In this document: piece by piece, positions 1 through 64,000 of the stretch | Numbering within the stretch: the stretch's first letter is position 1 | Layout of the letters: every line of letters starts with the position of its first letter | Origin: Psammoneis japonica | Lineage: Eukaryota | Length of the DNA stretch: 64,000 nucleotides | NCBI GenBank assembly: GCA_008632985.1 | Contig: QPGO01000003.1 | Coordinates: forward strand, 372,001 to 436,000 | Direction of reading: 5' to 3' | Program-made: the position numbers and the translations under genes | Notes under the pieces: generated by a model | The model's input: the letters and a program-made list of their open reading frames with translations, nothing else | Told to the model about the DNA's origin: nothing | The model's database searches: none

Positions 1-279
1 ACATTGTTCCATTGCGTCATAAAACTGTCAAGATATATAGCAGCAATGATGGAATTCTCATTCACTTTCTAGATATCATGTCTCTCTAGTCTCTAGAGAG
101 CTGTAGAGAGATGCATCTGACTCTCTCGAGTTATCATGTCTAATAGATAGGAATAGCCGGAGATATCTTGGTCATACAGTTTGAGTTCGACTAGAAAGTC
201 AAGCACTAAAGAAACTCTGTAGCATGCAAAACTGAACCTTTGAACTCATAGTCTCCAGCCTGCTACAAAAATCGCTTTT

Positions 280-883
280 CTAAAATGGACCAAACCATTC
301 GTCCGCTCCCCCCATGTAATTGACAAGGTTTGTGTATCCCGACATGGCGGCGAGACCCGCAGCATGCTGACTCCGAATACCGGCTTTGCAAGTAAATACC
401 AGCGTCTCGTCGAGACTTGGCTTTTCAAATCCAAAGGCTTCCTCAAAGTCATCTTCATCCATGGCAAATGCATTGGTTTGAGCCAAGAGCGGAAGCGGCG
501 CCGTGTGAACGACCGAGGAGAGCTTTCCCGTTGCTATAACCTCGTCGTCACCACGAACGTCCATTACAACATAACCACTCTCCTCGCGACCACCGTGTTC
601 CTGAAAAAGACAATACATGGACAGGAGGTATGCGTTTTTGTGAGAATCAGGGATTATCAACAAGAACAGACCAACGCACGTTGTTGTCGAAACCGACACG
701 CACCAAATCTTCTAGAATTTCCTCCATTTGCTGCTTTCCAATTTGCGCAATTTCAGGAGGCTCGTCTCCGAAAGCGCTCATGAATCGTTGTGTAGTGGGA
801 CGACGAGATGCTTGAAACAGAGCTCGACCGGCGGGAGCAAATGCGTGAGCACTGGTGGCAAGCATGACCCTTGTGACAATCAT
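280..883 (-). CDS. Rhodanese-domain protein with bipartite plastid-targeting presequence; exons 883-704 and 600-280 (166 aa)
   Basis: MIVTRVMLATSAHA-FAP matches the diatom ASAFAP motif. The phase-0 intron 703-601 (GTGCGT...TTTCAG) joins it to VMDVR...LVFTCKAGIRS...NYMGGADEW, the rhodanese active-site loop and C-terminal motif. Confidence 0.88.
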
Positions 884-1102
884 TTTCTGAAGAATTTCAC
901 TAAAAGAAGGAACTTGACAGAACGATGTCTCGTCTGAAGCGGACCAAGAGAGATACAATCCCAGAAAGGAGAACCACAAGAACAGAGTGTGAGGGCAACT
1001 TTGTGCGGCGCCGTTAGTCACCTATGATAAGTGATAAGCTGATTCATTAGCTTTTTTTTCGAAAAACCGATGTTGGGAAAAAAAAACGATGATGCTGCAT
1101 GC

Positions 1103-1145
1103 TGACGTCATAGCTGGGGAGTGTCTTGAGTTGACGTCATGACGT
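1103..1145. promoter_or_regulatory. Cluster of TGACGT(CA) bZIP/CRE-like sites upstream of the rhodanese gene
   Basis: TGACGTCA at 1103-1110 and 1132-1139, and TGACGT at 1140-1145, 220-260 bp upstream of the ATG at 883. Confidence 0.35.
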
Positions 1146-4100
1146 TTGTCGTTCGAGCGATCGACCCTTTCTTCTTACTTCCTCCAAATTTCGCCAGATT
1201 CTTGCAGTTCAGACAACAGCTTCTGCAACAAAAAGCTTTTCCAGTCAACAACCTTGAGCCTCTGCTCATCCTGTGTCACAGGTCACAGGTGATGCAGCCA
1301 GCATCGGCATGACAAATTGTGCGCCGAGCGGCGTTGCCGGGCACACACACTTGCCAGCAGCTGGGGCATTGCGAGACATCTGTTGTGCATGAGTGTCTGG
1401 CAAAGAAACTGCTCTTTATTGTTTGTGACTGTCAATCCAGTTTAGAAGTGCTGCAAGCTGTGAAAAATTAAAAATTTGGAAAAGCTGAGACCCAACCAAA
1501 CTGGCATGTTTCACCAGCACCCGCAATCTGTCACGCGACAGAGCTTGATTCTTTGTGCAGTTTGGTGCATCAACCTCCTTCAAATTTTTTCACTTCAAAA
1601 ATGGAAAGGTGAGTGCACATAAAAAACAAAAGCTTTGCATGCACCCACCCTTCAATTTGTTGGGGGGGGAATCGATTTTGAGGGAGTTCGTTGTGCCACA
1701 TGCAAAAATGGTCAGCGATGGGAGTCGAGCCTGTGCGCATCACCTGGAGCTGGAACAGGCCCATTGCACACCATGCATGCCTCTTCTTCCATGCCCAGGT
1801 GACATGCTGATGCACCTGTGTTTTTTTCCGTCGGCGGGTCCTCACCCATGCTGGCATCAAATGAAAAAACAAACTTGGCAACTTCGGCCTCAGGCAAACT
1901 CTCATCTCTGGCAAATGAGAGCTGCAGTTCATCTCACATCCCCCACTTTGAAACACACACATGACAGCTGGGAAAGATCTGACAAGCTGACTCCCAATTT
2001 TTGGAGCACACAGCAGGGTTGCCCGCTCTTCTTTTCCTGATCGCTTTTCTGTGTTTTTCCCATTTGCGGGCAGTGGAGTCTTTGCTTGTCAACATTGCCA
2101 GTGCCTGTCCCTCCAACCATTTCCATCCATGGCAACTTTGAGAACTGGCTGAAATCCTTGCTGAAATGGGAATGTTTGCACTGTTCTGCAACCCCTTGCC
2201 CTCCACGTTTCAGTCTTTGAAATCGCAGACTCCTTGGTGAATGTTCACGCTGCTGTGGGCAGCGATGCTTTGGCACTGCATTTTCATGGCACCTTTGGAT
2301 GGACATCAACTGTCAATGGGGCTCCCTCAGTTGATTGCGTTGGACCGGCATTTGGTTTTTGACCATCTTCCTGCCAAGCAGAAGCCTGTGGCTTTCTCAT
2401 TCAAGTGATGGAATTTTGCAAAGTGCATCCTGTCCCAAGGCAGGTGTGGATGCCTGCTGCAACAATTCCTCTCTGGTCCACAATGTGAAGAACTTCCACT
2501 CTCTGTCACCACATCCACTGGATGAGGAGGATGAATTTGACAAACAAAATGACTGTCATCATCAGCATCATGTTGCAAATGCATTGGCTCCCGACAACTG
2601 GGATGTGTTGCATGAGATTTTCATGTTGCTGCAAAGTTTGGAAGCTCACTCCATTGCGGAACAAGCTGACACCTTGGTCAGCATGCACTGGGTCAAAGGT
2701 CACCAAGACAACAACATTCTGCACAAGTCTCTGCCTCTTCCAGCAAAACTGAGTGTCTGTGCTGACAAGCTGGCAAGTGCATTCCAAGGTCAGTGCATTG
2801 GTGACACCTTGCTTGCACCTCACATGCCTCATTGTTCTGCAATGTTGACAGTCCAAGATTTGTTGGTGACTTCTAAATTCAAGTTGGTTCTGCACTGCAA
2901 AGCCCCCAGACTGCCCTGACAACATGTGTGAAGGAAAAGTGTGGATGGTCTGATGCAGTGCACTCTTCAATTGACTGGCACAGGTCCACTCCAAACAAAT
3001 GTCCTGCAACATTGGACGCAAGGTGTGAGCACAGTGAAAGTTGCACAAGATTTGCTTCCAACAAATGAGGTTGTTCGCCAATGAAATCCCACGTGCCCTG
3101 ACTGCTGCATGCATTGCCACCATCCACTCAAAGACAGAGACCACATTTTGCAGTGCAACCATGATGAGTCTTGGTGACGCACCTTTCTCCCAGGCTTGTG
3201 AAAGAAGTGCGATGATGTGCACACATCCCCGTCACCATGGGATCTGTTGTTGCACACTCTGGATGGCTGGTTTCATGATGAAATGCTTTGCTCTGAGAAT
3301 CTCCATCACAGTGTTGTGGTGGTGTGTTTCAATCTCATGATGAAATTTGCTGGAGACACATTTTCAGTGGGCGTTTCTCCTCATTGTGGAGTGACACCCA
3401 AAAATTGCACTTGTCATCTGCCGGTTTGTGTCGCTCCTTGCATGGCCAAGACAGGCAATTAGATTGGGCCGCTGCTGGAACAAGTTTTGTGTGGTCTCAA
3501 TGGTGGGAACTTTGGGACAGTCACAACAATGCAGTGCATGGGTGCGACTCTCTGAAATGAGAAAATCTTCTGAGCATGCAGAGATGCTGAGGTGGAAGTT
3601 GAGCTGTCTGCTCCAAGGCAGATGATCACCTGGCTTGCAATCAATCTCAGTTGTTTGATTTGATTGATGAGCATCTTGCTCATTTGACCCACAGATTGCA
3701 AAATTGGTTGGCTGTGGCCAGGCCAATGTTCAAGTCAAGCATCTGTGAAGCCCAGTGTCTGGCAGTTTGAGGCACGCACACCATTGCAAGTTGCTTCGGC
3801 ATGGCATCACCTGAGAGTGATGCCGATTCAGGCCAATTGTCACATGCTCTTGCTGCACCTGTTGCACTGGGAGTGTGGGTTGGCTTGTTGCCGGAGTCAC
3901 AGGGTGGAAGCACAGCAGCACTTGAAGAAATGAGATTTTGGGTTTTTGTTTTGTGTTTTCCCCATTTGGAGCAAAAGACTCAGCCACTGCTGCCCCAAGA
4001 GCTCTGCAGTGGGTGCCTCCACAAAATGCATTTGCCCCCAAATGGAGGTTGCAGCTCACACACACTTGTTTGACAGCCTGCCACGGCACACCTTTCCCAC

Positions 4101-5745
4101 AAGAGAGGGGTGCACGGTTGAAACAGCAGCAGCATGGTGTGTGCTGTGACCATCAACCAACACAAGCAATTTGGCCTTTTTTTCGATCTGTTGTTTCCAT
4201 CATTTCAGTGCATGCTCAGCAACCAACAAAATGGCTTGAGTCCAATGCTTCTGAAAAAAACACGCCAACACTTTGCGCCAAGCTCTCTTTCTCTGCCCCT
4301 CACCTCTTTCTTTCTCACAGGGCCAGGCAGCACACACAACAAACAATGCAGTTCCAGAAAAGGTGAACTCATGGAAAGGACAGCTTGTCATTCCTGCAAG
4401 CACAACAATGCAAAAGCCCTTTGAACCCAAGGACCCTCACGCTGTTGCATTTGCAACACACGAAGGGATGCGAGGGACAAAAAACACAGTGGCACGCTGC
4501 ACCTTGCGGCATTGTGCAGTTGACACTGTGGGTGTGACACAGCATTTTCTGCAATGTTGTGCAGCAATCCAAGTTTTGTCTCCGTGCTTGAATGTAAATT
4601 GTGTTGGGTCATTCTTTGATGCGGCTGGATGTCCATGATTTTGTCATTGGTGGTCATTCAAGACAAACTGAAAAAATGAGCCCCCATTGTGACCACCCAC
4701 AGAGAACACAAATCTTGAAATTGCACACACTGTAAACTCCAAAACTGCAATTGTAACCTGCAAGTTACGAGTGACGAGCACACAACCATGGTGGCCGATC
4801 AAACAGAACAACACCCAATGATCGCTGCCAGGCGTGCACAGATGCAGCCTGGAAGATTGGCCCATCAAACAGTGAATTGTGCGCAGCTGCAATCCAGAGC
4901 GAGACTTCATTGAATGTTGAATTCTGTGGTTGAAGTTCCTCATCTGAGCTTCCTGTTTCAGTGTGGTGGCTCTGCTTCTTCTTGTCGTTGTTGAAAATGT
5001 TCAGTCTACGACAACCGTGGGGGTGTGCGCCCAAGAGAAATTTGATGGCCCTGGCTCAAAAGACTGCAATGATGAAACTCTCAATCTGTTGTCAAGCCTG
5101 GAATTAAAACGTTCGGCGACCCCCATCTTGCATCAAAGCCACAAGGTTTTGGTGCTTTCCTCATGCCTGCCATTTCATGAATGTCTCTCAAATCTGCAGC
5201 CAGATGGGGGGTTGCAGCAGAGAACACCATGAAAGAACATGTTGAAAATGGTGGAGTCTTGTTGGCAGTCTCAGTGCAAACGGGTGCGCTCGCCTTTCTC
5301 AACTTGATTTTCCCTCTGGCTGGAACCTTGGTGATGCTGGCCACTGCTTTCCTGGCAATGGTGCACAAACAAACTCAGGGAACACAATGGGAACTGTGTT
5401 CCAAGGCGGGCTGGTGTTTCTTGGTTGCCCCTCTGCTGCAAAATTTTTCACATGCGGCAGCGTGTGGAATGCACACCAATGTGCGGGACGAAAAGCGCAG
5501 CATTGGCGGCGATGTTTCCCTTCGGATCCGGTTGTGTCGTTCTTTTTGCTTGGAACTTCTACGACAGTGGTCATGCCATCAATCTCCCAGGAGTTGGTGC
5601 TCGCGTTGACTGCCGCAGCAGAAATGATGTGTGGGCAACAGAAGTTCTTCCCCGCGCACTTAAATTTGCAGAACGACATTTTGTGGTGGCTCAGAGAGCA
5701 CGATCACGAACGGATCCACCTTCATGTTCTTCGCTGTCTGCAGCA
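1115..5745. other. TpA-depleted degenerate repeat block 1
   Basis: Very few TA dinucleotides, TG/CA excess and Tyr-free ORFs in all six frames. TA returns abruptly at about 5748. Confidence 0.8.
2090..3760 (+). mobile_element. Decayed non-LTR (LINE-like) retrotransposon 3' part: RNase H and C-terminal region
   Basis: Frameshifted RNase H motifs VGSD...GTFGW, GPAFG..SSCQAEACG (=SSYRAEAYG), CCNNSSLV (=YCDN), WDVLHEI, WVKGHQD and LSVCADKLA, then WELWDSHNNAVHG typical of diatom non-LTR elements. Confidence 0.75.
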
Positions 5746-6244
5746 GATTAGAGAGTCAGTAAGTCTAGAGCTCATCAATGACATGGATACGTCGCCAAAA
5801 GATGAACAGCTAGATAGAGTAGAGAGTGCAGTAATTACAAAATTATCATCTCCATTCCAACAACGCGCGCGAAAGTGCCAATTTTTTGCGCGGGCGCAAA
5901 ACCCAATTCCTTATTCTAATGACTGAAGAATGAAATAAACAACTTTACTGTTAGTATATATTCATCTACGTACATTACCCATTTTTCCGTTTTTGGTGTT
6001 GAAACGCACCAAGCAAAAGATCCACGTGGTGAAGAATCTTTTTCGTGGAAGTTCTCGCCAAATAATACTGCGTACGTAGAAACTGTGTAGAGAAAGTACC
6101 GATCCTGCCACGGAGCGACATCGGTCCCGTCGGAACAGAAAAACCTCACTTGTTGCTGTTGATGAAACATAGCTTTGTTGTTGCTGTACTTCACGTCTTG
6201 TTCTGGCAACAGCTTATAGCGTATAGCAGTCACTACCCAACAGG

Positions 6245-8765
6245 ATGAGTGGTATCGTGTTCTTACCGCTACAGATCCTTTTGATCTCTATTGATCTCTT
6301 GGTACGCAAAGCATACGTCTTTTTGAGATTTCAGAGAAAATCGACAGAGCAATGACCATAATATCTTACACAGTTTTCTTTGTTTACCTCTTGTTTTTCG
6401 TTGTATTCGTTCAGATCTCCATTATCACCTTCAAATGGGTCGGTGTTATCAAGAAGACGTTCTCTGCAGAGCCTGTTCGATCGGTTCCAGTCAAGGACGA
6501 TCCTTCGCACCGTGTTCAAGCTCAATTTCGGGAAAAGGTCGCTACCACGCCCAGTACGGGCGCTACCACCATGCACGAGGTGGCAAGCATTGCCTTTGAC
6601 ATGCATCCCACCAAAATTTGCATGAGGCAACGTGAATTTCTCGGATGGAAGACTCCAAAAAAGGTCAAGGAATTCTCGTCGACCGTCAAGGAGTGGACCT
6701 TTTCTCAAGTGCAAGACATTTCTACCAGGTTTGGAGCCGCCTTGGTTGCCAATGGCTGTGTCGCTTCGGATCCTACCACCAACTTGAACAAGATTACCAA
6801 GCCATGTCGCATGGCCATTTTTGAAAACACGTGTCCCGAGTGGATGATGTCGTGTATCGGTGCCTTTTCGCAGAGCATCGGTGTCGTGACGGTCTATGCG
6901 ACTCTTGGAATTGATTCCGTGATTGAAGCGGTCGATGACAATATCGTTCCCGTGATTGTCTGTAACAAGAGCAATGTCAAGTATTTGGTGGAACATGCCA
7001 AAAAGATGCCTTCCCTGAAAGCCATTGTTTACACGAACGATTTGGTGGGTAAGGATGATGAGTTTGAAATCCCTACGGCCCTTCCTCGTGGACTCAAGGT
7101 TTTCAGTTTTGACGAGTTTGTCGAGTCTGGTGATACTGCAAAGTATCCCGTAACGCCTCCTACGCCGGATACCACTGCTGTCATTATGTACACGAGTGGA
7201 AGTACCGGAAAACCAAAGGTAAGTGAAGACTTGGTATGGAGTGACTGCTCTATGGAGACTTGGACTTGGTGAATAGAGAGACTGCTAGGACTTGGACTTG
7301 GTGAATAGAGAGACTGCTAGATTATGTGATCCCATGTATTGAACTCAAAGATTCTGCCCCTCCCTTTTCTTTTTCAGGGCGTTGTCATTAAGCATTCTTG
7401 TGTCACTGGTGGAGCAGCAGCCGCTGAATATGCTATTGGTTTGAAAACAGAGCATCGCTATCTCGGGTATTTGCCTTTGGCTCATATCATGGAATTAATG
7501 GTTGAGTTTGTTTGTCTCGGAAACGGTGTTTCCATCAATTATGCCGATCCCAAGAGTTTGACGCAAACCGGATCCTACCCCATTGGTGCCCTGGAACAGT
7601 ATGCTCCTACTCACATGGTGGCCGTACCCAAGATTTGGGATACCATCAAGAAGGGTCTCCTGGCCAAGGTTGCCTTGTCCAGTCCTGTTGCTCAGGTGTT
7701 GGTTCACACGGCGATTCAGTGGCGTACCTTTGCGGTACGAATTGGATTGGATACGCCCCTGTTCAATGCTCTTGTTTTCAAAAAGTTCAAAAAGGCTGTT
7801 GGCGGACATTTAAAGTGGGCTCTGTCGGGCGGTGGTCCATTGAATGGTGAAGTCCAACAATTCATTCGCGTGGCCTTTGATATTCCGTTGATTCAAGGAT
7901 ATGTACGTGTTGCGCAATGGTGTGCTTGCCATTTATGACACTGGATGTCTTCTCAATGCTGCTTTTTCTTTTATTTCTGTTGCAGGGTCTTACGGAAACT
8001 TGCGCTGGATTGAGTATTGCTGCGTTTGAAGACGAGAGACCGGCCGTTGCCGGATTCCCCATTGCCTCGGTTCAAGTCAAGGTTGAATCGACTCCTGATG
8101 TCTGTGACCGCGGAGGATTGCCATACTTGTCTACGGACAGAAAGGATGTTGACGGAAACCCAGTTTGGGGACGTGGCGAAATTATGGTCAAGGGTACCAA
8201 TGTAACGTCCGGATACTACATGATGCCAGACAAGACCAAGGAAGTTTTCTTAGACGATGGTTGGTTCGCAACGGGAGATATTGGCCAGTTCCTCAGTGAT
8301 GGAAGTCTTCGGATTGTCGATCGTAAGAAGAACCTTGTCAAGCTCAAGTCTGGAGAATACGTTGCTCTCGAAAAGATGGAAATGGTTTACGGAAATTCTT
8401 CGTTTGTGGATGCCATTGCTGGTGGTATCTGTTGCTATGCCGATGGCGAGATGGATCGTCCCGTCGCACTCTTTCAACTTTCCGACCCGTCACGATGAAG
8501 TGGGCAAGGAGAACGGAGTTTCTGGGGATTTGAGACTGTCAAGAAGAGCAAGGAATTGTACAATGCCGTCATGGACTCCTTCACGGGTGAACACGCAAAG
8601 AGTGACTTGAGTCATATTGAAAAGCTCAAGGCTGCAGCCTTATTGACCGACCCCTGGACTCCCGAGAATGGATGCTTGACTGCCGCTAACAAGTTGCAAC
8701 GCCGTGTTGTGCAAGACTCCTTTCCCAAGGAATTCGAAGATGTGAAGAAGAAGGGAATTTTCTAA
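6245..8765 (+). CDS. LACS: Long-chain acyl-CoA synthetase; exons 6245-6301, 6415-7218, 7378-7902, 7986-8765 (three 1-nt deletions near 8485-8532)
   Basis: AMP-binding motif IMYTSGSTGKPKG, YLPLAHIMEL, QGY/GLTETCAG, GWFATGDIG, IVDRKKNLVKLKSGEYVALE and LTAANKLQR. Introns 6302-6414, 7219-7377 and 7903-7985 are GT-AG and keep the frame. Confidence 0.93.
7257..7320 (+). repeat. Perfect 32-bp tandem duplication in LACS intron 2
   Basis: gacttggacttggtgaatagagagactgctag at 7257-7288 and 7289-7320. Confidence 0.95.
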
Positions 8766-9843
8766 TTTTGCGTGATCCAACGGATGATGGGGAATGCGTT
8801 TAGTATTTGGAGTGGAGTAGACAACGACATAAGAATAAGTGGCGTGTAGAAGTCCAAATGACCTACTTTTCTCTCGTGGGTGCCATTGATCACACATTTA
8901 GGCCGGATGGGAAGGTCATGGTGATAACAAGAGTTTCAATTGAAACCAGATATGAAATACGTACAGCGTCAACACTAAATTGCTTTGACGCATGCGCTGG
9001 TCACGGTCTGGCTTGAAACACAAGCCTTGTATTAATCCTTTTGTCGGACGATTTCCCGATTGACACCGTGGGTTTTTGCGAGACCAAGAAACCGCCAGTC
9101 AAATGTTACCGCAATCAACATTAGTCTATAATGTCACCCGCATTCGTGTGATGGTCTCGTCGAATGCTGGCTACCTCTTTTGTTGTTGACTACGACACTG
9201 GCATAAAGCTGTTCTTTTATTCAGACTATTGCTTCCCAGCAAATTAATGTTGTTCCAGCCTAGGCAAGTAATCGACGATTGCCACAATATTTTTTCCTGA
9301 AGCAAATTCCTACCACAGTCCCGCTTTGGCAGTGCAATTGCGCTTGCGCGCCGAAACACACAGCCAATTTGCACATGGAATTAAAAGTTCCAAAATCAGT
9401 CCGTCTAAGACTCTTGAGATTGTCTCCTTTTCCAATTTCCAATGGCCCGCCACTCTTCGTACCATGGACAACCATCTCAAGGAAAGCATTTATGCACGCA
9501 AAGCACTGCAATGTGTATTGGCAGAACTTGTGATAAATCTCATGCAGTAGTTGGTACCCATACGCGCGAATCTTTACTCGCGTGTGTAGGTTCTTTCAGG
9601 AAAGTAACGATGCTTTTGTGTCGTTCGGCAAGCAGAAAAATTAGTATAAAGAGACAATGCTTGTAGAGATATGAATTCACTAATAACAGACCAAGCATGC
9701 ATTTTTTTTCGTTTTTCAAAGGGAGTTGGTCTCTGATATAGGCCTAAAGGGTTTGGTAAGCAACGATCAAATCATCATTCTTGCAGCTTTCAAGTCGCCG
9801 GTTGTGCCGATGGAGTGGTTGAGGGAGCTTCCGACGGCGCTGT

Positions 9844-11835
9844 TTAGAGACAGTCCGGCACCTGACCACTATCAGAAGGGCTTCTGGGAGGCTCGACACA
9901 AGCAGGAGCGGACGTTGGTCCATAGTTAGTAGAACTGCAATTGAAATTGCCACCACCGGCGCCGGTGCAACAAATGTCGTCACCCACTGAGTCGCAAGTG
10001 TAAATGCCACCAACCGGGGTATCTGCAACAACGGGACAAAACGGCAGATTCTTAACACTCTCTCCAAAGGTGCAATAAGTTGATGGGTGCGGTGGACTGT
10101 TAATCTCACTAAGGCAGCTTGTGCCGCATGTGGAACTGCAAGTCGAAGTTTGGAGCGCTCCAAGTGCGACCTTGACACATCCGCTGGTTGAAGGGCAGCA
10201 TTTACCTCGCTGGTCGTTCCGGGCACTGACAACCGCGTATACATCATCACACAGAGTCTTTTTCTTGTCGGTACAAAGTCCGACACTCTGACAGACACCG
10301 TCGATACAATCCTCACCGGAATCACAATCAGTCTCGTCGACACAATCGGGGCAAGGGTTAGCACAATTTCCACTACCATCGCACGCATCCGAGCAGTCGC
10401 ACTCAAAGATGCAACTTTCGCCTTGGTTATTCTTTTTGGACAAGCAAAAGTCTGAATCGCATATACATTCGCAGGTAACAGCGTCGCATGTTGCTCCCGC
10501 ACCGTCACTCGGGCGTCCACCGCAGTCACTGTCTTGACTGCACTCTTCGAGCAAGCCGTCGGCATCAAATTTTGTCACACATCGTCCAGTAGGTGAGCCC
10601 GATGGGACGTCACTAGGTGACTGCGACGGAGTTAGGCTGGGCATACTAGAAGGTGTGGTTGATGGGACGTCACTTGGCATGGGTACCGTGGGGCTCTGAC
10701 TTGGTGAATCGGACGGAACTGCTGACGGAGCATCACTTGACGATCTCGACGGACTGTTACTAGGTGACTGCGACGGAGCTTGGGTGGGCATATTAGAAGG
10801 GGCACTCGACGGGAAGCTACTCGGCGCGGCTGATGGAACGTCACTTGGCATGGGTACTGTGGGACTTTGACTCGGTGAATCGGAAGGAACTCCAGATGGA
10901 ACATCACTTGGCGAGCTCGACGGAATGCTGGTAGGTAACTGCGACGGAGCTTGGCTGGGTACACTAGAAGGAGCACTCGACGGGACGCTACTCGGCGCGG
11001 CTGATGGAACGTCACTTGGCATGGGTACTGTGGGACTTTGACTCGGTGAATCGGAAGGAACTCCGGACGGAACATCACTTGGCGAGCTCGACGGTATGCT
11101 GCTAGGTGACTGCGACGGAGCTTGGGTGGGCATACTAGAAGGAGCACTCGACGGAACGCTACTCGGTGTGCTTGATGGAGCGTCACTTGGCATGAGGGCT
11201 GTGGGACTTTGACTTGGTGAGTCAGAGGGTACGCCAGACGGAACATTACTCGGCATGTCACTCGGTGTGTTGCTAGGAGCCGCAGATGGTATGCCGCTCG
11301 GGATATCAGTGGGCGAGGAACTTGGTTGAATCGAAGGCACGTCACTTGGTGAGCTGCTTGGCACACCAGAGGGAACCTTACTAGGCGTACTCGAGGGAAC
11401 ATTGGATGGAACAATCGACGGCATGTCACTTAGTAAGTTTGATGGAGAATCAGTATCAGCATCAACAACAGCGTCACTGGGCGTACTCGAAGGAACATGG
11501 GATGGAACACCCGACGGCAAATCACTTAGTATGTTTGATGGAGGATCAGTATCAGGGTCAGGGATGAGGAGCATCGTCGGCGTAGCAGTAAACATAGTCG
11601 GTCTTCGAGTGGGACGAGGGCGCGGTCTCCAGGTTAGCCTAGTAGGACGCCGTATGAATCCCTTCCCCTTTCCTTTGGCCCTCTTGGGAGGCCTCCTTTT
11701 CCTTGGACGCCTCTTCCTGACCTTCTTTCCCTTGCCTCTCCTTCCCACTTTGCCTCGCCTCATATAGTTGAACCGAGAGCCTGCGAGAGAACAAGCTACC
11801 GAGGCAAGGAGAACTAGCAGAGTTAAATACCGCAT
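9844..11835 (-). CDS. Secreted mucin-like protein: signal peptide, K/R-rich segment, PSxxPS repeats, Cys-rich C-terminus (663 aa)
   Basis: MRYLTLLVLLASVACSLA signal peptide; RRGKGKKVRKRRPRK; long PSDVPS/PSSAPS tract; about 240-aa Cys-rich tail; single open frame. Confidence 0.85.
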   Translation of the reverse strand: MRYLTLLVLLASVACSLAGSRFNYMRRGKVGRRGKGKKVRKRRPRKRRPPKRAKGKGKGFIRRPTRLTWRPRPRPTRRPTMFTATPTMLLIPDPDTDPPSNILSDLPSGVPSHVPSSTPSDAVVDADTDSPSNLLSDMPSIVPSNVPSSTPSKVPSGVPSSSPSDVPSIQPSSSPTDIPSGIPSAAPSNTPSDMPSNVPSGVPSDSPSQSPTALMPSDAPSSTPSSVPSSAPSSMPTQAPSQSPSSIPSSSPSDVPSGVPSDSPSQSPTVPMPSDVPSAAPSSVPSSAPSSVPSQAPSQLPTSIPSSSPSDVPSGVPSDSPSQSPTVPMPSDVPSAAPSSFPSSAPSNMPTQAPSQSPSNSPSRSSSDAPSAVPSDSPSQSPTVPMPSDVPSTTPSSMPSLTPSQSPSDVPSGSPTGRCVTKFDADGLLEECSQDSDCGGRPSDGAGATCDAVTCECICDSDFCLSKKNNQGESCIFECDCSDACDGSGNCANPCPDCVDETDCDSGEDCIDGVCQSVGLCTDKKKTLCDDVYAVVSARNDQRGKCCPSTSGCVKVALGALQTSTCSSTCGTSCLSEINSPPHPSTYCTFGESVKNLPFCPVVADTPVGGIYTCDSVGDDICCTGAGGGNFNCSSTNYGPTSAPACVEPPRSPSDSGQVPDCL
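10640..11260 (-). repeat. Coding tandem repeat with a 171-bp (57-aa) period, about 3.5-4 units
   Basis: The cat of cacttggcatg recurs at 10678, 10849, 11020 and 11191. Confidence 0.85.
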
Positions 11836-13098
11836 TGTTCCCAACGTCGGCCCTTTCAGTAGGAGTAGAGAAAGGGAGTCTACCTTTCGAACCGCAGAAC
11901 AAACTCTGACATCACTGAGCCATGAATCCACGAACCGCAAGAACGCTTGTCAGCTTTTCAGTGCTCGACTTTTTTCTTTTTCGCTCAATCGTGGCCAAAT
12001 TTTCAAAAAAGGGCTGTTATTTAATTGACGTTTATTGCCTTGTCGTTAAATAACTAGATTTTTGGTTTCTCCGTGAATACCGTTTATGACTGCATTGAAT
12101 TTAGCTTTAAGTAATGCTATTGCCTCTTAGACAAAAATTTTGCGGCATAAATCTATAATAATTTTTCGAGTCTAAACGTTGAATCGTTAATGAACTTGGG
12201 AATGCACGCGTATTTCTTTAAGTAGTTCTACATTTATGTGGAAACAGTTAAATCACTGAATGTCCGAACACCTAGGACGGACATCGGTAGATTTCTACAT
12301 TACGTCATTCAAGTTTAAGATTTTATCGGAGGGAGATTCCTCCACTGAGAATCGAGAAATACAATACGTAAAAAGGTTAATCATCGGTCGCTCGACGATG
12401 ATGCTCACGATTTCTTCAAAATCCATTACTTTTAATGCTACGGCCTGAATCTACCTTCTCAATTCATCTTTCAAGCTCCCTGAAACCTCAGCATAGAATC
12501 CCATCTTGTCATGTGTCAGAAAATCGTTCGTCACCAAGCATATGCACCTCGTCTTCGTGGACAAGCGGGTTCGCTGTTGTTCGATTACAGCGGAACTTTG
12601 GGCAGAGTATTGCAACTCATACTTCAGTTTCTCTATGACGAGGGAGTCCAACTAATAAAAAGAGAGATAAGGAAACTTAATGGAAGCATGGGTGAAGTTT
12701 CAGACGTGACAAAGGCCAACTGCATTGTCGCAGCCGGCGTGAATCTGTACAAGACCAAACACACGTGTGTTGTTGATGGCAAACGGTCTGAAAGAGCATT
12801 CTTCCTTTTTGACACTGCAATTTTTACTCACTTGCTTCGTCCAGCAATGACAGGAAATGACAATGCTGAAAGGCGGCTGCAGAGTGGGGCGGTTAAGAAG
12901 ACTGTGCAAAGGACGGAAGTAAGGAAAGCTGAAATGCTCCCTGAACGTATGGAGGTAGTGAGCAAAAAACATCCCATGTTGCATGTTGGGAGCGACGTTG
13001 CCCGAAAGGAAAATCGACATGCTTCGACTCATGATGTTACCGGTTCCAGGGTGACAAGGTCTACAATCAAAACAACTCAGTGTCCTCGTCTCATAAAA

Positions 13099-15623
13099 AT
13101 GAAGAGTCTCTTTCAACTTGTTCTTTTCTTGTCTGGAGTGTTTGCTTCGATTGAGGCGCTGCAAAAGCGAAGAAGACCAAGAATGGTTCACTTAAAACGT
13201 GCGCGGTGCCTCGACAAGAGGAAATGTCCCTTTGATCTCTCTGACGACCTTTCTAATGATCTGAGCGACATTGATTCCATTACTTTCGAGCTCGACGAAG
13301 GTGTCAACAAGACCTTTAGGCAAGCAGGCTATACGAAAAGCGACGCCTTTCATGGCGAGTACGGAGAGGAAGCCATGAATCTGGTGGTGCAAAAGATTCA
13401 GGGAAATGACCGCACTCTTTTGTTTGGATCCATCACTGATGGGAATAAGATCTTCAAGATTACACCAGACGCGTATGGGAATCAACGCATGCAGGAAACG
13501 TCATTGGACGAGTATGGTGACGAAGCAGAGCCTCTTGCGCCTCCTCAAGACAGTCATGATGATGAGCGGTTGTTGGTAGTCCCGACCAATGCGACTGTAC
13601 AACCAAGAATCTCCAGTGTTGTGGAATCGCCCTTTGAAATTGATGATCATGGCCAGCCACGAAAACTCTCCTTCGATGACAGCGGCAAGAATATCGATGT
13701 CATGGTGGTATGGACCAAGGACGCGGAGTGTGCCAACTCGGGGCAAGGCAAGGGCTGTACTCCTACAGTTCAAACCAAATCCAACATGCTTGGATTAATC
13801 AAATTGGCCATTGAAGAGACGAACACGGCCTACGAACTCTCTGGGATTCTCACAATTCTAAGGCTTGTTCATGCCTACAGGGACAACAATTACGATGAGC
13901 CAACCACACAACAAAGACAACTCCGAGATGCGATTGGCCATTTGTCGAGCACATCGGATGGGTTTATGGATGACGTACATGAAAAACGCAATATTTACGG
14001 AGCAGATGCCGTGGCACTTATCATTGAGGGTCGATACGACCGTACCTTTGGGATTGGTTATGTCGGGCCGTCAGCGAATGGTAAGTCTGTCACTCATTTT
14101 CTTGTGAAAAGTGTAATCTTGCTCTCTACTTGTGCGGCAGGAACCATTGCTAACGCGACTGTTTCAATGTAGCCATGTTTTCCGTTACCAGATATGCCTG
14201 CACCACTGGGAGATATAGTTTTGGTCACGAAATTGGTGAGTTCAATCATGTTTCAGTAGCGTTTCATATAGAAGTCGCCTTGTGAGAACTAATTTTCTTT
14301 CTCTTTTGTTCTTGTTCCGTTTAGGTCACAACATGGTAAGCTCTTTTCCTTTCTTTCTTTTGTCCGGTGAAACTCTTTTATTCTAAACCCCAACGATGAA
14401 ACTAACATCGCTTTGCGCTATCAAACAGGGATGTTTGCACGACAGGGGAAGAATGAACGAGTGTTCGACCTCTAATTATAACTACGGATATCGAGATCCG
14501 CAGGCTCGCTTTCGTACCCTTCTGGCAACGTATTGCGTTCCTGATCAGTGCGGTTTAAACAAAGGAGGTGGACCGTGCACTCGGATCCAGCGTTTTTCCA
14601 CTCCACGCCGAAACGTGGGTACATGTCGACAGTGGTCGCTGGTATTGTTTTTTCTTTTTCTTTTTCTCACTCTCGCTTTCTTTGTTTTGTGAATCTAGTA
14701 TAAAGGTGCGCCGCTGGGAAGCGCCATGGCTGACAATGTGAGATATATTAATGCCGTGAGTTCAAAAGTTGCCAAATATAGATCGGTCGTGCAATGCGTT
14801 GCGAATTTCCAGTGCAACGATAGCGACCCCTGTACATCTGATTCTTGCAATGTGTCGACTGGTAGATGTAGACATGTCGATGTTTGTAAAACACCTTCTC
14901 CGTCAAGGTCGTCAGCACCATCTACTTCAGCAAGGCCTTCAACAACACATACTCCGACTAGGGGACCGACGCCCTCGCCAACTTCTAAACCTTCGGTACT
15001 TACATTACCATATGACACTTTCACGACGACCCTTTAGGCGGCAAATGTGTATAAAGGTGAGCATTCACACCGTTGATGGCGAGCGAGCTGTTGCCTTTAT
15101 CCTAGTCTTATCCACTATTGTGTTGCACGTCTTAGGAAACATGTTTGATATCGACATTACCGAGGACGTGGAGATCATTGGGTTCGATATTCATACAAGG
15201 AGAACGGGGAGCGTCGACGTAGACGTCTGGACTCGGCCTGGCCAGTACATGCTTGACAATAACGATGGTCAATGGGAAAAGATTGACACTCTGTCTGCAA
15301 CTGGAAAAGGAAAAGGCAACCTCACAAGCCTGCCAATGCTCTCCAAAAGCGTGCTTGTATCGAAGGGCAGCAAACAAGCCTTTTGCATCACGCTAAAAAC
15401 AAATGATATGATGTATACTGCCATTCACTCTGCATCCGCCGACGGAGGCGTGTTTTCGACGAGTGACGATGGCGCTATCAATTTCTATGTCGGCCATGGC
15501 ATTGGCAATATTTTCTCTGATGATCACCACAGTCTTCGTGTATGGAACGGAGTCATCAAATACAGAAAGATAGAGGGAACATCATCGGGAACTCCATCAC
15601 CTACGCTCGTTCCTATTATTTGA
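13099..15623 (+). CDS. M12B/reprolysin-like zinc metalloprotease, copy 1; exons 13099-14080, 14173-14235, 14325-14335, 14429-14614, 14699-15056, 15136-15623; in-frame TAG at 15035-15037
   Basis: Signal peptide MKSLFQLVLF, RKL site, IDVMVVWT, YGADAVALI and spliced HEIGHNMGCLHD zinc motif. Exon structure matches copy 2. The premature stop removes the C-terminal domain. Confidence 0.85.
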
Positions 15624-16092
15624 AGAGTGATCCCGTAATTGCCTTCGGCTGGTGGTTATGCAGCCGCGACGACCGCCTTTTACCTATGGTGGAACACAAA
15701 GAACGGAATCTTTGACAATACATTTAGTAATCTCTCTATTTTTGATACACCACGTCGTTTCGTGACTTTTGGGTGGCCGCCCCCACGAAGATTTACCGTA
15801 CGACATGGCAGATCGGAACGAAGTGTAGTTCCTGGCACAACAGCGAGAACAGTAGTTTGAAGACCGAATGTGAAAATAAGAAGATTCGGTATTAGTTTCA
15901 CGGGCTTGCCAAACAAGGAGTTCTACGACTAGCATACAACAGCGAATTGGAAATGTGGTATTTATCAATGCGAATCTACAACGCGCTTTCAGCATTCCTA
16001 TCCCGAATCTGTTAGAATTTTTACGGTTTTTCACTAGCAGTCACGTCACGCCAGCGCATGCGGCCAAGTCAACGTGCTCTCCTCTCCCAGAC

Positions 16093-17414
16093 TTAAGAAA
16101 GGGTTTCTGAGGATACAAAGGAAGCACTCTCAAGGCCTTTTAGTTTCTCTGGCGTCCCTACAAGGAATACTCCCAACCCTCGTGGACCAGCACGGAAAAT
16201 GCACATGACTGCCATGGTGGATGGAACCACGGACGCAAAATCATGAACTGGAACATGCATTTCCTCCTTACACCCCTTTAAAGCACTCGGTTTCGCAAAG
16301 GAAGACCAGTTTGTCGCCAAAGCAACTGTTCCAGTTGCCCAATCATAAAACGTGGGCATTGGATCCTCTTTTGTGAGTGTACGTACAAGGCCTTGCAGGG
16401 ACCTCCGAATCAGTCCAGGCGATGCCGAGTCCTGAGGCCCATAAAACAGAATGTTTTCGTAGTTACCCGCAAGTTCCTCTGAATGGCCATCGAGTCGCCC
16501 ACGAAAGTTGAGGGCCATCATGCCGTGATGGCAAGCGCTCTTGTGCAAGAACCAACTCGTCAAGACATCGTTGGTTGACACAAACTTGAGCCCTTCCGCT
16601 TTTGCAGCCGTTCGTTTCGCCTTGTCCATTTCTTCCTCATCCACAAGAAACATCGACTCTCGTGCGAAGGTCCAATAAGTTTGGACTTTAAGACTCCAAG
16701 TATGCAGTTGACGATAAAGCCTGGTGATTGAAGAATTGCATACTCGGACTCGCCCAAGACCTGAATTTGTTGCTCTTTTGTTGTTTCTAGGCGGGCAGCA
16801 TCAAGCACTTCAACGGGATCTGCAAAGGTCAGCATATTCAGAATCTTGTAGTAGGTAGCACCGTCAGCTATTATATGTGACATGGAGCATACAAGAGCAA
16901 AGGTCGTTTCTGGGTTCTTGTGACACGGTATGATTGAAACCTTCCATAGAACTTGCTTCGGGCCGTTCTTGAGCATTAAATGTTTCAGCGAGGCCCCAAG
17001 TGTGTCCAAAGGAACATCTCGAGAGAGATTTTCGTCCTGAAAGCACTCAAAATAATCATCCAGATGCTCCATATTATACGTTGGACTGTATGTCAGCACG
17101 TACTGTCCGTTTCGTTTCACCACCCGACCTCCGAGCCAGGGATTCGCTTGCAGAATCTCCACCACACGCTCCAGCATCAGTTCCTCAGCTCGGTGATAAT
17201 TTCCTTGAAACCACGTAAGAGTTGGCGTTGAATTGTCGCCGCCCCCTCCCATGGCCAAAACCTTTTCAATGTCAAGCAAGTCGACGACAACCTCATCGTG
17301 TTGTCGAGCGGGTTCTCCTTCTTGACTGCTACTGTGCTTCCACCACAACGTTGCCGCTGCAACAGAACAACCCACGACAGTAACCACCAACGGCGCATTC
17401 CGATTTGAACTCAT
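16093..17414 (-). CDS. CoA-dependent acyltransferase (HxxxD, BAHD/transferase-like) with N-terminal membrane anchor; one frameshift near 16650
   Basis: ANPWLGGR, SMSHIIADGATYY, STNDVLTSWF, NFRGRL, AGNYE and TNWSSF are split over ORFs 16560-17414 and 16093-16653, which join if one T is restored. Confidence 0.75.
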
Positions 17415-17879
17415 CGTGCCTTACTTGGCTTGAAACAAGCGCCTTGAGCAGAAAAAATAATTTATTTTCGGTTCTAGGACCAGCGCGTCGTGATGACTAG
17501 AGCACAATTCAACAGCTTGTAAAACACTTGTATGCTGGCACTGGAGAGATCCCAGCTACTCACGAGCTAGTAGTAGATATTGTAACAATCCAAAAGGGTG
17601 CTCTTTAATTTTAAAGGCCTGCTACCTGATACAAGCTGCCGCAAGTATGGAGTAACTGAGAGGGCGGGGCAACTTCGAAAGTGCGTTTTATTTTTTTTGA
17701 AAAATATACAGTATGAATAGAACTGTGTGACGCTTCCCGCGCCGATGCCACGTCACACGCACGTCACTTTTCTCTTTTCTGATCCTCAGACGGATGGACG
17801 GACGGACGCGACTCGCGGATCGCGCGCTCTTCTGCTCTGCTCTGTGCTGTCGTCCATCGTTTGCGTCGGTCAGAAGGGC

Positions 17880-18035
17880 CTCTACTTACGGTCCTCTCTT
17901 TCTCTAGTAGCTCTAGCTAGTAGCTAGAGTAGTAGTAGCAGCTAGCTCTAGCTAGAGTAGCTACTACTACTACCGGTACTGCTAGTAGCTAGTAGAGAGA
18001 GTAGAAGTAGAGAGAGCTACTAGTAGACCTAGAGT
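17880..18035. repeat. Low-complexity TAG/CTA/AG island
   Basis: ctctagtagctctagctagtagctagagtagtagtagcagctag...agagagctactagtagacctagag. Confidence 0.85.
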
Positions 18036-18334
18036 ATTTGCCTCGAACTCAGAATCATCATCATCATCGCCCTCAACTATGCAAAGAGCTGATAGAAGCG
18101 ACAACGGATGGCACTCCGTCATGTATGGTGTAAATAAGTCAAAAAATGCTAATGAGGCACACTTGATTATGAAGTTTTGTATGTATTGCTGCTCTACTAC
18201 AGACACACTCTCCACTCACGGTGGAGAGTGCTCTACTAGTAGACATGCAGTGCTAGCTATATCCCAGATATGCATCGGAACAACTTCTTTTGTTCTCTAG
18301 CTAGCACGTGTTATGCGTGTTGTGAAACAAAAGA

Positions 18335-21038
18335 TCACGCGGTTTGGCACCTAGGGTCGCACTGATTCGGGCAGGCGGAACTCGCTGGCTCTCCATTGAT
18401 GCCGACTTTGGAGCAGCGTTTATGCGGCCTCCTGCCAATCCAGCCACACTTCTTCAACCTACTAGTTCGGCGTTTCGGCTTGAACCTCCAATTGCGATCA
18501 TTTTCACAACTAAAAGAAACCTTGGGAGGGGAAGTTGGCGATTTGGTGGGTGATGCAGTTGGAGGGTTTCCCGATCCTGTCCCATCCAACTTTTTGTACT
18601 TGATGAGTCCGTTCCATACACGCGAACTGTGGTTATCATCGGAGAAAATTTCGCCAATGCCATGGCCGACGTAAAAATTGATAGCGCCATCGTCACTCGT
18701 CGAATACATAGCTCCCGTGGGTTTAGAATCAGTGGCAGTGTACATCATGTCACTTGTTTTTAGGGTGATACAAAAGGCTTGCTTGTTGCCCTTCGGGACA
18801 AGCACGCTTTTGGAGAGCAGGGGCAGGCTTGTGAGACTGCCTGTTCCTTTTCCAGCTGCAGTCAGAGTGTCAATCTTTTCCCACTGACCATCGGTATTGT
18901 CAAGCATGTACTGGCCAGGCCGAGTCCAGACTTCAACGTCGACGCTCCCCGTTCTTCTTGTATGAATGTCGAACCCAATGATCTCCACGTCCTCGGTAAC
19001 GTCGATATCAAACATATTTCCTGAAATGTGCAACGTAAGAGAGTTGAGTTCAACAATCACAAAAAAAACAGCTCCCCATCAACGAAGGAATACGCACCTA
19101 GATACCCATTTCCCGCGTCAAGGGTAGTCGTGAAAGTGTCATACAGTAATGGAAATGGCCCAGGATCGACTGGCGATGGCGTCGGCGGAGCCGTAGTCCG
19201 AATGGTTGGCGGCGGCGTTCGTGAAATTGTAGGAGCAGGGGGAGTTTGACAAATATTTACATGTTTGCAGGTGCCAGTTGACGTCTTGCAAGAATCCGCT
19301 GTACAGGGATCGCTATCGTTGCATTGGAAATCTGCCACGCATTGCACGACCGATCTGTATTTGGCAACTTTTGAGCTCACTTCATTGATGTATCTCACAT
19401 TATCAGCCTTGGCATTTCCCAGCGGTGCACCTTGATACTGGACTCACAAAGCAAAAATGCAACCATTGTTAGTGATAAAATGGATAAGATACCACAGATC
19501 ATTGTTGAAAAGCACTCACAGTTCGTTTTGGAGTAGAGAAACGTTGGATCCGAGTGCACGGTCCACCTCCTTTGTCTGAACCGCACTGACCAGCAACGCA
19601 ATACGTTGCCAGAATGGTGCGAAACCGGGCCTGCGGATCTCGAAATCCGTAGTTATAATTTGAGGTCGAACACTCATTCATTCCTCCCCTGTCGTGCAAG
19701 CATCCCTGTTTGACAGCGCCACGCGATGTTAGTTCATTGTTGTTGTTTAGAATACAAGAGTTTTGTCGGACGAAAAAAAAAGGGAAAGGGAAAGGGCTTA
19801 CCATGTTGTGACCTAAACGGAACAAGAACAAAAGAGAAAGAAAATTAGTTCTCACAAGGCGACTTCTATATGAAACGCTACTGAAACATGATTGAACTCA
19901 CCAATTTCGTGACCAAAACTATATCTCCCAGTGGTGCAGGCATATCTGGTAACGGAAAACATGGCTACATTGAAACAGTCGCGTTAGCAATGGTTCCTGC
20001 CGCACAAGTAGAGAGCAAGATTATACTTTTCACAAGAAAATGAGTGACAGACTTACCATTCGCTGAGGGCCCCACGTATCCAATTCCGCATGTGCTGTCG
20101 TTTCTACCTGCAATGATAAGTGCCACGGCGTCAGCTCCGTAAGCATTGCGTTTATCATGCACATCATCCATATTCCCATCCGATGTGCTCGACAAATGAC
20201 CAATCGCATCTCGGAGTTGCTTTTGTTGTGTGGTTGGTTCACTGTATTTGTTGTCCCTGTAGGCATGAACGAGCCTTAGAATCGTTTTAATCCCAGATAG
20301 TTCGAAAGCAGTGTTTGTCTCTTCAATGGCCAATTTCACTAATCCAAGCATGTTGGCATTGGTTTGAGGTGTAAGAGTACAGCCCTTGCCTTCCCCCGAG
20401 TTGGCACACTCTGCTTCCTTGGTCCATACCACCATGACATCGATGTTCTTGCCACTGTCATCGAAGGAGAGTTTTCGTGGCTGGCCATGATCATCAATTT
20501 CAAAGGGCGAATCCGCAGCACTGGAGATTTTTGGTTGCACAGTCGCATTGATCGGGGCTGCCAAAAACCGAAAATCACCATGACTGTCTGGAGGAGGCGC
20601 AAGAGGCTCTGCTTCGTCGCCATACTCGTCCAATGACGTTTCCTGCATGCGTTGATTCCCATACGCGTCTGGTGAAATCTTGTAGATCTTGTCTCCATCA
20701 GTGATGGAACCAAACAAAAGAGTGCGGTCATTTCCCTGAACCTTTTGTACCACCAGATTCATGGCTTCCTCTCCGTGTTCGCCATGAAAGGCGTCGCTTT
20801 TCGTAGGGCCTGCTTGCCTAAAGGTCTTGTTGACACCTTCGTCGAGCTCGAAAGTGAAGGAATGAATGTCGCTCAGATCATTTGAAAGGTCGTCGGAGAG
20901 ATCAAAGGGACATGTTCTCTTGTTGATGCACCGCGCCCGCTTTATGCGGACCGATCTCTCTCGTCTTCGCTTTGGCAGCGCCTCAATCAAAGCAAACACT
21001 CCTGAGAAACAAAGAGCAAGTTGAAATAGACTTTTCAT
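18335..21038 (-). CDS. M12B/reprolysin-like zinc metalloprotease, copy 2 (intact); exons 21038-20057, 19964-19902, 19812-19802, 19705-19520, 19437-19098, 19020-18335
   Basis: Same architecture as copy 1: spliced HEIGHNMGCLHD, CNDSDPCTADSC module, Pro/Thr linker, GNMFDI domain and a C-terminal Cys-rich module. All introns are GT-AG. Confidence 0.88.
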
Positions 21039-21324
21039 TTTTATGAAAAGAGGAAATGATGTTAGTTTTGTCGACGGAGCCGTTGCAGAGGTAACCCTTG
21101 CAATGACTCTGTTATGTGTGCTTATTTTGATTTTTTTTGAATGGAGCAGTTTGCTTTCGTGTTCTTGTGATGACGGAGGTCATCGAGGAGCCAATAAAGG
21201 TCATATGTCTTTTAACAGCATTAATGGCTTGAAGATGTATATGAAGTCATTATATGACTTTACATTGATTGGTATCCATATACTAAATCAACTAAAAAAT
21301 CTGAACATTAAGCCTCGCCGACCT

Positions 21325-21530
21325 TATTTGTCAAGGCTGTCCAATGACATAGAAGTTTAACGGCATTGACACATTTATTGGAATTCGAACTAGGCTTTTA
21401 AAAGCCACGTTGTCTCCTGATATGATTGCTTGAATGTAAAGCCTTTTCCGTTGAACCTCCGGGTGTCGATCCTGTTGTTTTATGTTGTGACCATACGAAA
21501 ATGACCGTGTCGTGAGGGATGAGAGGCCGC
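21325..21530 (+). repeat. About 200-bp dispersed repeat, copy A (retains TA); homologous to 23635-23830
   Basis: Shared blocks tttgtcaa.gctgtccaatgacat.gaagttt, ttgacacat, gaactag, aagccttttccgttgaacctcc, tgtgaccat and aatgaccg. Confidence 0.8.
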
Positions 21531-21829
21531 GACAGTCATCACAAATTCCGCACAGTCAAATGCCATTCTCAACGACGCTTTTATTTTTGGCATGTGTGCG
21601 GTCATGTAGGTAGCTCCGAGTTTATGAAAAAAGAAGAGGAAAAGGAGGAGGAGGAGAGAGGAGGGAGAGATGCATTCGCAGTCTAGAGCATGTGCAGTGT
21701 GTTCAACGAGCATGCACGACGCCCAGACGATGAGCGCTTCCAACGCAGCTGGTCGCAGCTCTCCAGCTGGCAGCAAATGCTCTAAAAAATAGAAACATGC
21801 CATGGTCTATCTAAATGCATTTTCTGCTG

Positions 21830-24800
21830 CTTCATTGCTCACGGAAAATTGCATGCCCACTGCTGGCTGACACTGCCGTTAAGATGCAACCGCACGCCAA
21901 GCCAAAACTCCATCACTTTTGACCGCCGGCTCCACCTCATTTCATCCATTTCCTCTCTAGACCTGACTGGATGCGGAAAGTTCCAGGATCTAATTTTCCC
22001 ACATCAACAAAGAACATCAAAAGACTCAAGTCATGGAGAGCATTGGCATGGAAAGGCAGCTGCAAGCCCTCGCAGTCAAAGACATCTGTGCTGAAAGAAT
22101 GACAGGCAAAATGAAAATGTGAATGAAATCACACACACAACAACAATCTACTGAGGCCACATGTCACAGTGTGCTCACTGTGACAGCTTCCAGAGGTGGC
22201 TCTGAGACACCCTGCCTGGTTTTAAGACCCCAAGTGCTGCCAGAGTGGTTCGTGGCATCCGAGCATCCAAGAGGAGGCGAGGAGCCCATCAGGGCAGGCC
22301 TCCACTTCTCCATTTTACCTGGTGCATGGCCTGGGCTTGTTGGTGCACTGCCAAAATCTCCCTGCATGATGTGGACAATGTTGTGTCTTGGACAATGAAG
22401 AGAATCGATTGCAGAGCAGGAAGAAAGGCTCGTCACAGACCAGACACCTGCGCGCATGAACGAGAAGAAAAAAAAGGCTCGTGAGGTGTGCGTCTTTCAT
22501 CAAAACAACTCTAAAACCCAATCAATTACAATGCACTCACATGATTGTCTTCTTTGGAGTGTTTGAAGTCTGTCTGACAAATGCCACCATCATGGGTGTC
22601 CCCGAGGCTCCATCGCATTGTTTTGTTTCCATGGCATGTGCTTTTGACACTCCCAAAAAATGACACGCCATTGTCACACACCTGCCAAGACCCCAAGAAG
22701 GACATCAAGAGCATCACAAGTCTGTCTTAACATGCAAAATGGGTGAGCCAAAGGATGCTGAGTGGGGTGAAGCATGAAGCTCCCAAATGGATGCGCTCTG
22801 GCGGTGCCAATGACTTGAAAAACATGCCAAAAAACCAGACACCACAATCGACCGCAGGAGACGATCCATCCACTTTTCAAGCTGCAACAAAATGCAACAA
22901 TGATCTTCAGTGACTGGGAAAATCACATGAAATGAGAAAACACAGAAAGAACTTGCCTCGGCAACGTTTTCGACCATTCAGATGTCACCCGCACAGTGCA
23001 GCAATCAAGGCACGAGTCGATGCACGCAACCGTTTGAACCGTGTGTCAAAACCAAAGCCCCCTGGAAGCCAAACCAGTGTGTCAACCTCTTCACAACAGC
23101 AATGGAAAGAGATCACACATGAAAAATGTGTCTGTCCCACCATGTTTGCCATGACGAGATGCATCAAAGTGCAGTGTGCATGGCTGTTTCTCAGTCTGTG
23201 GTGCGGCATGCCAAATCGAGAGCATTTGAGCAGAATGAAGGAAATGAAGAGGATTTGCTCTTTTGTGTCATCACACAACTTGCACCAGATTGGACCGTTC
23301 ATTTCTGCTTGTCGCCACAGAAATGGAGCTGTGTCGTCACAGGATTCTGCACAAGTTCCAGTGCATTTCCTGCACAGTTTATGAAGAGCTGCCTCCGCAG
23401 CTGGACGATTGCCTCTCTGCTGGTGGCAGAGGTCACGGCCTTGCGGCTTCAACAAAGTGCTCACAACCACTGAGATGGTTTGTGTGGCCTGCACACAAAC
23501 CCATGAGATCATTTTTTGCCTCCCCATTCTCCTCTGGCTCTCAGATTGCCATCATCTGGCAAAAAACCCATTCTTGCAGAAAGAGTTGCTGAGACAAAAG
23601 ACGCTTCCCCCACCACATCTTGTTCCCCCAACTTTTGTTTGTCAATGCTGTCCAATGACATTGAAGTTTGATGGCGTTGACACATCGCTGGAGTTTGAAC
23701 TAGTTTTTTAAGCCTTGTTGTTGCATGATTGAATTTGAAGCCTTTTCCGTTGAACCTCCAGGCATCTTTCCTTTTGCTGTTTGCTGTGTGACCATCATGC
23801 CAGCACCAGAATGACCGATGGTCTCTCAAAACACAAACAAGCCACAGCTTGCTTGCTCTGATGAGCATGACAGTCATTGCACACTTGAGTGCTCTTCTCA
23901 AAGCAAGATGCTTTTGGACCATGTCTCGTGCCCCAAACAAAAGCACTCAAAACCCACAAGATTTCAATTTTTGCCTCCCCCTCTCAACCTTGGCAGATTG
24001 CCACACCTGCCCAAAAACCCACTCCTGCAGAAAGAGCACAGAGATGAGAAATGAGAAACAGGATTTTTCCAGCACCGCCTCTTTGCACAGGATGCAAGAT
24101 GATGCAGTGACTGTGTGTGAGGTGGCACCTGGCCTCCTGTTCAAGCTCTGGGTGATGCGCACAGGCTTGATTCCCATCACTGACCCATTTTTGCATTTGG
24201 CACAATGAACTCATCCTTTAAAGTCAGTTTTTTCCCCACAAATCAAAGGGCAAGTGTGCACAAAACTCATGTTTTTTGTGTGCACTCATCTTTCAATTTT
24301 TAAAAATGATCAAATTTGAAAGAGTTTGATGTGCCAAACTGCACACACAAAATTGCCCTCTCATGTGACAGATTGCTCATCACCTGGGGCTAGAACAGGC
24401 ACCACCTGGTCAGCTTGTGCACTGTGCAAAGCAGGTTTTTGCTTGCCTGGCTGGCAGCAGCATTGCAAAAAAAATGTTGTCCAGAGCACATGTGCAAGAG
24501 TGGGAATGGTGAAAGCGTGGCACATGCATTGGGCAGCATTTTCAAGCTGATGGCAATGATGCTCGGAGTTTTGGAGCAAGGAAACACAGTTTTGGGTGTT
24601 GCAGGAGGAGGTGCAGCCATGGCCAATGGGCATCACTTTGCCTTCTGCATGCTGGCGGGCAACCTGGAAAGGAAGCGGAGGCGTGATGTGGCTGGGCAAT
24701 GGGCCATCCTTTCAGCAGGTGCTGCACAAGAACGTGTGAGCCGTGGGCCCTCCAAGGTTTTAGAGTTCCTTTGTGACAAGAAGGATTTTGGTGTGCCGCC

Positions 24801-26450
24801 AATGTGCAGAGCCAAAGTTGGGTTGTGGCTGCAGCTGAGAGGCACATCTGTGATGGGGCCAAGACTCAGAGCAGTGCTTGGGATTTTGTCTTTGACACCA
24901 ATGCAGAGAGGATTTTCAGTGCCCATGCCAACAGAAATGGGAGCCAGCAGCATTTTGCCAATGCATGGACTCACTCCCTGGTGGCCGCAGCTTGGCAGGA
25001 TTTTGCCATTGCAAAGTGGAGATCAATGCAGAGGTGACAGTGTGGGGGGGGCAAATGCCGTTTGTGGATCAAGGTGAGAGAGAGCAGCATGAGCAAGCTG
25101 CAGAGCTGAGCTGTTGAGAGTGTGTGTCAACTGGCAGGTTGGCTGGTCCAGGGGTGCAGCGCAGATGGGAAACATGGCCAAAGGCAGTGCCATTGTTGGT
25201 GCTGGAGGCTTTCTGTTCACAGGACATCTGAGGTGCATCCTTTTTGGTGTCAACAGAGCTTTTGTTGCCTTGTAAAGCAGCCAGCATGTTGCTGTGTCAT
25301 GTGTGGACCATCTTTGCCCTGCACAAATCAGTTGCCAGCCAAGCAGCAGAGCTGGAGTTGGGTGCAATGGCATCTTGGATGTCAGCCAGTGGGGGGCAGT
25401 TGACAAGCCATGGGGGGGACCTGGAAGCAGATTGCCTCAAAATCAGTCAGCAGCTGGAAAGAGCTCAGCTGACTAACTTGGTCCAGCAGCAGTGTTGAGT
25501 GTGAGGGAGTGCAAATCCTGGAGTTTCCAGCAAGTGTGCCAGCTGAACTTGGTTTGAAAGTCCATTGAGAGCTGAGGGCAACAGTGAGTGCTTCAACAGC
25601 ACTGACTTTCAGAGAACTGTCAGCAAGCCATGGAGGAGTCACTGAGGATGGAGAGCAGTCTCTCTTGTGGCTGGTGCTGGCCAAAGAGTCTGGGAACCCC
25701 CAAAGTGGCATTGATGGCGGCCCTGGGCCACACTGCATCTCTCTCAAACAGCCAACTTTTTGAGACAGACAGTCTTTCACTGGCACTGGCTCTCATCAAA
25801 TTCTGTGCCAGGGCAGAATGTTTGATCTCGGATGTGAAGCAGTCAACAACACAGACAGCTGAGATGTGCCTTGCTGCCTTGTGCTGCTCCCACACCTTGT
25901 TGTCCACACACACACTTTGAAGTGTTGGATGGCTGGGATGAGGACCCCAGCGGCACCATCTCTGTGGCACGTTGAGGAGCATGGATTTGGAAGAAGGTTG
26001 TTCCAGCTGCTGCTTTGTCTTGAGTTTACATTTTGGTGACAGGACATTGACATTTGCAGGGCCTGAGTTGATGACACATGAGTTGGAGGGGATTGCTCCA
26101 GGGGGTGCACTGGTGGATCCCACACTGCAGCTGAGCAGGTGTTGGCCAGATCAACTGATGTCTCAGCTCCCCCTGTGCAAAAAAAAGCTCTCAATCCAAC
26201 CCATGGCTGGTGTCAGTGGCAGATCCATCAGCAGTGGCTCTTCCCCTGGCTCGATGGGGGATGTTGCTCTGAGCTTGGGCATGGCTTCTGGGTGCAAGTC
26301 AACCCTGTGCTAAAACCCGTCCAAAAGGTCCAGCTTTCTCATCATGCAGATGCCACATCCAAAAGCTGGGTCACCCGAAGTGTGTCACAGAGCACTTGTG
26401 TGGCCTCTGGAGGAGCCAGCTTGTGCATCTCGTCGCATTGAGCCCATTAG
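21830..26450. other. TpA-depleted degenerate repeat block 2 (element family not recognised)
   Basis: Same composition as the other blocks. Contains repeat copy B (23635-23830) and an internal repeat pair near 23510-23585 and 23967-24035. Confidence 0.75.
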
Positions 26451-26724
26451 CTGCAGTTAACAATGGATCTGACAGAGGCGCCATTGGTGGCCAACAAAAC
26501 ATGTGGGTCCAGCACGTGTTGAAAATTGAAACGTCAAAGATCATTGCAGCCCTGCAGGAGATACGCATCGAAATAGCAGCGTCACAGGCGTCGTCATCCC
26601 CGCGTCTAAGAAACAGTGCTATTCTAGCCTCGCGATGACAAAGTCTATTTGATGTCACCAACACCAACTGCAATGGCTCACAACAGTCAAGCCCTTGCAA
26701 GATCGCATTTCGTTTTTTACAAAC

Positions 26725-27699
26725 TCATTTACTTTTTTTTAGGGCTGTCTTTAGAGCCTTTCGATTCGACTCACCTCCCCAAAGACTCAAGAATACGTCT
26801 TGTTCTGTTCTGCGACAGTCGTCATTCTCGGCGTGTGCCACTACCCTTTTGATTCCTTGCAACACATGAGGGTCTGCATGCGTGAAACGTTCCAGAAATT
26901 CAATTGTCGTGGTCTCGGGTGTGGGAGTTACTTTATCAACCAACTTCATCTCCAAGCATTCTTGGGCATTGCAAGCCTTTGAAGCTCCCAGCAATTCCAA
27001 AGCTCTCGCTCTGCCCACCACATCTCGTGCTAGACGTGTTCCTCCACCCCATCCGGGCGACAGACCCATTTTCGCGTGCACAAATTGAATTGTAGACCGG
27101 TCATGCATGATTCTATAATCCATGGCGGTGCATAGTTCTGCTCCACCCCCAACAGCCATTCCTTCAATCAAGGCGACCGAAACCAATGGCAGCTTTTGAA
27201 AACGTGAAAGGCTGTCCATCATGGTGGAACTCATTTTGAATCCACCATCTTTAGTAATTAAGTGCTCCTTTGCTACACCCAAATCTGCACCGGCACAAAA
27301 GAATTTATTCTGACCCCGCACAACGATCGACCTTAGAGAGCCGTGATTAGATTCAAGCTCGTCCACAATGTCGGCGAGTTCAGCCATCATTTTACCGGTA
27401 AAGGCGTTGCGGGAGGATGGATTGGATACTGTAATTACGGCGGTGGAGTCTCCCAGTTTTGACCACGCCGAGTACTTCTTTTTAGACATTTCGGATGCGA
27501 GTTCACAGGAAACTGTATCATCGGTGGAACCATATTGACGAAGGCTTTCGCGAATCTCCAAAAGCTCTTCGCGGGATAAAGAAGACAAAGGCCTTCTTGA
27601 ATTTCTTTGCTGTTGTTGAATGAGCGTCGATCGACTACTATTTGCACTTTTCACTCCACGACGACCCCTGAAGTGAGTCAATATGCATGACCTCACCAT
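26725..27699 (-). CDS. ECHDC1: Enoyl-CoA hydratase/crotonase family, ethylmalonyl-CoA decarboxylase-like
   Basis: NPSSRNAFTGKMMAEL, FCAGADL, EGMAVGGGAELCTAMDYR, MGLSPGWGGGTRL and FLSLWGGESN. Basic N-terminal presequence from MVRSC. Confidence 0.82.
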   Translation of the reverse strand: MVRSCILTHFRGRRGVKSANSSRSTLIQQQQRNSRRPLSSLSREELLEIRESLRQYGSTDDTVSCELASEMSKKKYSAWSKLGDSTAVITVSNPSSRNAFTGKMMAELADIVDELESNHGSLRSIVVRGQNKFFCAGADLGVAKEHLITKDGGFKMSSTMMDSLSRFQKLPLVSVALIEGMAVGGGAELCTAMDYRIMHDRSTIQFVHAKMGLSPGWGGGTRLARDVVGRARALELLGASKACNAQECLEMKLVDKVTPTPETTTIEFLERFTHADPHVLQGIKRVVAHAENDDCRRTEQDVFLSLWGGESNRKALKTALKKSK

Positions 27700-28449
27700 G
27701 ATATGATGCGTCAAGCGAAATGATTGAGTAAAACGGCAGTGAACTTTCAATCTGAATCTGATTTCTGATTTATCACAGCGACGTAACCTTGGACGCTCGC
27801 TCCACAATCCACAATCGATCCAAATAAATCCAGGCGACACGCGAGATCGTCGGATCTTCCGCCAATCACCTAAACAATAAGTCGTGTTTCAGTCGTGCAA
27901 CCGTCGAGCGACCGCGCACGCAGACAGGGAAGGAACGCTCGTGATGATGTTGACGTTCGATTGCATACATAGAGGTCTTTGAAGGATATCCTGCAAAGAT
28001 TTTCGAAGCAACAGGGACGCTTATTTCTTACTGATCATTGCTGATAAAGTGGTGATCATATAGGCCATTTCATTTTATTCCACATTCAGCATATGACCAA
28101 CATGCTCATACGGCGATTTTTAACGATTGCCGTTACCGATTTATGTTGGCGAAAATAAACCGTGATCGCACGTTTTCCGCAGTCCCACCAACAGCGAAGT
28201 GCTAAACGATGCGATGTCAAATGGTTCAGTTTCCCAGTACGCATCCACACTGGACGTGCACCACAATCTTTCTCACAATTCGTACAAAGCGTTTTCTGTG
28301 AACGAAATCGCAACGGCAAAGTGGTAAGAGCCATGTCGTCCTTTGATTCCTCTCTGTCTCGCTCAACGTTGCTGCGTCAAGCTTGTGATATCCATCCGCA
28401 ACTAACGTAGGCGTTTGCATCTTTCTTTTTCACTCCAGTCGCTGAAACA

Positions 28450-30525
28450 ATGAAACTCTCGTTAGCTGGCGCTCTCTTTCTCATTTCCTCGAACGGATTT
28501 GCGTGGACGCATAACAACAACGACAAAGACCCTGACCGCATCCTTCGCCTTCGAGATATCGAAGATGCCGCAGATGGCAAAAGCAACGGAGCCTACTCGC
28601 AGTCTTGGCCTACTATTAGCCCCATCGCAGCTGCGTCAGGGAAGAAGGGATCTTCGTCGCCGTTTAGTCCCTCGCCCGTGTTGTCGGGCAAGAAAGGAAA
28701 GGGAGGAACTGGGTTTCCAACGGTCTTTCCTGTGACTGCGCCTACGGGAAAGGGAAAAGGAGGGACGAGTCCTACGCAGTTGCCTTCGGGAAAGAAGGGA
28801 AAGGGATCTCCGTCTCCGACGACGATTCCCGTGATTTGCACCACGGCGGCCGGAAAGAAGGGTGGAAAAGGAAAAGGAACGGCAAAGTCACCATCGCCAA
28901 CTGCTGTACCAGTGCCGTGTCCTGTTGAAAAGAAAGGAAAGGGCGCCTCGCGGTCACCAAGTGTACTTCCTACGTCTCACCCTTCAGCCGAACCATCTGT
29001 AGCTCCGCGCTTCAAAGAAAATGGAGCTCCCAGTGCAGCTCCTTCAGAGCGGCCTTCCGTACGTCCATCTGTGGTGCTTACCGATACTCCCAGCGAATCT
29101 CCGTCTTTGGTACCGAGTGAAGAGCCTACGGAGGAGCCGAGTGAGAGTCCCTCGCAAGTCGCGTCCGTCGCCCCAAGTGAAACACCGTCCACTGCGCCCA
29201 CTGGAAACCCTACGGAGGCCCCGTCTTTGGTTCAAGAACCATCTGGAACTCCTTCTGCGGCACTCAGCAATTTCCCGAGCGAGTCCCCGTCCCTATCGCC
29301 TACTTTGGCTTCGAGCGACGAGCCCACTGGATTGCCTACGGAGGAGCCGAGTGAAAGTCCCTCGCAAATCGTGTCCGTCGTGCCAAGTGAAACGCCGTCT
29401 ACTGTACCCACCGGAAATCCTACGGAGGCTCCGTCTTTGGTTCAAGAACCATCTGGAACTCCTGCGGCACCCAGCAATGTCCCGAGTGAGTCCCCGTCCT
29501 TATCGCCTACTTTGGCGCCGAGCGCCGAGCCCACTGGGTTGCCGAGCGAGAGTCCAACTTTTCAGTTCCCGTCCGGCATTCCAAGTGACGCTCCTTCCAT
29601 CGGTCAAAATCCTTCTGCGAGTCCATCTTTGCTGTTTAGCAATGCTCCAAGCAAGTCGCAGTCGTTGAAACCGTCAATGGCTCCGAGTGTCAAGCCTACA
29701 TACATGCCAAGCGATAGTCCAACCCATCATTTGCCATCTAGCAACCCAAGTGACGCTCCTTCCATGGATTACAAGCCTTCTGCTCGTCCTTCTCTGCCAA
29801 TGTACAGCGATACTCCAAGTGAGTCGCCGTCCCGGGAACCAAGTGAAGAGCCTACAGAGGTGCCTAGTCAGCCTCCAACGAATTCTTTGCCATCTAGCAC
29901 TCCGAGCGACTATCCTTCCATCATTGAAGAGCCTTCTGCAAGGCCATCGGTAGTGTTTCGCGATACTCCAAGTGAGTCTCCGTCCTTGACGCCGAGTGAT
30001 AAGCATACCGAGTTACCGAGTCAGCTGCCATCTAGCAACCCGAGCGACTCTCCTTCAACGGAGGTCGAGGTGCCGTCGCCATCCCCATCTAACTCTCCAT
30101 CCCTGTCGCCATCATTTGACCCAAGCAACATGCCTGCCAAAGTGCCGAGTGCGAGTCCGTCGCTCGTCCCGTCCATGAGGCCGAGTGAGATGCCATCGGC
30201 TAATCTTACTCGCGAACCGACCGTTTCACCAAGTGATGAGCCTAGCGACTTGCCATCCATGATTCCAACCATGGCTCCAAACATCAAGGGTCCATATCAA
30301 GCCCCTAGCCAGGCTCCTTCGGTCACGCCGACGGTAGATGACTTTGCCGACCTGATCAATGTCAATGTCGAGAATCACACCAACAGTGACAATCAGGACC
30401 AGCCAAATAATGCAGTCCCAATCACTAATCTTGGTGACAGAGACACGAGTAGTGCCGTAGCCAAGAATGGATTGGAGATGCTCATGGTTGGCATTGTAGG
30501 GGGCTTGTATCTGGTCTTCTTCTAA
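28450..30525 (+). CDS. Secreted, probably GPI-anchored Ser/Pro-rich cell-surface protein with GKKGKG motifs (691 aa)
   Basis: Signal peptide; RIL/RLR; repeated SGKKGKG; PSESPS repeats (about 210-bp unit near 29124/29334); C-terminal SSA plus hydrophobic tail LMVGIVGGLYLVFF. Confidence 0.85.
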   Translation: MKLSLAGALFLISSNGFAWTHNNNDKDPDRILRLRDIEDAADGKSNGAYSQSWPTISPIAAASGKKGSSSPFSPSPVLSGKKGKGGTGFPTVFPVTAPTGKGKGGTSPTQLPSGKKGKGSPSPTTIPVICTTAAGKKGGKGKGTAKSPSPTAVPVPCPVEKKGKGASRSPSVLPTSHPSAEPSVAPRFKENGAPSAAPSERPSVRPSVVLTDTPSESPSLVPSEEPTEEPSESPSQVASVAPSETPSTAPTGNPTEAPSLVQEPSGTPSAALSNFPSESPSLSPTLASSDEPTGLPTEEPSESPSQIVSVVPSETPSTVPTGNPTEAPSLVQEPSGTPAAPSNVPSESPSLSPTLAPSAEPTGLPSESPTFQFPSGIPSDAPSIGQNPSASPSLLFSNAPSKSQSLKPSMAPSVKPTYMPSDSPTHHLPSSNPSDAPSMDYKPSARPSLPMYSDTPSESPSREPSEEPTEVPSQPPTNSLPSSTPSDYPSIIEEPSARPSVVFRDTPSESPSLTPSDKHTELPSQLPSSNPSDSPSTEVEVPSPSPSNSPSLSPSFDPSNMPAKVPSASPSLVPSMRPSEMPSANLTREPTVSPSDEPSDLPSMIPTMAPNIKGPYQAPSQAPSVTPTVDDFADLINVNVENHTNSDNQDQPNNAVPITNLGDRDTSSAVAKNGLEMLMVGIVGGLYLVFF

Positions 30526-30691
30526 GCTGGGCTTTGGAATGTTGTTTCGTCGCGCGTAATTGATTTAGTGAAAAGTAGTATTTGTTGAAATCAAATGTTG
30601 AAGCACAAGTCCACAACTTTTTTGCACTTACATTCATTCCCCCATCCATAAAATGCCTTGTAACTTTACCAATGGCTGTTCTTTGCTGCTC

Positions 30692-31792
30692 TTAGAGTTC
30701 TGGCACGTCTTGGTTGAGAGCTGCATTCAATGATTTGGCAAGGTGAATACCCTTGGTTCCCTCTTCATCAATGGTCCAAAACATGGCACCACGAAATCCA
30801 ACACCATGCTTTTCCATCAAGGCAGACTGAGCTGCAGCAAGGTCCTTGGGGTCCACAGACACAAACTTGTCTCCGTCGGTCCATCCATTACCAATACCAA
30901 ACACGAGCTTGTCCAGGGGAATCTGAATTTCCGTTGTATCGCCTTGAGGCATGTTTTTCACGACGAGACCGCTCTTGTACGCGTTTGCTCGTTGCAACAA
31001 GGCGTCTCTTGGCAATACCCCTGACTTTGCAGTTTCGTAAAGGTACCTTGAATAGGCTTCGTAGAGCTGAATCGATACCCAATCAAACGCGTCCATACCG
31101 GCCTTGTGCAACACGTAGGCATAGCATTGTCGTCCTGCATGACGAAAGCCCGCCTTTTCCAGAACATCTCGATCTGCTTGATTGGCACTCCAAGCCAAGG
31201 GTGGCAAGTTGAGTTGCAAGCTTAAATCAAGACCAGATTGCGCATCGAGATAGGACTCGGCGGGTGCCATGGAGACCGTCATGTTGTACAGGTGCTTGGC
31301 GTGGGAGGAAAAGTCAGCCATAATGTTCAATACGTCCAGAGAAAAGGCCGACGTGGGTGCCGACAAGTCGTCATGGCCCTCTAAATCCCAATCAATGCCA
31401 TCAAAGACAAAGTTATTTTCTTGATTGAACCTTACAAACTCGTCACACCATTCTTTTCCTGATTTTTTAAAACCTGATGGATGAGGCCCATTCCACCCAC
31501 CAATGGCTGCAAGAAAAACAACGTCAGGAAATTGTTGTCGGATCTCATGTATGCTTTGCAGATTTAAATTCGCGGAGATTTTCCCATTCATGTCAACAAA
31601 GCTCCAACAAACAACATCGACCCCGTTTTTGATTGCCGACACAACTTTTTCGTCCGCCCCATGTGCGTATCCGATCACCAGCGGACCTGTTGGTATTTGT
31701 CTTGGTTTCCACCCATCAAAGGACTCCACCATTATGAAGACTATGCTTACAAAGAATTGAAGTAGTACAAGATGGCGTCGTTGTTGCATCAT
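30692..31792 (-). CDS. Glycoside hydrolase family 18 (chitinase-like), secreted
   Basis: Signal peptide; AAIGGWNG; intact catalytic FDGIDWDLE (DxxDxDxE); VSIQLYE; GAMFWTI. Confidence 0.88.
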   Translation of the reverse strand: MMQQRRHLVLLQFFVSIVFIMVESFDGWKPRQIPTGPLVIGYAHGADEKVVSAIKNGVDVVCWSFVDMNGKISANLNLQSIHEIRQQFPDVVFLAAIGGWNGPHPSGFKKSGKEWCDEFVRFNQENNFVFDGIDWDLEGHDDLSAPTSAFSLDVLNIMADFSSHAKHLYNMTVSMAPAESYLDAQSGLDLSLQLNLPPLAWSANQADRDVLEKAGFRHAGRQCYAYVLHKAGMDAFDWVSIQLYEAYSRYLYETAKSGVLPRDALLQRANAYKSGLVVKNMPQGDTTEIQIPLDKLVFGIGNGWTDGDKFVSVDPKDLAAAQSALMEKHGVGFRGAMFWTIDEEGTKGIHLAKSLNAALNQDVPEL

Positions 31793-31916
31793 ATGTGTTC
31801 AAGCGAGTTTACCGGTATCTTCAATCTGGTAGCCCCCCACATTTTCATTTCAACATGAAGGACAACGTGTGTGTGTGGGGGGGGGCTTTTTTCCAAAGAC
31901 CGATCCGAACTCAGTA

Positions 31917-32414
31917 TGGGGCTACGACTAGCATAAAATGCAATATGATATAATCATTGACAGATAAAAAACATTAGTATAATTTATTAATGACGGACAT
32001 AAAACAATGTTGAATGACTGCATATGACTTTTTGTGTAAGATTTGTACTGTTCTACGCACTTAACGAACAAAATGCTGAGGCAATATATAGAATGACTCT
32101 TTTTAAGTACGAATTCAAATGAAGGTCATGCCCACGCCCGCCACGCCATGTAATCAAACATTCGAACATAAATGAAGTAGTATTCAAAGACGGAGTTGAC
32201 AAAAGGAGTATCGACGGTTGAATGTGTAACATCTACAAAATCATCTAAATAGTTGAAAAGTATGGACTTTTGTGAGCCATTTGTATATGTAACACATGTA
32301 AAAACTGCTATTTGTTTTTGCAGCAACCGTTATCGTTAAATAAAGGGGTACATAAAATCTAATACAAAATGTCTGACCGGTATAACAGGTACGTTTATGC
32401 TAGTCGTAGCCTCA
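31917..32414. mobile_element. MITE with 21-bp TIRs and TA target-site duplication (Tc1/mariner-like)
   Basis: Left tggggctacgactagcataaa (31917-31937) and right tttatgctagtcgtagcctca (32394-32414), 1 mismatch. TA at 31915-16 and 32415-16. AT-rich non-coding interior. Confidence 0.8.
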
Positions 32415-32484
32415 TACAGTAGGCCTGCGAAATCAGCATTTGCGCTTTGAGGGGAGCACGTACGGGGGGGTCCAAAGTTTGAGC

Positions 32485-32690
32485 CGTACTCTCTCTCTCT
32501 CTCTCTATTCTACTTGTACTCGAGTAGCTAGTAGCCCTACCGGTATACTCTCTCTAATAGAGAGTAGTAGAGAGAGTAGCTACTCTATTACTACTCTAGA
32601 GAGAGCTCCACTCTACTAGTAGTAGACCTACAGTAGCTAAGACTACTCCTATTAGAAGTGCTCTCTCTAGACTAGCTATTAGAGCGGAGC
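32485..32690. repeat. Low-complexity (CT)n/TAG/CTA island just 3' of the S8 protease gene
   Basis: ctctctctct...gagtagctagtagccctaccggtatactctctctaatagagagtagtagagagagtagctac...ctactagtagtagacctac. Confidence 0.85.
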
Positions 32691-32713
32691 AAACTGTAAG
32701 TTGTTTCTCAATT

Positions 32714-35700
32714 TTAGTGGGTAAAAGTAAAAGCATGGTGGTCAGTGCAACAGGAAGGATTCGGCCATCCTGGAATTGGGCGAAGCTCCGTGTCTTCGCT
32801 AAGGTAACAAGCTCCGCCGGAATTTCTCCACATCCAAGTTTTGCACTTGTCGTCGCTTCGACAGAGAGCCTCGCAGATTTTCCACTTTCCTGATCCTCCA
32901 TTTGTGTGTCCAAAGTACTTTGATTTCAAGGTGTAGCCTTCGTGCTCGATAGAAGCGCAAAAAAACGAATAATTTTCGCCGCGTTCTAGGGAAAAAGCGT
33001 GGTGATCTGCACAACAGGATGGATTATGGGGCCATCCGGGAATCGGCTTGAGATCCTTGTCTTTGCTCTTGTAACAGGCATTGTCCGTATCGCGCCACAT
33101 CCAAGTGTTACATCTGGAGTCGCTTAGACAGAGAGCCTCACAGATGTTCCCTTTTCCCATTCCGCCATTCTTGGGTCCAAAGTACCACGATTTCAATGAG
33201 GAGCCAATTCTCTCCGTCGACGAACAATAATTTGACTCTGCCCGAGCCGATGAAGAAGCAGTTACTATGCTTGTTGGAGACTCCGTGGGCTCTGGCTGCA
33301 GCTGTCCCTGACTATTTTCAAGAGAGCATGTACATAAATTGGTTTGCGAGCGTTGACGGCATGAGCTATCACCATCGCCGCCACACGTGTCTCCGAGATT
33401 ATCTTCTGCAAACACACATACTCCTCCTCGTGACTCGCAATAGTCATCGCAACTTGTATTATCCAGTATAGCGAAAAATGTGCATTCAGAAGCGTCCTCG
33501 TGACAAACCAGGATAGCATCACCATATTGGTCGGTACATGGCGTAGGATCTGGCTTTGGTGGAGGCGGTGGTCCTTCTCCACGGGAGCATGTGCATATTA
33601 ACGGAGGAATGGCATCATGACAAGATCGAATTCTGTTGCTTTCGATGCACGTCTCCCCTGATTTATTGTTTTGAACAGCCGCCAAACAACTGCCACCGTT
33701 GCTCTCGCAGAAGTCGCTGCAAGTGATTCCACCTTGATCGATGAAAACGCGACACTCTGTCTCGCTCGTTTCGCAAAAAACAGTGTCTTTCCCGTACTGA
33801 TCGGTACACGAGGCAAGGGGAGCACCCCCCTGCGTTCGATGAGCAGAAGCAGTTATTGGGCTTGTTGGGGGGTCAGTAGGTTCTTGAGTAGGGGGAGAAT
33901 CAGTTGGTAAACCGGTTGGTTGAGGTGTCTGGACTAGAGAAATCTCATCGAATGACAGAAGGTTTCCGCCGCCGCATGCACAGCAGGCCACACTGGCAAC
34001 GGCACCAAAGTTTTCGAATAAGTCTCCGTATTGTTGACAGTTTTCGTCCTTTCCGTACCAATCGCAGTTGTACTCTTCACCATATGCATCATGCCAACCT
34101 TGTGGGTCATCGACACAAACCGTTGGTTTTTTGGTTGGAGAGAACGTCGGTGATGCGGTAGGCTGCATTGGAGTCGGAGGAAAGGTTGATGGCATCGTAG
34201 GCAACGCCGTTGGCCTGAACGTCGGAAATGATGTTGGTGCTTTGGATGGAGATATCGTTGGCCTCTGAGTTGGCAATCTTGATGGAAATGGTGTTGGGTG
34301 GGAGGTTGACGGAGATGCCGTCGGTGAATGCGTTGGCCGAGAAGATGGAGAGGGAGTTACAGAGGATGGTGGTGATGTTGGCATCTTGGTGGGCATTTTT
34401 GTAGGTCGCGACGATGGAGATGCCGTCGGTGAATGCGTTGGAGCCGAGGTTGGCGGCGTGGTGGTCTCTGTTGTCTGTACTTGCGAAGGAGATGGTGTTG
34501 GTGGCATTTGTATTGGTGTGGGAGGGAGAGACACGGTATGAACAATATCTTGATGACTACCTTCTTGACAACTCCCGCAGGTAACAGGGCAAGCAACAAG
34601 GCCTGTCACAGGAACTCCAAATCTGTTGGTGCCTATCAGTTTGCAACGTGAGCCTGTCTTTGTTTGCAAGTATCTGCAAGGCTTCTTGACGCCTTTCTTC
34701 GTTGTGAAAACCCAAGATTCATCGTCAATACATGGCTCGTTTGGCGGTCTTTTTCCCGATTCCGTGGATATATTGGGTGTTGGAAAGCTTGTGAACACGG
34801 TAGGCGATGAAGTCGGTTGGGATGATGTGCCTACCACGGACGGGGACAGAGCTGGGGCAATCTGCTTGCCACCGAATGCCACTTGCTTTGACCCTGCAAA
34901 TTCGCCTCCGGCTTCTTGCAATACTCCGTCAAAGTAAACCGAGTAACCCCCTTGGCCATAGTTGCAACACATTCCATCATTCTCGCTGTCTCGAATGGTA
35001 AAGACGTAGCTATCGAGTGGCAAACAGAGCCTCGTTATGTAGTTTCTTGAACTGCGATAGGTTTCACCGGATTCCACAACCTGCTTGTTTGAATCGACAA
35101 GGTCCCACGATGTTTCTGCTCCCCACTCATCCGTGGTCAAGTTCAGCATGAAGACTTTTTCATCACAAAGGAACTCTGTCGGCGATGGTGTTGGAGGTTG
35201 GGTGTAAAGAGGGTCTTGTTTGCAACCACCGATTGCACCATCTGATAGTTTCGTTTTGATGTCTTCTTCAGCGAGACATCCTTCCCGCAATAAAAAGTCG
35301 TATGCGTCTTTCGCTTGCACAATCCCGTACCCGAGTTCTTGATCACAACCCAAATCACCTCTATCCAGGGCTGTTCGTACAATCGCATTGCGAATTTCAG
35401 TGTTGGTGCATTTTGGAAAGTACGACCACACCAGTGCAGCAATGCCGGCTACAAAGGGCGTCGCCATTGATGTTCCTGGCAACAAATCGTGTGCGGAAGA
35501 AATTAGACAAAGACTACGGAAAAGAATCTGTTTGATGAAACTCACAAAACACTTACCACTTAATGAATCATAGCCATCTTTTCCATACGCATTCTCGGGG
35601 ACAGTAGATATGATGTCGATTCCAGGAGCTGAAATTTCTACTTGATCGTTGTACTGGGAAAACTTTGCAACTTCTTCGTTCCGTCCGACTGCCGCAACCG

Positions 35701-36697
35701 ACATAACTGTAGGGAAAGATGCAGGAAAGGCGTAGTCTGCGTTTCCCGAGTTTCCGGACGCGGCTACCAGCAATGCGCCTTGGTCATATGCCTTTTTGAA
35801 TGCTTTTTTAGATGCTTCGCTGAATCCTGATCCTCCTACGCTCATGCTAATGACTTTCGCTCCTGCAGAAAGACAACTTTCGAGACCTTTCAGCAACAGC
35901 AATTCAGACCCATCTCCTCTTAGATCCAATACTCGGGCAATATGAAGGTTGAATTTCGTTGTGTTTTGCAAAATCCCTTTCACACCAATGTGATTGTTGC
36001 CAATAGCAGCGACTGTTCCCACGCAGTGTGTGCCATGACCATATGGGTCAATAGACCAATTACCAATTCCGGTGTTTGTTCCCGTCACGTCTTCAGTGGG
36101 AAGATCCGGATGTCCCAGAGCCATGCCACTATCAATGATGCATACAGTCATCTTGTCAACCTGCTCAAGGTCTCGAGAAAGCTCCCACATTTGGTCAACT
36201 TGAACCATTTTTATTCCGTATTCAACCTGTTCCTGAAGATCACGACTGTGCTCGCTCCGCTTCAGCTGATCCTTGTACTTGAAACTCATCGGCGGCAAAA
36301 GCGCGTGAATCTTATGATTTGCTTCCACAAAATCAATGTTGGGATCGTCGAGCAGATTTTTTAATGTATCTTTGTCAGTTCCATCGATAGACACTACACG
36401 TTGCCGTGGTAGCTTCTTGTATTTGCGCGACAATCTCTTCACGACAGAGATGCCTCGGCGATTCTTGCATTTCACGAACAGCGACAGATCATCAGGTACA
36501 TCTGCCTTTTCATCCACCACGATCCTAAGTATTTCTTCACTTGCAGCATGGCTTCGTGCCCATGCTTTCTGGTGGCTGTTTTTAAGGAGGGACTTTAGTG
36601 ACGCTTTCCCCCCCGTTGCACCCTGGCAGAAGGCGAGTTGAGATAGCAAGAGAGGTACCAACGCCATCCATGTACGCATTGAAAAAGCAGAATTCAT
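32714..36697 (-). CDS. Subtilisin-like serine protease (S8) with prodomain, Pro/Thr linkers, Cys-rich modules and two C-terminal PAN/apple-like repeats; intron 35556-35476
   Basis: Catalytic triad IIDSG, HGTHCVGT and SG/TSMATP; oxyanion ASGN; signal peptide; RDL site; the 81-nt GTAAGT...CCAG intron is in frame. Confidence 0.92.
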   Translation of the reverse strand: MNSAFSMRTWMALVPLLLSQLAFCQGATGGKASLKSLLKNSHQKAWARSHAASEEILRIVVDEKADVPDDLSLFVKCKNRRGISVVKRLSRKYKKLPRQRVVSIDGTDKDTLKNLLDDPNIDFVEANHKIHALLPPMSFKYKDQLKRSEHSRDLQEQVEYGIKMVQVDQMWELSRDLEQVDKMTVCIIDSGMALGHPDLPTEDVTGTNTGIGNWSIDPYGHGTHCVGTVAAIGNNHIGVKGILQNTTKFNLHIARVLDLRGDGSELLLLKGLESCLSAGAKVISMSVGGSGFSEASKKAFKKAYDQGALLVAASGNSGNADYAFPASFPTVMSVAAVGRNEEVAKFSQYNDQVEISAPGIDIISTVPENAYGKDGYDSLSGKCFVSFIKQILFRSLCLISSAHDLLPGTSMATPFVAGIAALVWSYFPKCTNTEIRNAIVRTALDRGDLGCDQELGYGIVQAKDAYDFLLREGCLAEEDIKTKLSDGAIGGCKQDPLYTQPPTPSPTEFLCDEKVFMLNLTTDEWGAETSWDLVDSNKQVVESGETYRSSRNYITRLCLPLDSYVFTIRDSENDGMCCNYGQGGYSVYFDGVLQEAGGEFAGSKQVAFGGKQIAPALSPSVVGTSSQPTSSPTVFTSFPTPNISTESGKRPPNEPCIDDESWVFTTKKGVKKPCRYLQTKTGSRCKLIGTNRFGVPVTGLVACPVTCGSCQEGSHQDIVHTVSLPPTPIQMPPTPSPSQVQTTETTTPPTSAPTHSPTASPSSRPTKMPTKMPTSPPSSVTPSPSSRPTHSPTASPSTSHPTPFPSRLPTQRPTISPSKAPTSFPTFRPTALPTMPSTFPPTPMQPTASPTFSPTKKPTVCVDDPQGWHDAYGEEYNCDWYGKDENCQQYGDLFENFGAVASVACCACGGGNLLSFDEISLVQTPQPTGLPTDSPPTQEPTDPPTSPITASAHRTQGGAPLASCTDQYGKDTVFCETSETECRVFIDQGGITCSDFCESNGGSCLAAVQNNKSGETCIESNRIRSCHDAIPPLICTCSRGEGPPPPPKPDPTPCTDQYGDAILVCHEDASECTFFAILDNTSCDDYCESRGGVCVFAEDNLGDTCGGDGDSSCRQRSQTNLCTCSLENSQGQLQPEPTESPTSIVTASSSARAESNYCSSTERIGSSLKSWYFGPKNGGMGKGNICEALCLSDSRCNTWMWRDTDNACYKSKDKDLKPIPGWPHNPSCCADHHAFSLERGENYSFFCASIEHEGYTLKSKYFGHTNGGSGKWKICEALCRSDDKCKTWMWRNSGGACYLSEDTELRPIPGWPNPSCCTDHHAFTFTH

Positions 36698-36964
36698 GGT
36701 GACGCTTCTTTTGGTTAACAAATGAGGTAATGAAAGCAGCTGAAACGATGTGTGGAGACGCTTGATGACCCGTGCAAAGTGAAAGCACATGATGTTGTGA
36801 GAATCAAAACGGAAAACGGACGTTTATGCCCCTCAACGAGTGAGGGTCACACTCAAATAATACTGTACCGGTAAGGACGAACGCAAGGGGCATACAAATT
36901 AGTCATAGATGATGAAACAGAATGTCTCGAGGAAGGGCTATGATATTCTCGTAGTAAAAAGCAA

Positions 36965-38075
36965 GAAGATTCTTTTGCTGGAACTTGTCAGCACGCACAG
37001 CACCGGCAGAGCACGCCGTAGAGACCATGAAGAAGAAGTCTCATCGTAAAGCAGACGCAGCGATGACATGTGTGTGTGTGTGTGTCTTCCAGTCGAATTC
37101 ACAGAGAGTCTTTTTTGGCAAGTCATTCGATCATCACAAAGCATCGCTCCCCATCATCGCCTTCTTCTGGCAAAACAGGTGTGAACACAACTGGTGTGGT
37201 TGCTCCTCCTTTGCAAGCAGAAACTCTGGACATGCTGAGCAGGTGGATGATCAAAATTGATGGGGGGCACTTGATTGTGGCAAGGCAGCTTGCTGGCCTT
37301 GGCTGCCCAAAAAAAGTTTCGAGAACACTTGTGCTGGTGTGGAGACAAAAACACATCCTCGCCCGCCAGAGGAGATTGAGGCAAGACCATTGTGGCCACT
37401 TTGCCGGCTGTTTTCCAAAAAGCACAAGGCTCTTTCCACTCACAAACTTCATGGTGCAAGTTTGATCTTTTACACATGAAAAGCACACCAGCAAACAAGT
37501 GGCACAAAAGACTGGTGGGAAAAAATCTTTTGCAGTGGGTTTGTGGCTCGCCATTTTTTGCTGCAAAAAACTGGAAAAGTTGTTGCCAGCTGCTCTTCTT
37601 AAATTCAGCATTGGCCACCAAATGGCACTGCCAGCATCTGCACCCCCTGCTGCCACATTGTCTTGCAAGAAGTTTGGCAAAATGACAAAGCGGGCAACGG
37701 CAACCTCTTGCATTGCCAGCACATTTCTTGCTGTGCTGGTGCTCTCTGCCATTTCTTGTGCCAAGTTCATGATGGCAAGTGCATGGAAACAGCAAAAAAT
37801 GGAAACAGAAACCAGCCTCCCCAAGTTGCAAGAGATTTTGGCTGCAGCAAGGGCCCGCTGGCTGGTGGCACAGCTCACCACTGGTTGACAGGGCATGTCT
37901 GATGGCAACCTTGCATCCAAATGGGAGCAAACAAAAGCAGGTGACAAACATTGGCAATCTGCACTTTGCCACAATGTCCAAACCTGCCATTCTTGCTGCA
38001 GTGTGCATGTGCCCCCTGATGTTGTGGGCTTCGAATCAACAACAGATGTGTGAAAAGATTCGCTGGTGGACACTT
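36965..38075. other. TpA-depleted degenerate block 3 (family not recognised)
   Basis: Almost no TA over about 1.1 kb, TG/CA-rich, with overlapping nearly Tyr-free ORFs, in the divergent intergenic region. Confidence 0.7.
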
Positions 38076-38261
38076 TGTAACAGAGTGTTAAAATTATCGT
38101 CATCAAAAATGACTTAGGTTTCACACTCTTTGAGGGCTTATTTCATCAGGGCTTATTTTTCAATCGTTTTTCAACGCAGAACAGTGACCCGAAGAGTCAC
38201 ATGACAACGTCGTTCTTCACGACCTCGCAACTAGCTTCACATTTACACGCAGCACACAGCC

Positions 38262-39764
38262 ATGGTGACGGGTTCTCTTATTTTACTCTTACTGCTTGCC
38301 CTGCTTACAGCAGTTTCCGGCAACTGGACTGAGTCGCAGCCCGACACGAGCAATCAAGTCGACACCAGCCTCAAAAAGCAGTTTGGTGAATTCAGTCAGT
38401 TTTTCACTGATTCGCGACGACTTAGTGGCAGTGGAAGCGGCAGCGGGAGTGGCAGTGGGAGCGGCAGTGGAAGTAGTAGTGGGAGTAGCAGCAGTAATGT
38501 AACGCCCCAGCAGGCGAGCGCTCCATCCAACCAGTATTATGCGGACTCTGTGGCCGCAAGCCAAAGTGTGAACATGAAGGACGGGTCGAAATACGCCGGA
38601 GGGGGGCTAACTGCACAGGGAGCAACTGTAAAGTACACAGTTTCACCAGAATTGGAAGACGACGTTTCAACCTGCGGTGGAAGCAAAACCTTCTATGCAA
38701 ATGTCTTAGTTGAGCATTTCCTCCAGAATTCAGAGGACCTTCCAAGAAGCCTACTTGAGCAGATGGAGGACATTTTTCGTGATACATATAACTCTCTGAA
38801 TACTCCGAGAACGAGTCAGGCTGTGTGTGACAAAGGTAAGATGCGCTATATTGCAGATGTGAAGGTTTATGCCAAGGATAACATCTACAAGCAGATTGAC
38901 GGGCAAAAGATTGCTCGTCGCAATTTCTTTTACCGCGTGACCGGAAAGTGCATCAATTGCGACGAGGATGAGACAACTATCTTTGATTTGGCGCCGCATC
39001 GAACGGAGGATGCGATTATTGCGTTAATGAATGATTCCAAATCTGCAACGTGCAGTTGTGGGGCCCAAAATGAGAATAGAAGATCTCCCACCGAAGTTGA
39101 ATTTAGAGATGCATTTCGCAAAAACATTAAGGGCCTTGTATCTGAGGGGTCCCTGATCAATCTCCGATCCGCGGATAAGGTTATTGAATATGATATCGTT
39201 GACTGCCAGGGGGGCGCTGATTATTTCGAAACGGAGGTGTGCGTTGACCTTTCCGAAGAACCAGTGGATGAAAGTATTGCGCAGCTTGAGGATGGATTTC
39301 TCAATTCTTATAACACGCTTGCAGTTTCATTCTGTGATCCGGCGCATCGTTTCATAGATAAAGTGGAAATTGAAGACAGCTCAAGATTCTTGGAGCTGGT
39401 CACGAAGAAGAAGAGACGGAGAAAGCTGTTCAGGGTGAAGGGCTTTTGCAAGGGTTGCAGGAAAAGCTCGAGTTTATTTAATGATGCCAGCGACAATGAG
39501 TCGACACGAAATCTTCGTGGCAGTGACGAAGGCGGTCGCCACCTAGCCAACATGACGGACTTTTGGTACAAGCTTTTCGACCTTTACCACAAGAAAGAAG
39601 ATGGCCGGAATGAATGCTTTTGCGCAACACGTCCACTAGCACGCCGAGCCCCCAATGAGATCGAGGTTCGAGATTCATTCAACGCTGTTCTCATTCACGG
39701 AAGTAAGAAGGGCTATGTGAAGCAATCTATAATTGCAGAGCAAGTAAAATCTGTCGGCAATTGA
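38262..39764 (+). CDS. Secreted protein of unknown function with (GS)n tract and an internally duplicated Cys-containing domain (500 aa)
   Basis: Signal peptide; RRL then SGSGSG; paired motifs YNSL..CD..R.I.DV..RVTGKCINC..RRSPTEVE and YNTL..CD..RFIDKV..RVKGFCKGC..RRAPNEIE. Confidence 0.8.
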   Translation: MVTGSLILLLLLALLTAVSGNWTESQPDTSNQVDTSLKKQFGEFSQFFTDSRRLSGSGSGSGSGSGSGSGSSSGSSSSNVTPQQASAPSNQYYADSVAASQSVNMKDGSKYAGGGLTAQGATVKYTVSPELEDDVSTCGGSKTFYANVLVEHFLQNSEDLPRSLLEQMEDIFRDTYNSLNTPRTSQAVCDKGKMRYIADVKVYAKDNIYKQIDGQKIARRNFFYRVTGKCINCDEDETTIFDLAPHRTEDAIIALMNDSKSATCSCGAQNENRRSPTEVEFRDAFRKNIKGLVSEGSLINLRSADKVIEYDIVDCQGGADYFETEVCVDLSEEPVDESIAQLEDGFLNSYNTLAVSFCDPAHRFIDKVEIEDSSRFLELVTKKKRRRKLFRVKGFCKGCRKSSSLFNDASDNESTRNLRGSDEGGRHLANMTDFWYKLFDLYHKKEDGRNECFCATRPLARRAPNEIEVRDSFNAVLIHGSKKGYVKQSIIAEQVKSVGN

Positions 39765-40692
39765 TTGAAACGGAGAACCTGATTTAAAACGCACTTTACA
39801 CAGTAACCTTTATATGTAACTTCAACATCTCACGCTATCTTATTGCTTCTCACCCATGCGCACTGTAGCGATAAGAAATAGACAGCACGTGGATGCTCTG
39901 ATCATCGTTTGTGATGCTATTGTGCCTGCGTGCATGGCGGGGTTCTCTTTTTTAATCCCGATTGCAGCAATGTTGGTACCGGTATTATCAGGCCATGAAC
40001 AAAGGGACGACCCGGCCCCTGATGGCACCCGCAACAGCTGGCTGCTGACAACCTGACACAGAGCATCCTTGGGGGTGGCTCAGCAGCTCTCAAGCAAGTG
40101 TCTACCATATGGAGTCAATCTTCAAACAATCGTGATCAATCATGGTGATGCTTACGGAGGTGCCTGGTACATTTGGAGAACGTGGAAAGTGTTTCGACTC
40201 TTCACGTGGTCCCGAGGTCATGGTTCGTGAGCCAGGTCACTCATTACTTGAACGAACGCATGATCAGCTTGATGAAGGGGCTAATCTCTCACTAGAACAA
40301 GCTCAGCATGAATATCAAACAGTTATACTCTGTAACTTCGCTAGAAAGAACACATTTAGCGGCCCGACTGAGCTCGTCGTGAAAGTTCTTGCTTTCCTCC
40401 ACCACGGTTTAATCTATTTGGTACGGTTCATGATCTAGAGGATGCTCATTCGGATCGCAAAGACTGTGCTTGAAAGCTACAAACAACTCTACGGTAGAAT
40501 AAAATGTATCTCTATGTAATCCCAAAACGATGCTTCTGAAAATCTTTCCGATCCCAATTGAGTAAATCTTGTGGTGAATTTTTTCCTTTCAAAACGTGGC
40601 ACTTGTCAATCATCACTACGAGAAATATATAAGGCATTTCTCGTAATGACGTTTGGCAGTGCTTCGTTCCACGGTCAGGAAAAAGCTATGCC

Positions 40693-41250
40693 TCACTTCC
40701 TAATCTTCCACCAGGCCTTGGTAGTTTTCTCCGCTACTTGTTCCACTACAGCGGCCTCAGGAAATAACCTCTCGGAAGCAAAATACACTGCCACAAGGGC
40801 GACAATCAAAAACATGAGGAATCCAAAGATAAAGGGTTGAAGATCGTTCTCGTTGGATTCCTTCATGACGACGAGGGACCGTGGGCTCGAAGATACCACC
40901 GCCACTTCTTCTTCTTGAGAGTCGTCGGTGCTGTTGGAGTCCTGTTCATGATCGCTATCATCGAGAGAAAAGCTCGCATCCGCCGCGTCCGGAGCATCCA
41001 ATTGACGCAGCACAATGTCCTTGGGGGGGCTTGTCGTAGTAGTAGTAGTAGTAGTAGTAGTCTTGGTTTCAATTTCTTTTGTCTCCTTGTACCAAAACCA
41101 CGTGTGTTGGAGGATACGAGCAGCACTGTCACGCAACTTTTGATCGTTTGCAATCTTGCGAGCCGCCGCCATGTACTTGGATGTGAGAGCGGCTGCCGTG
41201 ACAAAGACACAACACGAGGTTGCAACTAGAGCGGATTGATTGCCCCTCAT
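40693..41250 (-). CDS. Hypothetical membrane protein (185 aa): two hydrophobic segments, loose IQ-like motif, poly-Thr, acidic linker
   Basis: ATG-initiated ORF with normal composition; AARILQHTW; FIFGFLMFLIVALVAVYF. Confidence 0.6.
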   Translation of the reverse strand: MRGNQSALVATSCCVFVTAAALTSKYMAAARKIANDQKLRDSAARILQHTWFWYKETKEIETKTTTTTTTTTTSPPKDIVLRQLDAPDAADASFSLDDSDHEQDSNSTDDSQEEEVAVVSSSPRSLVVMKESNENDLQPFIFGFLMFLIVALVAVYFASERLFPEAAVVEQVAEKTTKAWWKIRK

Positions 41251-42287
41251 GATTAATCTTTTTGTTTTTTAAAAGCAAGAAATGAGAAGGTGTACAGTAC
41301 AACAATGGGGTGGAGATACTATGGTTGAACTGCTATGATCTTGAATCTGTGATCGCTCTTTTCACCTGCCGCCAAAAAAAAAGCGTTCCGAGGCGATGAC
41401 GCAACTGCCACGTCACCGTTTCGGCACCAACTCACATCTTTGACTCGTCGGACTAAAAAAGTCTCGCACCGCCGGTGCTACAGCATAAAAAAAAAGGTTG
41501 TCAAACAATGGACCTTTCTTCATTTCAAGATTTTTGCCTGGGTGGGGACAGACTGTACGTCAAGCGGAAATTGGGCAGAATTTCTTGTTGGAACTCTCCC
41601 TGTGGACATCAGACCGCGCCCCGCAGCTTCTGGTGCTTTTCCAAAGATGCGAGCACAAATTCAAAAATCACCAACGGCGAAAATGGCACTCATCTCTGCG
41701 ATGCCAATTTTGAAGACGATCGGCTCCACACTGCCAACAACCCCCATCCCATGACTGACATGTGTGTGTTGTGATGTCATGGTGAGAAAAATCATTGTGT
41801 TGAGTTGAGTTTGTGCATCGTGTGGTGCAGTGTCGTGTTTTGATGGTTTTGGGGGTTGTTGCATGCCCTTGTCTTGCTCACAGTCATTTGTCTCGCATCA
41901 TGTTGTAGAGCAAGGCATTGACACTCCATTGTTCACAGTGTTGAAGCTTTCGTGAGTGATGAGAATTGAGTTGTGGATTGTGGGAGTGTCCTCAGTGACC
42001 AGCACTGCCGATCATTCGTGGACGCAGCAGGAGCCGCTTCTCATCTGCTGTTTGCTGTGCTCGATGGTTTGCAATGTCCAGAGTGTCATCAGAAACAGAG
42101 TGCAATGAGGTGCAAAGGGCATTGGGGTGATTCTCAGGTGCCAGTGTCGCAGTGACTAGATTGAGATTGTGAGGAGAGGAGACTCTCAACGTTCCCTCTT
42201 CTGAATCACTTGAGCGACGTTTTCATTGCTGACGTGAGTCTTTGCAATGGCAAGTCACAATGACCGCAATGATGATTTGACAATCTT

Positions 42288-42705
42288 TGCACTCCCTCTC
42301 ATTGTGTCTTGTGAGTTTAATCAACCAATCAGATCAATTTTGGCTGACTCCGGTTGCTGTTGTTCATGAAGAGAAATTGCCCTTCACACTCACCAACCCA
42401 TGACCAAAGGACGTAAGGCTTCAAGTGCCTCGGCCGTCAAGGGCTTGGTGAGACAGTCTGCCAGTTGATCCTTTGCATCAATGACATGCATTGAGATCTC
42501 CTTCCTTGTGACACAGTCACGGAAGTGATGCAACTTGACATTTGAGTGCTTGGTGCGTGGTCTGCACTTGTGTGCACGTGCCATCTCCAGAGCACCGCTG
42601 TTGTCCTCAAACACTTGACAATGAATCTTGGGCTGCAACATCTTGACAGGGAATCCATGCCACTTGAGTTCTTTCAGCATTTCCATCAAGGGTGTGGCTT
42701 CTTGG
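42288..42705 (-). mobile_element. Ty1/copia pol 3' end (RNase H C-terminus) with polypurine tract and probable LTR start
   Basis: EATPLMEMLKEL...VFEDNSGALEMA..KCRPRTKH.NVKLHHFRDCV...DQLADCLTKPL...MGW*. GAGAGGGAG at 42300-42292 is followed by TGCA. Confidence 0.85.
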
Positions 42706-42724
42706 AAAGCTGAATTGTTTGGAG

Positions 42725-43090
42725 AAGTGTGCCAGAAGCAACATTGCACACATCACCCACCAGTGCACACGGTTTGCGGCAGATCCCAAGGTTGAGCACG
42801 GCAAGGCCATGCGATGGCTGGGCCGACACTTGTGCAAGACCAGAGACAAGGGCACTGTCCTGAAGCCTGCAAAAGGGAAGGATTTGGAAGTGTGTGTGGA
42901 CGCAGATTTTAGTGGAAATTGGGATCCACGAGAAGCAGGCTAAGATCGCGACACAGCAAGATCGCAACACGGTTGTGTCGTTGCTTGCACGGGTTGTCCC
43001 ATGCTGTGGAAATCTCAGCTTCAGACTGAGACAGCCTCAAGCAGTGCTGAGTCTGAACACACTGGCTTGTCACATGCTTTACGAGAAGCC
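42725..43090 (+). mobile_element. Ty1/copia RT end and RNase H start, inverted relative to 42288-42705
   Basis: RSNIAHITHQCTRFAADPKVEHGKAMRWLGRHL..T.DKG...LEVCVDADFSGNW...WKSQLQTETASSSAESEHTGLSHALREA. Confidence 0.85.
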
Positions 43091-43612
43091 CACACAACAA
43101 GTTTGGACGACATTTGTGCTGTTGATTTGTTTGGTTCATGTGTGTTTGCAGTGAGTGTGATCAATCTTGTGCTCATCCTTGTTGCCAGATGTGTTGGAGC
43201 CACTTTTGTGTCATTTGCATGCAATGGCTGGACTTGGAACTCAACAATGACACCTGGATTGGCCCCCACACAACAAGTTTGGATGATGTTTGTGCATTTA
43301 ATTTGTTTGGTTCACACATGCATTTGCAGTGAGCGTGATCAATCTCACGCTCATGCTTGTTGCTGGACGCGTTGGTGCCACTTCCACATCGTTTGCACAC
43401 GATGCCTCTGCTTGGAACTCAACAATGCCTGGATTGGCTTTTGCACAACAAGTTTGGATGACATTTGTGCATTTGATTTGTTTGGTTCATGTGTGTTTGC
43501 AGTGAGCGCGATCAATCTTGTGCTCATCCTTGTTGTTGCATGTGTTGGAGCTGCTTTCATGTCATTTGTGCATGATGCCTTGGCTTGGAACTCAACAACA
43601 ATGCCCGGATTT
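43091..43612 (+). repeat. Tandem repeat, about 175-bp unit x3
   Basis: caacaagtttgga at 43095, 43271 and 43446; ttggaactcaacaa near the end of each unit. Confidence 0.92.
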
Positions 43613-43654
43613 AAAAAAAAAAAAAGACAGATTGAGTCAGCCAAGATCTGTGAA

Positions 43655-43925
43655 GATCCAAGATGTCGAGGGAACCATGTCGCACTCAGCATTGCTGCCA
43701 CCGCAGATGTTTCTCATCTCTCGTGGACTGGCAGCCACAACATTCTCAGTGTCATTTTGGCACTCTCTCACTCCAACCCAAGATGTCGAGGGAACCATGA
43801 CATTTCTCATCTCTCGTGGACTGGCAGCCACAGCATTCTCAGCATCATTTTGGCATTGTTCTCACTCCAACCCATTCCGATTTTGTCATTTTAGCACTGT
43901 TCTCACTCCAACCCATTCCGATTTG
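43655..43925 (+). repeat. Short nested duplications
   Basis: ccaagatgtcgagggaaccatg...tctcatctctcgtggactggcagccaca x2 and ctcactccaaccca x3. Confidence 0.85.
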
Positions 43926-45719
43926 CCTCCACAACAGTGAAAGCCTGTCAATCTACAATTGCTCTCATGCAAAAGCCCATCAATCTGCAATGTTGTCAGT
44001 GTCACTGCAGCGTCATTCTTGCTCTCACCCACTCCAATTTGCTGCCCCAGTGGCCTTGAACAATGGCAAAAGCCTGTCAACATGGGTGAACGACAATGAT
44101 GTCATGTGCTTGATTGCTGCATTGTGGGCATTCTGTCGCCACATCATCTGTGCATGCCAATGAACCACACATTCAGCATCTTCTTTTCCCCAGCTGTCCA
44201 CAACAAGAATCTTCCCACCCGCAGCGCCACACCCCACAAGATCCAAGTCTTGACACATGAGACAACCACCAACTCAGTTCCCCAACCCGCTTGCATGTCA
44301 GCTCCCAGCGGTGCCAGGAATGCAGCATCGTTTGCACATTTTGGCACACACTGCACTGAACAGAGCTAGAATTCGGGGCGCAGCATTCCCACTCTCGTCA
44401 GCATGCCAACATGCATGCTCCGCATTCCACATCCTTCTCTTTTGGCGGAACCACATCAGAAACCAGCTTGATGTCCCACTTTAGAATTGAGCGCAAAAAT
44501 GCTGCCTTCTGATCAAGCTCCTGCAATGAAGGAGCAAAATTCCCAGCACAGAATTTCTCATGGTGTTGAACGGTGAAAACAAGTCCAAATGCACAGGGGC
44601 TGCGCTTGTTTTGGAGGTTGGTGAAGGACGAGAACTTTGATTTTTTGTCTTGCCCCCCAGGGAGTTGCTTCAACAGCCCTTCATTCCCATTGTGAGTGGC
44701 AGTTCCTGCCCTTGCAACCACGTGTTGCAAGGCATGTCATGTGAAAAGAACATGGTGAACACTGTCATTCCAATGATGGCTGCAAGCAAAAAAATTGAGA
44801 AATGATTTCACCCCAAGCAAATTCCACTTGACGTGCAGTTTGTCCGTCTAACTTGAAATGAAGACCAGGCCTGCGGGGATCATTGACCACTTGTCTTTCT
44901 TTTTGGGTGTGGGTGTGTGCCATTGCATGCTACATTGCCTGCATGCACGCACCGGTGCTGCAGGGCCCTGCTGCCAGGGCCAGCATTGTGGCAGCTGAGT
45001 GGCGTGGCCACCGCACCAGTGACGCGGATGACTGTTGTGTTTGATGTCTCATGCCATTTTGGGGGCTGTGGCGAGGTGCACGGACACTTTTTTTTCCAAT
45101 TTATCACCACAATGGCGCATCACACAAACTCACTTGTTGTTTGATGTGTTTTCCCCAATGTGACTGTTTTGTGTGGAATTCATGATAAATTGTCTTTGTT
45201 TGCAACTGCACGCATTTTTCAACATGCCACGCCGGCAATCCCAATTTTTCAGAACTTTCGAGCTCTCCTGAAAAACCGTTCCACGCACCCGTCGCAGGGA
45301 ATTTGTCGATTTTTTAGGATGTCCCCACAACCTCTCATGTCCTCAATGATCATTCTGTGAATCCGAAGAATTCATCTGTGCTGAACAACCCATCCCATTC
45401 CAAAATCTGAGGGACACACTTTCAAACTCAGATGGGCTGCCCGACTGCCCAACTGCCTGACCCCCCCAACTGCCCGACTGCTGGACCGACACGAAAAAGT
45501 CTGCAATCACCAACCACTGAGTGGTCAATGAAAGGTCCATGGAGTGGCAGGGTGGGGGGGGGGGGGGTTCTCACTCCTGCACACTGAAATTTATGTTTGT
45601 TGCACGTGGTGTTGACTTTGAGGGGTGACAGTTCAGAGATCACTGTGACACCCCATTTTGCCAATTTGCCAATGGTCATTGGTCATTTTGGCAACTGATT
45701 TTTGCTGAACCAAGTGGCG

Positions 45720-45960
45720 AACCAAAGCTCAATTTGTCCCAACTGGTTGGGACCTTTTCTCTGTTGGCGACCATGCCAGCATTGATGAGAGCCATGGTGA
45801 TGCCAACATTGCCACTTCCCCTGCTGCCACAGTTGATGGTGAACCAAAGCTCAATTTGTCCCCACTGGTTGGGACCTTTTCTCTGTTGGTGACCATGCCA
45901 GCATTGATGAGAGCCATGGTGAAGCCAATGTTGCCACTTCCCCTGCTGCTGCAGTTGATG
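45720..45960 (+). repeat. About 122-bp tandem duplication
   Basis: aaccaaagctcaatttgtccc...gggaccttttctctgttgg.gaccatgccagcattgatgagagccatggtga...gccacttcccctgctgc x2. Confidence 0.85.
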
Positions 45961-46034
45961 GCGCTGCTCCCAATGCAGCCAGTGAATGCTTCTGTTTCCC
46001 CACTCCTCCCATCAGCTCCAAACAAAATTTCAGG

Positions 46035-47091
46035 CACTTGCACTGCTCCTTGCCAGTGTTTCTGCATGAGAAATCCATTTTCAATGACAGCAGCCATTTG
46101 CAGAGAAGTTCAATGACAAATGATTTTAAACTCAGCAACCAAGAGCAATCTGCTCCAGTTGCCCGAGGTGAGCTGGACACCAGCCGCATGCTTGAGCACA
46201 TCTCTGAAATTTGCCACTGGCCACAGGCAAAGTGCCAAGGCCATTTGTTGCACAAGGGCAAGTGTGGCCAGGGCCAGCACCAGATTGGTTTTTTGATGAG
46301 CAAGCTGAGACAGGCGCGGCTCCTGCCGTTCATCTCTGTGATCCCAAAACATGTTCGTCCACTCCAGTGACACGACAGCAGCTCACAAGCAACCGCGACC
46401 AAGGTGGCGGTGCTTTGTTGAAAGACATGGCTGGTGTGGCACCCAATGAGGGAATTGAGCATGGATTCAAACTCTCAGCGCCATTCCCAAGAAGAGCTTG
46501 GTGAAAAAAAATCTCCACTGGGAAGATGACTTGGACGAGCCCCATTTCCATTGAAGCACAGCCACTTGCACTGCTCCTTGCCAGTGTTTCTACATGAGAA
46601 ATCCATTTTCAAGAACCGTGGCCATTTGCAGAGAAGTTCAATGACAAATGGTTTTAAACTCAGTGACCAAGAGCAATCTGCTCCAGTTGCTCGAGGTGAG
46701 CTGGACACCGGCCGCATGCTTGAGCGCATCTCTGAAATTTGCCACTGGCCACAGGCAAAGTGCCAAGGCCATTTGTTGCACAAGGGCGAGTGTGGCCATG
46801 GCCAGCACCAGATTGGTTTTTTGATGAGCAAGCTGAGACAGGCGTGGCTCCTGCTGTTCATCTCTGTGATCCCAAAACATGTTTGTCCACTCCAGCGACA
46901 TGACAGCCGCTCACAATGGCAACCAAGGTGATGGTGCTTTGTTGAAAGACATGGCTGGTGTGGCACCCAATGAGGGAATTGAGCTTGGATTCAAACTCTC
47001 AATGCCATCCATCCCCAAGAAGAGCTCGGTGAAAAAAAAATCTCCACTGGGAAGATGACTTGGACGAGCCCCATTTCCATTGAAGCACAGC
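46035..47091 (+). repeat. 528-bp tandem duplication (46035-46562 and 46563-47091)
   Basis: cacttgcactgctccttgccagtgtttct...ccatttccattgaagcacag at both units; near-identical ORF translations. Confidence 0.92.
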
Positions 47092-48399
47092 ACTGCACAA
47101 CAACCACATGCAGTTCAAACACAAGCTGGACAAAGACATTGAAGTGGGCTCATCCAAGAACAACAGTTCATCCCCAGCAGCAGGCTCCACAGCCAACATT
47201 GTTGCATCCTCTGCTTTGGCAGACTCATCCACTGCTGGTTCAACTCTTTTTTCCAAGGTGCCAGGAGATCTGCTGGGAAGATGACTTTGACTCCTGGGCT
47301 TTGAAGTTGGTTCTTGCAGTTGGTGTGTCCTCCCTGCTAAAATGAACAGAGGAAGAGTCATTGGCAAAGCTGTTGTCCTCATCCAACAGACATGAAGCAT
47401 CCTCTCTGGCCACTGTTGCACTTGCTGATCCATCTGTCTCATCCCATTGGAAAGGAGTTGGGTGCTCTGATTGGTCGAATGCACCAATTTGTCTGATGAC
47501 TCCATGTTTGTCTTGATGTTTGGGATTGAGGCCGGCCAAATCTGTTGCCACTTGTCCATGATCCAAGAGGAGAATTGCAATCGGGGTCCACCACAGGAGG
47601 AGAAACAACATGCACTGTGTTTGAGCACAAATGATGATGCAAAGAAGGACCGTGGTAAATTGTTGACCCAGTGGATTTCACCTCAGTCCAGAGAATCTGT
47701 GTCCCCGCACTGGTGCAGATGTCAAGCTCACATTTTGGCAAAGTGTGGCCAGAAACTGCTCGTTCTTTGCTGGAGTGTCCTTTGATCAGTGTGTTCATTG
47801 CACCCAATGATTTGAGTGTCACTGGGTTGCTTGCGTTTCCCAACTGCCACTTTGTCAGAGCTGACTCACTTCATTTTGCCATCAGAGAGAAAGTTCTGAC
47901 AGCCACCCGACAGCATCCAGCACCAAGATTTGCATCGGAAGTTGGGGGCAGAGATGCTTCTGCCAACACACAGCCCAGACAGTTGAGCAAGTCGAGGAGG
48001 CTCAGCACTCAGCACTCAGCACCCACATCAAGGTTCTTCAAGCGACTCTTCATCTCTTGGAGGACCGACATTCAAGTCAAGTGAGCCCACATCACCTCTT
48101 GCGGAATCAGTGCAGAACATGGATTTGATGGTGTTGCAAGCTTTCAGTGCTTGACACTTTACAACAGGCTCTTGGTGCTCGAGCCAGGCATGAGGAATGC
48201 CAGCAATGGACTTCACAGAGGCATGCATTCTGCATTGTTGACCAGTGCACACAACACCACAACACACTCAGGCACAAGAGCACAAAGCCAGCGAAGCAAG
48301 ACGCCACAAAACCAACCACGCCAGCCCGCATTCCTGATCTTCCGTAGACACTGCATGCTGGGAACCCCAACAAGATCCCTTGAACTGCTTCTCCCATCA

Positions 48400-51300
48400 A
48401 GATGAGCGACACCAATTGGGGCAGTTAGAGGTGTTTCCAGATGCACCTCCCATCAGCAAAGAACTGCAATCACATTGACCACCCCACCCTGTGGACCCGG
48501 CCCATCCGACACCACCACCAACTTCCTGCACAGTCACAGGTTGTGCACCATCAAGCATTTTGTTGACTTCACTTCCCTGCCCCTCATTGCAGTCTTCAAC
48601 ATGATGGGGCACAAACCACTCAAGAACCTTGGAGCTGAGGCAGTGCGCATTCATGCCTTTGGCACACACTCCAAAGACCACCTCTCTGATGAGGACGGTG
48701 CCATCGATGTCACCCATTTTGACCCGGACAAATTCCATGCTCTCAGGCAACAACATGCACGAACCATCCGCGTCACACTCCGTGATGCCTCAAATGAATG
48801 GCGTGCATCCAGCAGCAACACTCCATTGCCAACTGCCAGTGTGCCAGTGCCCTCTCCTTCCACCTCTCATGTGAACGCCTCCACCCCTGCACCCACTGCA
48901 GCCATGGACACCTCCACCATGATCAATGCTGTGCTGACCAAGGATGTGCCCAATGCCCTCACCATGGCTGCACCATCAAATCCACCACCCATTCACAATT
49001 CCCCCCACCGGCATGCACCCCCACCTGCTCCGGGTGTGTCCTTTGGAGGTGCGCACACCAATCCCACCCTGGACACTCTCCACTCCCACCACCCTTCACT
49101 CCCTGACATGCAACATCCTGGCAATGCAGGGGAGTGTCCCAGAGATGATGTTTCTGCATCCGGATCCAACAGCACCATGGCATCCTGCATCGACACCGGA
49201 CACCATCACTTCCCATGCAACCCACAGCTGCATCATTCCAAAGAATGTTGCCACGATGTGCACAAGCGTCATGGCATGTCAGTCAATCAAGGCAGCATGG
49301 GATGGAGAAGGGAAGTCATCCCCAAACTTCAAATCTGCACTTGAAGGACACTGGATGATGCAACAAGCAAGCCACACTGCGGATCCCAAGTTCCTTCAAT
49401 TGCACTGCAAACACAGTGAATGCATTCTTGAGTTGATGCCATCACTTCAACCTCACATCACATTGGCCCAACTGGAAATGGACCGTGAGTGTGTGTGTGG
49501 GAGTCTGGCATCAGCTTGCTGCAAAGGAGTGGGCAAACAATTCCTTGCACCCCACACGAAGGACAGAGACGGCTTCAAAGCATGGCGGGCCTTCCTCAAA
49601 CACCACAAAGGTGACAGGACCGCGGATCTGCTTGAGTCCAACTGGGAAGATGAGATCAACACTTGACACACACCCAACATTGCACCAGTGGCATGACTGC
49701 CTTCATCAACAACTGCAAAACAGCCTTCATGGAGATCAACCACATCAACACAGAAGCAGCCACTCACAATGGCATGCCCTTGCACTCCACCTGCCAATGG
49801 ACATCAGATGAAGCACACAAGTCCCGTCTCCTTGCAAACCCACACACAGAATTGACCAGAGATGTTGTTGCTCAGCGAGGTTCACTGCCCTGAAAACATG
49901 CTCATGCACACCTTTGCAAGTGTGCGAAGTCACACAACAAGTGTCGTTCAAGCATCAGCCAACACTGTGCTGAACGGGCAAGCCAAGATCCCTCAGACAC
50001 CAACAGCAACACTGAGAGTGCATTCCAAGCCATCCTTGACTCACACATTTGCTGGCAGATGCACTCGCAATGGCAACAACACACCTGGCAAACTTGACAT
50101 CCCTCCTGTGATCCTCAAACTGCTCTCCAATGAAGGTGAAGCCATTTGCCAATGCGACAAGATTGTGGATTGCATGGCTTCTCAAGCCAAGGACAAAGAT
50201 GCAGCAAATGACAAGCCGGATGACAACCCTGGTCACAAACTGTCACTCCCTCAACAACACCCTGCCTGCAAAGCCCAAACTGTCACAACTGTCCCTGTTG
50301 GTGCCACTGACAATGCGGAACACCCAAATGACATCCATTGATTCCACTGATGCGCATGCCTCCACCAAAGATGATGAGGACACTGCTGTCCATTCCTTGC
50401 TGAAGGTGTCTCAAGACCTGGCTGGCCTCTTCTGCTCTGTCAACATGACCCAATCTGTCATCACCGGTGCACCAGTCCATGAAGTGCATGCCTTGCATCT
50501 CGGATGGGGGGCGGGTGCAGGTGTCTTTGGCACTGGATGGCATTTGTTTGGTGATGCCGGATGCAAAGCCAATCTGGTTGGCTTTGACAAAACCCCAGCA
50601 TGCAGAGACAGACTGGACATCACCAGTGGCATCACCGCCGTCAACCTCACCGACGGTGCAGTTGTTCTCCTGTGCATGCATGAAGGTGTGTCCAACCCTG
50701 TGGCATCTTTCTCCCTCATCTCTGAGTGCCAATGTCAAAAAGCTGGATGCATCATGGACTCTGTCACAAACCACCACCTCAGTGCCCAAGGCCAATGTGG
50801 CATGGTTCATTGCCCTGGATGGCATTGTCATTCCCTTCACCAACCAAGGGACCCTCATGACCTTCAACCACTGCATGCCTGCGGCCAACAAGAAACTGCG
50901 CACCCTCAAACCCACCCCGATCACCACGGAAGGCCCCAGGGACCCAGCTGCTCACTGTGCCGCAGCACCACCCCACAAACTCAATGTCATTGCGCCAGGG
51001 CTGCCATTCAATGCCATTGCCATCAACCATGACACAAGGGGGGATGGTGCCAGCCAAGAAAAAGGAGCCAACAATGCAGCCACAGTGTCAGCCAACAATG
51101 CACTCCAGGAAGAAGACATGTCCTCCATGCACGCATTGGTCTCTCATGACAAGGATGATGACAACTTGTCCATTTGTGCTGATGATGCCTCAGAACACAG
51201 CTCAACCCCTGGCTCCTTTCCCAAACTCAACACACACGATGACAAGTCCACTGATTCTCCTGAAGACACTGTGAGCAATGTGCCACTTGTGACAAGGAGA

Positions 51301-53930
51301 AAGCCGCCCATCAGTGGACCCAACAAAGAACCGGCGACATGAGTGCTCCCCACAATGATGACATGATGCCTGCCTCAGAGGTGATGGATGCACAACAAGA
51401 ACCCAACTCACCCCGGGGTGATGAAGCCAATGATTGCAACATGACAGTTGAACACTTGTGGCACCCAGTCAACCACACACTGCACCCATGCTGCATTGAC
51501 AAAGCACTGCAACCAGACACCACACTGGAGGCACCACTGCCATCTGATGGCAAGTTTCATGATTGCCCCACCAATCTTGACAATGCCCTTGTTCACCCCC
51601 TCATTGGAGTCGAACTGCAGTTCATGGACAAATTGGTCGGACACCATGAAATGCCCCAACACAACACCAATGCATGTGTGAGCAGGAAACAACGGGTGCC
51701 ACACTGCCTGTGGAACCAATGTTCTGCTTCAACAATGCAGTGGAACACATCCCGAAGGAATGGCAAAAGAGGGCTTTTCACCTGACCATGGACTGCACCC
51801 ATGCAGCAACTGTGAAAGCGATGGAGATCAACAAATGCTTGGACAGACTCAAAGACAACGAATTGTTTGGCCACAATGCACCTTTTGACTTGCATGCACA
51901 TGCCACCCATGCCACCAAGAAAGCCCACTTGGAAGGGGAGCTCAAAGCACTGCACCCTCTGTTCATGTGCCAACCTCAAGAAGTGGTCAAACGAACCCCA
52001 GAGGCCACCACCCAACTGGCCAAGTCACACTTCCACATGCCTTTGCAGCAACACTTCAAGGCTCGACATCCTCAACTGAGTTGCATGCATCTCAAAGAAA
52101 TGGTGGCAACCGACACCTTCTTCTCTGTGGTGTGAAGAGCCTCTCTCTGGATGCACCTGTGCAGAGGTTTGTTGGGAATCTCATCACACATGATCAACTT
52201 CTGCCACCCCATGCACACAGAATCCGAGTTCCTGGCAACATGTGAAGATTTCATTGGTGGAGCACCACGCATGCTCTGTGGGGACAATGCCAAGGCCCAG
52301 CAATCCAAAGCCATTGTGGACATCAACCAAAAATTCATGATTGGTGATCAATGCACCAAACCCCACCATCCACAACAAAATCCAGCCAAACTCCATGCTC
52401 CATGCTGCCAAGTTCATCAAGACCCACTCCCAAACAGCATCAGACTGGACCAGTGCACCAAGTGTGGTTTGGCTGGAATGCTGCACATGTGTGGCAGACG
52501 TCCACAACATGATGGCCAATGAAACCATTGGGTGGTCTGCTCCCACCAAAGTCAGGCACGGTGACACCCCTGATGCATCAGCATTCATGGATTTCCACTT
52601 TTCCCAAAAGATCCTGCACCTGGACACAAACCTGCCCTTCCCACACAGCAGAGAATTGCTGGGACACTGGTCAGGCATCAAGCACAACATGGGAGATGCA
52701 CTGATGCACAAGATGATGGACCATCAAGTGCAACGTGGGAGATGCATTGACGCACAAGATGATGGACCGGTGCACTTGGGCTTCTTCCTTTCCAGAATGA
52801 ATGACCTCCAGGTCTGTGCTGCAGATGTTGGTGACACCTTCCTCAAAGGTGCCATCTGCAAGAAGTGCTGTGTCATTGCAGGCCCAGAATTTGGTGAGCT
52901 CCAGGGATGCATCCTCTCATCATCCAGAAAGTTCTGTGTGGCTTGCATGCCTCCAGTGCCCGCTTCCATGAAAACTTGTCCACTTGCCTCCACAAACTTG
53001 GTTTCTGACCATCCAAGCCCAGTGCCAATTTTTGGATCAAACGTGCCAGCGACCACTGCGAGCACATCACCACCTTTGTTGATGATGTTGCCATCTTTTC
53101 CAAGCACCCCATGGCCATCATTGATGAGTTGCACAAGCATTGTACACTCAAAGGTGCAGGAACTGCGGAATGTCACTTGGGGGGGCATGTCATTTGCCCA
53201 AGTGATGCATGGAAGAATGACGGAGTTAGCACCACACTGTCAGCCAAGACTTCCATCAAAAACACTGTGTCCAAAGTTGAGGGCATGTTTGATGCTAACC
53301 TGAGACTCCACAAGACACCCATGTGCAAACTGCACCATCCAGAGCTTGATGAGAGTCCACCATGCAACCCCGATGATGCACCCCAATTCTGCAGCCTGAT
53401 TGGCAGTGCCAACTGGGCTGTTTTTCTTGGATGCATGCACATCCACAGTGCCACTGCAACTCTGGCACGCTGCTCCATGGACCCTCACAAAGGCCACCTG
53501 CAAGCTGCAAGATGCATCTTCTGACACCTCAAAAAGTTCCCCAAAGGTCAAGCAATCATTGACCCATTGCATCCAGAGCTGCCAGATGCTGAAATGCCTG
53601 ACACCACCAATTGGAAGGAGATGCACCCCAATGCCAAAGAGGAATTGCCAACTGGTGCCCCTGAGCCCCTGGGAAAACCAGCATCCATGACCTTCTGGGT
53701 GGACGTCGACCAAGCACATGACAAGGTCACACACCAATCTGTCTCCAGCAACAAAATGTTTGTGAAGTTGACCTGTGAACAAATGACAAAGGATGGTCAA
53801 AACATCAATGCATGGATCAGAGTCAGTGGCAGCCCACATGGCAGTTGAACAAATGATCAAGTGGAGGTGTGACTTGCACATGCTTGGAGCACCTTTGCCT
53901 GCTGCAGCATTGTGTTGCGGACAAACTGAA
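48400..53930 (+). mobile_element. Decayed Ty1/copia (CoDi-like) LTR retrotransposon: gag-PR-IN-RT-RH, with an internal deletion near 52770
   Basis: gag DRDGFKAWRAFL; PR region ANLVGFD, HEGV, SLISECQ; IN ATTQLAK, VATDTFFS, DNAKAQ, PHHPQQNPA, GDTPDAS; RT ADVGDTFL, IAGPEFG, LCGL, FVDD, HPELDESP, SLIGSANW; RH VDVDQAHDKVT, SMHGSESVAA. LTRs were not recognised. Confidence 0.9.
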
Positions 53931-54299
53931 GGAGATGACAACAACAAACCTGAGTTTGCCAGAATTGAGAGGAAACAGCAAGTGTCTCCACACTGGTTCC
54001 TCCATGCCAAACAAAAGACAGCTGTTTTTCACTCCAGCAACCTTCCCAGACCAGAGCTCATGAGCATGGGAGAGGGGCGAGGATCCCACAGTGGTGGGGC
54101 ACAGTTTTGGGTGTCGCACTTGGAGATGGCAGCTTTTTTAAAGATTTTCAGGTCTCAAAAGTGTTTTTTGGAGCTTGTTTTCTCTTTCTTTGTTCCAAAA
54201 AGTCCAACTCAGGCACATTTTCTGACAACAATCATCATCTCCCAACAACAACAGATCAAAATTAGCACAACTCAAAAATGACAAGCAATGAAGTGGTGA

Positions 54300-57200
54300 G
54301 CCATGCTGCCCTGCAAAAGAACTCCGGAACGCCAAATTTGTGCAGAAGGAGAACCAGGGCTCCAGCAGAAATGCCAAAAAAGTCCGGTCACAAAGAACAC
54401 AGCTTGAGCGGCATGGTCCACAGACACCAAGGCTTTGGCTGCAGGTGAGTTTTGTTGAAATGAGAGAGAAAGGCAGTGTTGGAAAGGTGTTGAAGGCAGG
54501 GTGCATTGTCACCTGCTCTGTCAACAGGACCAGGGTGGCAGTCATGCAGCAACATGGTGCGGTGCTTGCATTGATGTTTGTGTTGTTGCCAGAGGAGCTT
54601 GGCAGCAGGCTTGACAGATGCAGCAGATCCTTTGCACTGCCAAAACATGGTGCCAAGGTTGAAGTGCACTCCAGTTGCGTGCGTTTGTGAAGGTCGTGCA
54701 TGTTGGTGGCAGCAACATTGTGGACGATGCTGCTGGTGAGCTTGAGGCCAGTGTTGATGATGGGACCTTGGAGCTTTTTGTGCATTGCAAGTGAATCTGC
54801 AAAATCCTTTGGGAAATGCATGTGCCATGCAATGGGGCTTGGATTGTGTTTGATGTGGTTGTGACCGGAGGGGAAGCATCGCAATTTTGCAGCTCAGGGC
54901 ACTGCAGTTTCAAAGTTGGTGTGGGGATGATGACTCCCCCCAGCACCATGCCTGGAGGCATCACAGCATCCATGAACTGTGGGTGGCAGTGGCACCAGAG
55001 CTCCCTGAAATCATTCAAGATGGAGTGCACATTGTTGGTGACCATGAGGCACATCCATGCATCTGGGGTGGTGTGGCACAGTGCTTCTTGCAATTTGGAG
55101 AACAGGCCTCTGGCACTGGGCAAGGTGACAGTGAGTGACTGCAGCTCTCCCACCAGCTTGTGGCAATGCATTTGTGTTTGCAAGGGCAGTCCTGGTGGAG
55201 AGTCTTAGCAAGTTTTGACCTGTGGCATGGGGTGAGTCTGAGGGTCATTGACAGTGCATTGATGAGCCACCCTGACGCTTCCTTTTGTGTGGACCATGCA
55301 GCTTCTCCAGCCTTCAGCTTCTTAACCAAGACTGGTGCCTTGCATGCCACATTGTCCTGATTGTCTGGAGGACAAAGGATGTTGTCAATGGCATGCAAGA
55401 GGATGCAGTGGATGTTGCACTTTTCCTCTGTGGACCCCTTTGCCACACCCATGAAGTTGTCAACATGTGTGTCGGTGCAGGAGAGGCAATGATGATGGTG
55501 CAGGTTTAGATGTGGGTCCAGTGTTGCAGGCACTGGCACTGCCAATCCTGGTGGCAGCATGCACTTGGGGACCCAGCTGCTTGCCAGTTGCTCCAGGGGA
55601 TGGGGCGGCACTGTTTCGGCCCGCACCAAGGAGGTGTTGGCAAGATCCATGATCATTTCCATTGCAGTGCCAGCAAAAGCTGGTGGTGAGTTGGTCCATC
55701 CCACAGGAAGGCAGGTGGGCACAGCCACCAACAATGGATTGCCAGGCAGGTTTGGAAACACAACTCCAAGCAAAATGTGCTTGGTCAGGATTTGGCTGGA
55801 GGTGGCAGAAGCCGTCAGCCAAATCAACCTTCACAAGGTAGACCCAGCCTTGTGCAGGGTCAGCAAGTGAGATGCATCACAAGAGGTGGTCAAATGCGTG
55901 CCCAAACTGCATCGCTTCAACCAGGGCATTTGGCTGGGTGGCGTTGTTGGTGCTGCAGAAGGTGCAACAGACGACAGGTCATGGGTGGTGGCCATGCTGC
56001 AGGATGACCACAATGGGGCTAAGTCGAAGTCCCAATGCATCTTGGACTTCGGCATGCAGCAGACAACTCAAAAACCTTCCTCATTGTAATTGGTCATTCC
56101 TTGTGCAAGAACTCTGTGTGCTTGCAAGTGGACTTGTGCCCCCCCCCTCTGTCCAAGCTTGCCACTGGCTCCTCTTGGCTCCATGGTGCACACGCAATGG
56201 CAACTGGGACTCCAAGTTGTTTGCAGCCCTGCAGCACCCTGTGAGCCGGGTGCTGGTGGGCTTTGTGCAATGGTCCCCAGTCTCCCCTGCTGCTGCAATG
56301 ACACAACAAGTGGCTGAGTCCTCCAAGACACAGCAGATTGGTGTCATGACTGACATGCTCACCCAGTTTGTCAACTTTTGTGCTGAACTTGCAATGGCCT
56401 GTTTACGCGCAGCAAGGTGGCTTTGCAAGCATGTGGAACACTGCACCTGCAGCACTGTCAATGCACAGGTTGACAGCTGCAAAGGCTGTCAAACCTGAGT
56501 CCCTGAACTCAGGCCCTGGGAAGACTTGGCCGCTTGGGCCAAACTTGTCCAAAACTGTGGCAAGTGCTGCTCATTGTGCACTTGACACAAGTGCACAAGC
56601 TTGACCACTCCTTGCTCACCAAAGGCCTGTCAAGGCATCTTGCTGAGGTCTGAGGCACATTGCCAGGCCACTGCATCAAGTTGCTGCTGATGCTGCTCAG
56701 CTGTGAGGCCATCGATGGCCTCTGCCACTGGGCACACCTGCTGAGCTGCAGTGCTTGCCCGTTCCGATCGGGAAGGTCCAAGCTCACCTTGTGGTTGCAG
56801 AACTGGATGAGGGCCATGTTGGGAGGCTGCAGCAAAGTCAGGTGGTCTGGGAGGGGGCGGATGGCTGCCACTTGACTTGCATTGGTGGCAGCCCCAAACA
56901 CTCCAGTGAAGGCTTGCTTGGGTGCAAGGGCCACCAGCAGTGGCAAGTGGGCACACCCAAAGGGGATGTGCATGGTGAGCCGGGTGTGCACTTTGATGGT
57001 GCTCACATCATTGTGGCCCGGTGGGGGCACTGGGTCCTTGGGATCGGCGGTGATTGCAGCGACCATGGCTGCATCGTCGAGGACCCTCGTGCCAGCTGGA
57101 GCCAGACCTGCTTCCTCCTGTGGGAATGGGACTGTGGAGCACTGATTCAGTGCTAGATCGCCTGTGATCACGCAGGTGTTTCCATCCCACGGCTGGGGTG

Positions 57201-57390
57201 GTCCCACCACCGTTGTGGGGTGACGGGAGACTCGATGACAGACTTGATGGATGACGCCCACGTCCTGGGTTTGCCGCGCGACAGTGGCGCGACAGCGCGA
57301 GGGGGACGTTGTGCTCAGAGGCGGCGTTGATTCGCTCGGTGAGTGGTTGTGGGCCATGACGGGAAGGTCCTTGGATGCGGGCCGCAAAGC
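54300..57390 (-). mobile_element. Decayed DIRS/Ngaro-like retrotransposon RT-RNase H region (tyrosine recombinase gene not seen)
   Basis: HKSTCKHTEFLHKE, KVDLADGFC, GVVFP..LPVGWTNSPPAF, HVDNF (=YVDDF), LLHAIDNIL.P, KKLKAGEAAW.TQK..GW, LVGELQSL..LPSARGLFS.LQEAL and GPIINTGLKL. Confidence 0.72.
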
Positions 57391-57552
57391 AGTGGCCTAT
57401 CTTTCAACTTGTGCTAGCTAGGACGTAGAACTGGAGAAGCGGTGTAAGTCGAGAATTCCTATTTTTGGCTTTTAATCTGTGACAGGTAAAAGTTCCAATA
57501 TTTCAGAGGTATTTTCCCGTCAAATCAAGCGTTTAACATTTTTCCCGTCAAA

Positions 57553-60500
57553 TCAGCGTTTACCACCCTTTTTCGTCCAGAACATGTTCGGGTTCAGTTT
57601 CTTCTTTTGCTGTGTCTGGTGCTTCTTATCCTTCTGAGGCGGCGGCATCTTCTTCTCGGCCTTCGTCCCCCGTACAAACATTACTCGTTTCCTTGGTTCT
57701 CTGCGCGGGGGCTTCGTGTTGTGTTCAGAGGGGGGTTTTCTTTTGATGCTCGATTTTAGAGGGGGGCTAGCGGGCACGGCAGTGGCCAAATTGCGCCTTT
57801 GGACTTGCGCCAATTGTTCCTGAAGAGCCGCAACTTCACGTCGAAGTGCATCTGCATCGTCTGCTTCCTTCGCGGCGTTAATGGCTCCTTTTTCTCCTTC
57901 CGTTTCTTTCGAACCAACGTCAAACTGTGCCTCTATCTCCGACACTTCCTCACGCAGCACATCCACGGCTGCATCTTTTAGTCCGCGACGGCCTTGCCTT
58001 GCTGCCTCCCTTCTCAAACCACCAGTATCTTCTGCTTCCTTCGCGGCGTTAATGACTCCTTTTTCTTCTTCTGTTTCTTTCGAACCAACGTCAAACTGTG
58101 CCTTTATCTCCGACACTTCCTCACGCAGTACATCCACGTCTGCATATTTTAGACCGCGACGGCCTTGCCCTGCTGCCTCCCTTCGCAAATCAGCAACTTC
58201 TTGTCGAAGCGAAGCCGTTGCAAGAGCTTCTTGATAGTAATTCCTCTGCTGCACCATTTGTTGCTGCAAATCATTCAGTTCGGCACGCAAGCTGGCAATT
58301 CCGTCGTTATCACCGGATTGAGACAGTCCGCTTTTCACCGTATTCAAGCGAATCAGCTGTTCCATCATTGCCTCCATGCGGGCCAAACGAGCATCAACGT
58401 CAGGATCCGCAGACTCTTCCTCGTCCTCCTCCTCGTTAACCTCCGTAGGCGGTTCATCGTTGCGTTCAAAAGGTACTATTGCGCGACTTTCCGAAACCTC
58501 ACTCTTCGCAGAAATGAAAAACTCGTCATAACTGTCGCTTGGCCTGGGTTGTTCCTCTCTTTGTTCTGGGGGAGTGAGCCTAGATTCAAGTTGCGAAACG
58601 AGGAGACGGTCTTGTTTAGCCTCGACGGCATCGTCCTCATCATCAAGAGGTGCTTCGTCTCTTCGCAGGGGCGAGTGACTCCTCGAAGGCAACTGGTGAG
58701 AATTTGATGCCGGAATATCATCATGGCCAACGCTACACGTGCTGGCTTCATCGCGTTCACTCTCTTCCTCCTCGCTGACACTATCGAGCCGTTGCAATGT
58801 AGAACGACTTTTAGCTGACATTGGTGACATAAAGCCAAGACTCTCGTCATCAGCATTATCCTGCAATGCGATCGGAAGAGACGTTCGAGCCGAATCAAAC
58901 ACGCTGATGCTTCCAGAACCTTCTCCCCGGATCGCTGTCGAATGCTTTGCATTCGAATCAAATAAGTTTGCAGAATGAAACACATCGTCTTCGCCTGAGG
59001 CCTCCTTAGTCAAGGCACGATCGGCATCAACTGTTTCCGCGTGTTCCTTTATCAGCTCGCAAGCTTGTTTGTAGCTAATATTCCCTCGTTTCAGCTGTCG
59101 GAAAATGTCCAGGACAACTTCATCTATAGGAGATAAATTCGACGGTAATGGCGGTGGGTCGAGCGCAACAAAGGTTGCTCGAGCACGGGCTTCAACTAGC
59201 CAGGTAGGGCCGCCCTCTTGCGAGGAAATCTCCAACTCGTCTGAGAATAACCATGATGACCTTGTCGCTAACAAGGTTGACTGCCGCGAATTTAGCGGGA
59301 CGTCCATGCTTCTCTTGAAGAGCGCGGAGGACATCCACGGCACGGTTTCGAGCGCGTCAGACAATTCCCTTTCTTTCCTCAACCCCCCCCTCCTTTTCTC
59401 AGACGTGTCTCTTGCCTCAAAAACCATTTCTCCAAATGTTGTATAACCACTTTTGCTTCCATCTTTATTAAGGCCTTTTGCCCAAATCACCGATTCAAGA
59501 TTACCACATATACAACTTATCGCATTGTGCATCCGTGTCAAAGATTTACGATGATGAAATTCCCCGAGGACTCGGAACCAGGCGAGCACTTCGCCCTTTT
59601 GTGACTGAGCAGAACCGTGAAGGTGCATTTCCTGTGGATTCGTTCCCTGCTGTTCGGGGTCAGAAATACTCTCCCACACACGGCTTGGGCGTGTTCCAAG
59701 GTGTGAGCCTTCATCTCCGCTTTCAAACAGCAATGCGTTGGATTGGTCAAGGCGCAACGGCGTTGCAATTACCGATGGCGATTCATCTGCGTCTTCTTTC
59801 TTCCCCTTTAGAGGAGTCGAAACGGTATTCCTCTCTCTCCTTATGATTGTCAATGCCACGCCGTTATGGCCTTCGTCTTCCACCGATGAAGATATAACAG
59901 CTTCTGTATTCAGGCGAACTTGCCATCGTAGAGACGGCAACAGGTTACCATGATGGTCTCTCTTCACTCGAATGAGAATGACACGATACGTGGTTGCAAT
60001 TACGTGCGTTACGACCCCCGGTTCCATCTGAAGTACTTCCGACGCGATGTGAACTTCCCTTTCAAGAAATTTGCCCTTTTTTGCTTTGACTGGATACCTC
60101 TTAAGCAGATGTATGCTCCTGGCTGTGACCAAGTCGAACGGCATCAACACGTTCTTCAGCCCAAAAACATATGGAAGTCGGAGCTTCCGAGCAGGACGAT
60201 AGCGTTTCTCCATAACGTTGACACTCTTGGCAACGTCGTGTATGGACCCGGTGAAATGAGCAAGCGCATCGAGTACACCGACGAGGGGCTTTATGACAAT
60301 GCCTATAGCGCCAACACCTAGTCCCTGAGCAAAGCCAACAGCCCCGCCATCAACTGCGCCCTTGTAAGGCGAAACGAAAATTCCTGAAGTTCCCGATATA
60401 ATTCCAAGCACAACATCTTCGATTGGCTTCGTTACCATCCTCTTCGCACTGTTTGATCCCTTTTTCTTCCATCTCCTATTCAAGTTCTTAGCCTGCGAAA

Positions 60501-63500
60501 CAACCATGTCATTGTGCCACTGTCTGTATGCATCGTCACAGGATAAAACTGCCGCTGCCTGGCCAGCCGTGGCACTTACTTTCGACGCAAAACCAAACAG
60601 TCCACTGGCACTATGGGAAAAGAGCGACAGCGTTCCTTTCGCGCATCCTATTCCCACACGTGATGGGTTTTTCGGATTTCGGAAAAATTCCTTTGAAGGC
60701 GCCACAACGAAGTCACGCACCCCTGTGACCAGGGAAGAAAGTAGCATCGACGGATTACCAACGAAGTCCACGGAACCCATGATCTTGTATATTTGCCGTA
60801 AAGTTTCATTGACATAATAGTTCTGAATACTTGCGAAGATTTCACCGGGGCTCTCAAAGACATGTTCAATAAGTTTTCCTTGTAGCCTAACACGTGCATC
60901 GGATACAGACGGGAAAACGGAGGCGATAATGTGTGGAAGGTTGCGGGAGGCAGCAGCTATTTTCGACGCACCAGAATAAAACAGCACGGCGACGATGAGT
61001 GAGACAGCGCCAACATTTGTTCGTGAGATTTGTAAAAGTCAATTTCGCTTACCGCTGTCTTCATTTTCAGTCCAAATCTCTTCGTCGTGAGTATTTTCGC
61101 ACCATAACGCGAAGATTTCTGAACGGCCCAAACTGGCCTGTTTGGATTGTCCAAACGCCATGCCCCCTAGAGTGAGATTAATCTCATGCTGAGGGAGGCC
61201 ACTGAACATGTCTTTGAAATCGTCTCTCACTACCCATCCACCACGATCCGTAACCTCGTAGACACCCTTCTTTCCTCCTTTCATGTAGGTCAGGTTGAAT
61301 TTGACAACCCCAAGCAGCAACTGTTCTACGTAGACTTTCTTTTCCGCCGGATTCGAATCAGAGTAGTCGGCTTGGAGGTGTTGACTCAATGTCTCGGCAA
61401 GACTGGTAGCGTCTGACTTCCCGTCGGTGGCATCGGTGATGGCTGTGGAATGAAACTGAGTGCTTGAGGGGGAGAACGGCTTACGAGTCACATTATCGCT
61501 TGTCGTATTCTTTCGTCTCACGTCGCGCCTCCTGACAACGCTTATGAAAAATTCCCACAAATCAAACATCCAAGACTCCTCAACAGTAAGATCCATTTCT
61601 TGTAGAGCCAAACCAATGTACTGGTAAGAGTCGACATTGCTTTTTGAACGAGGGTTGTCTTTTACAGTAATGAACTGCACTGTCGGTTGCGGGTGGGCTA
61701 CTGGTGTAGGTGCCAAAACGACTGGTTCTCTTGCATTATCGTCTTGATGATCCACTTGTACCCAGCCAACAGCTAGCGTCGTACGCGTCTTTGCTTTCGT
61801 GACAGAGTATCGTACATCGACATCGGAGAGTGAAACAGAGAGAAGCTCGATGGCACGCTGTGAATCGATAAGGGCTGTAGAGATGCGCCCAATATCTGCA
61901 TTGAAGTACGTTTGGGTGATGAGGGATGGCGTACCTGCCGGGCTTTTACCCTCAACAGGAACTCCAGGGGGTGAGCCGGCACGGTCGCCAAGATCAGAAA
62001 TTTCACTGTCAGGCTGCCAAATTAGTGCGAGCTTAATACAAGGTGTGAAGTACTGGCTGAACATACTATCACGGACTTTCTCGCTTTCTGTTGGACGGGA
62101 GCTCAGGCCTAAATCACCTTCAACTGGAGCAGTGTCTTTCGGATTCATCAGAGGGAACCAACGAACGTAAAAGGGGGACGACGGCGCAGGTATCTCGTCC
62201 TTGCGCTCTTCGTAGTCGTACAAGGACTCGATACAGCAACTGATAGCCGCTCCGAGTGGAAGATGAAGGACGCCAATCTCAGCCTTTGAGTTGATTCGTT
62301 CACCAACCACAGAAATGCGAATCGTCCCGCTAGTTTGTAGAGGCTCTATGTGAATTGGTAAATCATTGTCGTCAAACTTGAACTCATCCAGACTCGCAGA
62401 TCCGAAATCGTATTCTTCGGGAATCAGCCGACGCCGCAACTTTCGATGCATTCGATCCTCTGGTCGAGGAGTAAGCGGGATGTCTTCATCGAATGCCCAC
62501 GTTGGAGTTACTTTGGCATCCGCTGATCGACTTGTGAGGACTTCTGTTCCGTATCGAACTTTCACAGACATGCCCGTGAAATCTTCCGACAGGTTCAATG
62601 CGGTTATCGGTCTAATTGTCAGCCAACCCCCCGGGTTGAGTATCGACTTCAAAGATATCTTGCACGCTTTTTCAAAAGAGTTACGAGATTCAATGATATC
62701 TTCTGCCCTAGAACGCGCCCTCGACACCATTGAAGCAGGAGCAAAATTAGGAATACTCAACCTGTTGAGGAGCTCGCTGTTTGCAGGAGATGTGTCTCGA
62801 TCAGCCGTACTAGTATCGATCCAGTTTACCGCGGCCGGAACAGTTTCTGTACTCGAATTGCTATTACTGTCCGTCGACAGCGACAGCAACGACGAAAGAT
62901 CTTCGTCGTTTACTATAGCTTGGGCAGTGATCCAAGACTTAAGATCGCCAAGCCAAAACGTAGCTCGCAGATTTGACCTCGGACGAAAGTCGCTCGATGA
63001 CTTATCAGGCGGGAGGAGTGTTTCGCGAAAGTGGTAGGCTAGATGCCTACGGTGGAAGGAGGAACTTCCCGTGTGGAACAACATTCCTTGCTTCACAAGT
63101 GTATCCACATCAAGAATACGTTGTGCTTCCTCTTCCTCTTCTGTGGTGACTTCCTGACCGTCACTTCCAACGCCAACCAGGATATCTGTCGGTAGTTCCA
63201 ATAAGACATTGCTTGCACCTGACTGTCCGCGTCGTCTTCTGAACATGAACGGACGCAACTCGTTACTTTCCTGGCTAGAACGCATGTCATTGAGACTCGC
63301 AGAACGAACGCGGGTGCCGTCACCAGTAGTAGTCTCCGCATCCGCGCCCAGAAAAGAATCCCACGGACTAATTGCATTCAAGCGACTAAATGAAAGGCTG
63401 CGGATACTACTGACCGCGGCTTCGATGTCCAAGTCTAACGAATCAGACTGGCCTTGAAGCGGCGGTGAAGACCGCCTTTCGTTAAACGCATCAATATCGG

Positions 63501-64000
63501 CGACTTCTAGGGACTTTTCACTTCCTGAGGTTGATGCCATTCGATCATCTGATTCTTCACTAGGCGCTTCATCGACCTTTTCCAAAGACGTCTCCATCGG
63601 ATGTTCTTGTTTTCCGTAGCTGAGCCTTCTATTCCGTTTACTCTCCTTCGTCTGGGCGTGCATCCACCACATATATTTTGCATTTGCTACTTTCAATAAC
63701 TGTCGTTCAGGTGTGTGAGCCAATTTATCCCTCGCACTCACGTCATCAACTAAATTGACATCTTTCGATATTTTCAAACTCTGCCGGAGCTTCTTCCACG
63801 TAGCCCGGCGTGCAACATCGTCGTCTTCTTCAATTGCCGACTTCAACTTTGAACCTATCATGTTGGGGATGCGTACAACGCTAAACGGGTCTTGTAGACT
63901 TCTCTTTCTCTTGTCCGCCTCAATGGCATTCTCCAGCTGTCGCTCCATGCCAGCTCTGCTATTTCTTAACTCCGTGAGTCGTCTTTCCGAAAGCAATATA
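57553..64000 (-). CDS. VPS13: VPS13-family lipid-transfer protein, 3' part (5' end lies beyond the window); intron 61052-60957
   Basis: C2-like region, LAVGWVQVDHQ, LALQEMDLTVEE, VYVEQL, RQIYKIMGSVDFVGNP, AKGTLSLFSH and GIFVSPYKGA..GAVGFAQGLGVG.IG.V.KP (APT1/ATG2_C-type region), then a PH-like region. The GTAAGC...ATAG intron keeps the frame. Confidence 0.88.
57860..58185 (-). repeat. Coding 171-bp tandem repeat in the VPS13 C-terminal coiled coil
   Basis: ctgcttccttcgcggcgttaat at 57861 and 58032; LRREAA.QGRRGLK...DVLREEVSEI.AQFDVGSKETE x2. Confidence 0.9.

Follow-up and report, generated by a model that had tools for sequence, protein, structure and literature searches.

Genes and TA-poor tracts of the window

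The window studied here is a stretch of 64,000 bases in which a rhodanese domain gene and a gene for an AMP-binding enzyme lie in divergent orientation, separated by an intergenic tract that we call block 1. A two-state HMM segmentation places this tract at 1177-5748, and the first ATG of the right neighbour gene is 603 bp away from it. Three further tracts of the same kind were found, and together the four cover 25,899 of the 64,000 bases (40%). The features discussed below are collected in Table 1.

Table 1. Positions of the features discussed, in coordinates of the window (o/e, observed/expected ratio)
Feature	Position	Strand	Basis and remarks
Left neighbour gene, rhodanese domain	283..883	-	Pfam PF00581, E 1.8e-8; first ATG at 883; distance to the tract 294 bp
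TA-poor, TG/CA-rich tract (block 1)	1177..5748	.	HMM, change points, Poisson
CpG-poor core	1339..5454	.	HMM on CG; CG o/e ~0.28-0.35
Short repeat	1523..1759	+	blastn, alignment; inverted copy at 24136-24376 in the second tract, 77% identity
Candidate target-site duplication, left copy	2047..2066	+	18/20 identical to 3949-3968; could be chance
LINE-like remnant	2113..3806	+	phmmer, tblastn, Pfam on relatives, codon counts
RNase H domain remnant	2195..2900	+	Alignments; region of SSCQAEACG, CCNN and WVKGHQD...ADKLA
Cys/His zinc-knuckle-like stretch (CPDC...H...C)	3094..3156	+	Translation; 3' of RNase H
High-copy segment, from the 3' end of the LINE-like element onwards	3704..4091	+	Summed contig depth 1171-2909 vs ~61-66
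Candidate target-site duplication, right copy	3949..3968	+	Repeat search; could be chance
Right margin, TA lost but CpG kept	5455..5748	.	TA 2 vs 9.5 expected; CG 21 vs 20.1
Right neighbour gene, AMP-binding enzyme, first exon-like ORF	6352..7272	+	Pfam PF00501, E 1.1e-18
Second TA-poor tract	21992..26447	.	HMM; TA 17, o/e 0.06
Third TA-poor tract	37048..38077	.	HMM; TA 2
Fourth TA-poor tract	41557..57397	.	TA 40 over 15.8 kb, absent from 48426 to 53143
Ty1/copia-like polyprotein remnant (RVT_2 relatives), fourth tract	51938..53930	+	Without Tyr codons

Within 1177-5748, TA occurs 14 times, whereas the o/e of the normal DNA of the window predicts ~176 occurrences (Poisson P 1.2e-56). This bears out the signature of TpA loss that an earlier note on this DNA had described. 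The o/e values of the tract are 0.05 for TA, 1.79 for TG, 1.76 for CA, and 0.35 for CG. For the interval drawn in that note (1115-5745), we counted 15 TA (o/e 0.05), 103 CG (0.37), 530 TG (1.78), and 490 CA (1.75) at a GC content of 0.489, with TA located at 1176, 1417, 1443, 1469, 1620, 2874, 3460, 4595, 4733, 4754, 4766, 5007, 5105, 5560, and 5661. In the comparison of TpA and CpG ratios that the note had proposed, both dinucleotides are depleted inside the tract; the flanks have TA o/e of 0.54 (1-1114) and 0.57 (5746-9000) and CG o/e of 0.98 and 0.92, and the normal DNA of the window has 0.59 for TA and 0.97 for CG. The GC content of block 1 is the same as that of its flanks (~49%). The deficits of TA (162) and CG (169) in block 1 sum to 331, against an excess of 358 for TG and CA together, and the corresponding figures over all four tracts are 1985 and 2133. 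About 8% of the expected TA remain in block 1, compared with about 36% of the expected CG. Both products are abundant (TG 524 vs CA 489 in the tract, 221 vs 183 in its LINE part), and a runs test on the choice of TG or CA per site revealed no strand-processive patches (z -0.34).

The maximum-likelihood change point on the right lies at 5749 (2-lnL support 5650-5760), from where TA is dense again. That on the left lies at 1177 with looser support (1049-1494), and this border is blurred because the left gene is itself TA-poor (o/e 0.3-0.5). Thus, the sharp borders claimed in the earlier note hold on the right, and the left one does not hold as drawn at 1115. Over the four tracts, the change-point supports are 47-445 bp wide. 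All eight tract borders in the window keep a distance of 155-954 bp to the closest ORF end and the genes keep their TA, in agreement with the note's statement that the process stops a few hundred bp from genes. The change points of CG in block 1 (1373 and 5455) do not coincide with those of TA: at two borders, the TA-poor tract extends ~300-380 bp past the CG-poor tract. This offset between TA and CG borders is a new observation of the present study.

The letters of a large part of block 1 are supported by a public DNA run (X1), whose contigs agree with the assembly over 600-3892, each piece differing at 0-2 positions; none is listed over 4092-6400. X1 contains 0.93 of the sampled 31-mers at a word depth of ~61-66, and neither of its two fixed differences from the assembly (1828 C>T and 2339 G>A) falls on TpA. 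This support is not fully independent, since X1 is probably the source sample of the assembly and no sequencing platform is recorded for it.

Retrotransposon remnants and repeats in the tracts

Homology to LINEs is limited to 2113-3806, that is, ~37-41% of block 1. This part matches the last ~530 residues (1371/1421 to 1919/1946) of putative APE-RT-RNase H proteins of 1934-1953 aa, and it is 5'-truncated and frameshifted. Among the 525 codons of its reading frames, there are no Tyr, 28 Cys, 40 His, and 10 in-frame TGA codons. The designation of the block as a LINE remnant in the earlier note therefore fits this part and does not extend to the other 59-63%, which is partly high-copy repeat and has no recognised origin. 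A candidate 20-nt target-site duplication encloses the LINE homology, and no long flanking direct repeat was found around the remnant in the repeat search.

Identification of the element relied on distant relatives. In a word-index search of proteins, the RNase H ORF matched none of 1060 candidates, and the relatives were obtained by a full phmmer scan. Pfam searches with 13 ORFs of block 1 gave a sub-threshold DUF3429 match only; the Pfam RNase H model had no match in the block ORFs, the X-masked remnant, or the relatives, and a profile search against PDB sequences returned a single weak RNase H match (E 0.26). An AF2 model of the relative P0042 based on a 50-row alignment (pLDDT 82.1) has structural matches among RNase H1 and RT-RNase H chains, with a probability of 1.00, E values from 2.8e-7, and TM scores (target) of up to 0.81; the single-sequence fold of the same protein (pLDDT 36.9) was unusable. 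These model-based matches argue for an RNase H domain in the ORF of the element. Exo_endo_phos scored 27.7 bits in the relative P0001 (cut-off 24.5) and 24.3 bits in P0044, RVT_1 scored 16.8-17.0 bits in the relatives (under the cut-off of 29.6), and zf-RVT matched weakly both in the remnant read with X at stops (E 0.28) and in the relatives. The JGI label of P0044 and P0049 is 'exonuclease III'.

Further examination of the other tracts revealed a second class of element. The Ty1/copia-like remnant in the fourth tract lacks Tyr codons as the LINE-like one does, and among 111 pairs in which its homologs have Tyr, it has His in 32, Cys in 23, and Tyr in none. The view of the earlier note that the process acts whatever the TE class is supported to the extent that the signature is seen on two classes of TE. 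No protein family was detected by Pfam in six X-masked frames of the second tract, and among 117 ORFs searched with Pfam in the left flank and the other tracts, only the rhodanese gene gave a match.

The copy number of block 1 is mixed: 1570-1763 and 3704-4091 are high copy, and other parts have single-copy depth, although old copies would be masked by the heavy mutation. The short repeat at 1523-1759 reaches a depth of ~1067 in the reads (vs ~61), and it differs from its inverted copy at 56 positions, 19 of which are exchanges between YpR dinucleotides; the pair is too diverged for a clean spectrum. Other copies of 3704-4091 in the reads differ mainly by transitions. The short repeat had a tRNA-like look, which was unsupported, as ARAGORN and Rfam gave no match in block 1 or elsewhere in the window.

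Direction of change and context of the surviving TA

The direction of change was examined using relatives of metagenomic origin, outside this genome, with ~25-45% identity. Their full-length proteins contain 2.9-3.5% Tyr and 1.8-1.9% Cys, and the DNA of two open-frame relatives (L001 and L002) has TA o/e of 0.61 and 0.74 with CG o/e of ~1.0. The earlier note had named intact, equally TA-free copies of this LINE as evidence against its reading; these distant relatives are not TA-free. At seven columns that are mostly Tyr in the relatives, the window has Cys in three and His, Phe, Gly, and Pro in one each; at 15 Arg columns, it reads TGA in four, Gln in three, His and Arg in two each, and others in four. 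At SSCQAEACG (2366-2392, + strand), P0001, P0040, and P0042 read S/T-S-Y-R-A-E-G/A-Y-G and P0023 reads F-R-A-E-A-Y-G, which supports the two Y>C changes and the R>Q change proposed in the note. For CCNN (2455-2466, + strand), which the note had derived from YCDN, the D>N change stands and the ancestral Tyr is not established, given that the residue before CDN is Tyr in two of the rows seen (P0022 and P0027) and Phe, Trp, Val, Ala, or Ser in others. Taken together, these sequence comparisons support the view that TpA loss is secondary and not native to the element, with ancestral states that rest on few columns (7 Tyr and 15 Arg) because the relatives are distant and metagenomic. Two of the seven Tyr columns and four of the 15 Arg columns show changes beyond TpA and CpG processes; these, together with the share of only 19 YpR exchanges among the 56 differences of the repeat pair, indicate that ordinary decay is mixed in. 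The tract DNA beyond the LINE homology is mutated to an equal degree.

Over the four tracts, 73 TA survive, and their survival is strongly context-dependent (chi-square 110, P 2e-19). It amounts to 0.36 at TTAA and 0.26 at CTAA/TTAG, whereas none is left of ~290 expected at ATAC/GTAT, ATAG/CTAT, and ATAT. This hierarchy assumes an ancestral NTAN spectrum like that of normal DNA or of the LINE relatives, and a baseline from the intact LINE relatives yields the same picture. In trinucleotide product counts, the 5' and 3' neighbours were not separable as the driver of the effect. The context dependence of TA is also a new observation here.

Proposed process, alternatives and known systems

We consider it probable, on the basis of the end state in one assembly, that block 1 is an intergenic insert of LINE-like and repeat DNA that was TpA-hypermutated on both strands after its arrival and has also lost CpG. 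The insert would combine a 5'-truncated LINE-like (APE-RT-RNase H) retrotransposon, of which the 3' end is left, with other repeat DNA that is partly high-copy. After arrival, the whole 4.6 kb would have been mutated on both strands, with TpA becoming TpG or CpA (A:T>G:C at TpA) and CpG becoming TpG/CpA, the latter most likely through the usual deamination of 5-methylcytosine. The TpA process would be nearly complete and confined to this and the three other repeat tracts of the window, at a rate set by neighbouring bases: fastest where A or G precedes T (equivalently, where T or C follows A) and slowest at TTAA. The agent behind the observed composition, borders, direction of change, both-strand changes, and context dependence on two TE classes would be an enzyme that acts on DNA and targets silenced or repeated sequence, and the process may serve genome defence. 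By analogy with what was proposed for Bigelowiella natans, an adenine deaminase of the ADAT/TadA kind is the most likely candidate. With regard to its trigger, a homology-based (RIP-like) or element-limited one would match the sequence as well as the chromatin domain suggested in the earlier note.

Since both strands and the sequence outside the LINE homology are mutated, the process would have acted on DNA after insertion and not on RNA. ADAR-like A-to-I editing of retrotransposon transcripts, fixed by reverse transcription and integration, is accordingly very improbable, even though the recognisable elements are retrotransposons and A>G after T agrees with the 5' U preference cited for ADAR in bioRxiv 10.64898/2026.01.13.699255. 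Such editing would pass on sense-strand A>G (TA>TG) only, whereas TA>CA is equally common in the LINE part and Tyr>His is present beside Tyr>Cys; moreover, it would be limited to the element, whereas the ~60% of the tract without LINE homology, with the CpG-normal margin at 5455-5748, is mutated to the same degree, and the tract borders differ from the element ends (2113-3806, or 2047/3968 by the candidate target-site duplications). The same distinction applies to the animal editing of retroelements by ADAR (A-to-I) and APOBEC (C-to-U) as summarised in the text of that preprint: it shares clustered transitions on retroelements and, for A-editing, the 5' T/U preference, but its substrates are RNA or, before integration, single-stranded cDNA, and its strand bias is limited to the element. 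A both-strand DNA process whose chemistry falls on thymine, with a modified T in TpA pairing with G and yielding T>C, appears unlikely, though less so. Oxidation of T to 5-hydroxymethyluracil by a TET/JBP-type enzyme is an example of thymine modification, and CpG, too, loses the pyrimidine of its YpR step. Because TpA is self-complementary, the end state does not distinguish T>C from A>G; the sole experimental precedent discusses adenine deamination (bioRxiv 10.64898/2026.01.13.699255, main text). This alternative touches the chemical step only and not the finding.

Misreading of modified TE DNA (6mA at TpA and 5mC at CpG) by a long-read basecaller or assembler is an extremely improbable source of the signature. 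Sharp domain borders, the joint loss of TA and CG, and a random choice of TG or CA per site would suit strand-conflicting miscalls, and the unrecorded platform of X1 leaves room for them. Nevertheless, the X1 contigs show the same letters over 600-3892, and the reads appear accurate because their 31-mers are clean and deep; furthermore, the remnant is truncated and frameshifted, and the 77% identical repeat pair and the read copies differ at many sites, like real old decay. Native composition or non-targeted forces, such as a TA-poor donor, GC-biased gene conversion, or relaxed selection, are barely credible. TA is under-represented throughout the window, including its normal DNA, but the relatives of the element have far higher TA ratios and ~3% Tyr in their proteins, compared with no Tyr here, and the frame of the remnant is dead rather than adapted, because conserved Arg codons became in-frame TGA. 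Gene conversion would neither be limited to TpA nor remove CpG, and the ordinary intergenic margins beside the tracts keep TA.

Mobile DNA is subject to targeted hypermutation in fungi, by RIP (C>T), and in animals, by deaminases. RIP of Neurospora and other fungi resembles the present case in its dense transitions in repeated or foreign DNA, dinucleotide signature, sharp domains beside genes, and inactivated TE frames. Its chemistry is the opposite: RIP converts C:G to T:A (CpA>TpA) and creates TpA and AT-rich isochores, whereas here TpA is destroyed, TpG/CpA rise to ~1.8, and GC stays at ~49%, so that the tracts do not carry the fungal RIP signature. Methylated transposons lose CpG by 5mC deamination, and the sequence of the tracts is consistent with such decay: a CpG deficit (o/e 0.28-0.35, compared with 0.97 outside) accompanies the excess of TpG/CpA, and TGA, Gln, or His stand at conserved Arg positions. 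CpG decay accounts for about half of that excess (169 of 358 in block 1) and cannot remove TpA.

The closest parallel is the TpA-only A:T>G:C hypermutation measured directly in mutation-accumulation lines of B. natans, where the targets are integrated giant-virus and virophage DNA and adenine deamination was proposed as the mechanism (Mettrop et al., bioRxiv 10.64898/2026.01.13.699255). Its main text also describes TpA-poor, CpA- and TpG-rich clusters whose TpA-poor CDS are enriched for RT and DDE domains. Both cases share TpA as the sole target of the process, TpG and CpA as products, local action, and sparing of neighbouring host DNA, and the sequence of block 1 appears to fit a process of the B. 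natans type in its conversion of TpA to TpG/CpA and in its confinement. However, new mutations were measured there, whereas the end state alone is seen here; the viral inserts of B. natans keep 3.3% TpA, whereas retrotransposon and repeat tracts are near saturation here; and the hosts are a rhizarian (chlorarachniophyte) and a stramenopile, respectively. CpG is co-depleted here, and the abstract, Results, and Discussion of the preprint contain no such report. A term search of its text returned nothing on the bases flanking TpA or on the distance between borders and genes; its supplements may hold context data.

This 2026 preprint on a rhizarian alga is the only prior report of a TpA-specific A:T>G:C process that we found (bioRxiv 10.64898/2026.01.13.699255), and our literature search retrieved no description of the signature in diatoms. 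The occurrence of the signature at saturation in a stramenopile, on both LINE-like and copia-like elements, suggests a widespread process. Tentatively, we propose that this stramenopile (diatom-like) alga may have a domain-targeted DNA-editing defence by which TpA is erased on both strands from every silenced transposon tract, with a footprint of preferred A/G-T-A and resistant TTAA sites. Its reach would be partly independent of CpG methylation, because the TA-poor tract overruns the CpG-poor core by ~300-380 bp. Borders of this kind can be placed to ~50-450 bp beside working genes, and the context hierarchy and the TA/CG offsets provide testable footprints for the enzyme and its targeting signal. 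The ages and repeat content of algal TEs would need rereading, because mutated copies become unrecognisable, and the use of dinucleotide statistics and the places in which natural DNA adenine editors are sought would change as well. If true, the finding would, together with the chlorarachniophyte case, point to an old and widespread 'reverse-RIP' adenine-editing immunity of eukaryotic genomes.

Composition and borders of the TA-poor tracts

In sliding windows across 1115-5745, the observed/expected ratio (o/e) of TA falls to 0-0.12 and that of CG to 0.07-0.5, TG and CA are approximately doubled (o/e 1.5-2.2), and the GC content remains steady at about 49%. This region contains 15 TA, 103 CG, 530 TG and 490 CA, and its flanks have TA o/e of 0.54 and 0.57 and CG o/e of 0.98 and 0.92, in agreement with the scarcity of TA claimed in the earlier note. 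A two-state HMM was used to set the limits of this intergenic tract (tract 1), which lies between two divergent genes, with the 5' end of each facing it, and retains 14 TA, whereas about 176 would be expected if it had the o/e of the window's normal DNA (P = 1.2e-56). Relative to the normal 38 kb (TA o/e 0.591, CG 0.972, TG 1.13, CA 1.16), the deficits of TA (162) and CG (169) amount to 331 and the surplus of TG plus CA to 358; for the four TA-poor tracts of the window combined, the corresponding values are 1985 and 2133. Since deficit and surplus are similar, the composition matches the expectation for conversion of TA and CG into TG/CA, and because the two conversions offset each other in GC content, tract 1 is not seen in a GC plot.

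The borders of tract 1 had been described as sharp. This holds for the right one (maximum-likelihood TA change point 5749, 2-lnL support 5650-5760) and not for the left one, which is looser (1177, support 1049-1494); there, the neighbouring rhodanese gene is also TA-poor. The CG-poor core assigned by HMM, 1339-5454, is narrower than the TA-poor tract. Its right change point (5455, support 5270-5489) has no overlap with the TA support, and the segment 5455-5748 contains 2 TA against 9.5 expected (P = 0.004) and 21 CG against 20.1 expected. Two TGACGTCA palindromes, at 1103-1110 and 1132-1145, lie close to the left border on its outer side, some 220-260 bp upstream of the rhodanese ATG, and TGACGT follows the second. 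These are possible promoter elements, perhaps sites of the bZIP/CRE type.

Positions of the TA-poor tracts (HMM limits), with the distance from each border to the nearest ORF end, and of other features
Feature	Positions	Left border	Right border
Tract 1	1177-5748	294 bp to rhodanese ATG (883)	603 bp to AMP-binding ATG (6352)
Tract 2	21992-26447	954 bp to ORF ATG (21038)	277 bp to ORF stop (26725)
Tract 3	37048-38077	258 bp to ORF ATG (36790)	184 bp to ORF ATG (38262)
Tract 4	41557-57397	237-307 bp to ORF ATG (41250)	155 bp to ORF stop (57553)
Candidate target-site duplication, tract 1	2047-2066; 3949-3968
Ty1/copia-like remnant, tract 4 (tblastn)	51938-53930
Tandem repeat, tract 4 (173 bp x 2.9 copies, 78% match)	43089-43598
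Tandem repeat, tract 4 (122 bp x 2 copies, 92% match)	45715-45963
Segment with zero TA, tract 4 (4.7 kb)	48426-53143
Intergenic islands of opposite composition	17880-18060; 32500-32720
PT-repeat ORF (-)	9844-11949
PT-repeat ORF (+)	28411-30525

The four tracts total 25,899 of the 64,000 bases, and each of them has TA o/e of 0.03-0.06, CG of 0.24-0.35 and TG/CA of 1.7-1.9. All eight TA change points (support widths 47-445 bp) lie outside the nearest ORF, at 155-954 bp from its end, and thus the claim that the process stops a few hundred bp from genes is borne out. On sequence grounds, this limit may equally well be set by a chromatin boundary, by where the inserted DNA ends or by how far a homology-triggered process reaches. 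CG and TA change points agree within support at six of the eight borders, and at the other two the CG change point is displaced inwards, by 294 and 379 bp, which suggests that the TpA process is not simply dependent on CpG methylation.

Two intergenic islands of the opposite composition (TA o/e 1.3-1.4, TG/CA 0.64-0.85) consist of CTAG/TAGTAG/CTACTA low-complexity, partly self-complementary DNA, a kind of sequence that brings stop codons into many reading frames of either strand; arms at 17898-18001 show a 79% match to their own reverse complement. In addition, two long ORFs with PT-repeat matches have internal tandem repeats of 171 bp (10660-11254) and 210 bp (29124-29543) and adjoin Reprolysin-like, subtilase-PAN and GH18 ORFs. 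Both resemble ordinary repetitive genes of secreted or cell-surface type.

Retrotransposon remnants and the direction of change

No family was recognised by Pfam in the ORFs of tract 1, and a word-index protein search with its RNase H ORF gave no match. A phmmer search with the ORF at 2335-2919 against 1.84 billion representatives yielded 43 proteins (E 1e-6 to 9e-4), all of which were aligned by tblastn within 2113-3818 and at no other place in the window. The full-length relatives, all from metagenome contigs, are P0001 (1934 aa), P0044 and P0049 (1953 aa each) and P0050 (1825 aa). Exo_endo_phos was found at the N-terminus (27.7 bits in P0001, cut-off 24.5; 24.3 in P0044), together with a weak RVT_1 match (about 17 bits, under the cut-off) and a weak zf-RVT match close to the C-terminus. 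Residues 1371/1421 to 1919/1946 of these relatives align to 2113/2195-3767/3806 in three frames. Foldseek paired the AlphaFold2 model of a short relative, P0042 (50-row alignment, pLDDT 82.1), with chains of RNase H1 and of retroviral RT-RNase H, at a probability of 1.00, with E from 2.8e-7 and target TM as high as 0.81. Therefore, the remnant is most probably what is left, after 5' truncation, of the 3' end of a LINE-like element of APE-RT-RNase H type. It is bracketed by a direct repeat of 20 nt (18/20 identical), which may be its target-site duplication or a chance match.

The description of tract 1 as a LINE remnant applies to 37-41% of its length, and the remainder is of no recognised origin. 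A 237-bp unit at 1523-1759 recurs inverted at 24136-24376 in tract 2 with 77% identity. In the contigs of a public DNA sequencing run containing this stretch (X1), the summed depth is about 1067 at 1570-1763, 1171-2909 at 3704-4091 and about 61-66 in the remainder, indicating high-copy repeats at the two former places. ARAGORN and Rfam detected no RNA gene in tract 1 or the window.

A Pfam search of 112 ORFs from tracts 2-4 and of six X-masked frames from tract 2 revealed no TE domain. The ORF at 52341-53300 in tract 4 has four relatives (E 4.9e-17 to 4.7e-4), all with RVT_2, and its ESM Atlas neighbours concur as a lead only (scores up to 0.80). It lies in a Ty1/copia-like remnant, where the 111 homolog Tyr residues in pairwise alignments are opposite His (32), Cys (23), Phe (13) or others (43, including 6 gaps), and never Tyr. 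Since the LINE-like remnant is also Tyr-free, the same signature is present on two retrotransposon classes, which supports the claimed spread across TE classes. Two tandem repeats in tract 4 place satellite-like DNA in the mutated domain as well. A segment with zero TA, overlapping the copia-like remnant (+), is strand-asymmetric (TG o/e 2.1-2.85 vs CA 1.5-1.8), and homolog Tyr there has become His (CAY) more often than Cys (TGY) despite the TG excess.

Over its three reading frames, the LINE-like remnant has 525 codons, of which 28 encode Cys, 40 encode His, 10 are TGA stops and none encodes Tyr; in the full-length relatives, Tyr makes up 2.9-3.5% of the residues, Cys 1.8-1.9% and His 3.5-4.0%. 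Among columns with at least two aligned relatives and a majority residue, seven Tyr columns have Cys (3), His, Phe, Gly and Pro (1 each) in the window, and 15 Arg columns have TGA (4), Gln (3), His (2), Arg (2) and Ala, Asp, Phe and Val (1 each). The motifs SSCQAEACG (2366-2392, +) and CCNN (2455-2466, +) are present as claimed. With (S/T)SYRAE(G/A)YG in the relatives, the former supports Tyr to Cys twice, plus Arg to Gln. For CCNN, proposed to derive from YCDN, the change from Asp to Asn (CpG to CpA) is supported and the Tyr is not established, as it precedes CDN in two relatives only. The metagenome DNA of two open-frame relatives (L001 and L002) has TA o/e of 0.61 and 0.74, CG of about 1.0 and TG/CA of 1.05-1.15. 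Thus, the family is not TA-free by nature, and intact copies are not equally TA-free in these two cases.

A both-strand, context-dependent process at the DNA level

It is conceivable, with a small probability, that a modified-base basecalling artefact lies behind the TG/CA letters, because X1 is probably the source sample of the assembly and its platform is not on record. However, the X1 contigs, assembled independently, contain 0.93 of sampled 31-mers and span 600-3892 in five pieces with 0-2 differences per piece; this check covers 600-3892, and among the pieces listed there is none for 4092-6400. The only fixed differences observed over 600-3892 are at 1828 (C>T) and at 2339 (G>A); the second is a CpG>CpA change within tract 1.

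Changes of TA to TG (A>G on the + strand) are as common as those to CA (A>G on the - strand), with 524 TG vs 489 CA in tract 1 and 221 vs 183 in its LINE part, and both Tyr to Cys and Tyr to His occur in the remnant. A runs test on TG/CA order revealed no strand-wise patches in the tract (z -0.34; controls -1.5 to +1.6). Sequence beyond the LINE homology is equally depleted (TA o/e 0.00-0.11). Editing of a sense transcript before integration is therefore ruled out, and the evidence favours a process that acts on the double-stranded DNA of the locus after insertion.

The surviving TA of the four tracts (n = 73) are not a random sample of contexts (chi-square 110 against the normal spectrum, P = 2e-19). 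Survival was calculated for symmetrised tetranucleotide contexts against the NTAN spectrum of normal DNA and is 0.36 for TTAA, 0.26 for CTAA/TTAG, 0.13 for GTAA/TTAC, 0.09 for CTAG, 0.06 for CTAC/GTAG, 0.05 for ATAA/TTAT, 0.015 for GTAC, and 0 of about 290 expected for ATAC/GTAT, ATAG/CTAT and ATAT. The 14 TA of tract 1 alone show the same pattern (two ATAA/TTAT, none in other ATA/TAT classes). The baseline of intact LINE relatives agrees, with ATA/TAT classes at 56% of TA and TTAA at 4%, against 8% and 22% among survivors. Hence the loss rate by the base before T is A > G > C > T or, equivalently, by the base after A, T > C > G > A; as TpA is self-complementary, the two sides are not separable.

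Mechanism and comparison with Bigelowiella natans

These data show a both-strand, context-dependent TpA>TpG/CpA process at the DNA level, limited to repeat tracts and alongside CpG loss. The CpG loss would be ordinary 5mC deamination of methylated TEs, and the TpA loss is presumably enzymatic and targeted. By analogy with B. natans, for which Mettrop et al. made this argument (bioRxiv 10.64898/2026.01.13.699255), the leading candidate step would be adenine deamination in DNA, giving hypoxanthine, by an ADAT/TadA-like enzyme. The identical final sequence would result from modification of thymine instead of adenine, and this route is retained as an alternative for the chemical step.

Fungal RIP leaves the opposite signature. 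In full-text literature searches for the signature found here, the B. natans preprint was the sole matching text; there, TpA-only hypermutation was measured in mutation-accumulation lines (bioRxiv 10.64898/2026.01.13.699255). We found no flanking-context analysis of this kind in its main text. Compared with that text, the TpA signature is the same here, but at saturation on LINE-like and copia-like elements, coupled to CpG loss, with a measurable context hierarchy and with tract borders a few hundred bases from working genes. The window is eukaryotic, and the host is taken to be a stramenopile, probably a diatom: among named relatives of an enoyl-CoA hydratase-family gene in the window, the top one comes from the diatom Amphora coffeaeformis (50% identity), with oomycetes next. 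We file tract 1 as a case of B. natans-type TpA hypermutation in another eukaryotic supergroup.

Follow-up and report, generated by a model that had tools for sequence, protein, structure and literature searches.

The DNA analysed here, a window of 64,000 nucleotides, is gene-rich and eukaryotic. It encodes an enoyl-CoA hydratase (26725-27888), for which a protein of the diatom Amphora is the closest named relative (fourth among the 120 matches listed, at 50% identity), the next named matches among those listed being from oomycetes at 43-47% identity. An M12B/reprolysin-like metallopeptidase gene, the 5' part of which was located at 19965-21038 on the minus strand (Pfam Reprolysin_3, E = 4e-6), has a closely linked inverted paralogue at 13068-15604, and the two are 85% identical. 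Pfam searches returned no match for 16 of the 19 window ORFs tried, including all of the ORFs in the TA-poor blocks described below.

Two-state segmentation of the window delineated four TA-poor blocks (1112-5748, 21992-26447, 37048-38077 and 41487-57397; 26 kb in total), which carried 1.9-3.8 TA per kb as compared with 37-42 outside. Block 2 (21992-26447), the subject of most of what follows, contained 3.8 TA/kb and 14.8 CG/kb versus 37-42 and 51-66, respectively, outside. Observed/expected ratios (O/E) inside and outside the blocks were 0.05 and 0.59 for TA and 0.29 and 0.97 for CG, with the two deficits coinciding in all four blocks, and the O/E of TG and CA was 1.80 inside versus 1.15 outside; AA (1.18 and 1.16) and AT (0.92 and 0.92) were essentially the same in both compartments. 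An ordinary GC or codon effect was rejected on the grounds that GC content was approximately equal inside and outside and that only TA, CG, TG and CA shifted to any great extent. The bases flanking the surviving TA sites also differed: 42 of the 75 TA inside the blocks were YTAR and 2 were RTAY, whereas the corresponding numbers among the 1527 TA outside were 301 and 439. The blocks thus display strict specificity for TpA and CpG, TG and CA as products, and a flank preference, and the change is confined to them.

Reverse-transcriptase (RT) relics and multi-copy elements were found within the blocks, while genes, including the metallopeptidase pair and the tandem arrays in window genes, were located outside. 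Block 2 harbors a frameshifted RT relic at 25735-26342 on the minus strand (tblastn of homologues, best E = 1e-15), which is probably DIRS/Ngaro-like; six of the 12 homologues tested matched Pfam RVT_1, below the cut-off. It also contains a short, weakly palindromic multi-copy element (24136-24399), a second copy of which lies in block 1 (1523-1759) and at whose left boundary, 24136, 14 contigs of run X1 had loose ends; contig depth over this element was ~2000.

The first-pass annotation of this DNA had proposed that one copy of a repeat outside block 2 (copy A) and another inside it (copy B) constitute a natural before-and-after pair. The cores of the two copies, A at 21324-21507 and B at 23635-23817 (both plus strand), were identical at 140 of 172 aligned bases (~81%) in a local alignment that scored 173, compared to a maximum of 37 among 97 random window stretches, and the segmentation placed A outside and B inside block 2; both the homology and the placement were thereby confirmed. 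Copy A, which lies ~290-550 bp upstream of the metallopeptidase gene and has a core with normal TA/CG content, has a weak extension to ~21590, and copy B extends to 23925. All five differences cited in the annotation were present in the alignment. From A to B (positions in A), TA became TG at 21325, 21358 and 21437, CG became TG at 21361, 21386 and 21408, and CG became CA at 21460; the change at 21408 is additional to the cited set, and one clear TA-to-TT change is present at 21350. Of the tetranucleotides said to be retained in B, CTAG is indeed shared (21391 in A, 23701 in B), but TTAA at 21399 in A (23709 in B) is retained only if a gap is placed by hand, and the TTAA at 21358 in A has been converted.

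Where the annotation went too far was in stating that the TA and CG sites of A mostly read TG or CA in B. Over five alignment settings, the 10 TA of A appeared in B as TG/CA (3-4 sites), unchanged (1), otherwise changed (3-4) or gapped (1-2), and the 8 CG appeared as TG/CA (4), unchanged (2) or otherwise changed (2). TG/CA is therefore found in B at 7-8 of 18 sites, which makes it the commonest fate of A's TA and CG sites yet not that of a majority, and with a single site in the reverse direction (21364, CA in A and CG in B) the 7:1 ratio gave a two-sided p of 0.07; one further site is a TG/CA swap. A context effect beyond chance is nevertheless evident, in that transitions affected 9 of the 32 bases belonging to TA or CG in A versus 7 of the 140 other bases (p = 0.0004 by Fisher's test). 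Transversions made up 16 of the 32 substitutions and several indels were also present, so that most of the divergence between the copies is not of the TA/CG type. The B core retained 2 TA (CTAG and TTAA) against 13.5 expected, along with 4 CG, and the A core contained 10 TA against 16.1 expected.

A second direct repeat flanks copy B on its two sides. Its members, R1 (23491-23621) and R2 (23943-24083), both on the plus strand and both inside the block, are ~80% identical and contain no TA; as an inside/inside control they showed one TG/CA swap, a number of sites too small to be informative. The offset between A and B is 2311, and that between R1 and R2 is 451-455. When the intervening DNA designated insert X (~21590-23480) was excluded, A plus R1 proved collinear with B plus R2, with a score gain of 119.5 as compared with at most 43.5 in 294 random tails; the best split points were 21582-21610 and 23472-23490. 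The weak extension of A taken alone (to ~21590; 1 TA versus 6 expected) gained a score of only 15, which was matched by 13 of 291 random tails, and homology upstream of A and B was rejected (score of 58 versus a null 95th percentile of 57). X itself is a ~1.9-kb multi-copy element, placed from depth and split points at 21595-23480 (ends approximate), over which summed contig depth in run X1 was 540-3130, versus ~55 in the flanks. Because A plus R1 is collinear with B plus R2 and a multi-copy element separates the parts of the first, A and B are each the left part of a unit in a local ~450-bp head-to-tail tandem duplication, [A+R1][B+R2], with X inserted in unit 1. The duplication itself is ordinary.

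Contig coverage was consistent with this layout. The three sequencing runs listed come from one sample, and run X1, which possibly represents the very source of the window, is not independent of it; its contigs were counted at a likeness of at least 80%, so that copies less alike would escape and depth serves as a rough guide to copy number only. On this basis, a single contig at a depth of 54-60 covered each bin over A, over B and over most of the RT relic, while the DNA between A and B reached 10 to 55 times the depth of the A and B bins. No third copy of A/B was found in the window with blastn and a transition-tolerant scan (next best scores no higher than 93, versus 231), in metagenome contigs with an exact 20-base pattern, or in the run X1 contigs at a likeness of at least 80%. 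Membership of A and B in a dispersed repeat family (MITE or LTR) was accordingly not confirmed at that likeness. An assembly artefact was rejected because separate X1 contigs carry the two copies, with 4 other letters over 727 bases for A and 8 other letters plus 1 gap over 848 bases for B; none of the contigs listed spans the whole stretch. As to the nature of X, we detected no Pfam match in six frames, no Atlas match, no Rfam match over 21000-24600, no convincing terminal inverted repeats, and no match in metagenome contigs to a 24-base degenerate pattern.

The split direct repeats of tyrosine-recombinase retroelements follow the order A1-internal-B1-A2-B2, and A, R1, B and R2 could in principle be the repeats of one such element with X as its interior, in which case A would be a spared element end and not host DNA. 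In favor of this, the four parts stand in the expected order, the adjoining RT relic is probably of that class, and one X1 contig joins 23413 to 21595. Other copies of X, however, do not continue into A, B or R2, each of which is represented by single contigs at 80% likeness, and X lacks coding similarity. We rank this explanation low because the presumed termini do not share the copy number of X, and we regard both the retroelement and the corresponding status of A as very improbable.

The duplication straddles the edge of block 2. Copy A and the DNA upstream of it had 55 TA/kb (29 TA, of which 9, a background-like share, were RTAY). The left end of X contained 34 TA/kb at 21596-21830 and 18 TA/kb at 21831-22000, a gradient that rests on 8 and 3 TA, respectively; the density then dropped to 4.7 TA/kb in the rest of X, 3.1 in R1, B and R2, and 3.5 onward to 26447, beyond which it returned to 32. 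The block edge therefore falls inside X, with TA loss graded over the left ~400 bp and RTAY sites lost first. Unit 1 of the duplication is cut accordingly, its A part being intact and its R1 part free of TA, and low-copy DNA between the elements is as bare of TA as the elements themselves. Position, not element identity, is the best predictor of damage, as evidenced by the fact that TA loss fades within X and spans low-copy DNA, although the left end of X may have been spared because element ends are spared and not on account of its position.

In a process resembling repeat-induced point mutation (RIP), pairing or small RNAs would mark the multi-copy elements, and B, R1 and R2 would be mutated as linker DNA, with A escaping because it lies on the outer flank and its homology to B is too short or too diverged for pairing. 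The coincidence of the blocks with repeats and transposon relics favors such a trigger, as does the location of B, which has R1 and R2 on its two sides and a multi-copy element to its left and to its right. In Neurospora, single-copy DNA that links closely spaced direct repeats is mutated through the DIM-2 pathway of RIP (10.1101/344036). Against such a trigger, only one of two closely linked duplicate copies was affected, the left 400 bp of the multi-copy X were only partly affected, many other copies of X keep their TA, and neither the closely linked gene paralogues (85% identical) nor the genic tandem arrays fall within blocks; furthermore, the target of the TpA process in Bigelowiella natans is single-copy according to the main text of the preprint discussed below. 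We consider a homology trigger, and with it this account of A's escape, unlikely; it differs from our best reading in the trigger and has the same direction of change. A domain attacked as a whole fits better than a pairing-triggered process in view of the graded edge in X, the bare low-copy DNA, the contrast between an intact A and a TA-free R1, and the position of the gene paralogues outside the blocks. For the TpA process, the A/B pair supplies modest evidence of action by domain. One observation does not follow from a sharp domain: the metallopeptidase paralogue nearer block 2 reads CA or TG where the far one reads TA at 27 sites, with 10 sites opposite (p = 0.008; an unpolarised comparison), while CG was even (17 versus 18) and the TA deficit showed no gradient along the gene. 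The TA deficit of this intact gene near block 2 is thus not explained by such a domain.

The pair had also been presented as direct evidence of direction. Since no third copy was found, the A/B comparison is unpolarised, and its 7:1 ratio was not significant in a two-sided test; two copies cannot polarise themselves, and both histories were therefore simulated in 20,000 runs under each of four settings. With an A-like ancestor and context-free mutation, the low TA count of B (2 or fewer) arose in none of the 20,000 runs under any setting. With a B-like ancestor and all divergence assigned to the A branch, the probability of obtaining at least 10 TA and at least 8 CG was 0.013-0.046, and that of at least 10 TA alone was 0.13-0.23, with a mean of 7-8 TA; with divergence split evenly between the branches, P fell to 0.00035, and B itself would carry ~5 TA. 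The reverse history, in which the unit originated from mutated block DNA and A left the domain and drifted back to an ordinary TA/CG content while B stayed, draws some support from the first of these outcomes, in which the full 19% divergence lies on the A branch, and from the TA-poor weak extension of A. It requires a frozen B, however, and the RTAY share of A and its upstream flank resembles background; moreover, a B-like sequence that had diverged would carry ~5 TA, so that removal of TA at B's location would still be needed. We judge the reverse history to be improbable. The A/B pair by itself constitutes a location-linked TA deficit and not direct proof of direction.

Polarity was provided by other copies of X and by RT homologues. 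Among the best 40 of 551 variant rows by support, 35 fell in X, and in 12 of these the window read TG/CA where other contigs (2-14 each) read TA; a further 6 were TG/CA versus CG, 1 was reversed, 6 were other transitions and 10 were transversions. These counts are not an unbiased rate, since support governed the choice of rows and the window retains few TA and CG that could reveal reversed cases. As an outgroup for the RT relics, 150 homologues (HMMER) were placed by tblastn, and the conserved columns obtained numbered 67 for block 2 and 387 for block 4; the RT ORF of block 4 gave no match in a word-based search for homologues. None of nine conserved Tyr residues (one in block 2, eight in block 4) was kept in the relics, and seven are now His or Cys, while His was kept in 11 of 11 conserved columns, Phe in 15 of 17 and Trp in 13 of 18. 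Arg was conserved in 32 columns, of which 2 were CGN, 5 AGR and 19 TGN or CAN in the relics. Other X copies and RT homologues thus identify the block DNA as the derived state. Loss of TA and CG from B, together with a role for location, stands as the best reading, carried by the X copies and the RT homologues, although not as the proof from the pair alone that the first-pass annotation had claimed.

Taken together, A and B stem from a single local tandem duplication, and copy B, inside a transposon-rich block, probably lost its TA and CG through the action of a region-wide mutator that produces TG and CA. In this scenario, a unit consisting of A and R would have duplicated head to tail, after which X would have inserted into unit 1, with further elements lying to the right. 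The DNA from the inside of X to ~26450 would then have turned into a silenced domain, within which the A of TpA would be changed to G on either strand (giving TG or CA on the plus strand), most rapidly at TpA followed by a pyrimidine, and decay of CpG would yield TpG or CpA. Copy A would have remained outside the domain, beside an intact gene.

With respect to chemistry, we tentatively ascribe the TA arm to a putative DNA adenine deaminase guided by chromatin domain, a proposal to which we give somewhat less than even weight. For the CG arm, deamination of 5-methylcytosine is a reasonably likely source, because diatom genomes possess isolated CG-methylated transposon islands. The broader model that these parts suggest is conceivable at about the same level as the deaminase: diatoms might possess a domain-guided DNA adenine editor, such that in a silenced island seeded by transposons every TpA, that of single-copy host DNA included, would be turned into TG or CA. 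As a single claim, this model would also encompass CpG decay, fading at the edge over ~400 bp and independence from homologous pairing, and under it a duplication cut by the domain edge would serve as a natural control for address over sequence or repetition. A different chemistry with the same direction and position is a somewhat less likely possibility, namely an error-prone polymerase that fills in repair patches where DNA is methylated, or a modified A or T, placed at TpA, that decays. Polymerase eta has a WA preference, and the coincidence of TA and CG loss in all four blocks is what would be expected if methyl-CpG repair recruited a polymerase prone to mutating an A preceded by T. The unchanged O/E of AA and AT inside the blocks, however, indicates a target that is strictly TpA, and the TA arm in B. 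natans is accompanied by almost no C>T change in the main text of the preprint.

As regards how the mutator selects its target, the effects of sequence and location can be told apart when only one member of a duplicate lies within a block. The A/B pair, small yet genuine as a natural control, has 18 informative sites and is of moderate added value. Should many such pairs agree, the mutator would be targeted through chromatin domains, unlike the pairing of RIP, and the TpA process would extend to a second eukaryotic lineage, a stramenopile in addition to a rhizarian. If this is true, the ages of transposons and the consensus sequences of repeats would be distorted in genomes of this kind.

Identity with RIP was rejected because the dinucleotide shift in the blocks is the opposite one (TA O/E 0.05, TG/CA 1.80). 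The RID and DIM-2 pathways of Neurospora share with the process here a dense, dinucleotide-specific transition mutation of repeats, which can spread to single-copy linker DNA via heterochromatin (10.1101/344036). RIP, however, is homology-dependent and changes C to T mainly at CpA (10.1101/344036), whereas here TA is destroyed and CA and TG are made. One member of a close duplicate was spared here, although the A/B homology is short and the DIM-2 pathway reaches linkers. In diatoms, the passages of a methylation study that we compared describe isolated CG-methylated transposable-element (TE) islands in otherwise unmethylated DNA, with DNMT5, and co-marking of CG methylation in the TE islands of P. 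tricornutum by H3K9 and H3K27 methylation (PMC9998398). Such islands would supply both the CpG-loss arm and the domain for the blocks, which are known here from sequence; those same passages contain no mutation footprint, TpA effect or mention of 'deamination' (PMC9998398). No report of TpA erasure in a diatom was found in the literature searched, which excluded most subscription papers.

The closest known system is that of B. natans, where integrated DNA of NCLDV and virophages undergoes TpA hypermutation, in which TpA becomes TpG or CpA (10.64898/2026.01.13.699255, a 2026 preprint). According to its main text, two viral regions of mutation-accumulation lines had acquired 231 mutations, of which 230 were A>G or T>C on TpA, the larger viral region is single-copy, and the ongoing rate is ~1000-fold above background and active in some lines only; an ADAT2-like protein is proposed as a candidate, and RNA guidance or epigenetic marks are suggested for targeting (10.64898/2026.01.13.699255). 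Insofar as that text allows comparison, the two systems have in common A>G and T>C changes at TpA that yield TpG and CpA, clusters of TpA-poor windows rich in CpA and TpG, enrichment of RT and DDE domains among TpA-poor coding sequences, and confinement to DNA of foreign or mobile origin with no requirement for repetition of the target; the blocks here hold RT relics and multi-copy elements, plus the low-copy DNA between them. They differ in that the process here occurs in a diatom-like stramenopile, is seen as a fossil footprint and not as a measured rate, and covers transposon relics in blocks 1-16 kb long. Erasure of TA is near complete here (O/E 0.05, versus 0.45 in their NCLDV region). 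CpG is lost here as well (O/E 0.29 in the blocks), and the CpG arm may be a second, overlapping process; the words 'CpG' and 'diatom' do not appear in the main text of the preprint. A flank rule is seen here, and the words 'context' and 'trinucleotide' do not occur in that main text. As far as the main text permits a judgment, the process described here is a variant of the TpA erasure reported in that single preprint, from which it differs in lineage, completeness and the presence of a CpG arm.

A pair of metallopeptidase paralogues lies outside the TA-poor block 2 (21992-26447), at 13068-15604 and 21070-18545, inverted relative to each other and sharing 85% identity. At 27 sites TA in the far paralogue corresponded to CA or TG in the paralogue nearer block 2, and at 10 sites the opposite was found (p = 0.008, differences unpolarised); CG differences were evenly divided between the two genes (17 versus 18). 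The TA deficit of the block-2-proximal paralogue possibly reflects, in this unpolarised comparison, a mild spill of the TA mutator, the process proposed to turn TA into TG/CA inside the blocks, into an intact gene. Near 19800-20020 the paralogues showed no difference at all over ~230 bp, an identical stretch that was perhaps produced by gene conversion.

Within copy A, the member of the tandem duplication that lies outside block 2, the window reads TG at 21486-21487 where a contig of sequencing run X1 reads TA (context TTAT); this may be a single recent mutator hit or an allelic difference. One X1 contig links 23413 to 21595 with 12 letters in between, which makes 21595 a likely end of insert X, the ~1.9-kb multi-copy element splitting the first duplication unit, and hints at tandem or circular forms of the insert. 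Over 20900-27000 the contigs of run X2 covered only the two gene ends and pieces of insert X, the latter ~85-90% identical to the window.

The remaining observations concern the blocks themselves. The TA-poor block at 37048-38077 spans just 1 kb with an intact gene on either side, a small domain that is handy for edge mapping. Copies of a short, weakly palindromic multi-copy element, 77% identical, occur in block 2 (24136-24399) and block 1 (1523-1759), and both are TA-poor. Tandem repeats within block 4 displayed frequent TG/CA swaps (16 at 43089-43611 and 2 at 45715-45961), as expected if a TA or CG common to the copies was converted, once they had been duplicated, on one strand in one copy and on the other strand in the other, or if CA>CG changes also happen. 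Block 4 also holds a second reverse transcriptase relic (54000-57400), of the same family as the relic in block 2, and a short ORF (42390-42752), which had no match in Pfam and resembles the RNase H end of a copia element.

Follow-up and report, generated by a model that had tools for sequence, protein, structure and literature searches.

Retroelement relics nearly emptied of TpA in a probably stramenopile genome: support for a TpA-to-TpG/CpA mutator acting on integrated DNA

How does a stretch of genomic DNA come to lose one dinucleotide completely? In the 64-kb stretch analysed here (the window), a dinucleotide scan finds no TA between those at 48426 and 53143, a run of 4,716 bases in which about 189 would be expected if TA were as frequent as in the host (4.0%; Poisson P ~1e-82). 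TAA and TAG are absent from all six frames of this run, and only TGA is present. A first-pass annotation had placed the gap at 48428-53142 (about 4.7 kb, with about 250 TAs expected); the gap is confirmed.

Four depleted blocks, with limits placed by eye on 100-nt counts, together cover 25,659 nt (25.7 kb), which is 40% of the window (Table 1). The main block, B4 (15,836 nt), contains 40 TA (o/e 0.04) and 306 CG (0.29), with TG and CA at o/e 1.91 and 1.76. Blocks B1, B2 and B3, which are absent from the first-pass annotation, carry the signature of B4. For the pooled blocks, the o/e values are 0.05 for TA, 0.29 for CG and approximately 1.8 for TG and CA, compared with 0.59 (TA) and 0.97 (CG) for the host DNA of the window; CpG is thus reduced less completely than TpA, as had been claimed. 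For the 1-kb bins between 42001 and 56001, the o/e ranges are 0.00-0.08 (TA), 0.14-0.51 (CG) and 1.57-2.63 (TG/CA). Relative to counts predicted from host frequencies, the blocks have 73 TA rather than ~1,027, 473 CG rather than ~1,425, and 5,800 TG plus CA rather than ~3,673, so that the TA and CG losses (~1,906) roughly balance the TG and CA gain (~2,127). The remaining 12 dinucleotides have block o/e values within 0.21 of those of the host, and AA and TT are unaltered (1.16 in the blocks vs 1.16 in the host, and 1.20 vs 1.15, respectively). The edges of B4 are sharp (within 100-200 nt), and its earlier limits, 41560 and 57395, agree with the 100-nt counts to about the same precision. At the right edge, TA depletion extends to ~57400 while CG is already recovering from ~57000, and at block edges the footprint of TpA loss is slightly wider than that of CpG loss. 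Neighbouring genes use TA and Tyr normally, as reported: host ORFs contain 1.0-2.5% Tyr, and the four TE ORFs tested contain 0%.

The blocks consist of dead reverse transcriptase (RT) retroelements, Copia-type and others, plus tandem repeats. All six peptide motifs bracketed in Table 1 had been quoted in the first-pass annotation and are present where it put them; in alignments, the counterparts of LCGL, SMHGSE and the RNase H motifs of Copia in intact relatives are Tyr-bearing motifs.

Table 1. Depleted blocks and the elements and repeats within them
Feature	Position	Strand	Remarks
Main depleted block B4	41560..57395	.	Dead retroelement and tandem-repeat nest flanked by two host genes
Completely TA-free stretch	48427..53142	.	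Inside B4
Copia-type polyprotein fragment, RNase H C-terminal end (KCRPRTKH, LADCLTK)	42393..42710	-	Homologues, tblastn and HMM matches
Copia-type RT/RNase H fragment (CVDAD)	42698..43090	+	Adjoins the 42393..42710 fragment, inverted; tblastn and HMM matches
Tandem array, unit ~173-178 nt	43089..43611	.	Within B4; copies differ nearly only by transitions
High-copy repeat	44669..46002	.	Within B4; summed word depth 3,766-7,095 vs ~56 in flanks
Tandem unit of 524-528 nt, two copies	46031..47010	.	Within B4; identity 94%
RT/RNase H of second, distant Copia-type element (LCGL, SMHGSE)	52770..53945	+	P0241 and P0242 (RVT_2) matches
RT of third retroelement (HVDNF replacing catalytic Y-x-D-D-type motif)	54300..56100	-	Protein homologues
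Second depleted block B1	1200..5650	.	TA 13 (o/e 0.04), CG o/e 0.33
Third depleted block B2	22000..26450	.	TA 18 (o/e 0.07), CG o/e 0.24
RT in B2	~25500-26400	-	Same family as the 54.3-56.1 kb RT; tblastn matches
Fourth depleted block B3, 0.9 kb	37080..38000	.	Two host genes either side; TA 2 (o/e 0.03), CG o/e 0.22

The Copia-type polyprotein fragment has 171 homologues at E<=1e-3 (best identity 68%), which carry PF07727/PF13976, and every one of its conserved Tyr residues is replaced. The second Copia-type element occupies ~48.4-54 kb; it aligns to P0242 with a summed E of 5e-51, and a homologue Tyr is still Tyr at 0/18 positions (P0242) and 0/15 (P0241). The third-retroelement RT matches 1,071 proteins at E<=1e-3, and its relatives match RVT_1 weakly (below the cut-off in four of the nine scanned). 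A Pfam search of B3 found no family, and no LTR pair by which the changes could be timed relative to insertion was found in the window.

Intact relatives provide the ancestral states. Seven of them (L001-L007) are not TA-poor (TA o/e 0.59-0.80, CG 0.92-1.01). At columns that intact relatives conserve, Tyr survives at 0/16 positions (13 are now Cys or His), whereas other residues are kept at 341/458 (Fisher test, p = 7.5e-10). This breaks down into 0/8 for the young Copia fragment (4 Cys, 4 His; others 128/145), 0/6 for the 54.3-56.1 kb RT (2 Cys, 2 His, 1 Thr, 1 Lys; others 174/262) and 0/2 for the B2 RT (1 His, 1 Phe; others 39/51). Among the 25 changed conserved columns of the young Copia fragment, 16 are explained by exactly one TpA transition, four by a CpG transition and five by neither. 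In the RT element, which is older, neither explains 47 of the 94 changed conserved columns, which indicates that ordinary decay is mixed in. The two outcomes on the sense strand, TA>TG and TA>CA, occur in ratios of 9:7, 6:4 and 0:3 in the window elements (15:14 in total). These comparisons bear out the earlier proposals that TpA mutates to TG or CA on either strand of silenced mobile DNA only, by a process distinct from CpG decay and from RIP. They also agree with the proposed disabling by missense change with loss of TAA and TAG, since Tyr has become Cys or His even in the RT motif; the reading frames are broken, and invariant catalytic and structural Tyr residues are lost.

The changes were made in place. 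Repeat copies within the blocks show two to eight positions per pair at which one copy has TG and the other CA, while five host duplicate pairs have no such doubles in 229 differing positions; since copies at the same locus differ in this way, the change came after duplication, in DNA. In the 43089..43611 array (five to eight doubles per copy pair), nucleotide identity between copies is 0.74-0.82 but purine/pyrimidine identity is 0.97-0.98. The two 46031..47010 copies differ at 29 positions, including 11 CG-versus-TG/CA differences, two TG-versus-CA doubles and one TA-versus-TG, and a 241-nt fragment common to B1 and B2 (1523-1759 vs 24376-24136, 76% identity) has six doubles. Paralogous contigs of the public sequencing run X1 add five doubles among the 40 differences listed. 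One X1 contig of 9,414 nt, built of 31-letter words, spans 48518-57931 with five letters differing from the assembly; X1 is not fully independent, as the assembly may derive from it. None of the five differences restores a TA, and four of the five, in this single-copy element, are at CpG. The depth of this contig, 56.3, equals that of its flanks. Because this single-copy stretch (48.5-57.9 kb) is depleted, and because a 1.28-kb inverted duplication of host genes, 91% identical, is spared, targeting by repetition, as in the "repeat-targeted" system first envisaged, is not supported.

As read from these sequences, TpA erasure is separable from CpG decay. In P0161, a Copia protein from the database, 17/19 conserved Tyr positions read Cys or His and 17/21 conserved Arg are retained. 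Against its intact relative L001, the product residue is found at 50/89 TpA-mutable codons, 13/117 CpG-mutable codons and 4/144-145 controls, with TA>TG and TA>CA again balanced (26:24). The opposite pattern, low CpG and normal TA, is seen in L008 and L009. By its residues, P0161 represents a second Copia with hypermutation, taken from public data and described here for the first time; P0126, likewise from another contig, also has the Tyr>Cys/His signature.

The changes are thus specific to TpA, strand-symmetric, made in place and confined with sharp edges to mobile DNA, and they support the core of the interpretation, a mutator of silenced foreign DNA that makes A:T>G:C changes specifically at TpA. 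Very probably, the retroelement relics were hit after integration by a TpA-to-TpG/CpA process akin to that of the alga Bigelowiella natans (see below). In this scheme, retroelements and their repeats would insert into the genome of the host and then be mutated at the palindromic TA step by A:T>G:C transitions, both strands alike, until TA is nearly gone. In parallel, some 70% of the CpG in the blocks would become TpG or CpA, the simplest route being methylation of cytosine and its deamination, so that both self-complementary pyrimidine-purine steps would end as TG/CA. The coding damage would be missense (Tyr>Cys/His, Ile>Met/Thr/Val, Arg>Cys/His), with TAA and TAG erased. For the effector, our preferred but tentative guess, somewhat short of an even chance, is an enzyme of the TadA/ADAT2 or some other deaminase lineage that is brought to silent chromatin and deaminates adenine in DNA. 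Its preference for a 5' T would echo the U33-A34 setting in the tRNA substrate, and its product, hypoxanthine, would become G at replication. As noted earlier, no candidate gene is visible within the 64-kb window.

An unlikely alternative concerns the enzyme step only, not the process: a TET/JBP-type enzyme might modify the T of TpA (e.g., to 5-hydroxymethyluracil) in silent chromatin, and mispairing with G or misrepair would give T>C, which is A>G on the other strand. The palindromic target and strand-symmetric outcome fit either base of the pair, and dinoflagellate 5-hydroxymethyluracil is reportedly enriched at TpA and TpC. However, nothing in the window favours a modified T, and excision repair would add transversions and indels, while the 43.09-43.61 kb copies are 97-98% identical in purine/pyrimidine terms.

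The common loss of TpA and CpG from the same blocks could instead reflect error-prone patch repair, in which T:G mismatches left at CpG by deaminated 5-methylcytosine call in mismatch repair together with a Pol-eta-like polymerase that writes A>G at nearby WA, as Pol eta does in somatic hypermutation; the two depletions would then be causally tied. This candidate, offered in the first-pass annotation, is improbable: AA and TT remain at host o/e, TA depletion reaches beyond CpG depletion at block edges, P0161 combines heavy TpA change with little CpG change, and TpA mutations in B. natans come with essentially no GC>AT changes (bioRxiv 10.64898/2026.01.13.699255).

Editing of retrotransposon RNA before integration, by an ADAR/ADAT-like A-to-I activity with a 5'-U preference followed by reverse transcription, would agree with the UA context, both in the editing preferences cited in that preprint and in an abstract on fungal editing, but is very improbable. 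It predicts sense-strand TA>TG only, and TA>CA is equally common (14 vs 15 in the window, 24 vs 26 in P0161); non-coding tandem arrays and same-locus copies differ TG versus CA, and the B. natans targets are integrated double-stranded DNA viruses that mutate in place. We hold it just as improbable that sequencing systematically miscalls a base modified at TpA (and CpG) in silent DNA and the true DNA retains TA. No library type is recorded for the runs and the assembly may have been made from X1, but the 9.4-kb contig has an even depth of 56 and no TA among its differences, strand-dependent miscalls would break a contig of 31-letter words at every site, the signature recurs in P0161 and P0126, and Illumina data of B. 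natans contain real TpA mutations. That the element families avoid TA (and CG) adaptively, e.g., to escape a host nuclease, has nothing beyond the composition itself in its favour and a negligible chance of being true, given normal TA in intact relatives, lost invariant Tyr, broken frames and TG-versus-CA differences at the same site between copies.

The post-integration TpA process shares features with several known systems. Like RIP of ascomycete fungi, it disables mobile DNA in place by transition hypermutation and leaves a dinucleotide signature. The direction is opposite, since RIP turns CpA into TpA (RIPCAL abstract), and RIP requires duplicated sequence, whereas here a single-copy relic is saturated. 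Deamination of 5-methylcytosine in methylated transposons accounts for the CpG part (Arg CGN>TGN/CAN; 5/22 conserved Arg kept in the 54.3-56.1 kb RT) but is unable to remove TpA, the more complete and slightly wider loss. ADAR/ADAT editing and TadA-derived adenine base editors also make A>G changes with a 5'-U/T preference, which for TadA has a tRNA context; the former act on RNA and the latter are engineered for DNA, whereas here genomic DNA is changed on both strands to saturation. As leads only, we mention stramenopile-restricted deaminase-SAM-Tudor-array proteins and LmjF36.5940-like deaminases (Iyer et al. 2011, PMC3239186), predicted there to edit small RNA. Like the candidates first suggested, they are predicted nucleic-acid deaminases, of a suitable lineage and fused to methylated-protein-reading modules, but they belong to a CDD/CDA-like (cytidine deaminase) clade.

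The closest precedent, contrary to the initial impression that the phenomenon was undescribed, comes from B. natans, in which integrated DNA of NCLDVs and virophages is hypermutated from TpA to TpG/CpA (Mettrop et al., bioRxiv 10.64898/2026.01.13.699255). According to the preprint, Illumina sequencing of mutation-accumulation lines gave 231 mutations in two viral regions that are integrated, and 230 of them are A>G/T>C, all of those at TpA, with no GC>AT excess. It further reports an enrichment of RT and DDE domains among TpA-depleted coding sequences and proposes an ADAT2-like deaminase as a candidate effector. Both cases involve both strands, foreign integrated DNA only, and clusters depleted in TpA and enriched in CpA and TpG. 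They differ in that mutation accumulation was measured there and the process is read from sequence alone here, and in their targets, integrated viruses there and LTR-type retroelement relics and tandem repeats here. Depletion is saturated here (o/e 0.00-0.08) compared with a Rho of 0.45 for the B. natans NCLDV region, and CpG, a term absent from the main text of the preprint, is co-depleted. While we infer a shared-chromatin link between the two losses, CpG loss may be a separate host feature, because B. natans shows the TpA mutations without a GC>AT excess. B. natans is a rhizarian, whereas the present host, going by nearest named homologues only, is probably a diatom-like stramenopile: those of its genes are from diatoms and oomycetes (45-64% identity), and for the ECH gene no database protein is more than 53% identical. 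A TpA-erasing process that disables transposons has thus so far been reported once before, in 2026 in an unrelated alga; what is added here is a host that is probably a stramenopile, retrotransposons mutated to saturation, decay of CpG in those same blocks and, from public data, the second hypermutated Copia.

The four depleted blocks sum to 25,659 nt and so take up 40% of the window. The largest (41560-57395) is the one described in the first-pass annotation, and the TA-free stretch reported there is real: successive TA dinucleotides stand at 48426 and 53143, so that none of the 4,716 bases between them forms a TA, while about 189 would be expected in 48427-53142 at the host frequency of 4.0% (Poisson probability ~1e-82). 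The annotated block limits agree with 100-nt counts to within 100-200 nt, and CpG is, as stated, depleted less fully than TA. In 1-kb bins across 42001-56001, observed/expected ratios (o/e) are 0.00-0.08 for TA, 0.14-0.51 for CG and 1.57-2.63 for TG and CA. The signature also occurs at about 1200-5650, 22000-26450 and 37080-38000, which the annotation did not include. Host genes around the blocks are normal in TA and tyrosine, as the annotation had it, and in CpG as well.

Together the blocks hold 73 TA (o/e 0.05, against 0.59 in host DNA), 473 CG (0.29 against 0.97), 2,857 TG (1.86 against 1.14) and 2,943 CA (1.76 against 1.16); the remaining twelve dinucleotides lie within 0.21 o/e of host values. 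Host frequencies predict 1,027 TA, 1,425 CG and 3,673 TG+CA for this length, and the deficit of TA and CG (954 + 952) is close to the surplus of TG+CA (2,127), and thus both self-complementary pyrimidine-purine steps have been converted to TG/CA. Since TAA and TAG are gone from TA-free DNA, reading frames are open in all six phases, and 24 ORFs of at least 150 aa overlap on both strands within 41000-58000 (17 kb, six frames). The 73 residual TA have a 3' T in 6 of 146 pooled contexts, versus 26% in host DNA; half of them have A next, and five lie within TACG. The scarcity of 3' T may come from the mutator preferring certain flanking bases, or from new TA born from CA/TG.

Pfam matched none of 10 block ORFs, and no TE family among the further block ORFs scanned, because the copies are too mutated; homology searches were therefore needed to identify them. 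The features obtained are collected in the table below, in which X1 is a public sequencing run compared with the assembly by the depth of 31-letter words, and P0242 is a database protein of RVT_2 type.

Features of the window, with position, strand and basis of assignment
Feature	Position	Strand	Basis or property
Copia-type polyprotein, two abutting inverted fragments	42393-42710; 42698-43090	-; +	homology searches, tblastn, HMM
RVT_2 RT/RNase H	52770-53945	+	alignment to P0242, summed E 5e-51
RT of third element	about 54.3-56.1 kb	-	1,071 relatives at E<=1e-3; weak RVT_1 match
Further RT copy, family of the 54.3-56.1 kb element	25.5-26.4 kb	-	homology
Tandem repeats	43089-43611; 46031-47010		
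High-copy repeat	44669-46002		summed X1 word depth 3,766-7,095 vs ~56 single-copy
Host genes near blocks: AMP-binding enzyme, ECH-family decarboxylase, GH18 hydrolase, subtilase with PAN domain			Pfam
Host inverted duplication, arms	13083-14366; 19771-21054		1,284 nt, 91% complementary; normal TA and CpG
Host inverted duplication, further arms	14400-15602; 18557-19734		83-90%; central region ~3 kb
Host in-frame tandem repeats	10587-11277; 29113-29797; 57849-58190		units 171 nt or 165-210 nt
Host ORFs with in-frame repeats	9847-11949; 28411-30522		PT disordered repeats

The Copia fragments at 42393-43090 have 171 homologues at E<=1e-3, the top one 68% identical, with RVT_2 and gag-pre-integrase domains; the homologues that bear a species name are from the diatom Fragilaria crotonensis. 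The alignment of 52770-53945 to P0242 identifies 48.4-54 kb as a second, distant Copia-type element, and at both places the Ty1/Copia order of RVT_2-type RT followed by RNase H is collinear with full-length polyproteins. An HMM of Copia made from 40 intact relatives is significant only at 42393-43090, with a non-significant match at 53372-53536, and relaxed tblastn with Copia relatives gives only weak collinear matches at 52.9-53.6 kb. None of the elements yielded an LTR pair when LTRs were sought in purine/pyrimidine code, and blastn of the blocks against each other found a single common fragment, of 241 nt, between those at 1200-5650 and 22000-26450. The depth of the repeat at 44669-46002 corresponds to roughly 70-125 copies, and many of the X1 contigs over it have rearranged joints.

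The window is unlikely to come from the rhizarian alga B. natans (Bigelowiella natans), to which we return below: that species, whose proteome is in the collection searched, has intron-rich genes, whereas ORFs in the window run uninterrupted for 3-4 kb. For its ECH-family gene no database protein is more than 53% identical, the nearest named relatives being a diatom (50%) and oomycetes (45-46%). Because the nearest named ECH and Copia relatives belong to diatoms or oomycetes and the long ORFs are uninterrupted, we read the host, with moderate confidence from sequence, as a stramenopile that is probably diatom-like.

Ancestral states were taken from intact relatives as outgroups, conserved columns being those with at least 60-70% agreement among at least 8-20 relatives. 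The Copia fragments keep none of 8 conserved tyrosines (4 are now Cys and 4 His) and 128 of 145 other conserved residues. The RT at 54.3-56.1 kb keeps none of 6 (2 Cys, 2 His, 1 Thr, 1 Lys) and 174 of 262 others, and the RT at 25.5-26.4 kb none of 2 (1 His, 1 Phe) and 39 of 51 others. Pooled, tyrosine is kept at 0 of 16 columns versus 341 of 458 for the others (Fisher p = 7.5e-10), which, with the strand symmetry described below, supports the annotation's inference of a TpA mutator. In pairwise alignment the window element likewise retains 0 of 18 tyrosines of P0242 and 0 of 15 of P0241, also an RVT_2 protein; the lost sites include the motifs LCGL and SMHGSE, which the annotation had correctly singled out as altered TE tyrosines. 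Of the 25 conserved columns that differ in the well-preserved Copia fragments, 16 are explained by exactly one TpA transition (sense-strand TA>TG in 9, TA>CA in 7); a CpG transition explains 4 more, and 5 fit neither. The older, GC-richer RT element at 54.3-56.1 kb is dominated by CpG decay (37 CpG-type, 10 TpA-type and 47 unexplained changes), and keeps 5 of 22 conserved Arg.

At least two nearly Tyr-free proteins, P0161 and P0126, occur among the 120 Copia homologues listed. In P0161 conserved Tyr has become Cys or His at 17 of 19 sites; retention is 17 of 21 for Arg and 274 of 324 for conserved residues other than Tyr. In P0126 the figures are 7 of 9 for Tyr to Cys/His and 14 of 15 for Arg kept. 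Control homologues keep their Tyr (29 of 31 in P0121, 25 of 28 in P0153). P0161, known as protein, was compared with the codons of an intact relative that is 82% identical (L001): 50 of the 110 residue differences correspond to one TpA transition (26 TG, 24 CA), 13 to a CpG transition and 47 to neither. Where a TpA transition in an L001 codon would alter the residue, P0161 has the product at 50 of 89 codons, versus 4 of 144-145 in intact controls; for CpG transitions the numbers are 13 of 117 versus 4-6 of 205-209. Conversely, two metagenome loci that are distant Copia relatives (L008 and L009) have CG o/e of 0.20-0.39 and normal TA (0.95-0.97): in these other organisms CpG has decayed while TpA is not lost. 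Hypermutation at TpA and decay at CpG can thus occur apart, and in the window one lies on top of the other. Deamination of 5mC covers the CpG part of the change in the blocks but not the ~950 lost TA, and the CpG loss is probably a separate process laid over the first. Fewer than 1 in 189 TA survive in the TA-free stretch, against about 30% of CpG, which by our arithmetic implies that, in this DNA, TpA mutates per site at least 4 times as fast as CpG.

The changes affect both strands: at codon level the sense strand of the window elements has 15 TA>TG and 14 TA>CA. A transcription-coupled bias, suggested by a TG/CA imbalance according to element orientation, was considered and rejected; the raw counts track element base composition, and the codon-level counts are symmetric. 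To locate the process we used adjacent two-base differences in which one copy has TG where its partner has CA (TG-versus-CA doubles), the pattern that arises when one ancestral TA or CG is resolved independently in each. Repeat copies inside the blocks have 2-8 such doubles per pair, the 241-nt fragment common to two blocks has 6, and paralogous X1 contigs add 5 among the 40 differences listed; five host duplicate pairs have none in 229 differing positions. The array at 43.09-43.61 kb is 74-82% identical in nucleotides and 97-98% in purine/pyrimidine code. The doubles show that the process acts in place, after duplication.

The first-pass annotation proposed that repeats are the target, which the data do not support. 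The segment 48518-57931 is a single X1 contig at a word depth of 56.3 (flanking genes, 55-57), and is saturated; the host inverted duplication, of 1,284 nt, 91% identical and carrying reprolysin-like metalloprotease genes, served as the host-duplicate control, and is undepleted with no TG-versus-CA doubles. Present copy number is thus not the driver, and here the process differs from RIP, which is triggered by duplication. The block edges are sharp, falling at most 100-200 nt from host genes, and the change is confined to mobile DNA. TA depletion outreaches CpG depletion by a few hundred bases at either end of the main block; at 57000-57400 and 41600-41700 TA is still absent where CpG is back at the host level, so the two depletions differ in their exact borders. 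In the host in-frame tandem repeats, too, most differences between copies are transitions (purine/pyrimidine identity 0.96-0.99, nucleotide identity 0.73-0.94).

Over the TA-free element, a 9,414-nt X1 contig, from a run that is possibly the assembly's own source and whose library is not on record, has 5 differing letters and no gaps. Four of the five set CG against TG/CA and the fifth is a transversion; no TA is regained at any of them. Elsewhere in the main block, position 44368 is TA in the assembly and TG in X1. If a modified base in silent DNA were being miscalled, the result would be an artefact, but strand-dependent miscalling would not be expected to leave a contig of exact 31-letter words at even depth. 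The signature is, moreover, also found in database proteins from other contigs (P0161 and P0126), and Illumina mutation-accumulation data from B. natans hold real TpA mutations. A second run (X2), whose kind was guessed as DNA, covers the flanking genes only (40509-41322 and 57443-59999), at an uneven depth of 21-207, and over 41334-57341 nothing but traces at 44-46 kb. Such a pattern resembles that of expressed sequence. The gap over the block does not count as evidence that it is silent. A third run (X3) gives no coverage.

The annotation knew of no prior description of such a process, and in this respect it is superseded by a 2026 preprint on B. natans (bioRxiv 10.64898/2026.01.13.699255), besides which full-text literature searches found no description of TpA hypermutation. 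As the preprint reports, 231 of 302 nuclear mutations in mutation-accumulation lines fell in integrated NCLDV and virophage DNA, and 230 of the 231 were A>G/T>C, every one of these GC-biased mutations at TpA. The TpA rate was ~1000-fold over background, in some lines only. It further describes 124 clusters in which TpA is depleted and CpA+TpG enriched; RT and DDE domains are over-represented in TpA-depleted CDS, and its authors propose an ADAT2-like DNA adenine deaminase as effector. The window fits the definition given there in having A:T>G:C transitions at TpA that give TpG or CpA, on both strands and in foreign or mobile DNA only, with host genes spared. It differs in that the definition has no accompanying GC>AT excess, whereas the blocks have lost CpG too (through the CpG-type changes counted above); the main text of the preprint nowhere mentions CpG. 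What is new here is a probably different eukaryotic supergroup lineage, together with retrotransposon targets, saturation and CpG co-decay.

The process is thus TpA-specific, strand-symmetric and acts in place; it is a saturating A:T>G:C conversion restricted to mobile DNA, with CpG decay on top. Because the TpA and CpG processes occupy common domains but differ in where exactly these end, recruitment would be by silent chromatin. As effector we tentatively favour a DNA adenine deaminase. In tRNA, the substrate context of TadA/ADAT2 is U33-A34, and the 5'-T preference of such a deaminase may be inherited from it. Iyer et al. 2011 (PMC3239186) describe deaminases restricted to stramenopiles that carry fused SAM and Tudor arrays, as well as LmjF36.5940-like deaminases; we regard both groups as candidate leads. 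A route through thymine modification seems improbable to us. Pol-eta mutagenesis at WA motifs, which the annotation had offered as patch repair, would produce A>G at AA as well as at TA; it is disfavoured because AA is untouched (o/e 1.16 in blocks and host alike, with AG at 0.97 versus 0.98). If retroelement RNA were hyperedited by an ADAR-type enzyme and the edits then fixed through reverse transcription, A>G would appear on the sense strand only. This reading is disfavoured, and editing before reverse transcription is excluded by the sense-strand symmetry, TA>CA being as common as TA>TG in the window and in P0161; non-coding tandem copies have, in addition, diverged in place. RIP converts C:G to T:A and raises TpA at the expense of CpA/TpG, and is disfavoured since the blocks show the opposite direction. 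Adaptive TA avoidance fails on seven intact relatives examined as DNA (L001-L007), whose TA o/e of 0.59-0.80 and CG o/e of 0.92-1.01 imply that the element families are not natively TA-poor.

A wider reading, which we hold to be conceivable though rather doubtful, is that TpA-specific DNA hypermutation is an old genome defence common to SAR protists, at the least to stramenopiles and rhizarians. Such a defence would mirror RIP with A:T>G:C changes and without repeat recognition; silent chromatin or small RNAs would direct it, and it would be independent of cytosine methylation and saturating on retrotransposons, with a natural DNA adenine deaminase as effector. The latter could possibly be an ADAT2/TadA descendant or a stramenopile deaminase fused to a Tudor array, and nature would then have its first known equivalent of the adenine base editors made in the laboratory.

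TA-free DNA is also an annotation hazard: since it is open in all six phases, gene callers would output spurious Tyr-free, Cys/His-rich proteins from it, and public protein collections already contain two Tyr-poor cases (P0161 and P0126). The end state itself, with TA o/e near 0, no TAA/TAG and Tyr-free, Cys/His-rich "proteins", is a signature by which further cases can be found. A second, probably unrelated host in which the process has reached completion on retrotransposons would mean that it is no oddity of one species or of giant-virus insertions. Strand symmetry, in-place action, strict TpA specificity and separability from CpG methylation decay narrow the mechanism, and a comparison of the gene sets of both hosts could expose the effector. 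If this is a DNA adenine deaminase, it would be relevant to genome-defence biology as well as to base-editing technology.

Follow-up and report, generated by a model that had tools for sequence, protein, structure and literature searches.

What has removed the TA dinucleotide from long stretches of this locus, and do the neighbouring bases decide which TAs are lost and what replaces them? In the window, by which we mean the whole 64-kb stretch of DNA that was analysed, almost all TA and most CG in dead transposon DNA have been converted to TG or CA. The converted DNA forms four TA-depleted blocks with sharp borders, 25,357 bp in total, in which 70 TAs remain out of about 1,000 expected; the 38,643 bp outside the blocks hold 1,532. 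The blocks and one sub-block are as follows (in NTAN contexts, mixed means YTAY or RTAR).

1470 to 5559, no strand: Block A, 9 TAs in 4,090 bp, TA survival 0.055 and CG survival 0.34.
21992 to 26561, no strand: Block B, 19 TAs in 4,570 bp (13 YTAR, 6 mixed, 0 RTAY).
37048 to 38077, no strand: Block C, 2 TAs in 1,030 bp, between two divergent ORFs.
41487 to 57153, no strand: Block D, 40 TAs in 15.7 kb, TA-depleted, CG-poor and CA/TG-rich, holding the studied interval.
48431 to 53140, no strand: TA-free sub-block of Block D, 0 TA in 4,710 bp versus about 187 expected from the outside density, CG survival 0.29.

Block D occupies the entire space separating two flanking ORFs. When counted per 2 kb, its observed/expected ratios were 0.00-0.07 for TA, 0.16-0.44 for CG, 1.59-2.11 for CA and 1.69-2.47 for TG. 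Among the NA dinucleotides only TA was depleted inside the blocks, with AA, CA and GA unchanged or raised, and G+C was nearly constant (0.50-0.53 versus 0.47-0.49). The losses of 933 TA and 968 CG in the blocks are balanced by gains of 1,006 TG and 1,098 CA, and the stop codons have become 623 TGA versus 52 TAA and TAG together. A segment of Block B (23635-23795) could be aligned with TA-normal DNA outside the block (21324-21494), and the differences are TA to TG and CG to TG. Over the 1,102 contigs of run X1 that aligned to the window, the totals were A>G 152, T>C 185, C>T 156 and G>A 170, with 25-45 of each transversion. Two proteins flanking the blocks fall in Oomycota-rich clusters, which is a taxon lead only.

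Homology searches identified the following parts of a retroelement in Block D.

51650 to 52519, plus strand: integrase-like part of a decayed Ty1/Copia-type polyprotein (tblastn of full-length homologs), with an in-frame TGA at 52133-52135.
52341 to 53300, plus strand: reverse-transcriptase part in its first frame (tblastn), which then shifts to the frame of 53009 onwards.
53009 to 53845, plus strand: reverse transcriptase/RNase H part, 279 codons with one TGA and no Tyr.
42294 to 42734, minus strand: Copia C-terminal fragment (tblastn, E down to 5e-6), containing two of the TGT examples of the first-pass annotation.

The part at 53009..53845 gave 1,763 phmmer matches at E<=1e-3 against 1.84 billion representatives (best E=1.3e-67, 51% identity). 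With the full-length homologs, the integrase precedes the reverse transcriptase and RNase H on the plus strand at 51.6-53.9 kb, which is the Ty1/Copia order. The carrier at 50.4-54 kb is a remnant of a Ty1/Copia-type retrotransposon, and at least one block is Copia-type. Self-BLAST at E<=1e-5 gave no long direct repeat around 48-57 kb that could represent long terminal repeats, and the element may be truncated. At at least 80% likeness, the stretch of 48.2-57 kb is single copy in run X1, where the depth over 48431..53140 was 56-84 versus a baseline of about 55. In run X2, from the same sample, the flanking genes were covered and there was almost no depth in the block.

Pfam searches on 69 and 113 stop-free ORFs of the blocks returned no transposon domain, not even for the reverse-transcriptase piece. 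Since this piece has 1,763 phmmer matches, Pfam blanks for Blocks A-C say little. A 317-aa ORF of Block C had no homolog at E<=1e-3 and no Pfam match, and Pfam, tblastn and ORF homolog searches detected no recognisable retroelement genes in Blocks A-C and the left of Block D. The long false ORFs that result from the stop codon bias, together with the escape from Pfam, mean that such blocks will be misannotated.

The coding decay in Block D is real and is not an adaptation. In 696 aligned codons no Tyr was left where 30 columns have a Tyr consensus, and Cys (32 versus 2) and His (51 versus 21) were in excess; together with the in-frame TGAs and the frameshift, this shows decay. Tyr was gone even at columns that are 90-99% Tyr in the homologs (52937, 53525 and 53624). 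Among the best 150 homologs, six were Tyr-poor (from Logan, ENA and JGI/IMG), in which 28 of the 62 Tyr-consensus columns read Cys, 19 His and 3 Tyr, while five control homologs kept Tyr at 62 of 71. On these protein sequences, Tyr loss is not confined to this window. A metagenome scan for relatives yielded a single weak locus, which was compositionally normal.

It had been proposed that surviving TAs are mostly YTAR, and the block counts agree. The 70 block TAs comprise 40 YTAR, 28 mixed and 2 RTAY, compared to 302 YTAR (20%), 791 mixed and 439 RTAY (29%) among the 1,532 outside (chi2 61.9, p=3.6e-14). The interval 42450-55830 alone has 31 TAs (20 YTAR, 10 mixed and 1 RTAY). All survivors listed in the first-pass annotation are present, with their TAs at 44482, 46127, 53227, 53296, 55323 and 56020, as is the exception listed there (53143). 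The bias also held against the base composition of the blocks themselves (YTAR p=1.3e-8, RTAY p=1.1e-6) and against the contexts expected from fresh transitions of block CA and TG (chi2=50). Not a single ATAC, ATAG, ATAT, CTAT or GTAT survived in the blocks. Directly 3' of the A, 51% of the survivors have A versus 22% outside, and 4% have T versus 26%; one base further on, 55% have A versus 27%. TTTAAA was kept in both copies of a 528-bp tandem duplicate (46127 and 46655). Some present TAs may be non-survivors: in run X1, position 44482 is G in 8 contigs of other copies and position 44368 is G in 2 contigs.

The rate of loss depends on the base that follows the adenine, and equal rates across NTAN contexts are contradicted by the data. 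In a survival fit with one parameter per base, the rate of A loss in TpA by 3' base was T 3.35 > C 1.76 > G 1.20 > A 0.47 (likelihood-ratio chi2 88.7 on 3 df), where the ancestral NTAN and 4-mer make-up was taken from the gene-rich DNA outside and not from unmutated copies, which could distort this fit and the direction fit below. Each of the 16 NTAN classes fell within Poisson noise of the model, which also predicted, independently, the product accumulating in each context (r=0.87). A separate fit to the product direction (TG or CA) only gave log-weights relative to A of T 3.66, C 2.21 and G 2.06, which is the same order (pseudo-LRT 26.9). An alternative in which the rate is set by the base two positions ahead of the A would fit survival equally well, but predicts opposite product directions. 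The proposed preference for TAY thus stands as a graded bias that extends to A-tracts, with an effect of about 3-fold for Y versus R and about 7-fold for T versus A, and fails as a rule. The rarity of YTAY to YCAY changes that it entailed was not borne out either (2 of 5 Tyr sites; 189 of 489 Y..Y gains).

As TpA is its own complement, A to G with a 3' order of T>C>G>A and T to C with a 5' order of A>G>C>T are the same data. A to G and T to C on the other strand are therefore indistinguishable here, and the analogy to TadA made in the first-pass annotation is one of two readings. The 5' T fits TadA and a 3' C is tolerated, but the best 3' base is T, which leaves an adenine deaminase as a candidate only.

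In the other reading, which we regard as a tentative possibility, thymine would be attacked by TET/JBP-type oxidation or hypermodification of the T in TpA of silenced DNA. The products would be 5-hydroxymethyluracil, 5-formyluracil or a base-J-like nucleotide that mispairs with G and gives T to C, with a flank rule of 5' A > G >= C > T. In the telomere repeats of kinetoplastids, base J is found where a T precedes an A, and 5-formyluracil causes A:T to G:C transitions, although T to C by thymine modification is inefficient in known systems. All context counts and fits are equally compatible with such an attack, and the absence of strand clustering, described below, is in keeping with a symmetric mark that, like 5mCpG, decays slowly and one site at a time. 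In dinoflagellates, transposons are reported to be silenced by thymine hydroxylation (PMC11572971). Base-resolution maps of Breviolum reportedly show 5hmU without a sequence motif (PMC11071213), which counts against this reading.

A finer rule had been suggested for coding DNA, namely that the base before an old Tyr codon predicts whether it now reads Cys or His. We inferred old Tyr codons from the columns in which 144 homologs have a Tyr consensus (n>=5, Y>=40%). The resulting 16 codons in the decayed Copia element read 3 Cys and 2 His after a pyrimidine and 4 Cys and 7 His after a purine, so that the rule is a weak tendency at best (Fisher p=0.60, n=16). A stricter cut (n>=8, Y>=50%) left 2 Cys and 2 His after Y, and 3 Cys and 6 His after R. 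That CAY should follow purines is not implied by the proposed reaction in the first place, because RTAY carries TAY on both strands and about 50:50 Cys:His is predicted there. The codon-level data are neutral on the flank model, with a log-likelihood gain over 50:50 of about 0.5 at the 16 Tyr sites (worked by hand). At 18 conserved Ile columns we observed ATG three times and ACA never, where the model expects mostly ACA for ATA followed by A. Of the ten example strings given for the rule, three do align to Tyr (53057, 53063 and 53811). Three others align to A/C (42515), I/L/M (42455) and V (52202), the first two of these occurring as reverse complement only, and the remaining four had no in-frame placement in the aligned columns. 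Old Arg (CGN) is about as frequent a source of TGY and CAY codons as old Tyr.

Repeats inside Block D show when the changes occurred and on which strands.

43089 to 43611, no strand: tandem array of three copies, each about 176 bp long, distinguished by TG-versus-CA doublets.
46031 to 47091, no strand: tandem pair of 528-bp copies that are 92.7% alike.

In these repeats the same site could end up as TG in one copy but as CA in its counterpart. A 352-bp alignment within the first repeat contained 16 TG~CA doublets (transitions:transversions 56:11). The 528-bp copies differ at 39 columns (30 substitutions and 9 gaps), of which 11 are CG versus TG or CA; 2 TG~CA doublets and one TA versus TG were also found. 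In contrast, a duplicate outside the blocks (13068-15591 and 18568-21070; 2,542 bp, 85.5%) has normal TA, 2 doublets and transitions:transversions of 163:149. The difference between 16 doublets in 352 bp and 2 in 2,542 bp shows action at the DNA level after duplication. TG and CA products were interleaved along the blocks (runs tests, z=0.03 to 1.63), as were the Cys and His replacements of Tyr along the element, for example TGT CAC at 53171-53176. Strand-coordinated patches, for which CATGTGTG versus CACACATG in one tandem repeat had been a candidate, were not upheld by the runs tests.

This interleaving, and the doublets between tandem copies inside one block, make it quite improbable that the copies were born mutated, with an ADAR-like or APOBEC-like deaminase editing the RNA or the minus-strand cDNA during retrotransposition. 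The clearest block is indeed a retrotransposon, and over 48-54 kb A and C are enriched on the plus strand. Moreover, minus-strand-equivalent deamination is in excess in the Copia element, where old Arg codons read CAN 13 times versus TGN 4 times (p=0.049) and old Tyr codons read His 9 times versus Cys 7 times, and this leaves room for a cDNA-stage component. Blocks A-C and the left of Block D share the signature without recognisable retroelement genes, though, and ADAR favours other neighbours (5' U about as much as A, and 3' G) than the exclusive 5' T and best 3' T seen here.

CG loss is, at least partly, a second process that is separate from TA loss. In all six sub-blocks TA survival was 0-0.10 and CG survival 0.22-0.40, with a log-survival ratio of 1.7 to >5.6 between the two losses (rho=0.26, p=0.07). 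CG loss was quicker where the C is preceded by A or T. The process is plausibly a putative 5-methylcytosine deamination, CpG to TpG/CpA, and would account for about half of the excess TG and CA and about half of the new Cys and His codons.

Taken as a whole, we consider the best explanation, with about an even chance of being correct, to be a TpA-directed transition process that acts on DNA by adenine deamination in silenced transposon blocks. The blocks would consist of defunct transposon DNA, presumably silenced and in at least one case of Copia type, in which the process has run almost to completion. Each of the two adenines of TpA, one per strand, would be converted to G independently, yielding TG, or CA via the other strand. 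The rate for an adenine would be set by the following base (T > C >= G > A), with further protection by an A-run. TpA would persist only where both strands present a slow context (T-run, TA, A-run), and because both strands need it, the leftovers would be YTAR, above all TTTA/TAAA. The same rates would bias which product appears without deciding it, and the CpG to TpG/CpA process would act in the same blocks. The single most likely chemistry would be that of a DNA-acting deaminase that is drawn to silenced DNA and deaminates adenine, with thymine modification fitting the data equally.

A related and rather doubtful version is a defence mutator that mirrors RIP, in which an enzyme at silenced transposons would rewrite both TpA and CpG to TpG/CpA, possibly a single CDA-fold deaminase of dual specificity, acting on A after T and on C before G. 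If true, such a mutator would remove Tyr codons, TAA and TAG stops, and TATA-like and AT-rich signals at constant G+C, and the flank rule of 3' T > C >= G > A with A-tract protection would be its recognition fingerprint.

Three further explanations fare worse. By selection, the elements could have come to avoid UpA and CpG and so escape host nucleases or sensors, as do many other retroelements and RNA viruses; the latter are likewise depleted in these two dinucleotides and enriched in CpA and UpG. We find selection very unlikely, as the depletion is extreme (TA o/e 0.00-0.07), Tyr was lost at nearly invariant Tyr columns of a frame with stops and a frameshift, and tandem copies differ by TG~CA doublets. 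Modified heterochromatin bases could have been miscalled with the TAs and CGs really present, since nanopore base-calling can turn 6mA into G and 5mC into T. Such an artefact is extremely unlikely: of the sampled words, 96% occur in independent k=31 contigs of run X1, at a word depth of about 56-fold, a 9,414-base X1 contig over 48518-57931 differs at 5 letters, an agreement out of reach for noisy long reads, and six homologous proteins from other data sources share the Tyr loss. Just as remote is a YTAR excess by chance, or one made of new TAs without flank preference, which two listed TAs that differ from other repeat copies might suggest, but which the three context comparisons above, the same bias in all three blocks with at least 9 TAs and the TTTAAA in both tandem copies contradict at this sample size.

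The mutator of this window may be an undescribed genome-defence mutator. A literature search found no description of TpA-directed transposon hypermutation and returned classical RIP and unrelated work. Such TpA removal would point to a naturally occurring enzyme able to edit adenine (or thymine) in double-stranded chromosomal DNA. For this putative enzyme the sequence offers no handle other than the flank dependence, which provides a motif for in vitro testing and should make converted DNA recognisable elsewhere by the loss of ATAN/NTAT and the retention of TTTA/TAAA.

Among known systems, RIP of Neurospora and other Ascomycota is similar in being a dinucleotide-specific transition hypermutation of mobile or repeated DNA with sharp borders, which affects already duplicated DNA on both strands and disrupts its reading frames. 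However, RIP converts CpA to TpA and makes DNA AT-rich and TpA-rich, whereas the change here is the formal reverse, TpA to CpA/TpG, with G+C barely moved. Accordingly, the block ratios have the opposite sign (TpA 0.00-0.07, CpA/TpG 1.6-2.5). RIP involves cytosine methyltransferase-like genes of the RID/DIM-2 type, is premeiotic in timing, and is triggered by repeats that span several hundred bp and share at least about 80% identity. Here, the 2,542-bp duplicate at 85.5% is untouched and the stretch of 48.2-57 kb, single-copy by present-day copy number, is fully converted. RIP hosts are fungal, and the host here is stramenopile-like, as a lead only.

CpG decay by 5mC deamination, including the CpG-directed 'RIP-like' hypermutation of basidiomycetes, resembles the conversion of CG to TG/CA in the same blocks, which are presumed silenced repeats and to which this conversion is confined. 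It explains only about half of the TG/CA excess and none of the TA loss. ADAR hyper-editing and APOBEC3 likewise are deaminase-driven transition hypermutation of mobile elements, but they act on single strands, in clusters and with other neighbour preferences. Strand-coordinated A to G clusters, a trait of ADAR, did not occur here (z=0.03 to 1.63, with Cys and His interleaved). Thymine hypermodification, as 5hmU in dinoflagellates or base J in kinetoplastids, is comparable in that T within repeats carries a mark of silencing (PMC11572971). Old chemical work on dinoflagellates points to a TpA/TpC preference, but thymine hypermodification is not known to erase TpA from genomes.

The tRNA adenosine deaminases TadA and ADAT2-ADAT3 are similar in having a T (U) directly 5' of the target A and accepting a 3' pyrimidine. 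Their tRNA targets carry U33-A34 in every case, and the TadA motif is U-A-C in the tRNA-Arg loop. The T 5' of the edited A is matched here, TA only being depleted, and a 3' C ranks above G and A, yet T is highest in both fits. Published accounts describe TadA-derived enzymes that act on DNA and are convertible to cytosine deaminases. The natural substrates of TadA and ADAT are RNA loops, while here both strands of chromosomal DNA are changed without clustering, a 3' T is preferred over a 3' C and A-tracts are protected, and no gene of this kind turned up. Known transition hypermutation of transposons, by RIP, APOBEC or 5mC decay, is C to T. Near-saturating TpA removal via A:T to G:C, in transposon blocks only, would therefore be a new defence specificity.

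Four sharply bordered stretches of the window are almost devoid of TpA:

1470–5559: block A, sharp borders, TpA nearly absent
21992–26561: block B, sharp borders, TpA nearly absent
37048–38077: block C, sharp borders, TpA nearly absent
41487–57153: block D, sharp borders, TpA nearly absent

Together the blocks span 25,357 bp. Across 42–56 kb, in block D, the observed/expected ratio (o/e) of TpA was 0.00–0.07, and the 4,710 bp of 48431–53140 contained no TA where about 187 were expected. CpG was reduced to roughly a quarter to two-fifths in the blocks, and CpA and TpG stood at 1.6–2.5 times expectation. With the density outside the blocks as yardstick, the blocks lack 933 TAs and 968 CGs and have a surplus of 1,006 TGs and 1,098 CAs; the losses of TA and CG thus balance the gains of TG and CA. 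The stop codons in the blocks comprised 623 TGA versus 33 TAA and 19 TAG, and because nearly all are TGA, long false ORFs occur in all six frames (in block D, 69 reach 100 aa or more). An (AGT)8 microsatellite is located at 41037–41060, in TA-normal DNA immediately beyond the left edge of block D.

Independent contigs of a public sequencing run (X1) contained 96% of the window's sampled words and matched 9.4 kb of block D with five differences, which rules out an assembly quirk as the source of the block sequence. In this run the left part of block D (41.5–48 kb) is repetitive, with a depth of up to about 10,000 compared to a baseline of ~55, and the part containing the Copia element is present in a single copy at ≥80% likeness. 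In a second run of the same sample (X2), checked over 39500–59499, depth was found on the flanking genes (39.5–41.5 kb and 57.4–59.5 kb) and almost none on block D.

A Pfam search of the block ORFs gave no match, even for the real retrotransposon genes in block D. The plus strand of 51.6–53.9 kb encodes a decayed Ty1/Copia-type polyprotein with the domain order integrase, reverse transcriptase, RNase H. Against 1.84 billion representatives, a 279-codon piece of it matched 1,763 relatives at E≤1e-3, with 51% identity in the best match, and full-length relatives align to the element in the expected order. None of the 696 aligned codons of the window encodes Tyr, while the homologue consensus has Tyr at 30 columns; Cys was found 32 times versus 2 in the consensus, His 51 versus 21 and Arg 21 versus 45. 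The element is in decay, and the loss of Tyr, the in-frame TGAs and one frameshift rule out adaptation as a reading of its changes. His codons (CAC/CAT) are also present at 53438, 53105 and 53186, where homologues carry Asp or Asn (Asp in 134 of 139 homologues at 53438). These require a transversion of G or A to C, so that processes acting on TA and CG do not explain them.

Duplicated sequences were informative on the level at which the changes arose. Tandem copies in block D showed 16 TG~CA doublets (TG in one copy, CA in the other) per 352 aligned bp and 56 transitions to 11 transversions, whereas a duplicate outside the blocks showed 2 doublets per 2,542 bp and a ratio of 163:149. Such a doublet is expected if one ancestral TA (or CG) was resolved twice, independently. 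In addition, a 170-bp stretch of block B aligns to a TA-normal stretch outside, with direct TA to TG and CG to TG changes. TG and CA follow one another at random along the blocks (z=0.03 to 1.63 in runs tests), so strand-coordinated patches as left by single-strand deaminases are absent. The changes arose on DNA, after duplication and on both strands. Repeats in the surroundings are:

9844–11940 (minus strand): ORF of about 690 aa, PT disordered repeats, internal tandem repeats
13068–15591 and 18568–21070: 2.5-kb inverted duplication with 85.5% identity, ORF-bearing, normal TA, transitions to transversions about 1
28450–30525 (plus strand): ORF of about 690 aa, PT disordered repeats, internal tandem repeats
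57856–58195: 169-bp tandem duplication within a 1,144-aa ORF

The inverted duplication at 13–21 kb forms a built-in control against duplication alone attracting the process. Since this 85% duplicate is untouched and an element that is now single copy is fully converted, duplication alone does not direct the process. At 57856–58195, contigs of X1 and X2 have a form that skips 172 bases, indicating either variation in copy number or collapse of the repeat. The window appears to be eukaryotic, and carries long, intron-poor ORFs and one gene with introns; the nearest Atlas clusters of two flanking proteins are commonest in Oomycota, which is a lead only.

The first-pass annotation had proposed that the surviving TAs are mostly YTAR. 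All seven sites it named are present, and among the 70 TAs in the blocks we found 40 YTAR, 28 YTAY or RTAR and 2 RTAY, compared to 302, 791 and 439, respectively, of the 1,532 TAs outside (chi2 61.9, p=3.6e-14). Within the interval on which the proposal was based, the 31 TAs split into 20, 10 and 1. The bias persisted when the reference was the base composition of the blocks themselves (p=1.3e-8 for YTAR, 1.1e-6 for RTAY) or the contexts from fresh transitions out of CA/TG (chi2 50), and was present separately in blocks A, B and D. The survivor rule is therefore real and strong. As anticipated, NTAN contexts in the blocks were lost at unequal rates: a model in which the adenine loss rate on each strand is set by the 3′ neighbour alone (hazards T 3.35, C 1.76, G 1.20, A 0.47) fitted all 16 NTAN classes, with a likelihood-ratio chi2 of 88.7 (3 df) over a single rate. 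The second base after the A was also A on 55% of survivor strands versus 27% outside, which indicates that protection is wider than one base. YTAR is a coarse summary of a motif consisting of a T-run, TA and an A-run (TTTA/TAAA; TTAA 15, TTAG 12, CTAA 9).

Survival alone is ambiguous, as the base after the A and the base two before it fit equally well and imply opposite product directions. Direction was therefore fitted on its own, from how far N-TG-N and N-CA-N exceed expectation in each context, with a separate CpG term. The log-weights for the base after the A, relative to A, were C 2.21, G 2.06 and T 3.66 (pseudo-LRT 26.9), which ranks the bases as the survival hazards do, and the TG share per context was predicted from these hazards with r=0.87. 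The suggested preference of an A to G change for TAY is thus retained as a graded quantitative bias in two independent fits, but not as a strict rule. TG~CA doublets were found in every flank class (R..Y 9, R..R 4, Y..Y 4, Y..R 3), so the flanks bias the product without deciding it.

It had also been proposed that the base preceding an old Tyr codon predicts its fate, Cys after pyrimidines and His after purines. Using 144 Tyr-normal homologues (six Tyr-poor ones were removed beforehand), 16 Tyr-consensus columns (n≥5, Y≥40%) are now Cys or His in the window: with a pyrimidine in front, 3 became Cys and 2 His, and with a purine in front, 4 became Cys and 7 His (Fisher p=0.60; 2:2 and 3:6 at a strict cut). 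The trend has the claimed sign, but is indistinguishable from 50:50. Moreover, the proposed mechanism does not predict His after purines, because RTAY has TAY on both strands. Of the ten example codons, only three, at 53057, 53063 and 53811, fall on Tyr columns; the two 'gac TGT' examples occur on the minus strand only, near 42450–42518, at columns A/C and I/L/M, and the column matched by 'ttc TGC' at 52202 is V. The codon rule is not demonstrated, and it rested largely on misassigned examples. By homologue residue, the Cys codons of the window correspond to Tyr (7) and Arg (5) and the His codons to His (15), Arg (13) and Tyr (10), so that old Tyr makes up about half of the source and Arg CGN the rest.

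Four further observations are grouped under DISCREPANCIES: Ile columns, Arg strand skew, the Tyr third base and non-survivor TAs. At 18 conserved Ile columns we found ATG three times and ACA not once, while the model expects mostly ACA for ATA before A. In the Copia element, minus-strand-equivalent changes were commoner (Arg to CAN 13 versus Arg to TGN 4, p=0.049). At the 16 Tyr sites the third codon base was a better guide to the outcome than the base before the codon: T gave Cys in 6/7 and C gave His in 8/9 (p=0.009); four of six TGT precede G, so the third-base T may be a converted CpG, explaining part of the trend. Old Tyr codons are now almost exclusively TGT or CAC, as at 53171–53176. 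Finally, two present TAs are unlike other repeat copies in the X1 contigs, showing that not all present TAs are survivors.

Survival in the blocks, relative to the density outside, was 0–0.10 for TA and 0.22–0.40 for CG. In the TA-free stretch 48431–53140 CG survival was ordinary (0.29), which argues for the two losses being at least partly separate; window by window they correlated weakly (rho 0.26, p=0.07). CpG loss follows its own flank rule, about twice as fast with A or T before the C as with C or G, and is still seen between young duplicates. It reads as a second process, plausibly methylcytosine decay, and a single enzyme could still account for both losses.

The TpA changes result from a transition process that is DNA-level, site-by-site, strand-independent, confined to the blocks and aimed at TpA, with a preference that extends over at least two to three flanking bases. 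Our first choice, to which we give roughly even credence, combines this process with a DNA-acting deaminase of the CDA fold that would deaminate the adenine of TpA in the blocks. Substrates of the tRNA deaminase carry U33-A34, resembling the absolute need for a 5′ T at the block TpA. TadA-derived enzymes are reported to act on DNA and also on cytosine. The analogy with TadA is a lead. A thymine-centred process, TET/JBP-type oxidation of the T in TpA, accounts for all the counts just as well, since TpA is self-complementary; we consider it possible but rather unlikely. Editing during retrotransposition would place the changes in the copying of the element; it is contradicted by specific results and we regard it as improbable. 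Dinucleotide avoidance through selection, a sequencing artefact and chance are all contradicted.

The decay is not private to the window. Among the best 150 Copia homologues, six (P0032, P0040, P0044, P0050, P0112 and P0141), from three data sources (Logan, ENA and JGI/IMG), are Tyr-poor. Of their 62 Tyr-consensus columns, 47 carry Cys or His and 3 carry Tyr, whereas five control homologues kept Tyr at 62 of 71, suggesting the same decay in other elements or organisms. The phenomenon deserves genome-wide follow-up. Searches for a TpA-directed process among 8.4 million papers and preprints, available in part, brought up nothing beyond classical RIP and unrelated studies, and on these the underlying phenomenon appears to be undescribed. 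RIP is the nearest known system and the same kind of process. The defining features of RIP that were tested were absent from the window, and the arrow is opposite: RIP converts CpA to TpA, whereas in the blocks TpA was converted to CpA or TpG.
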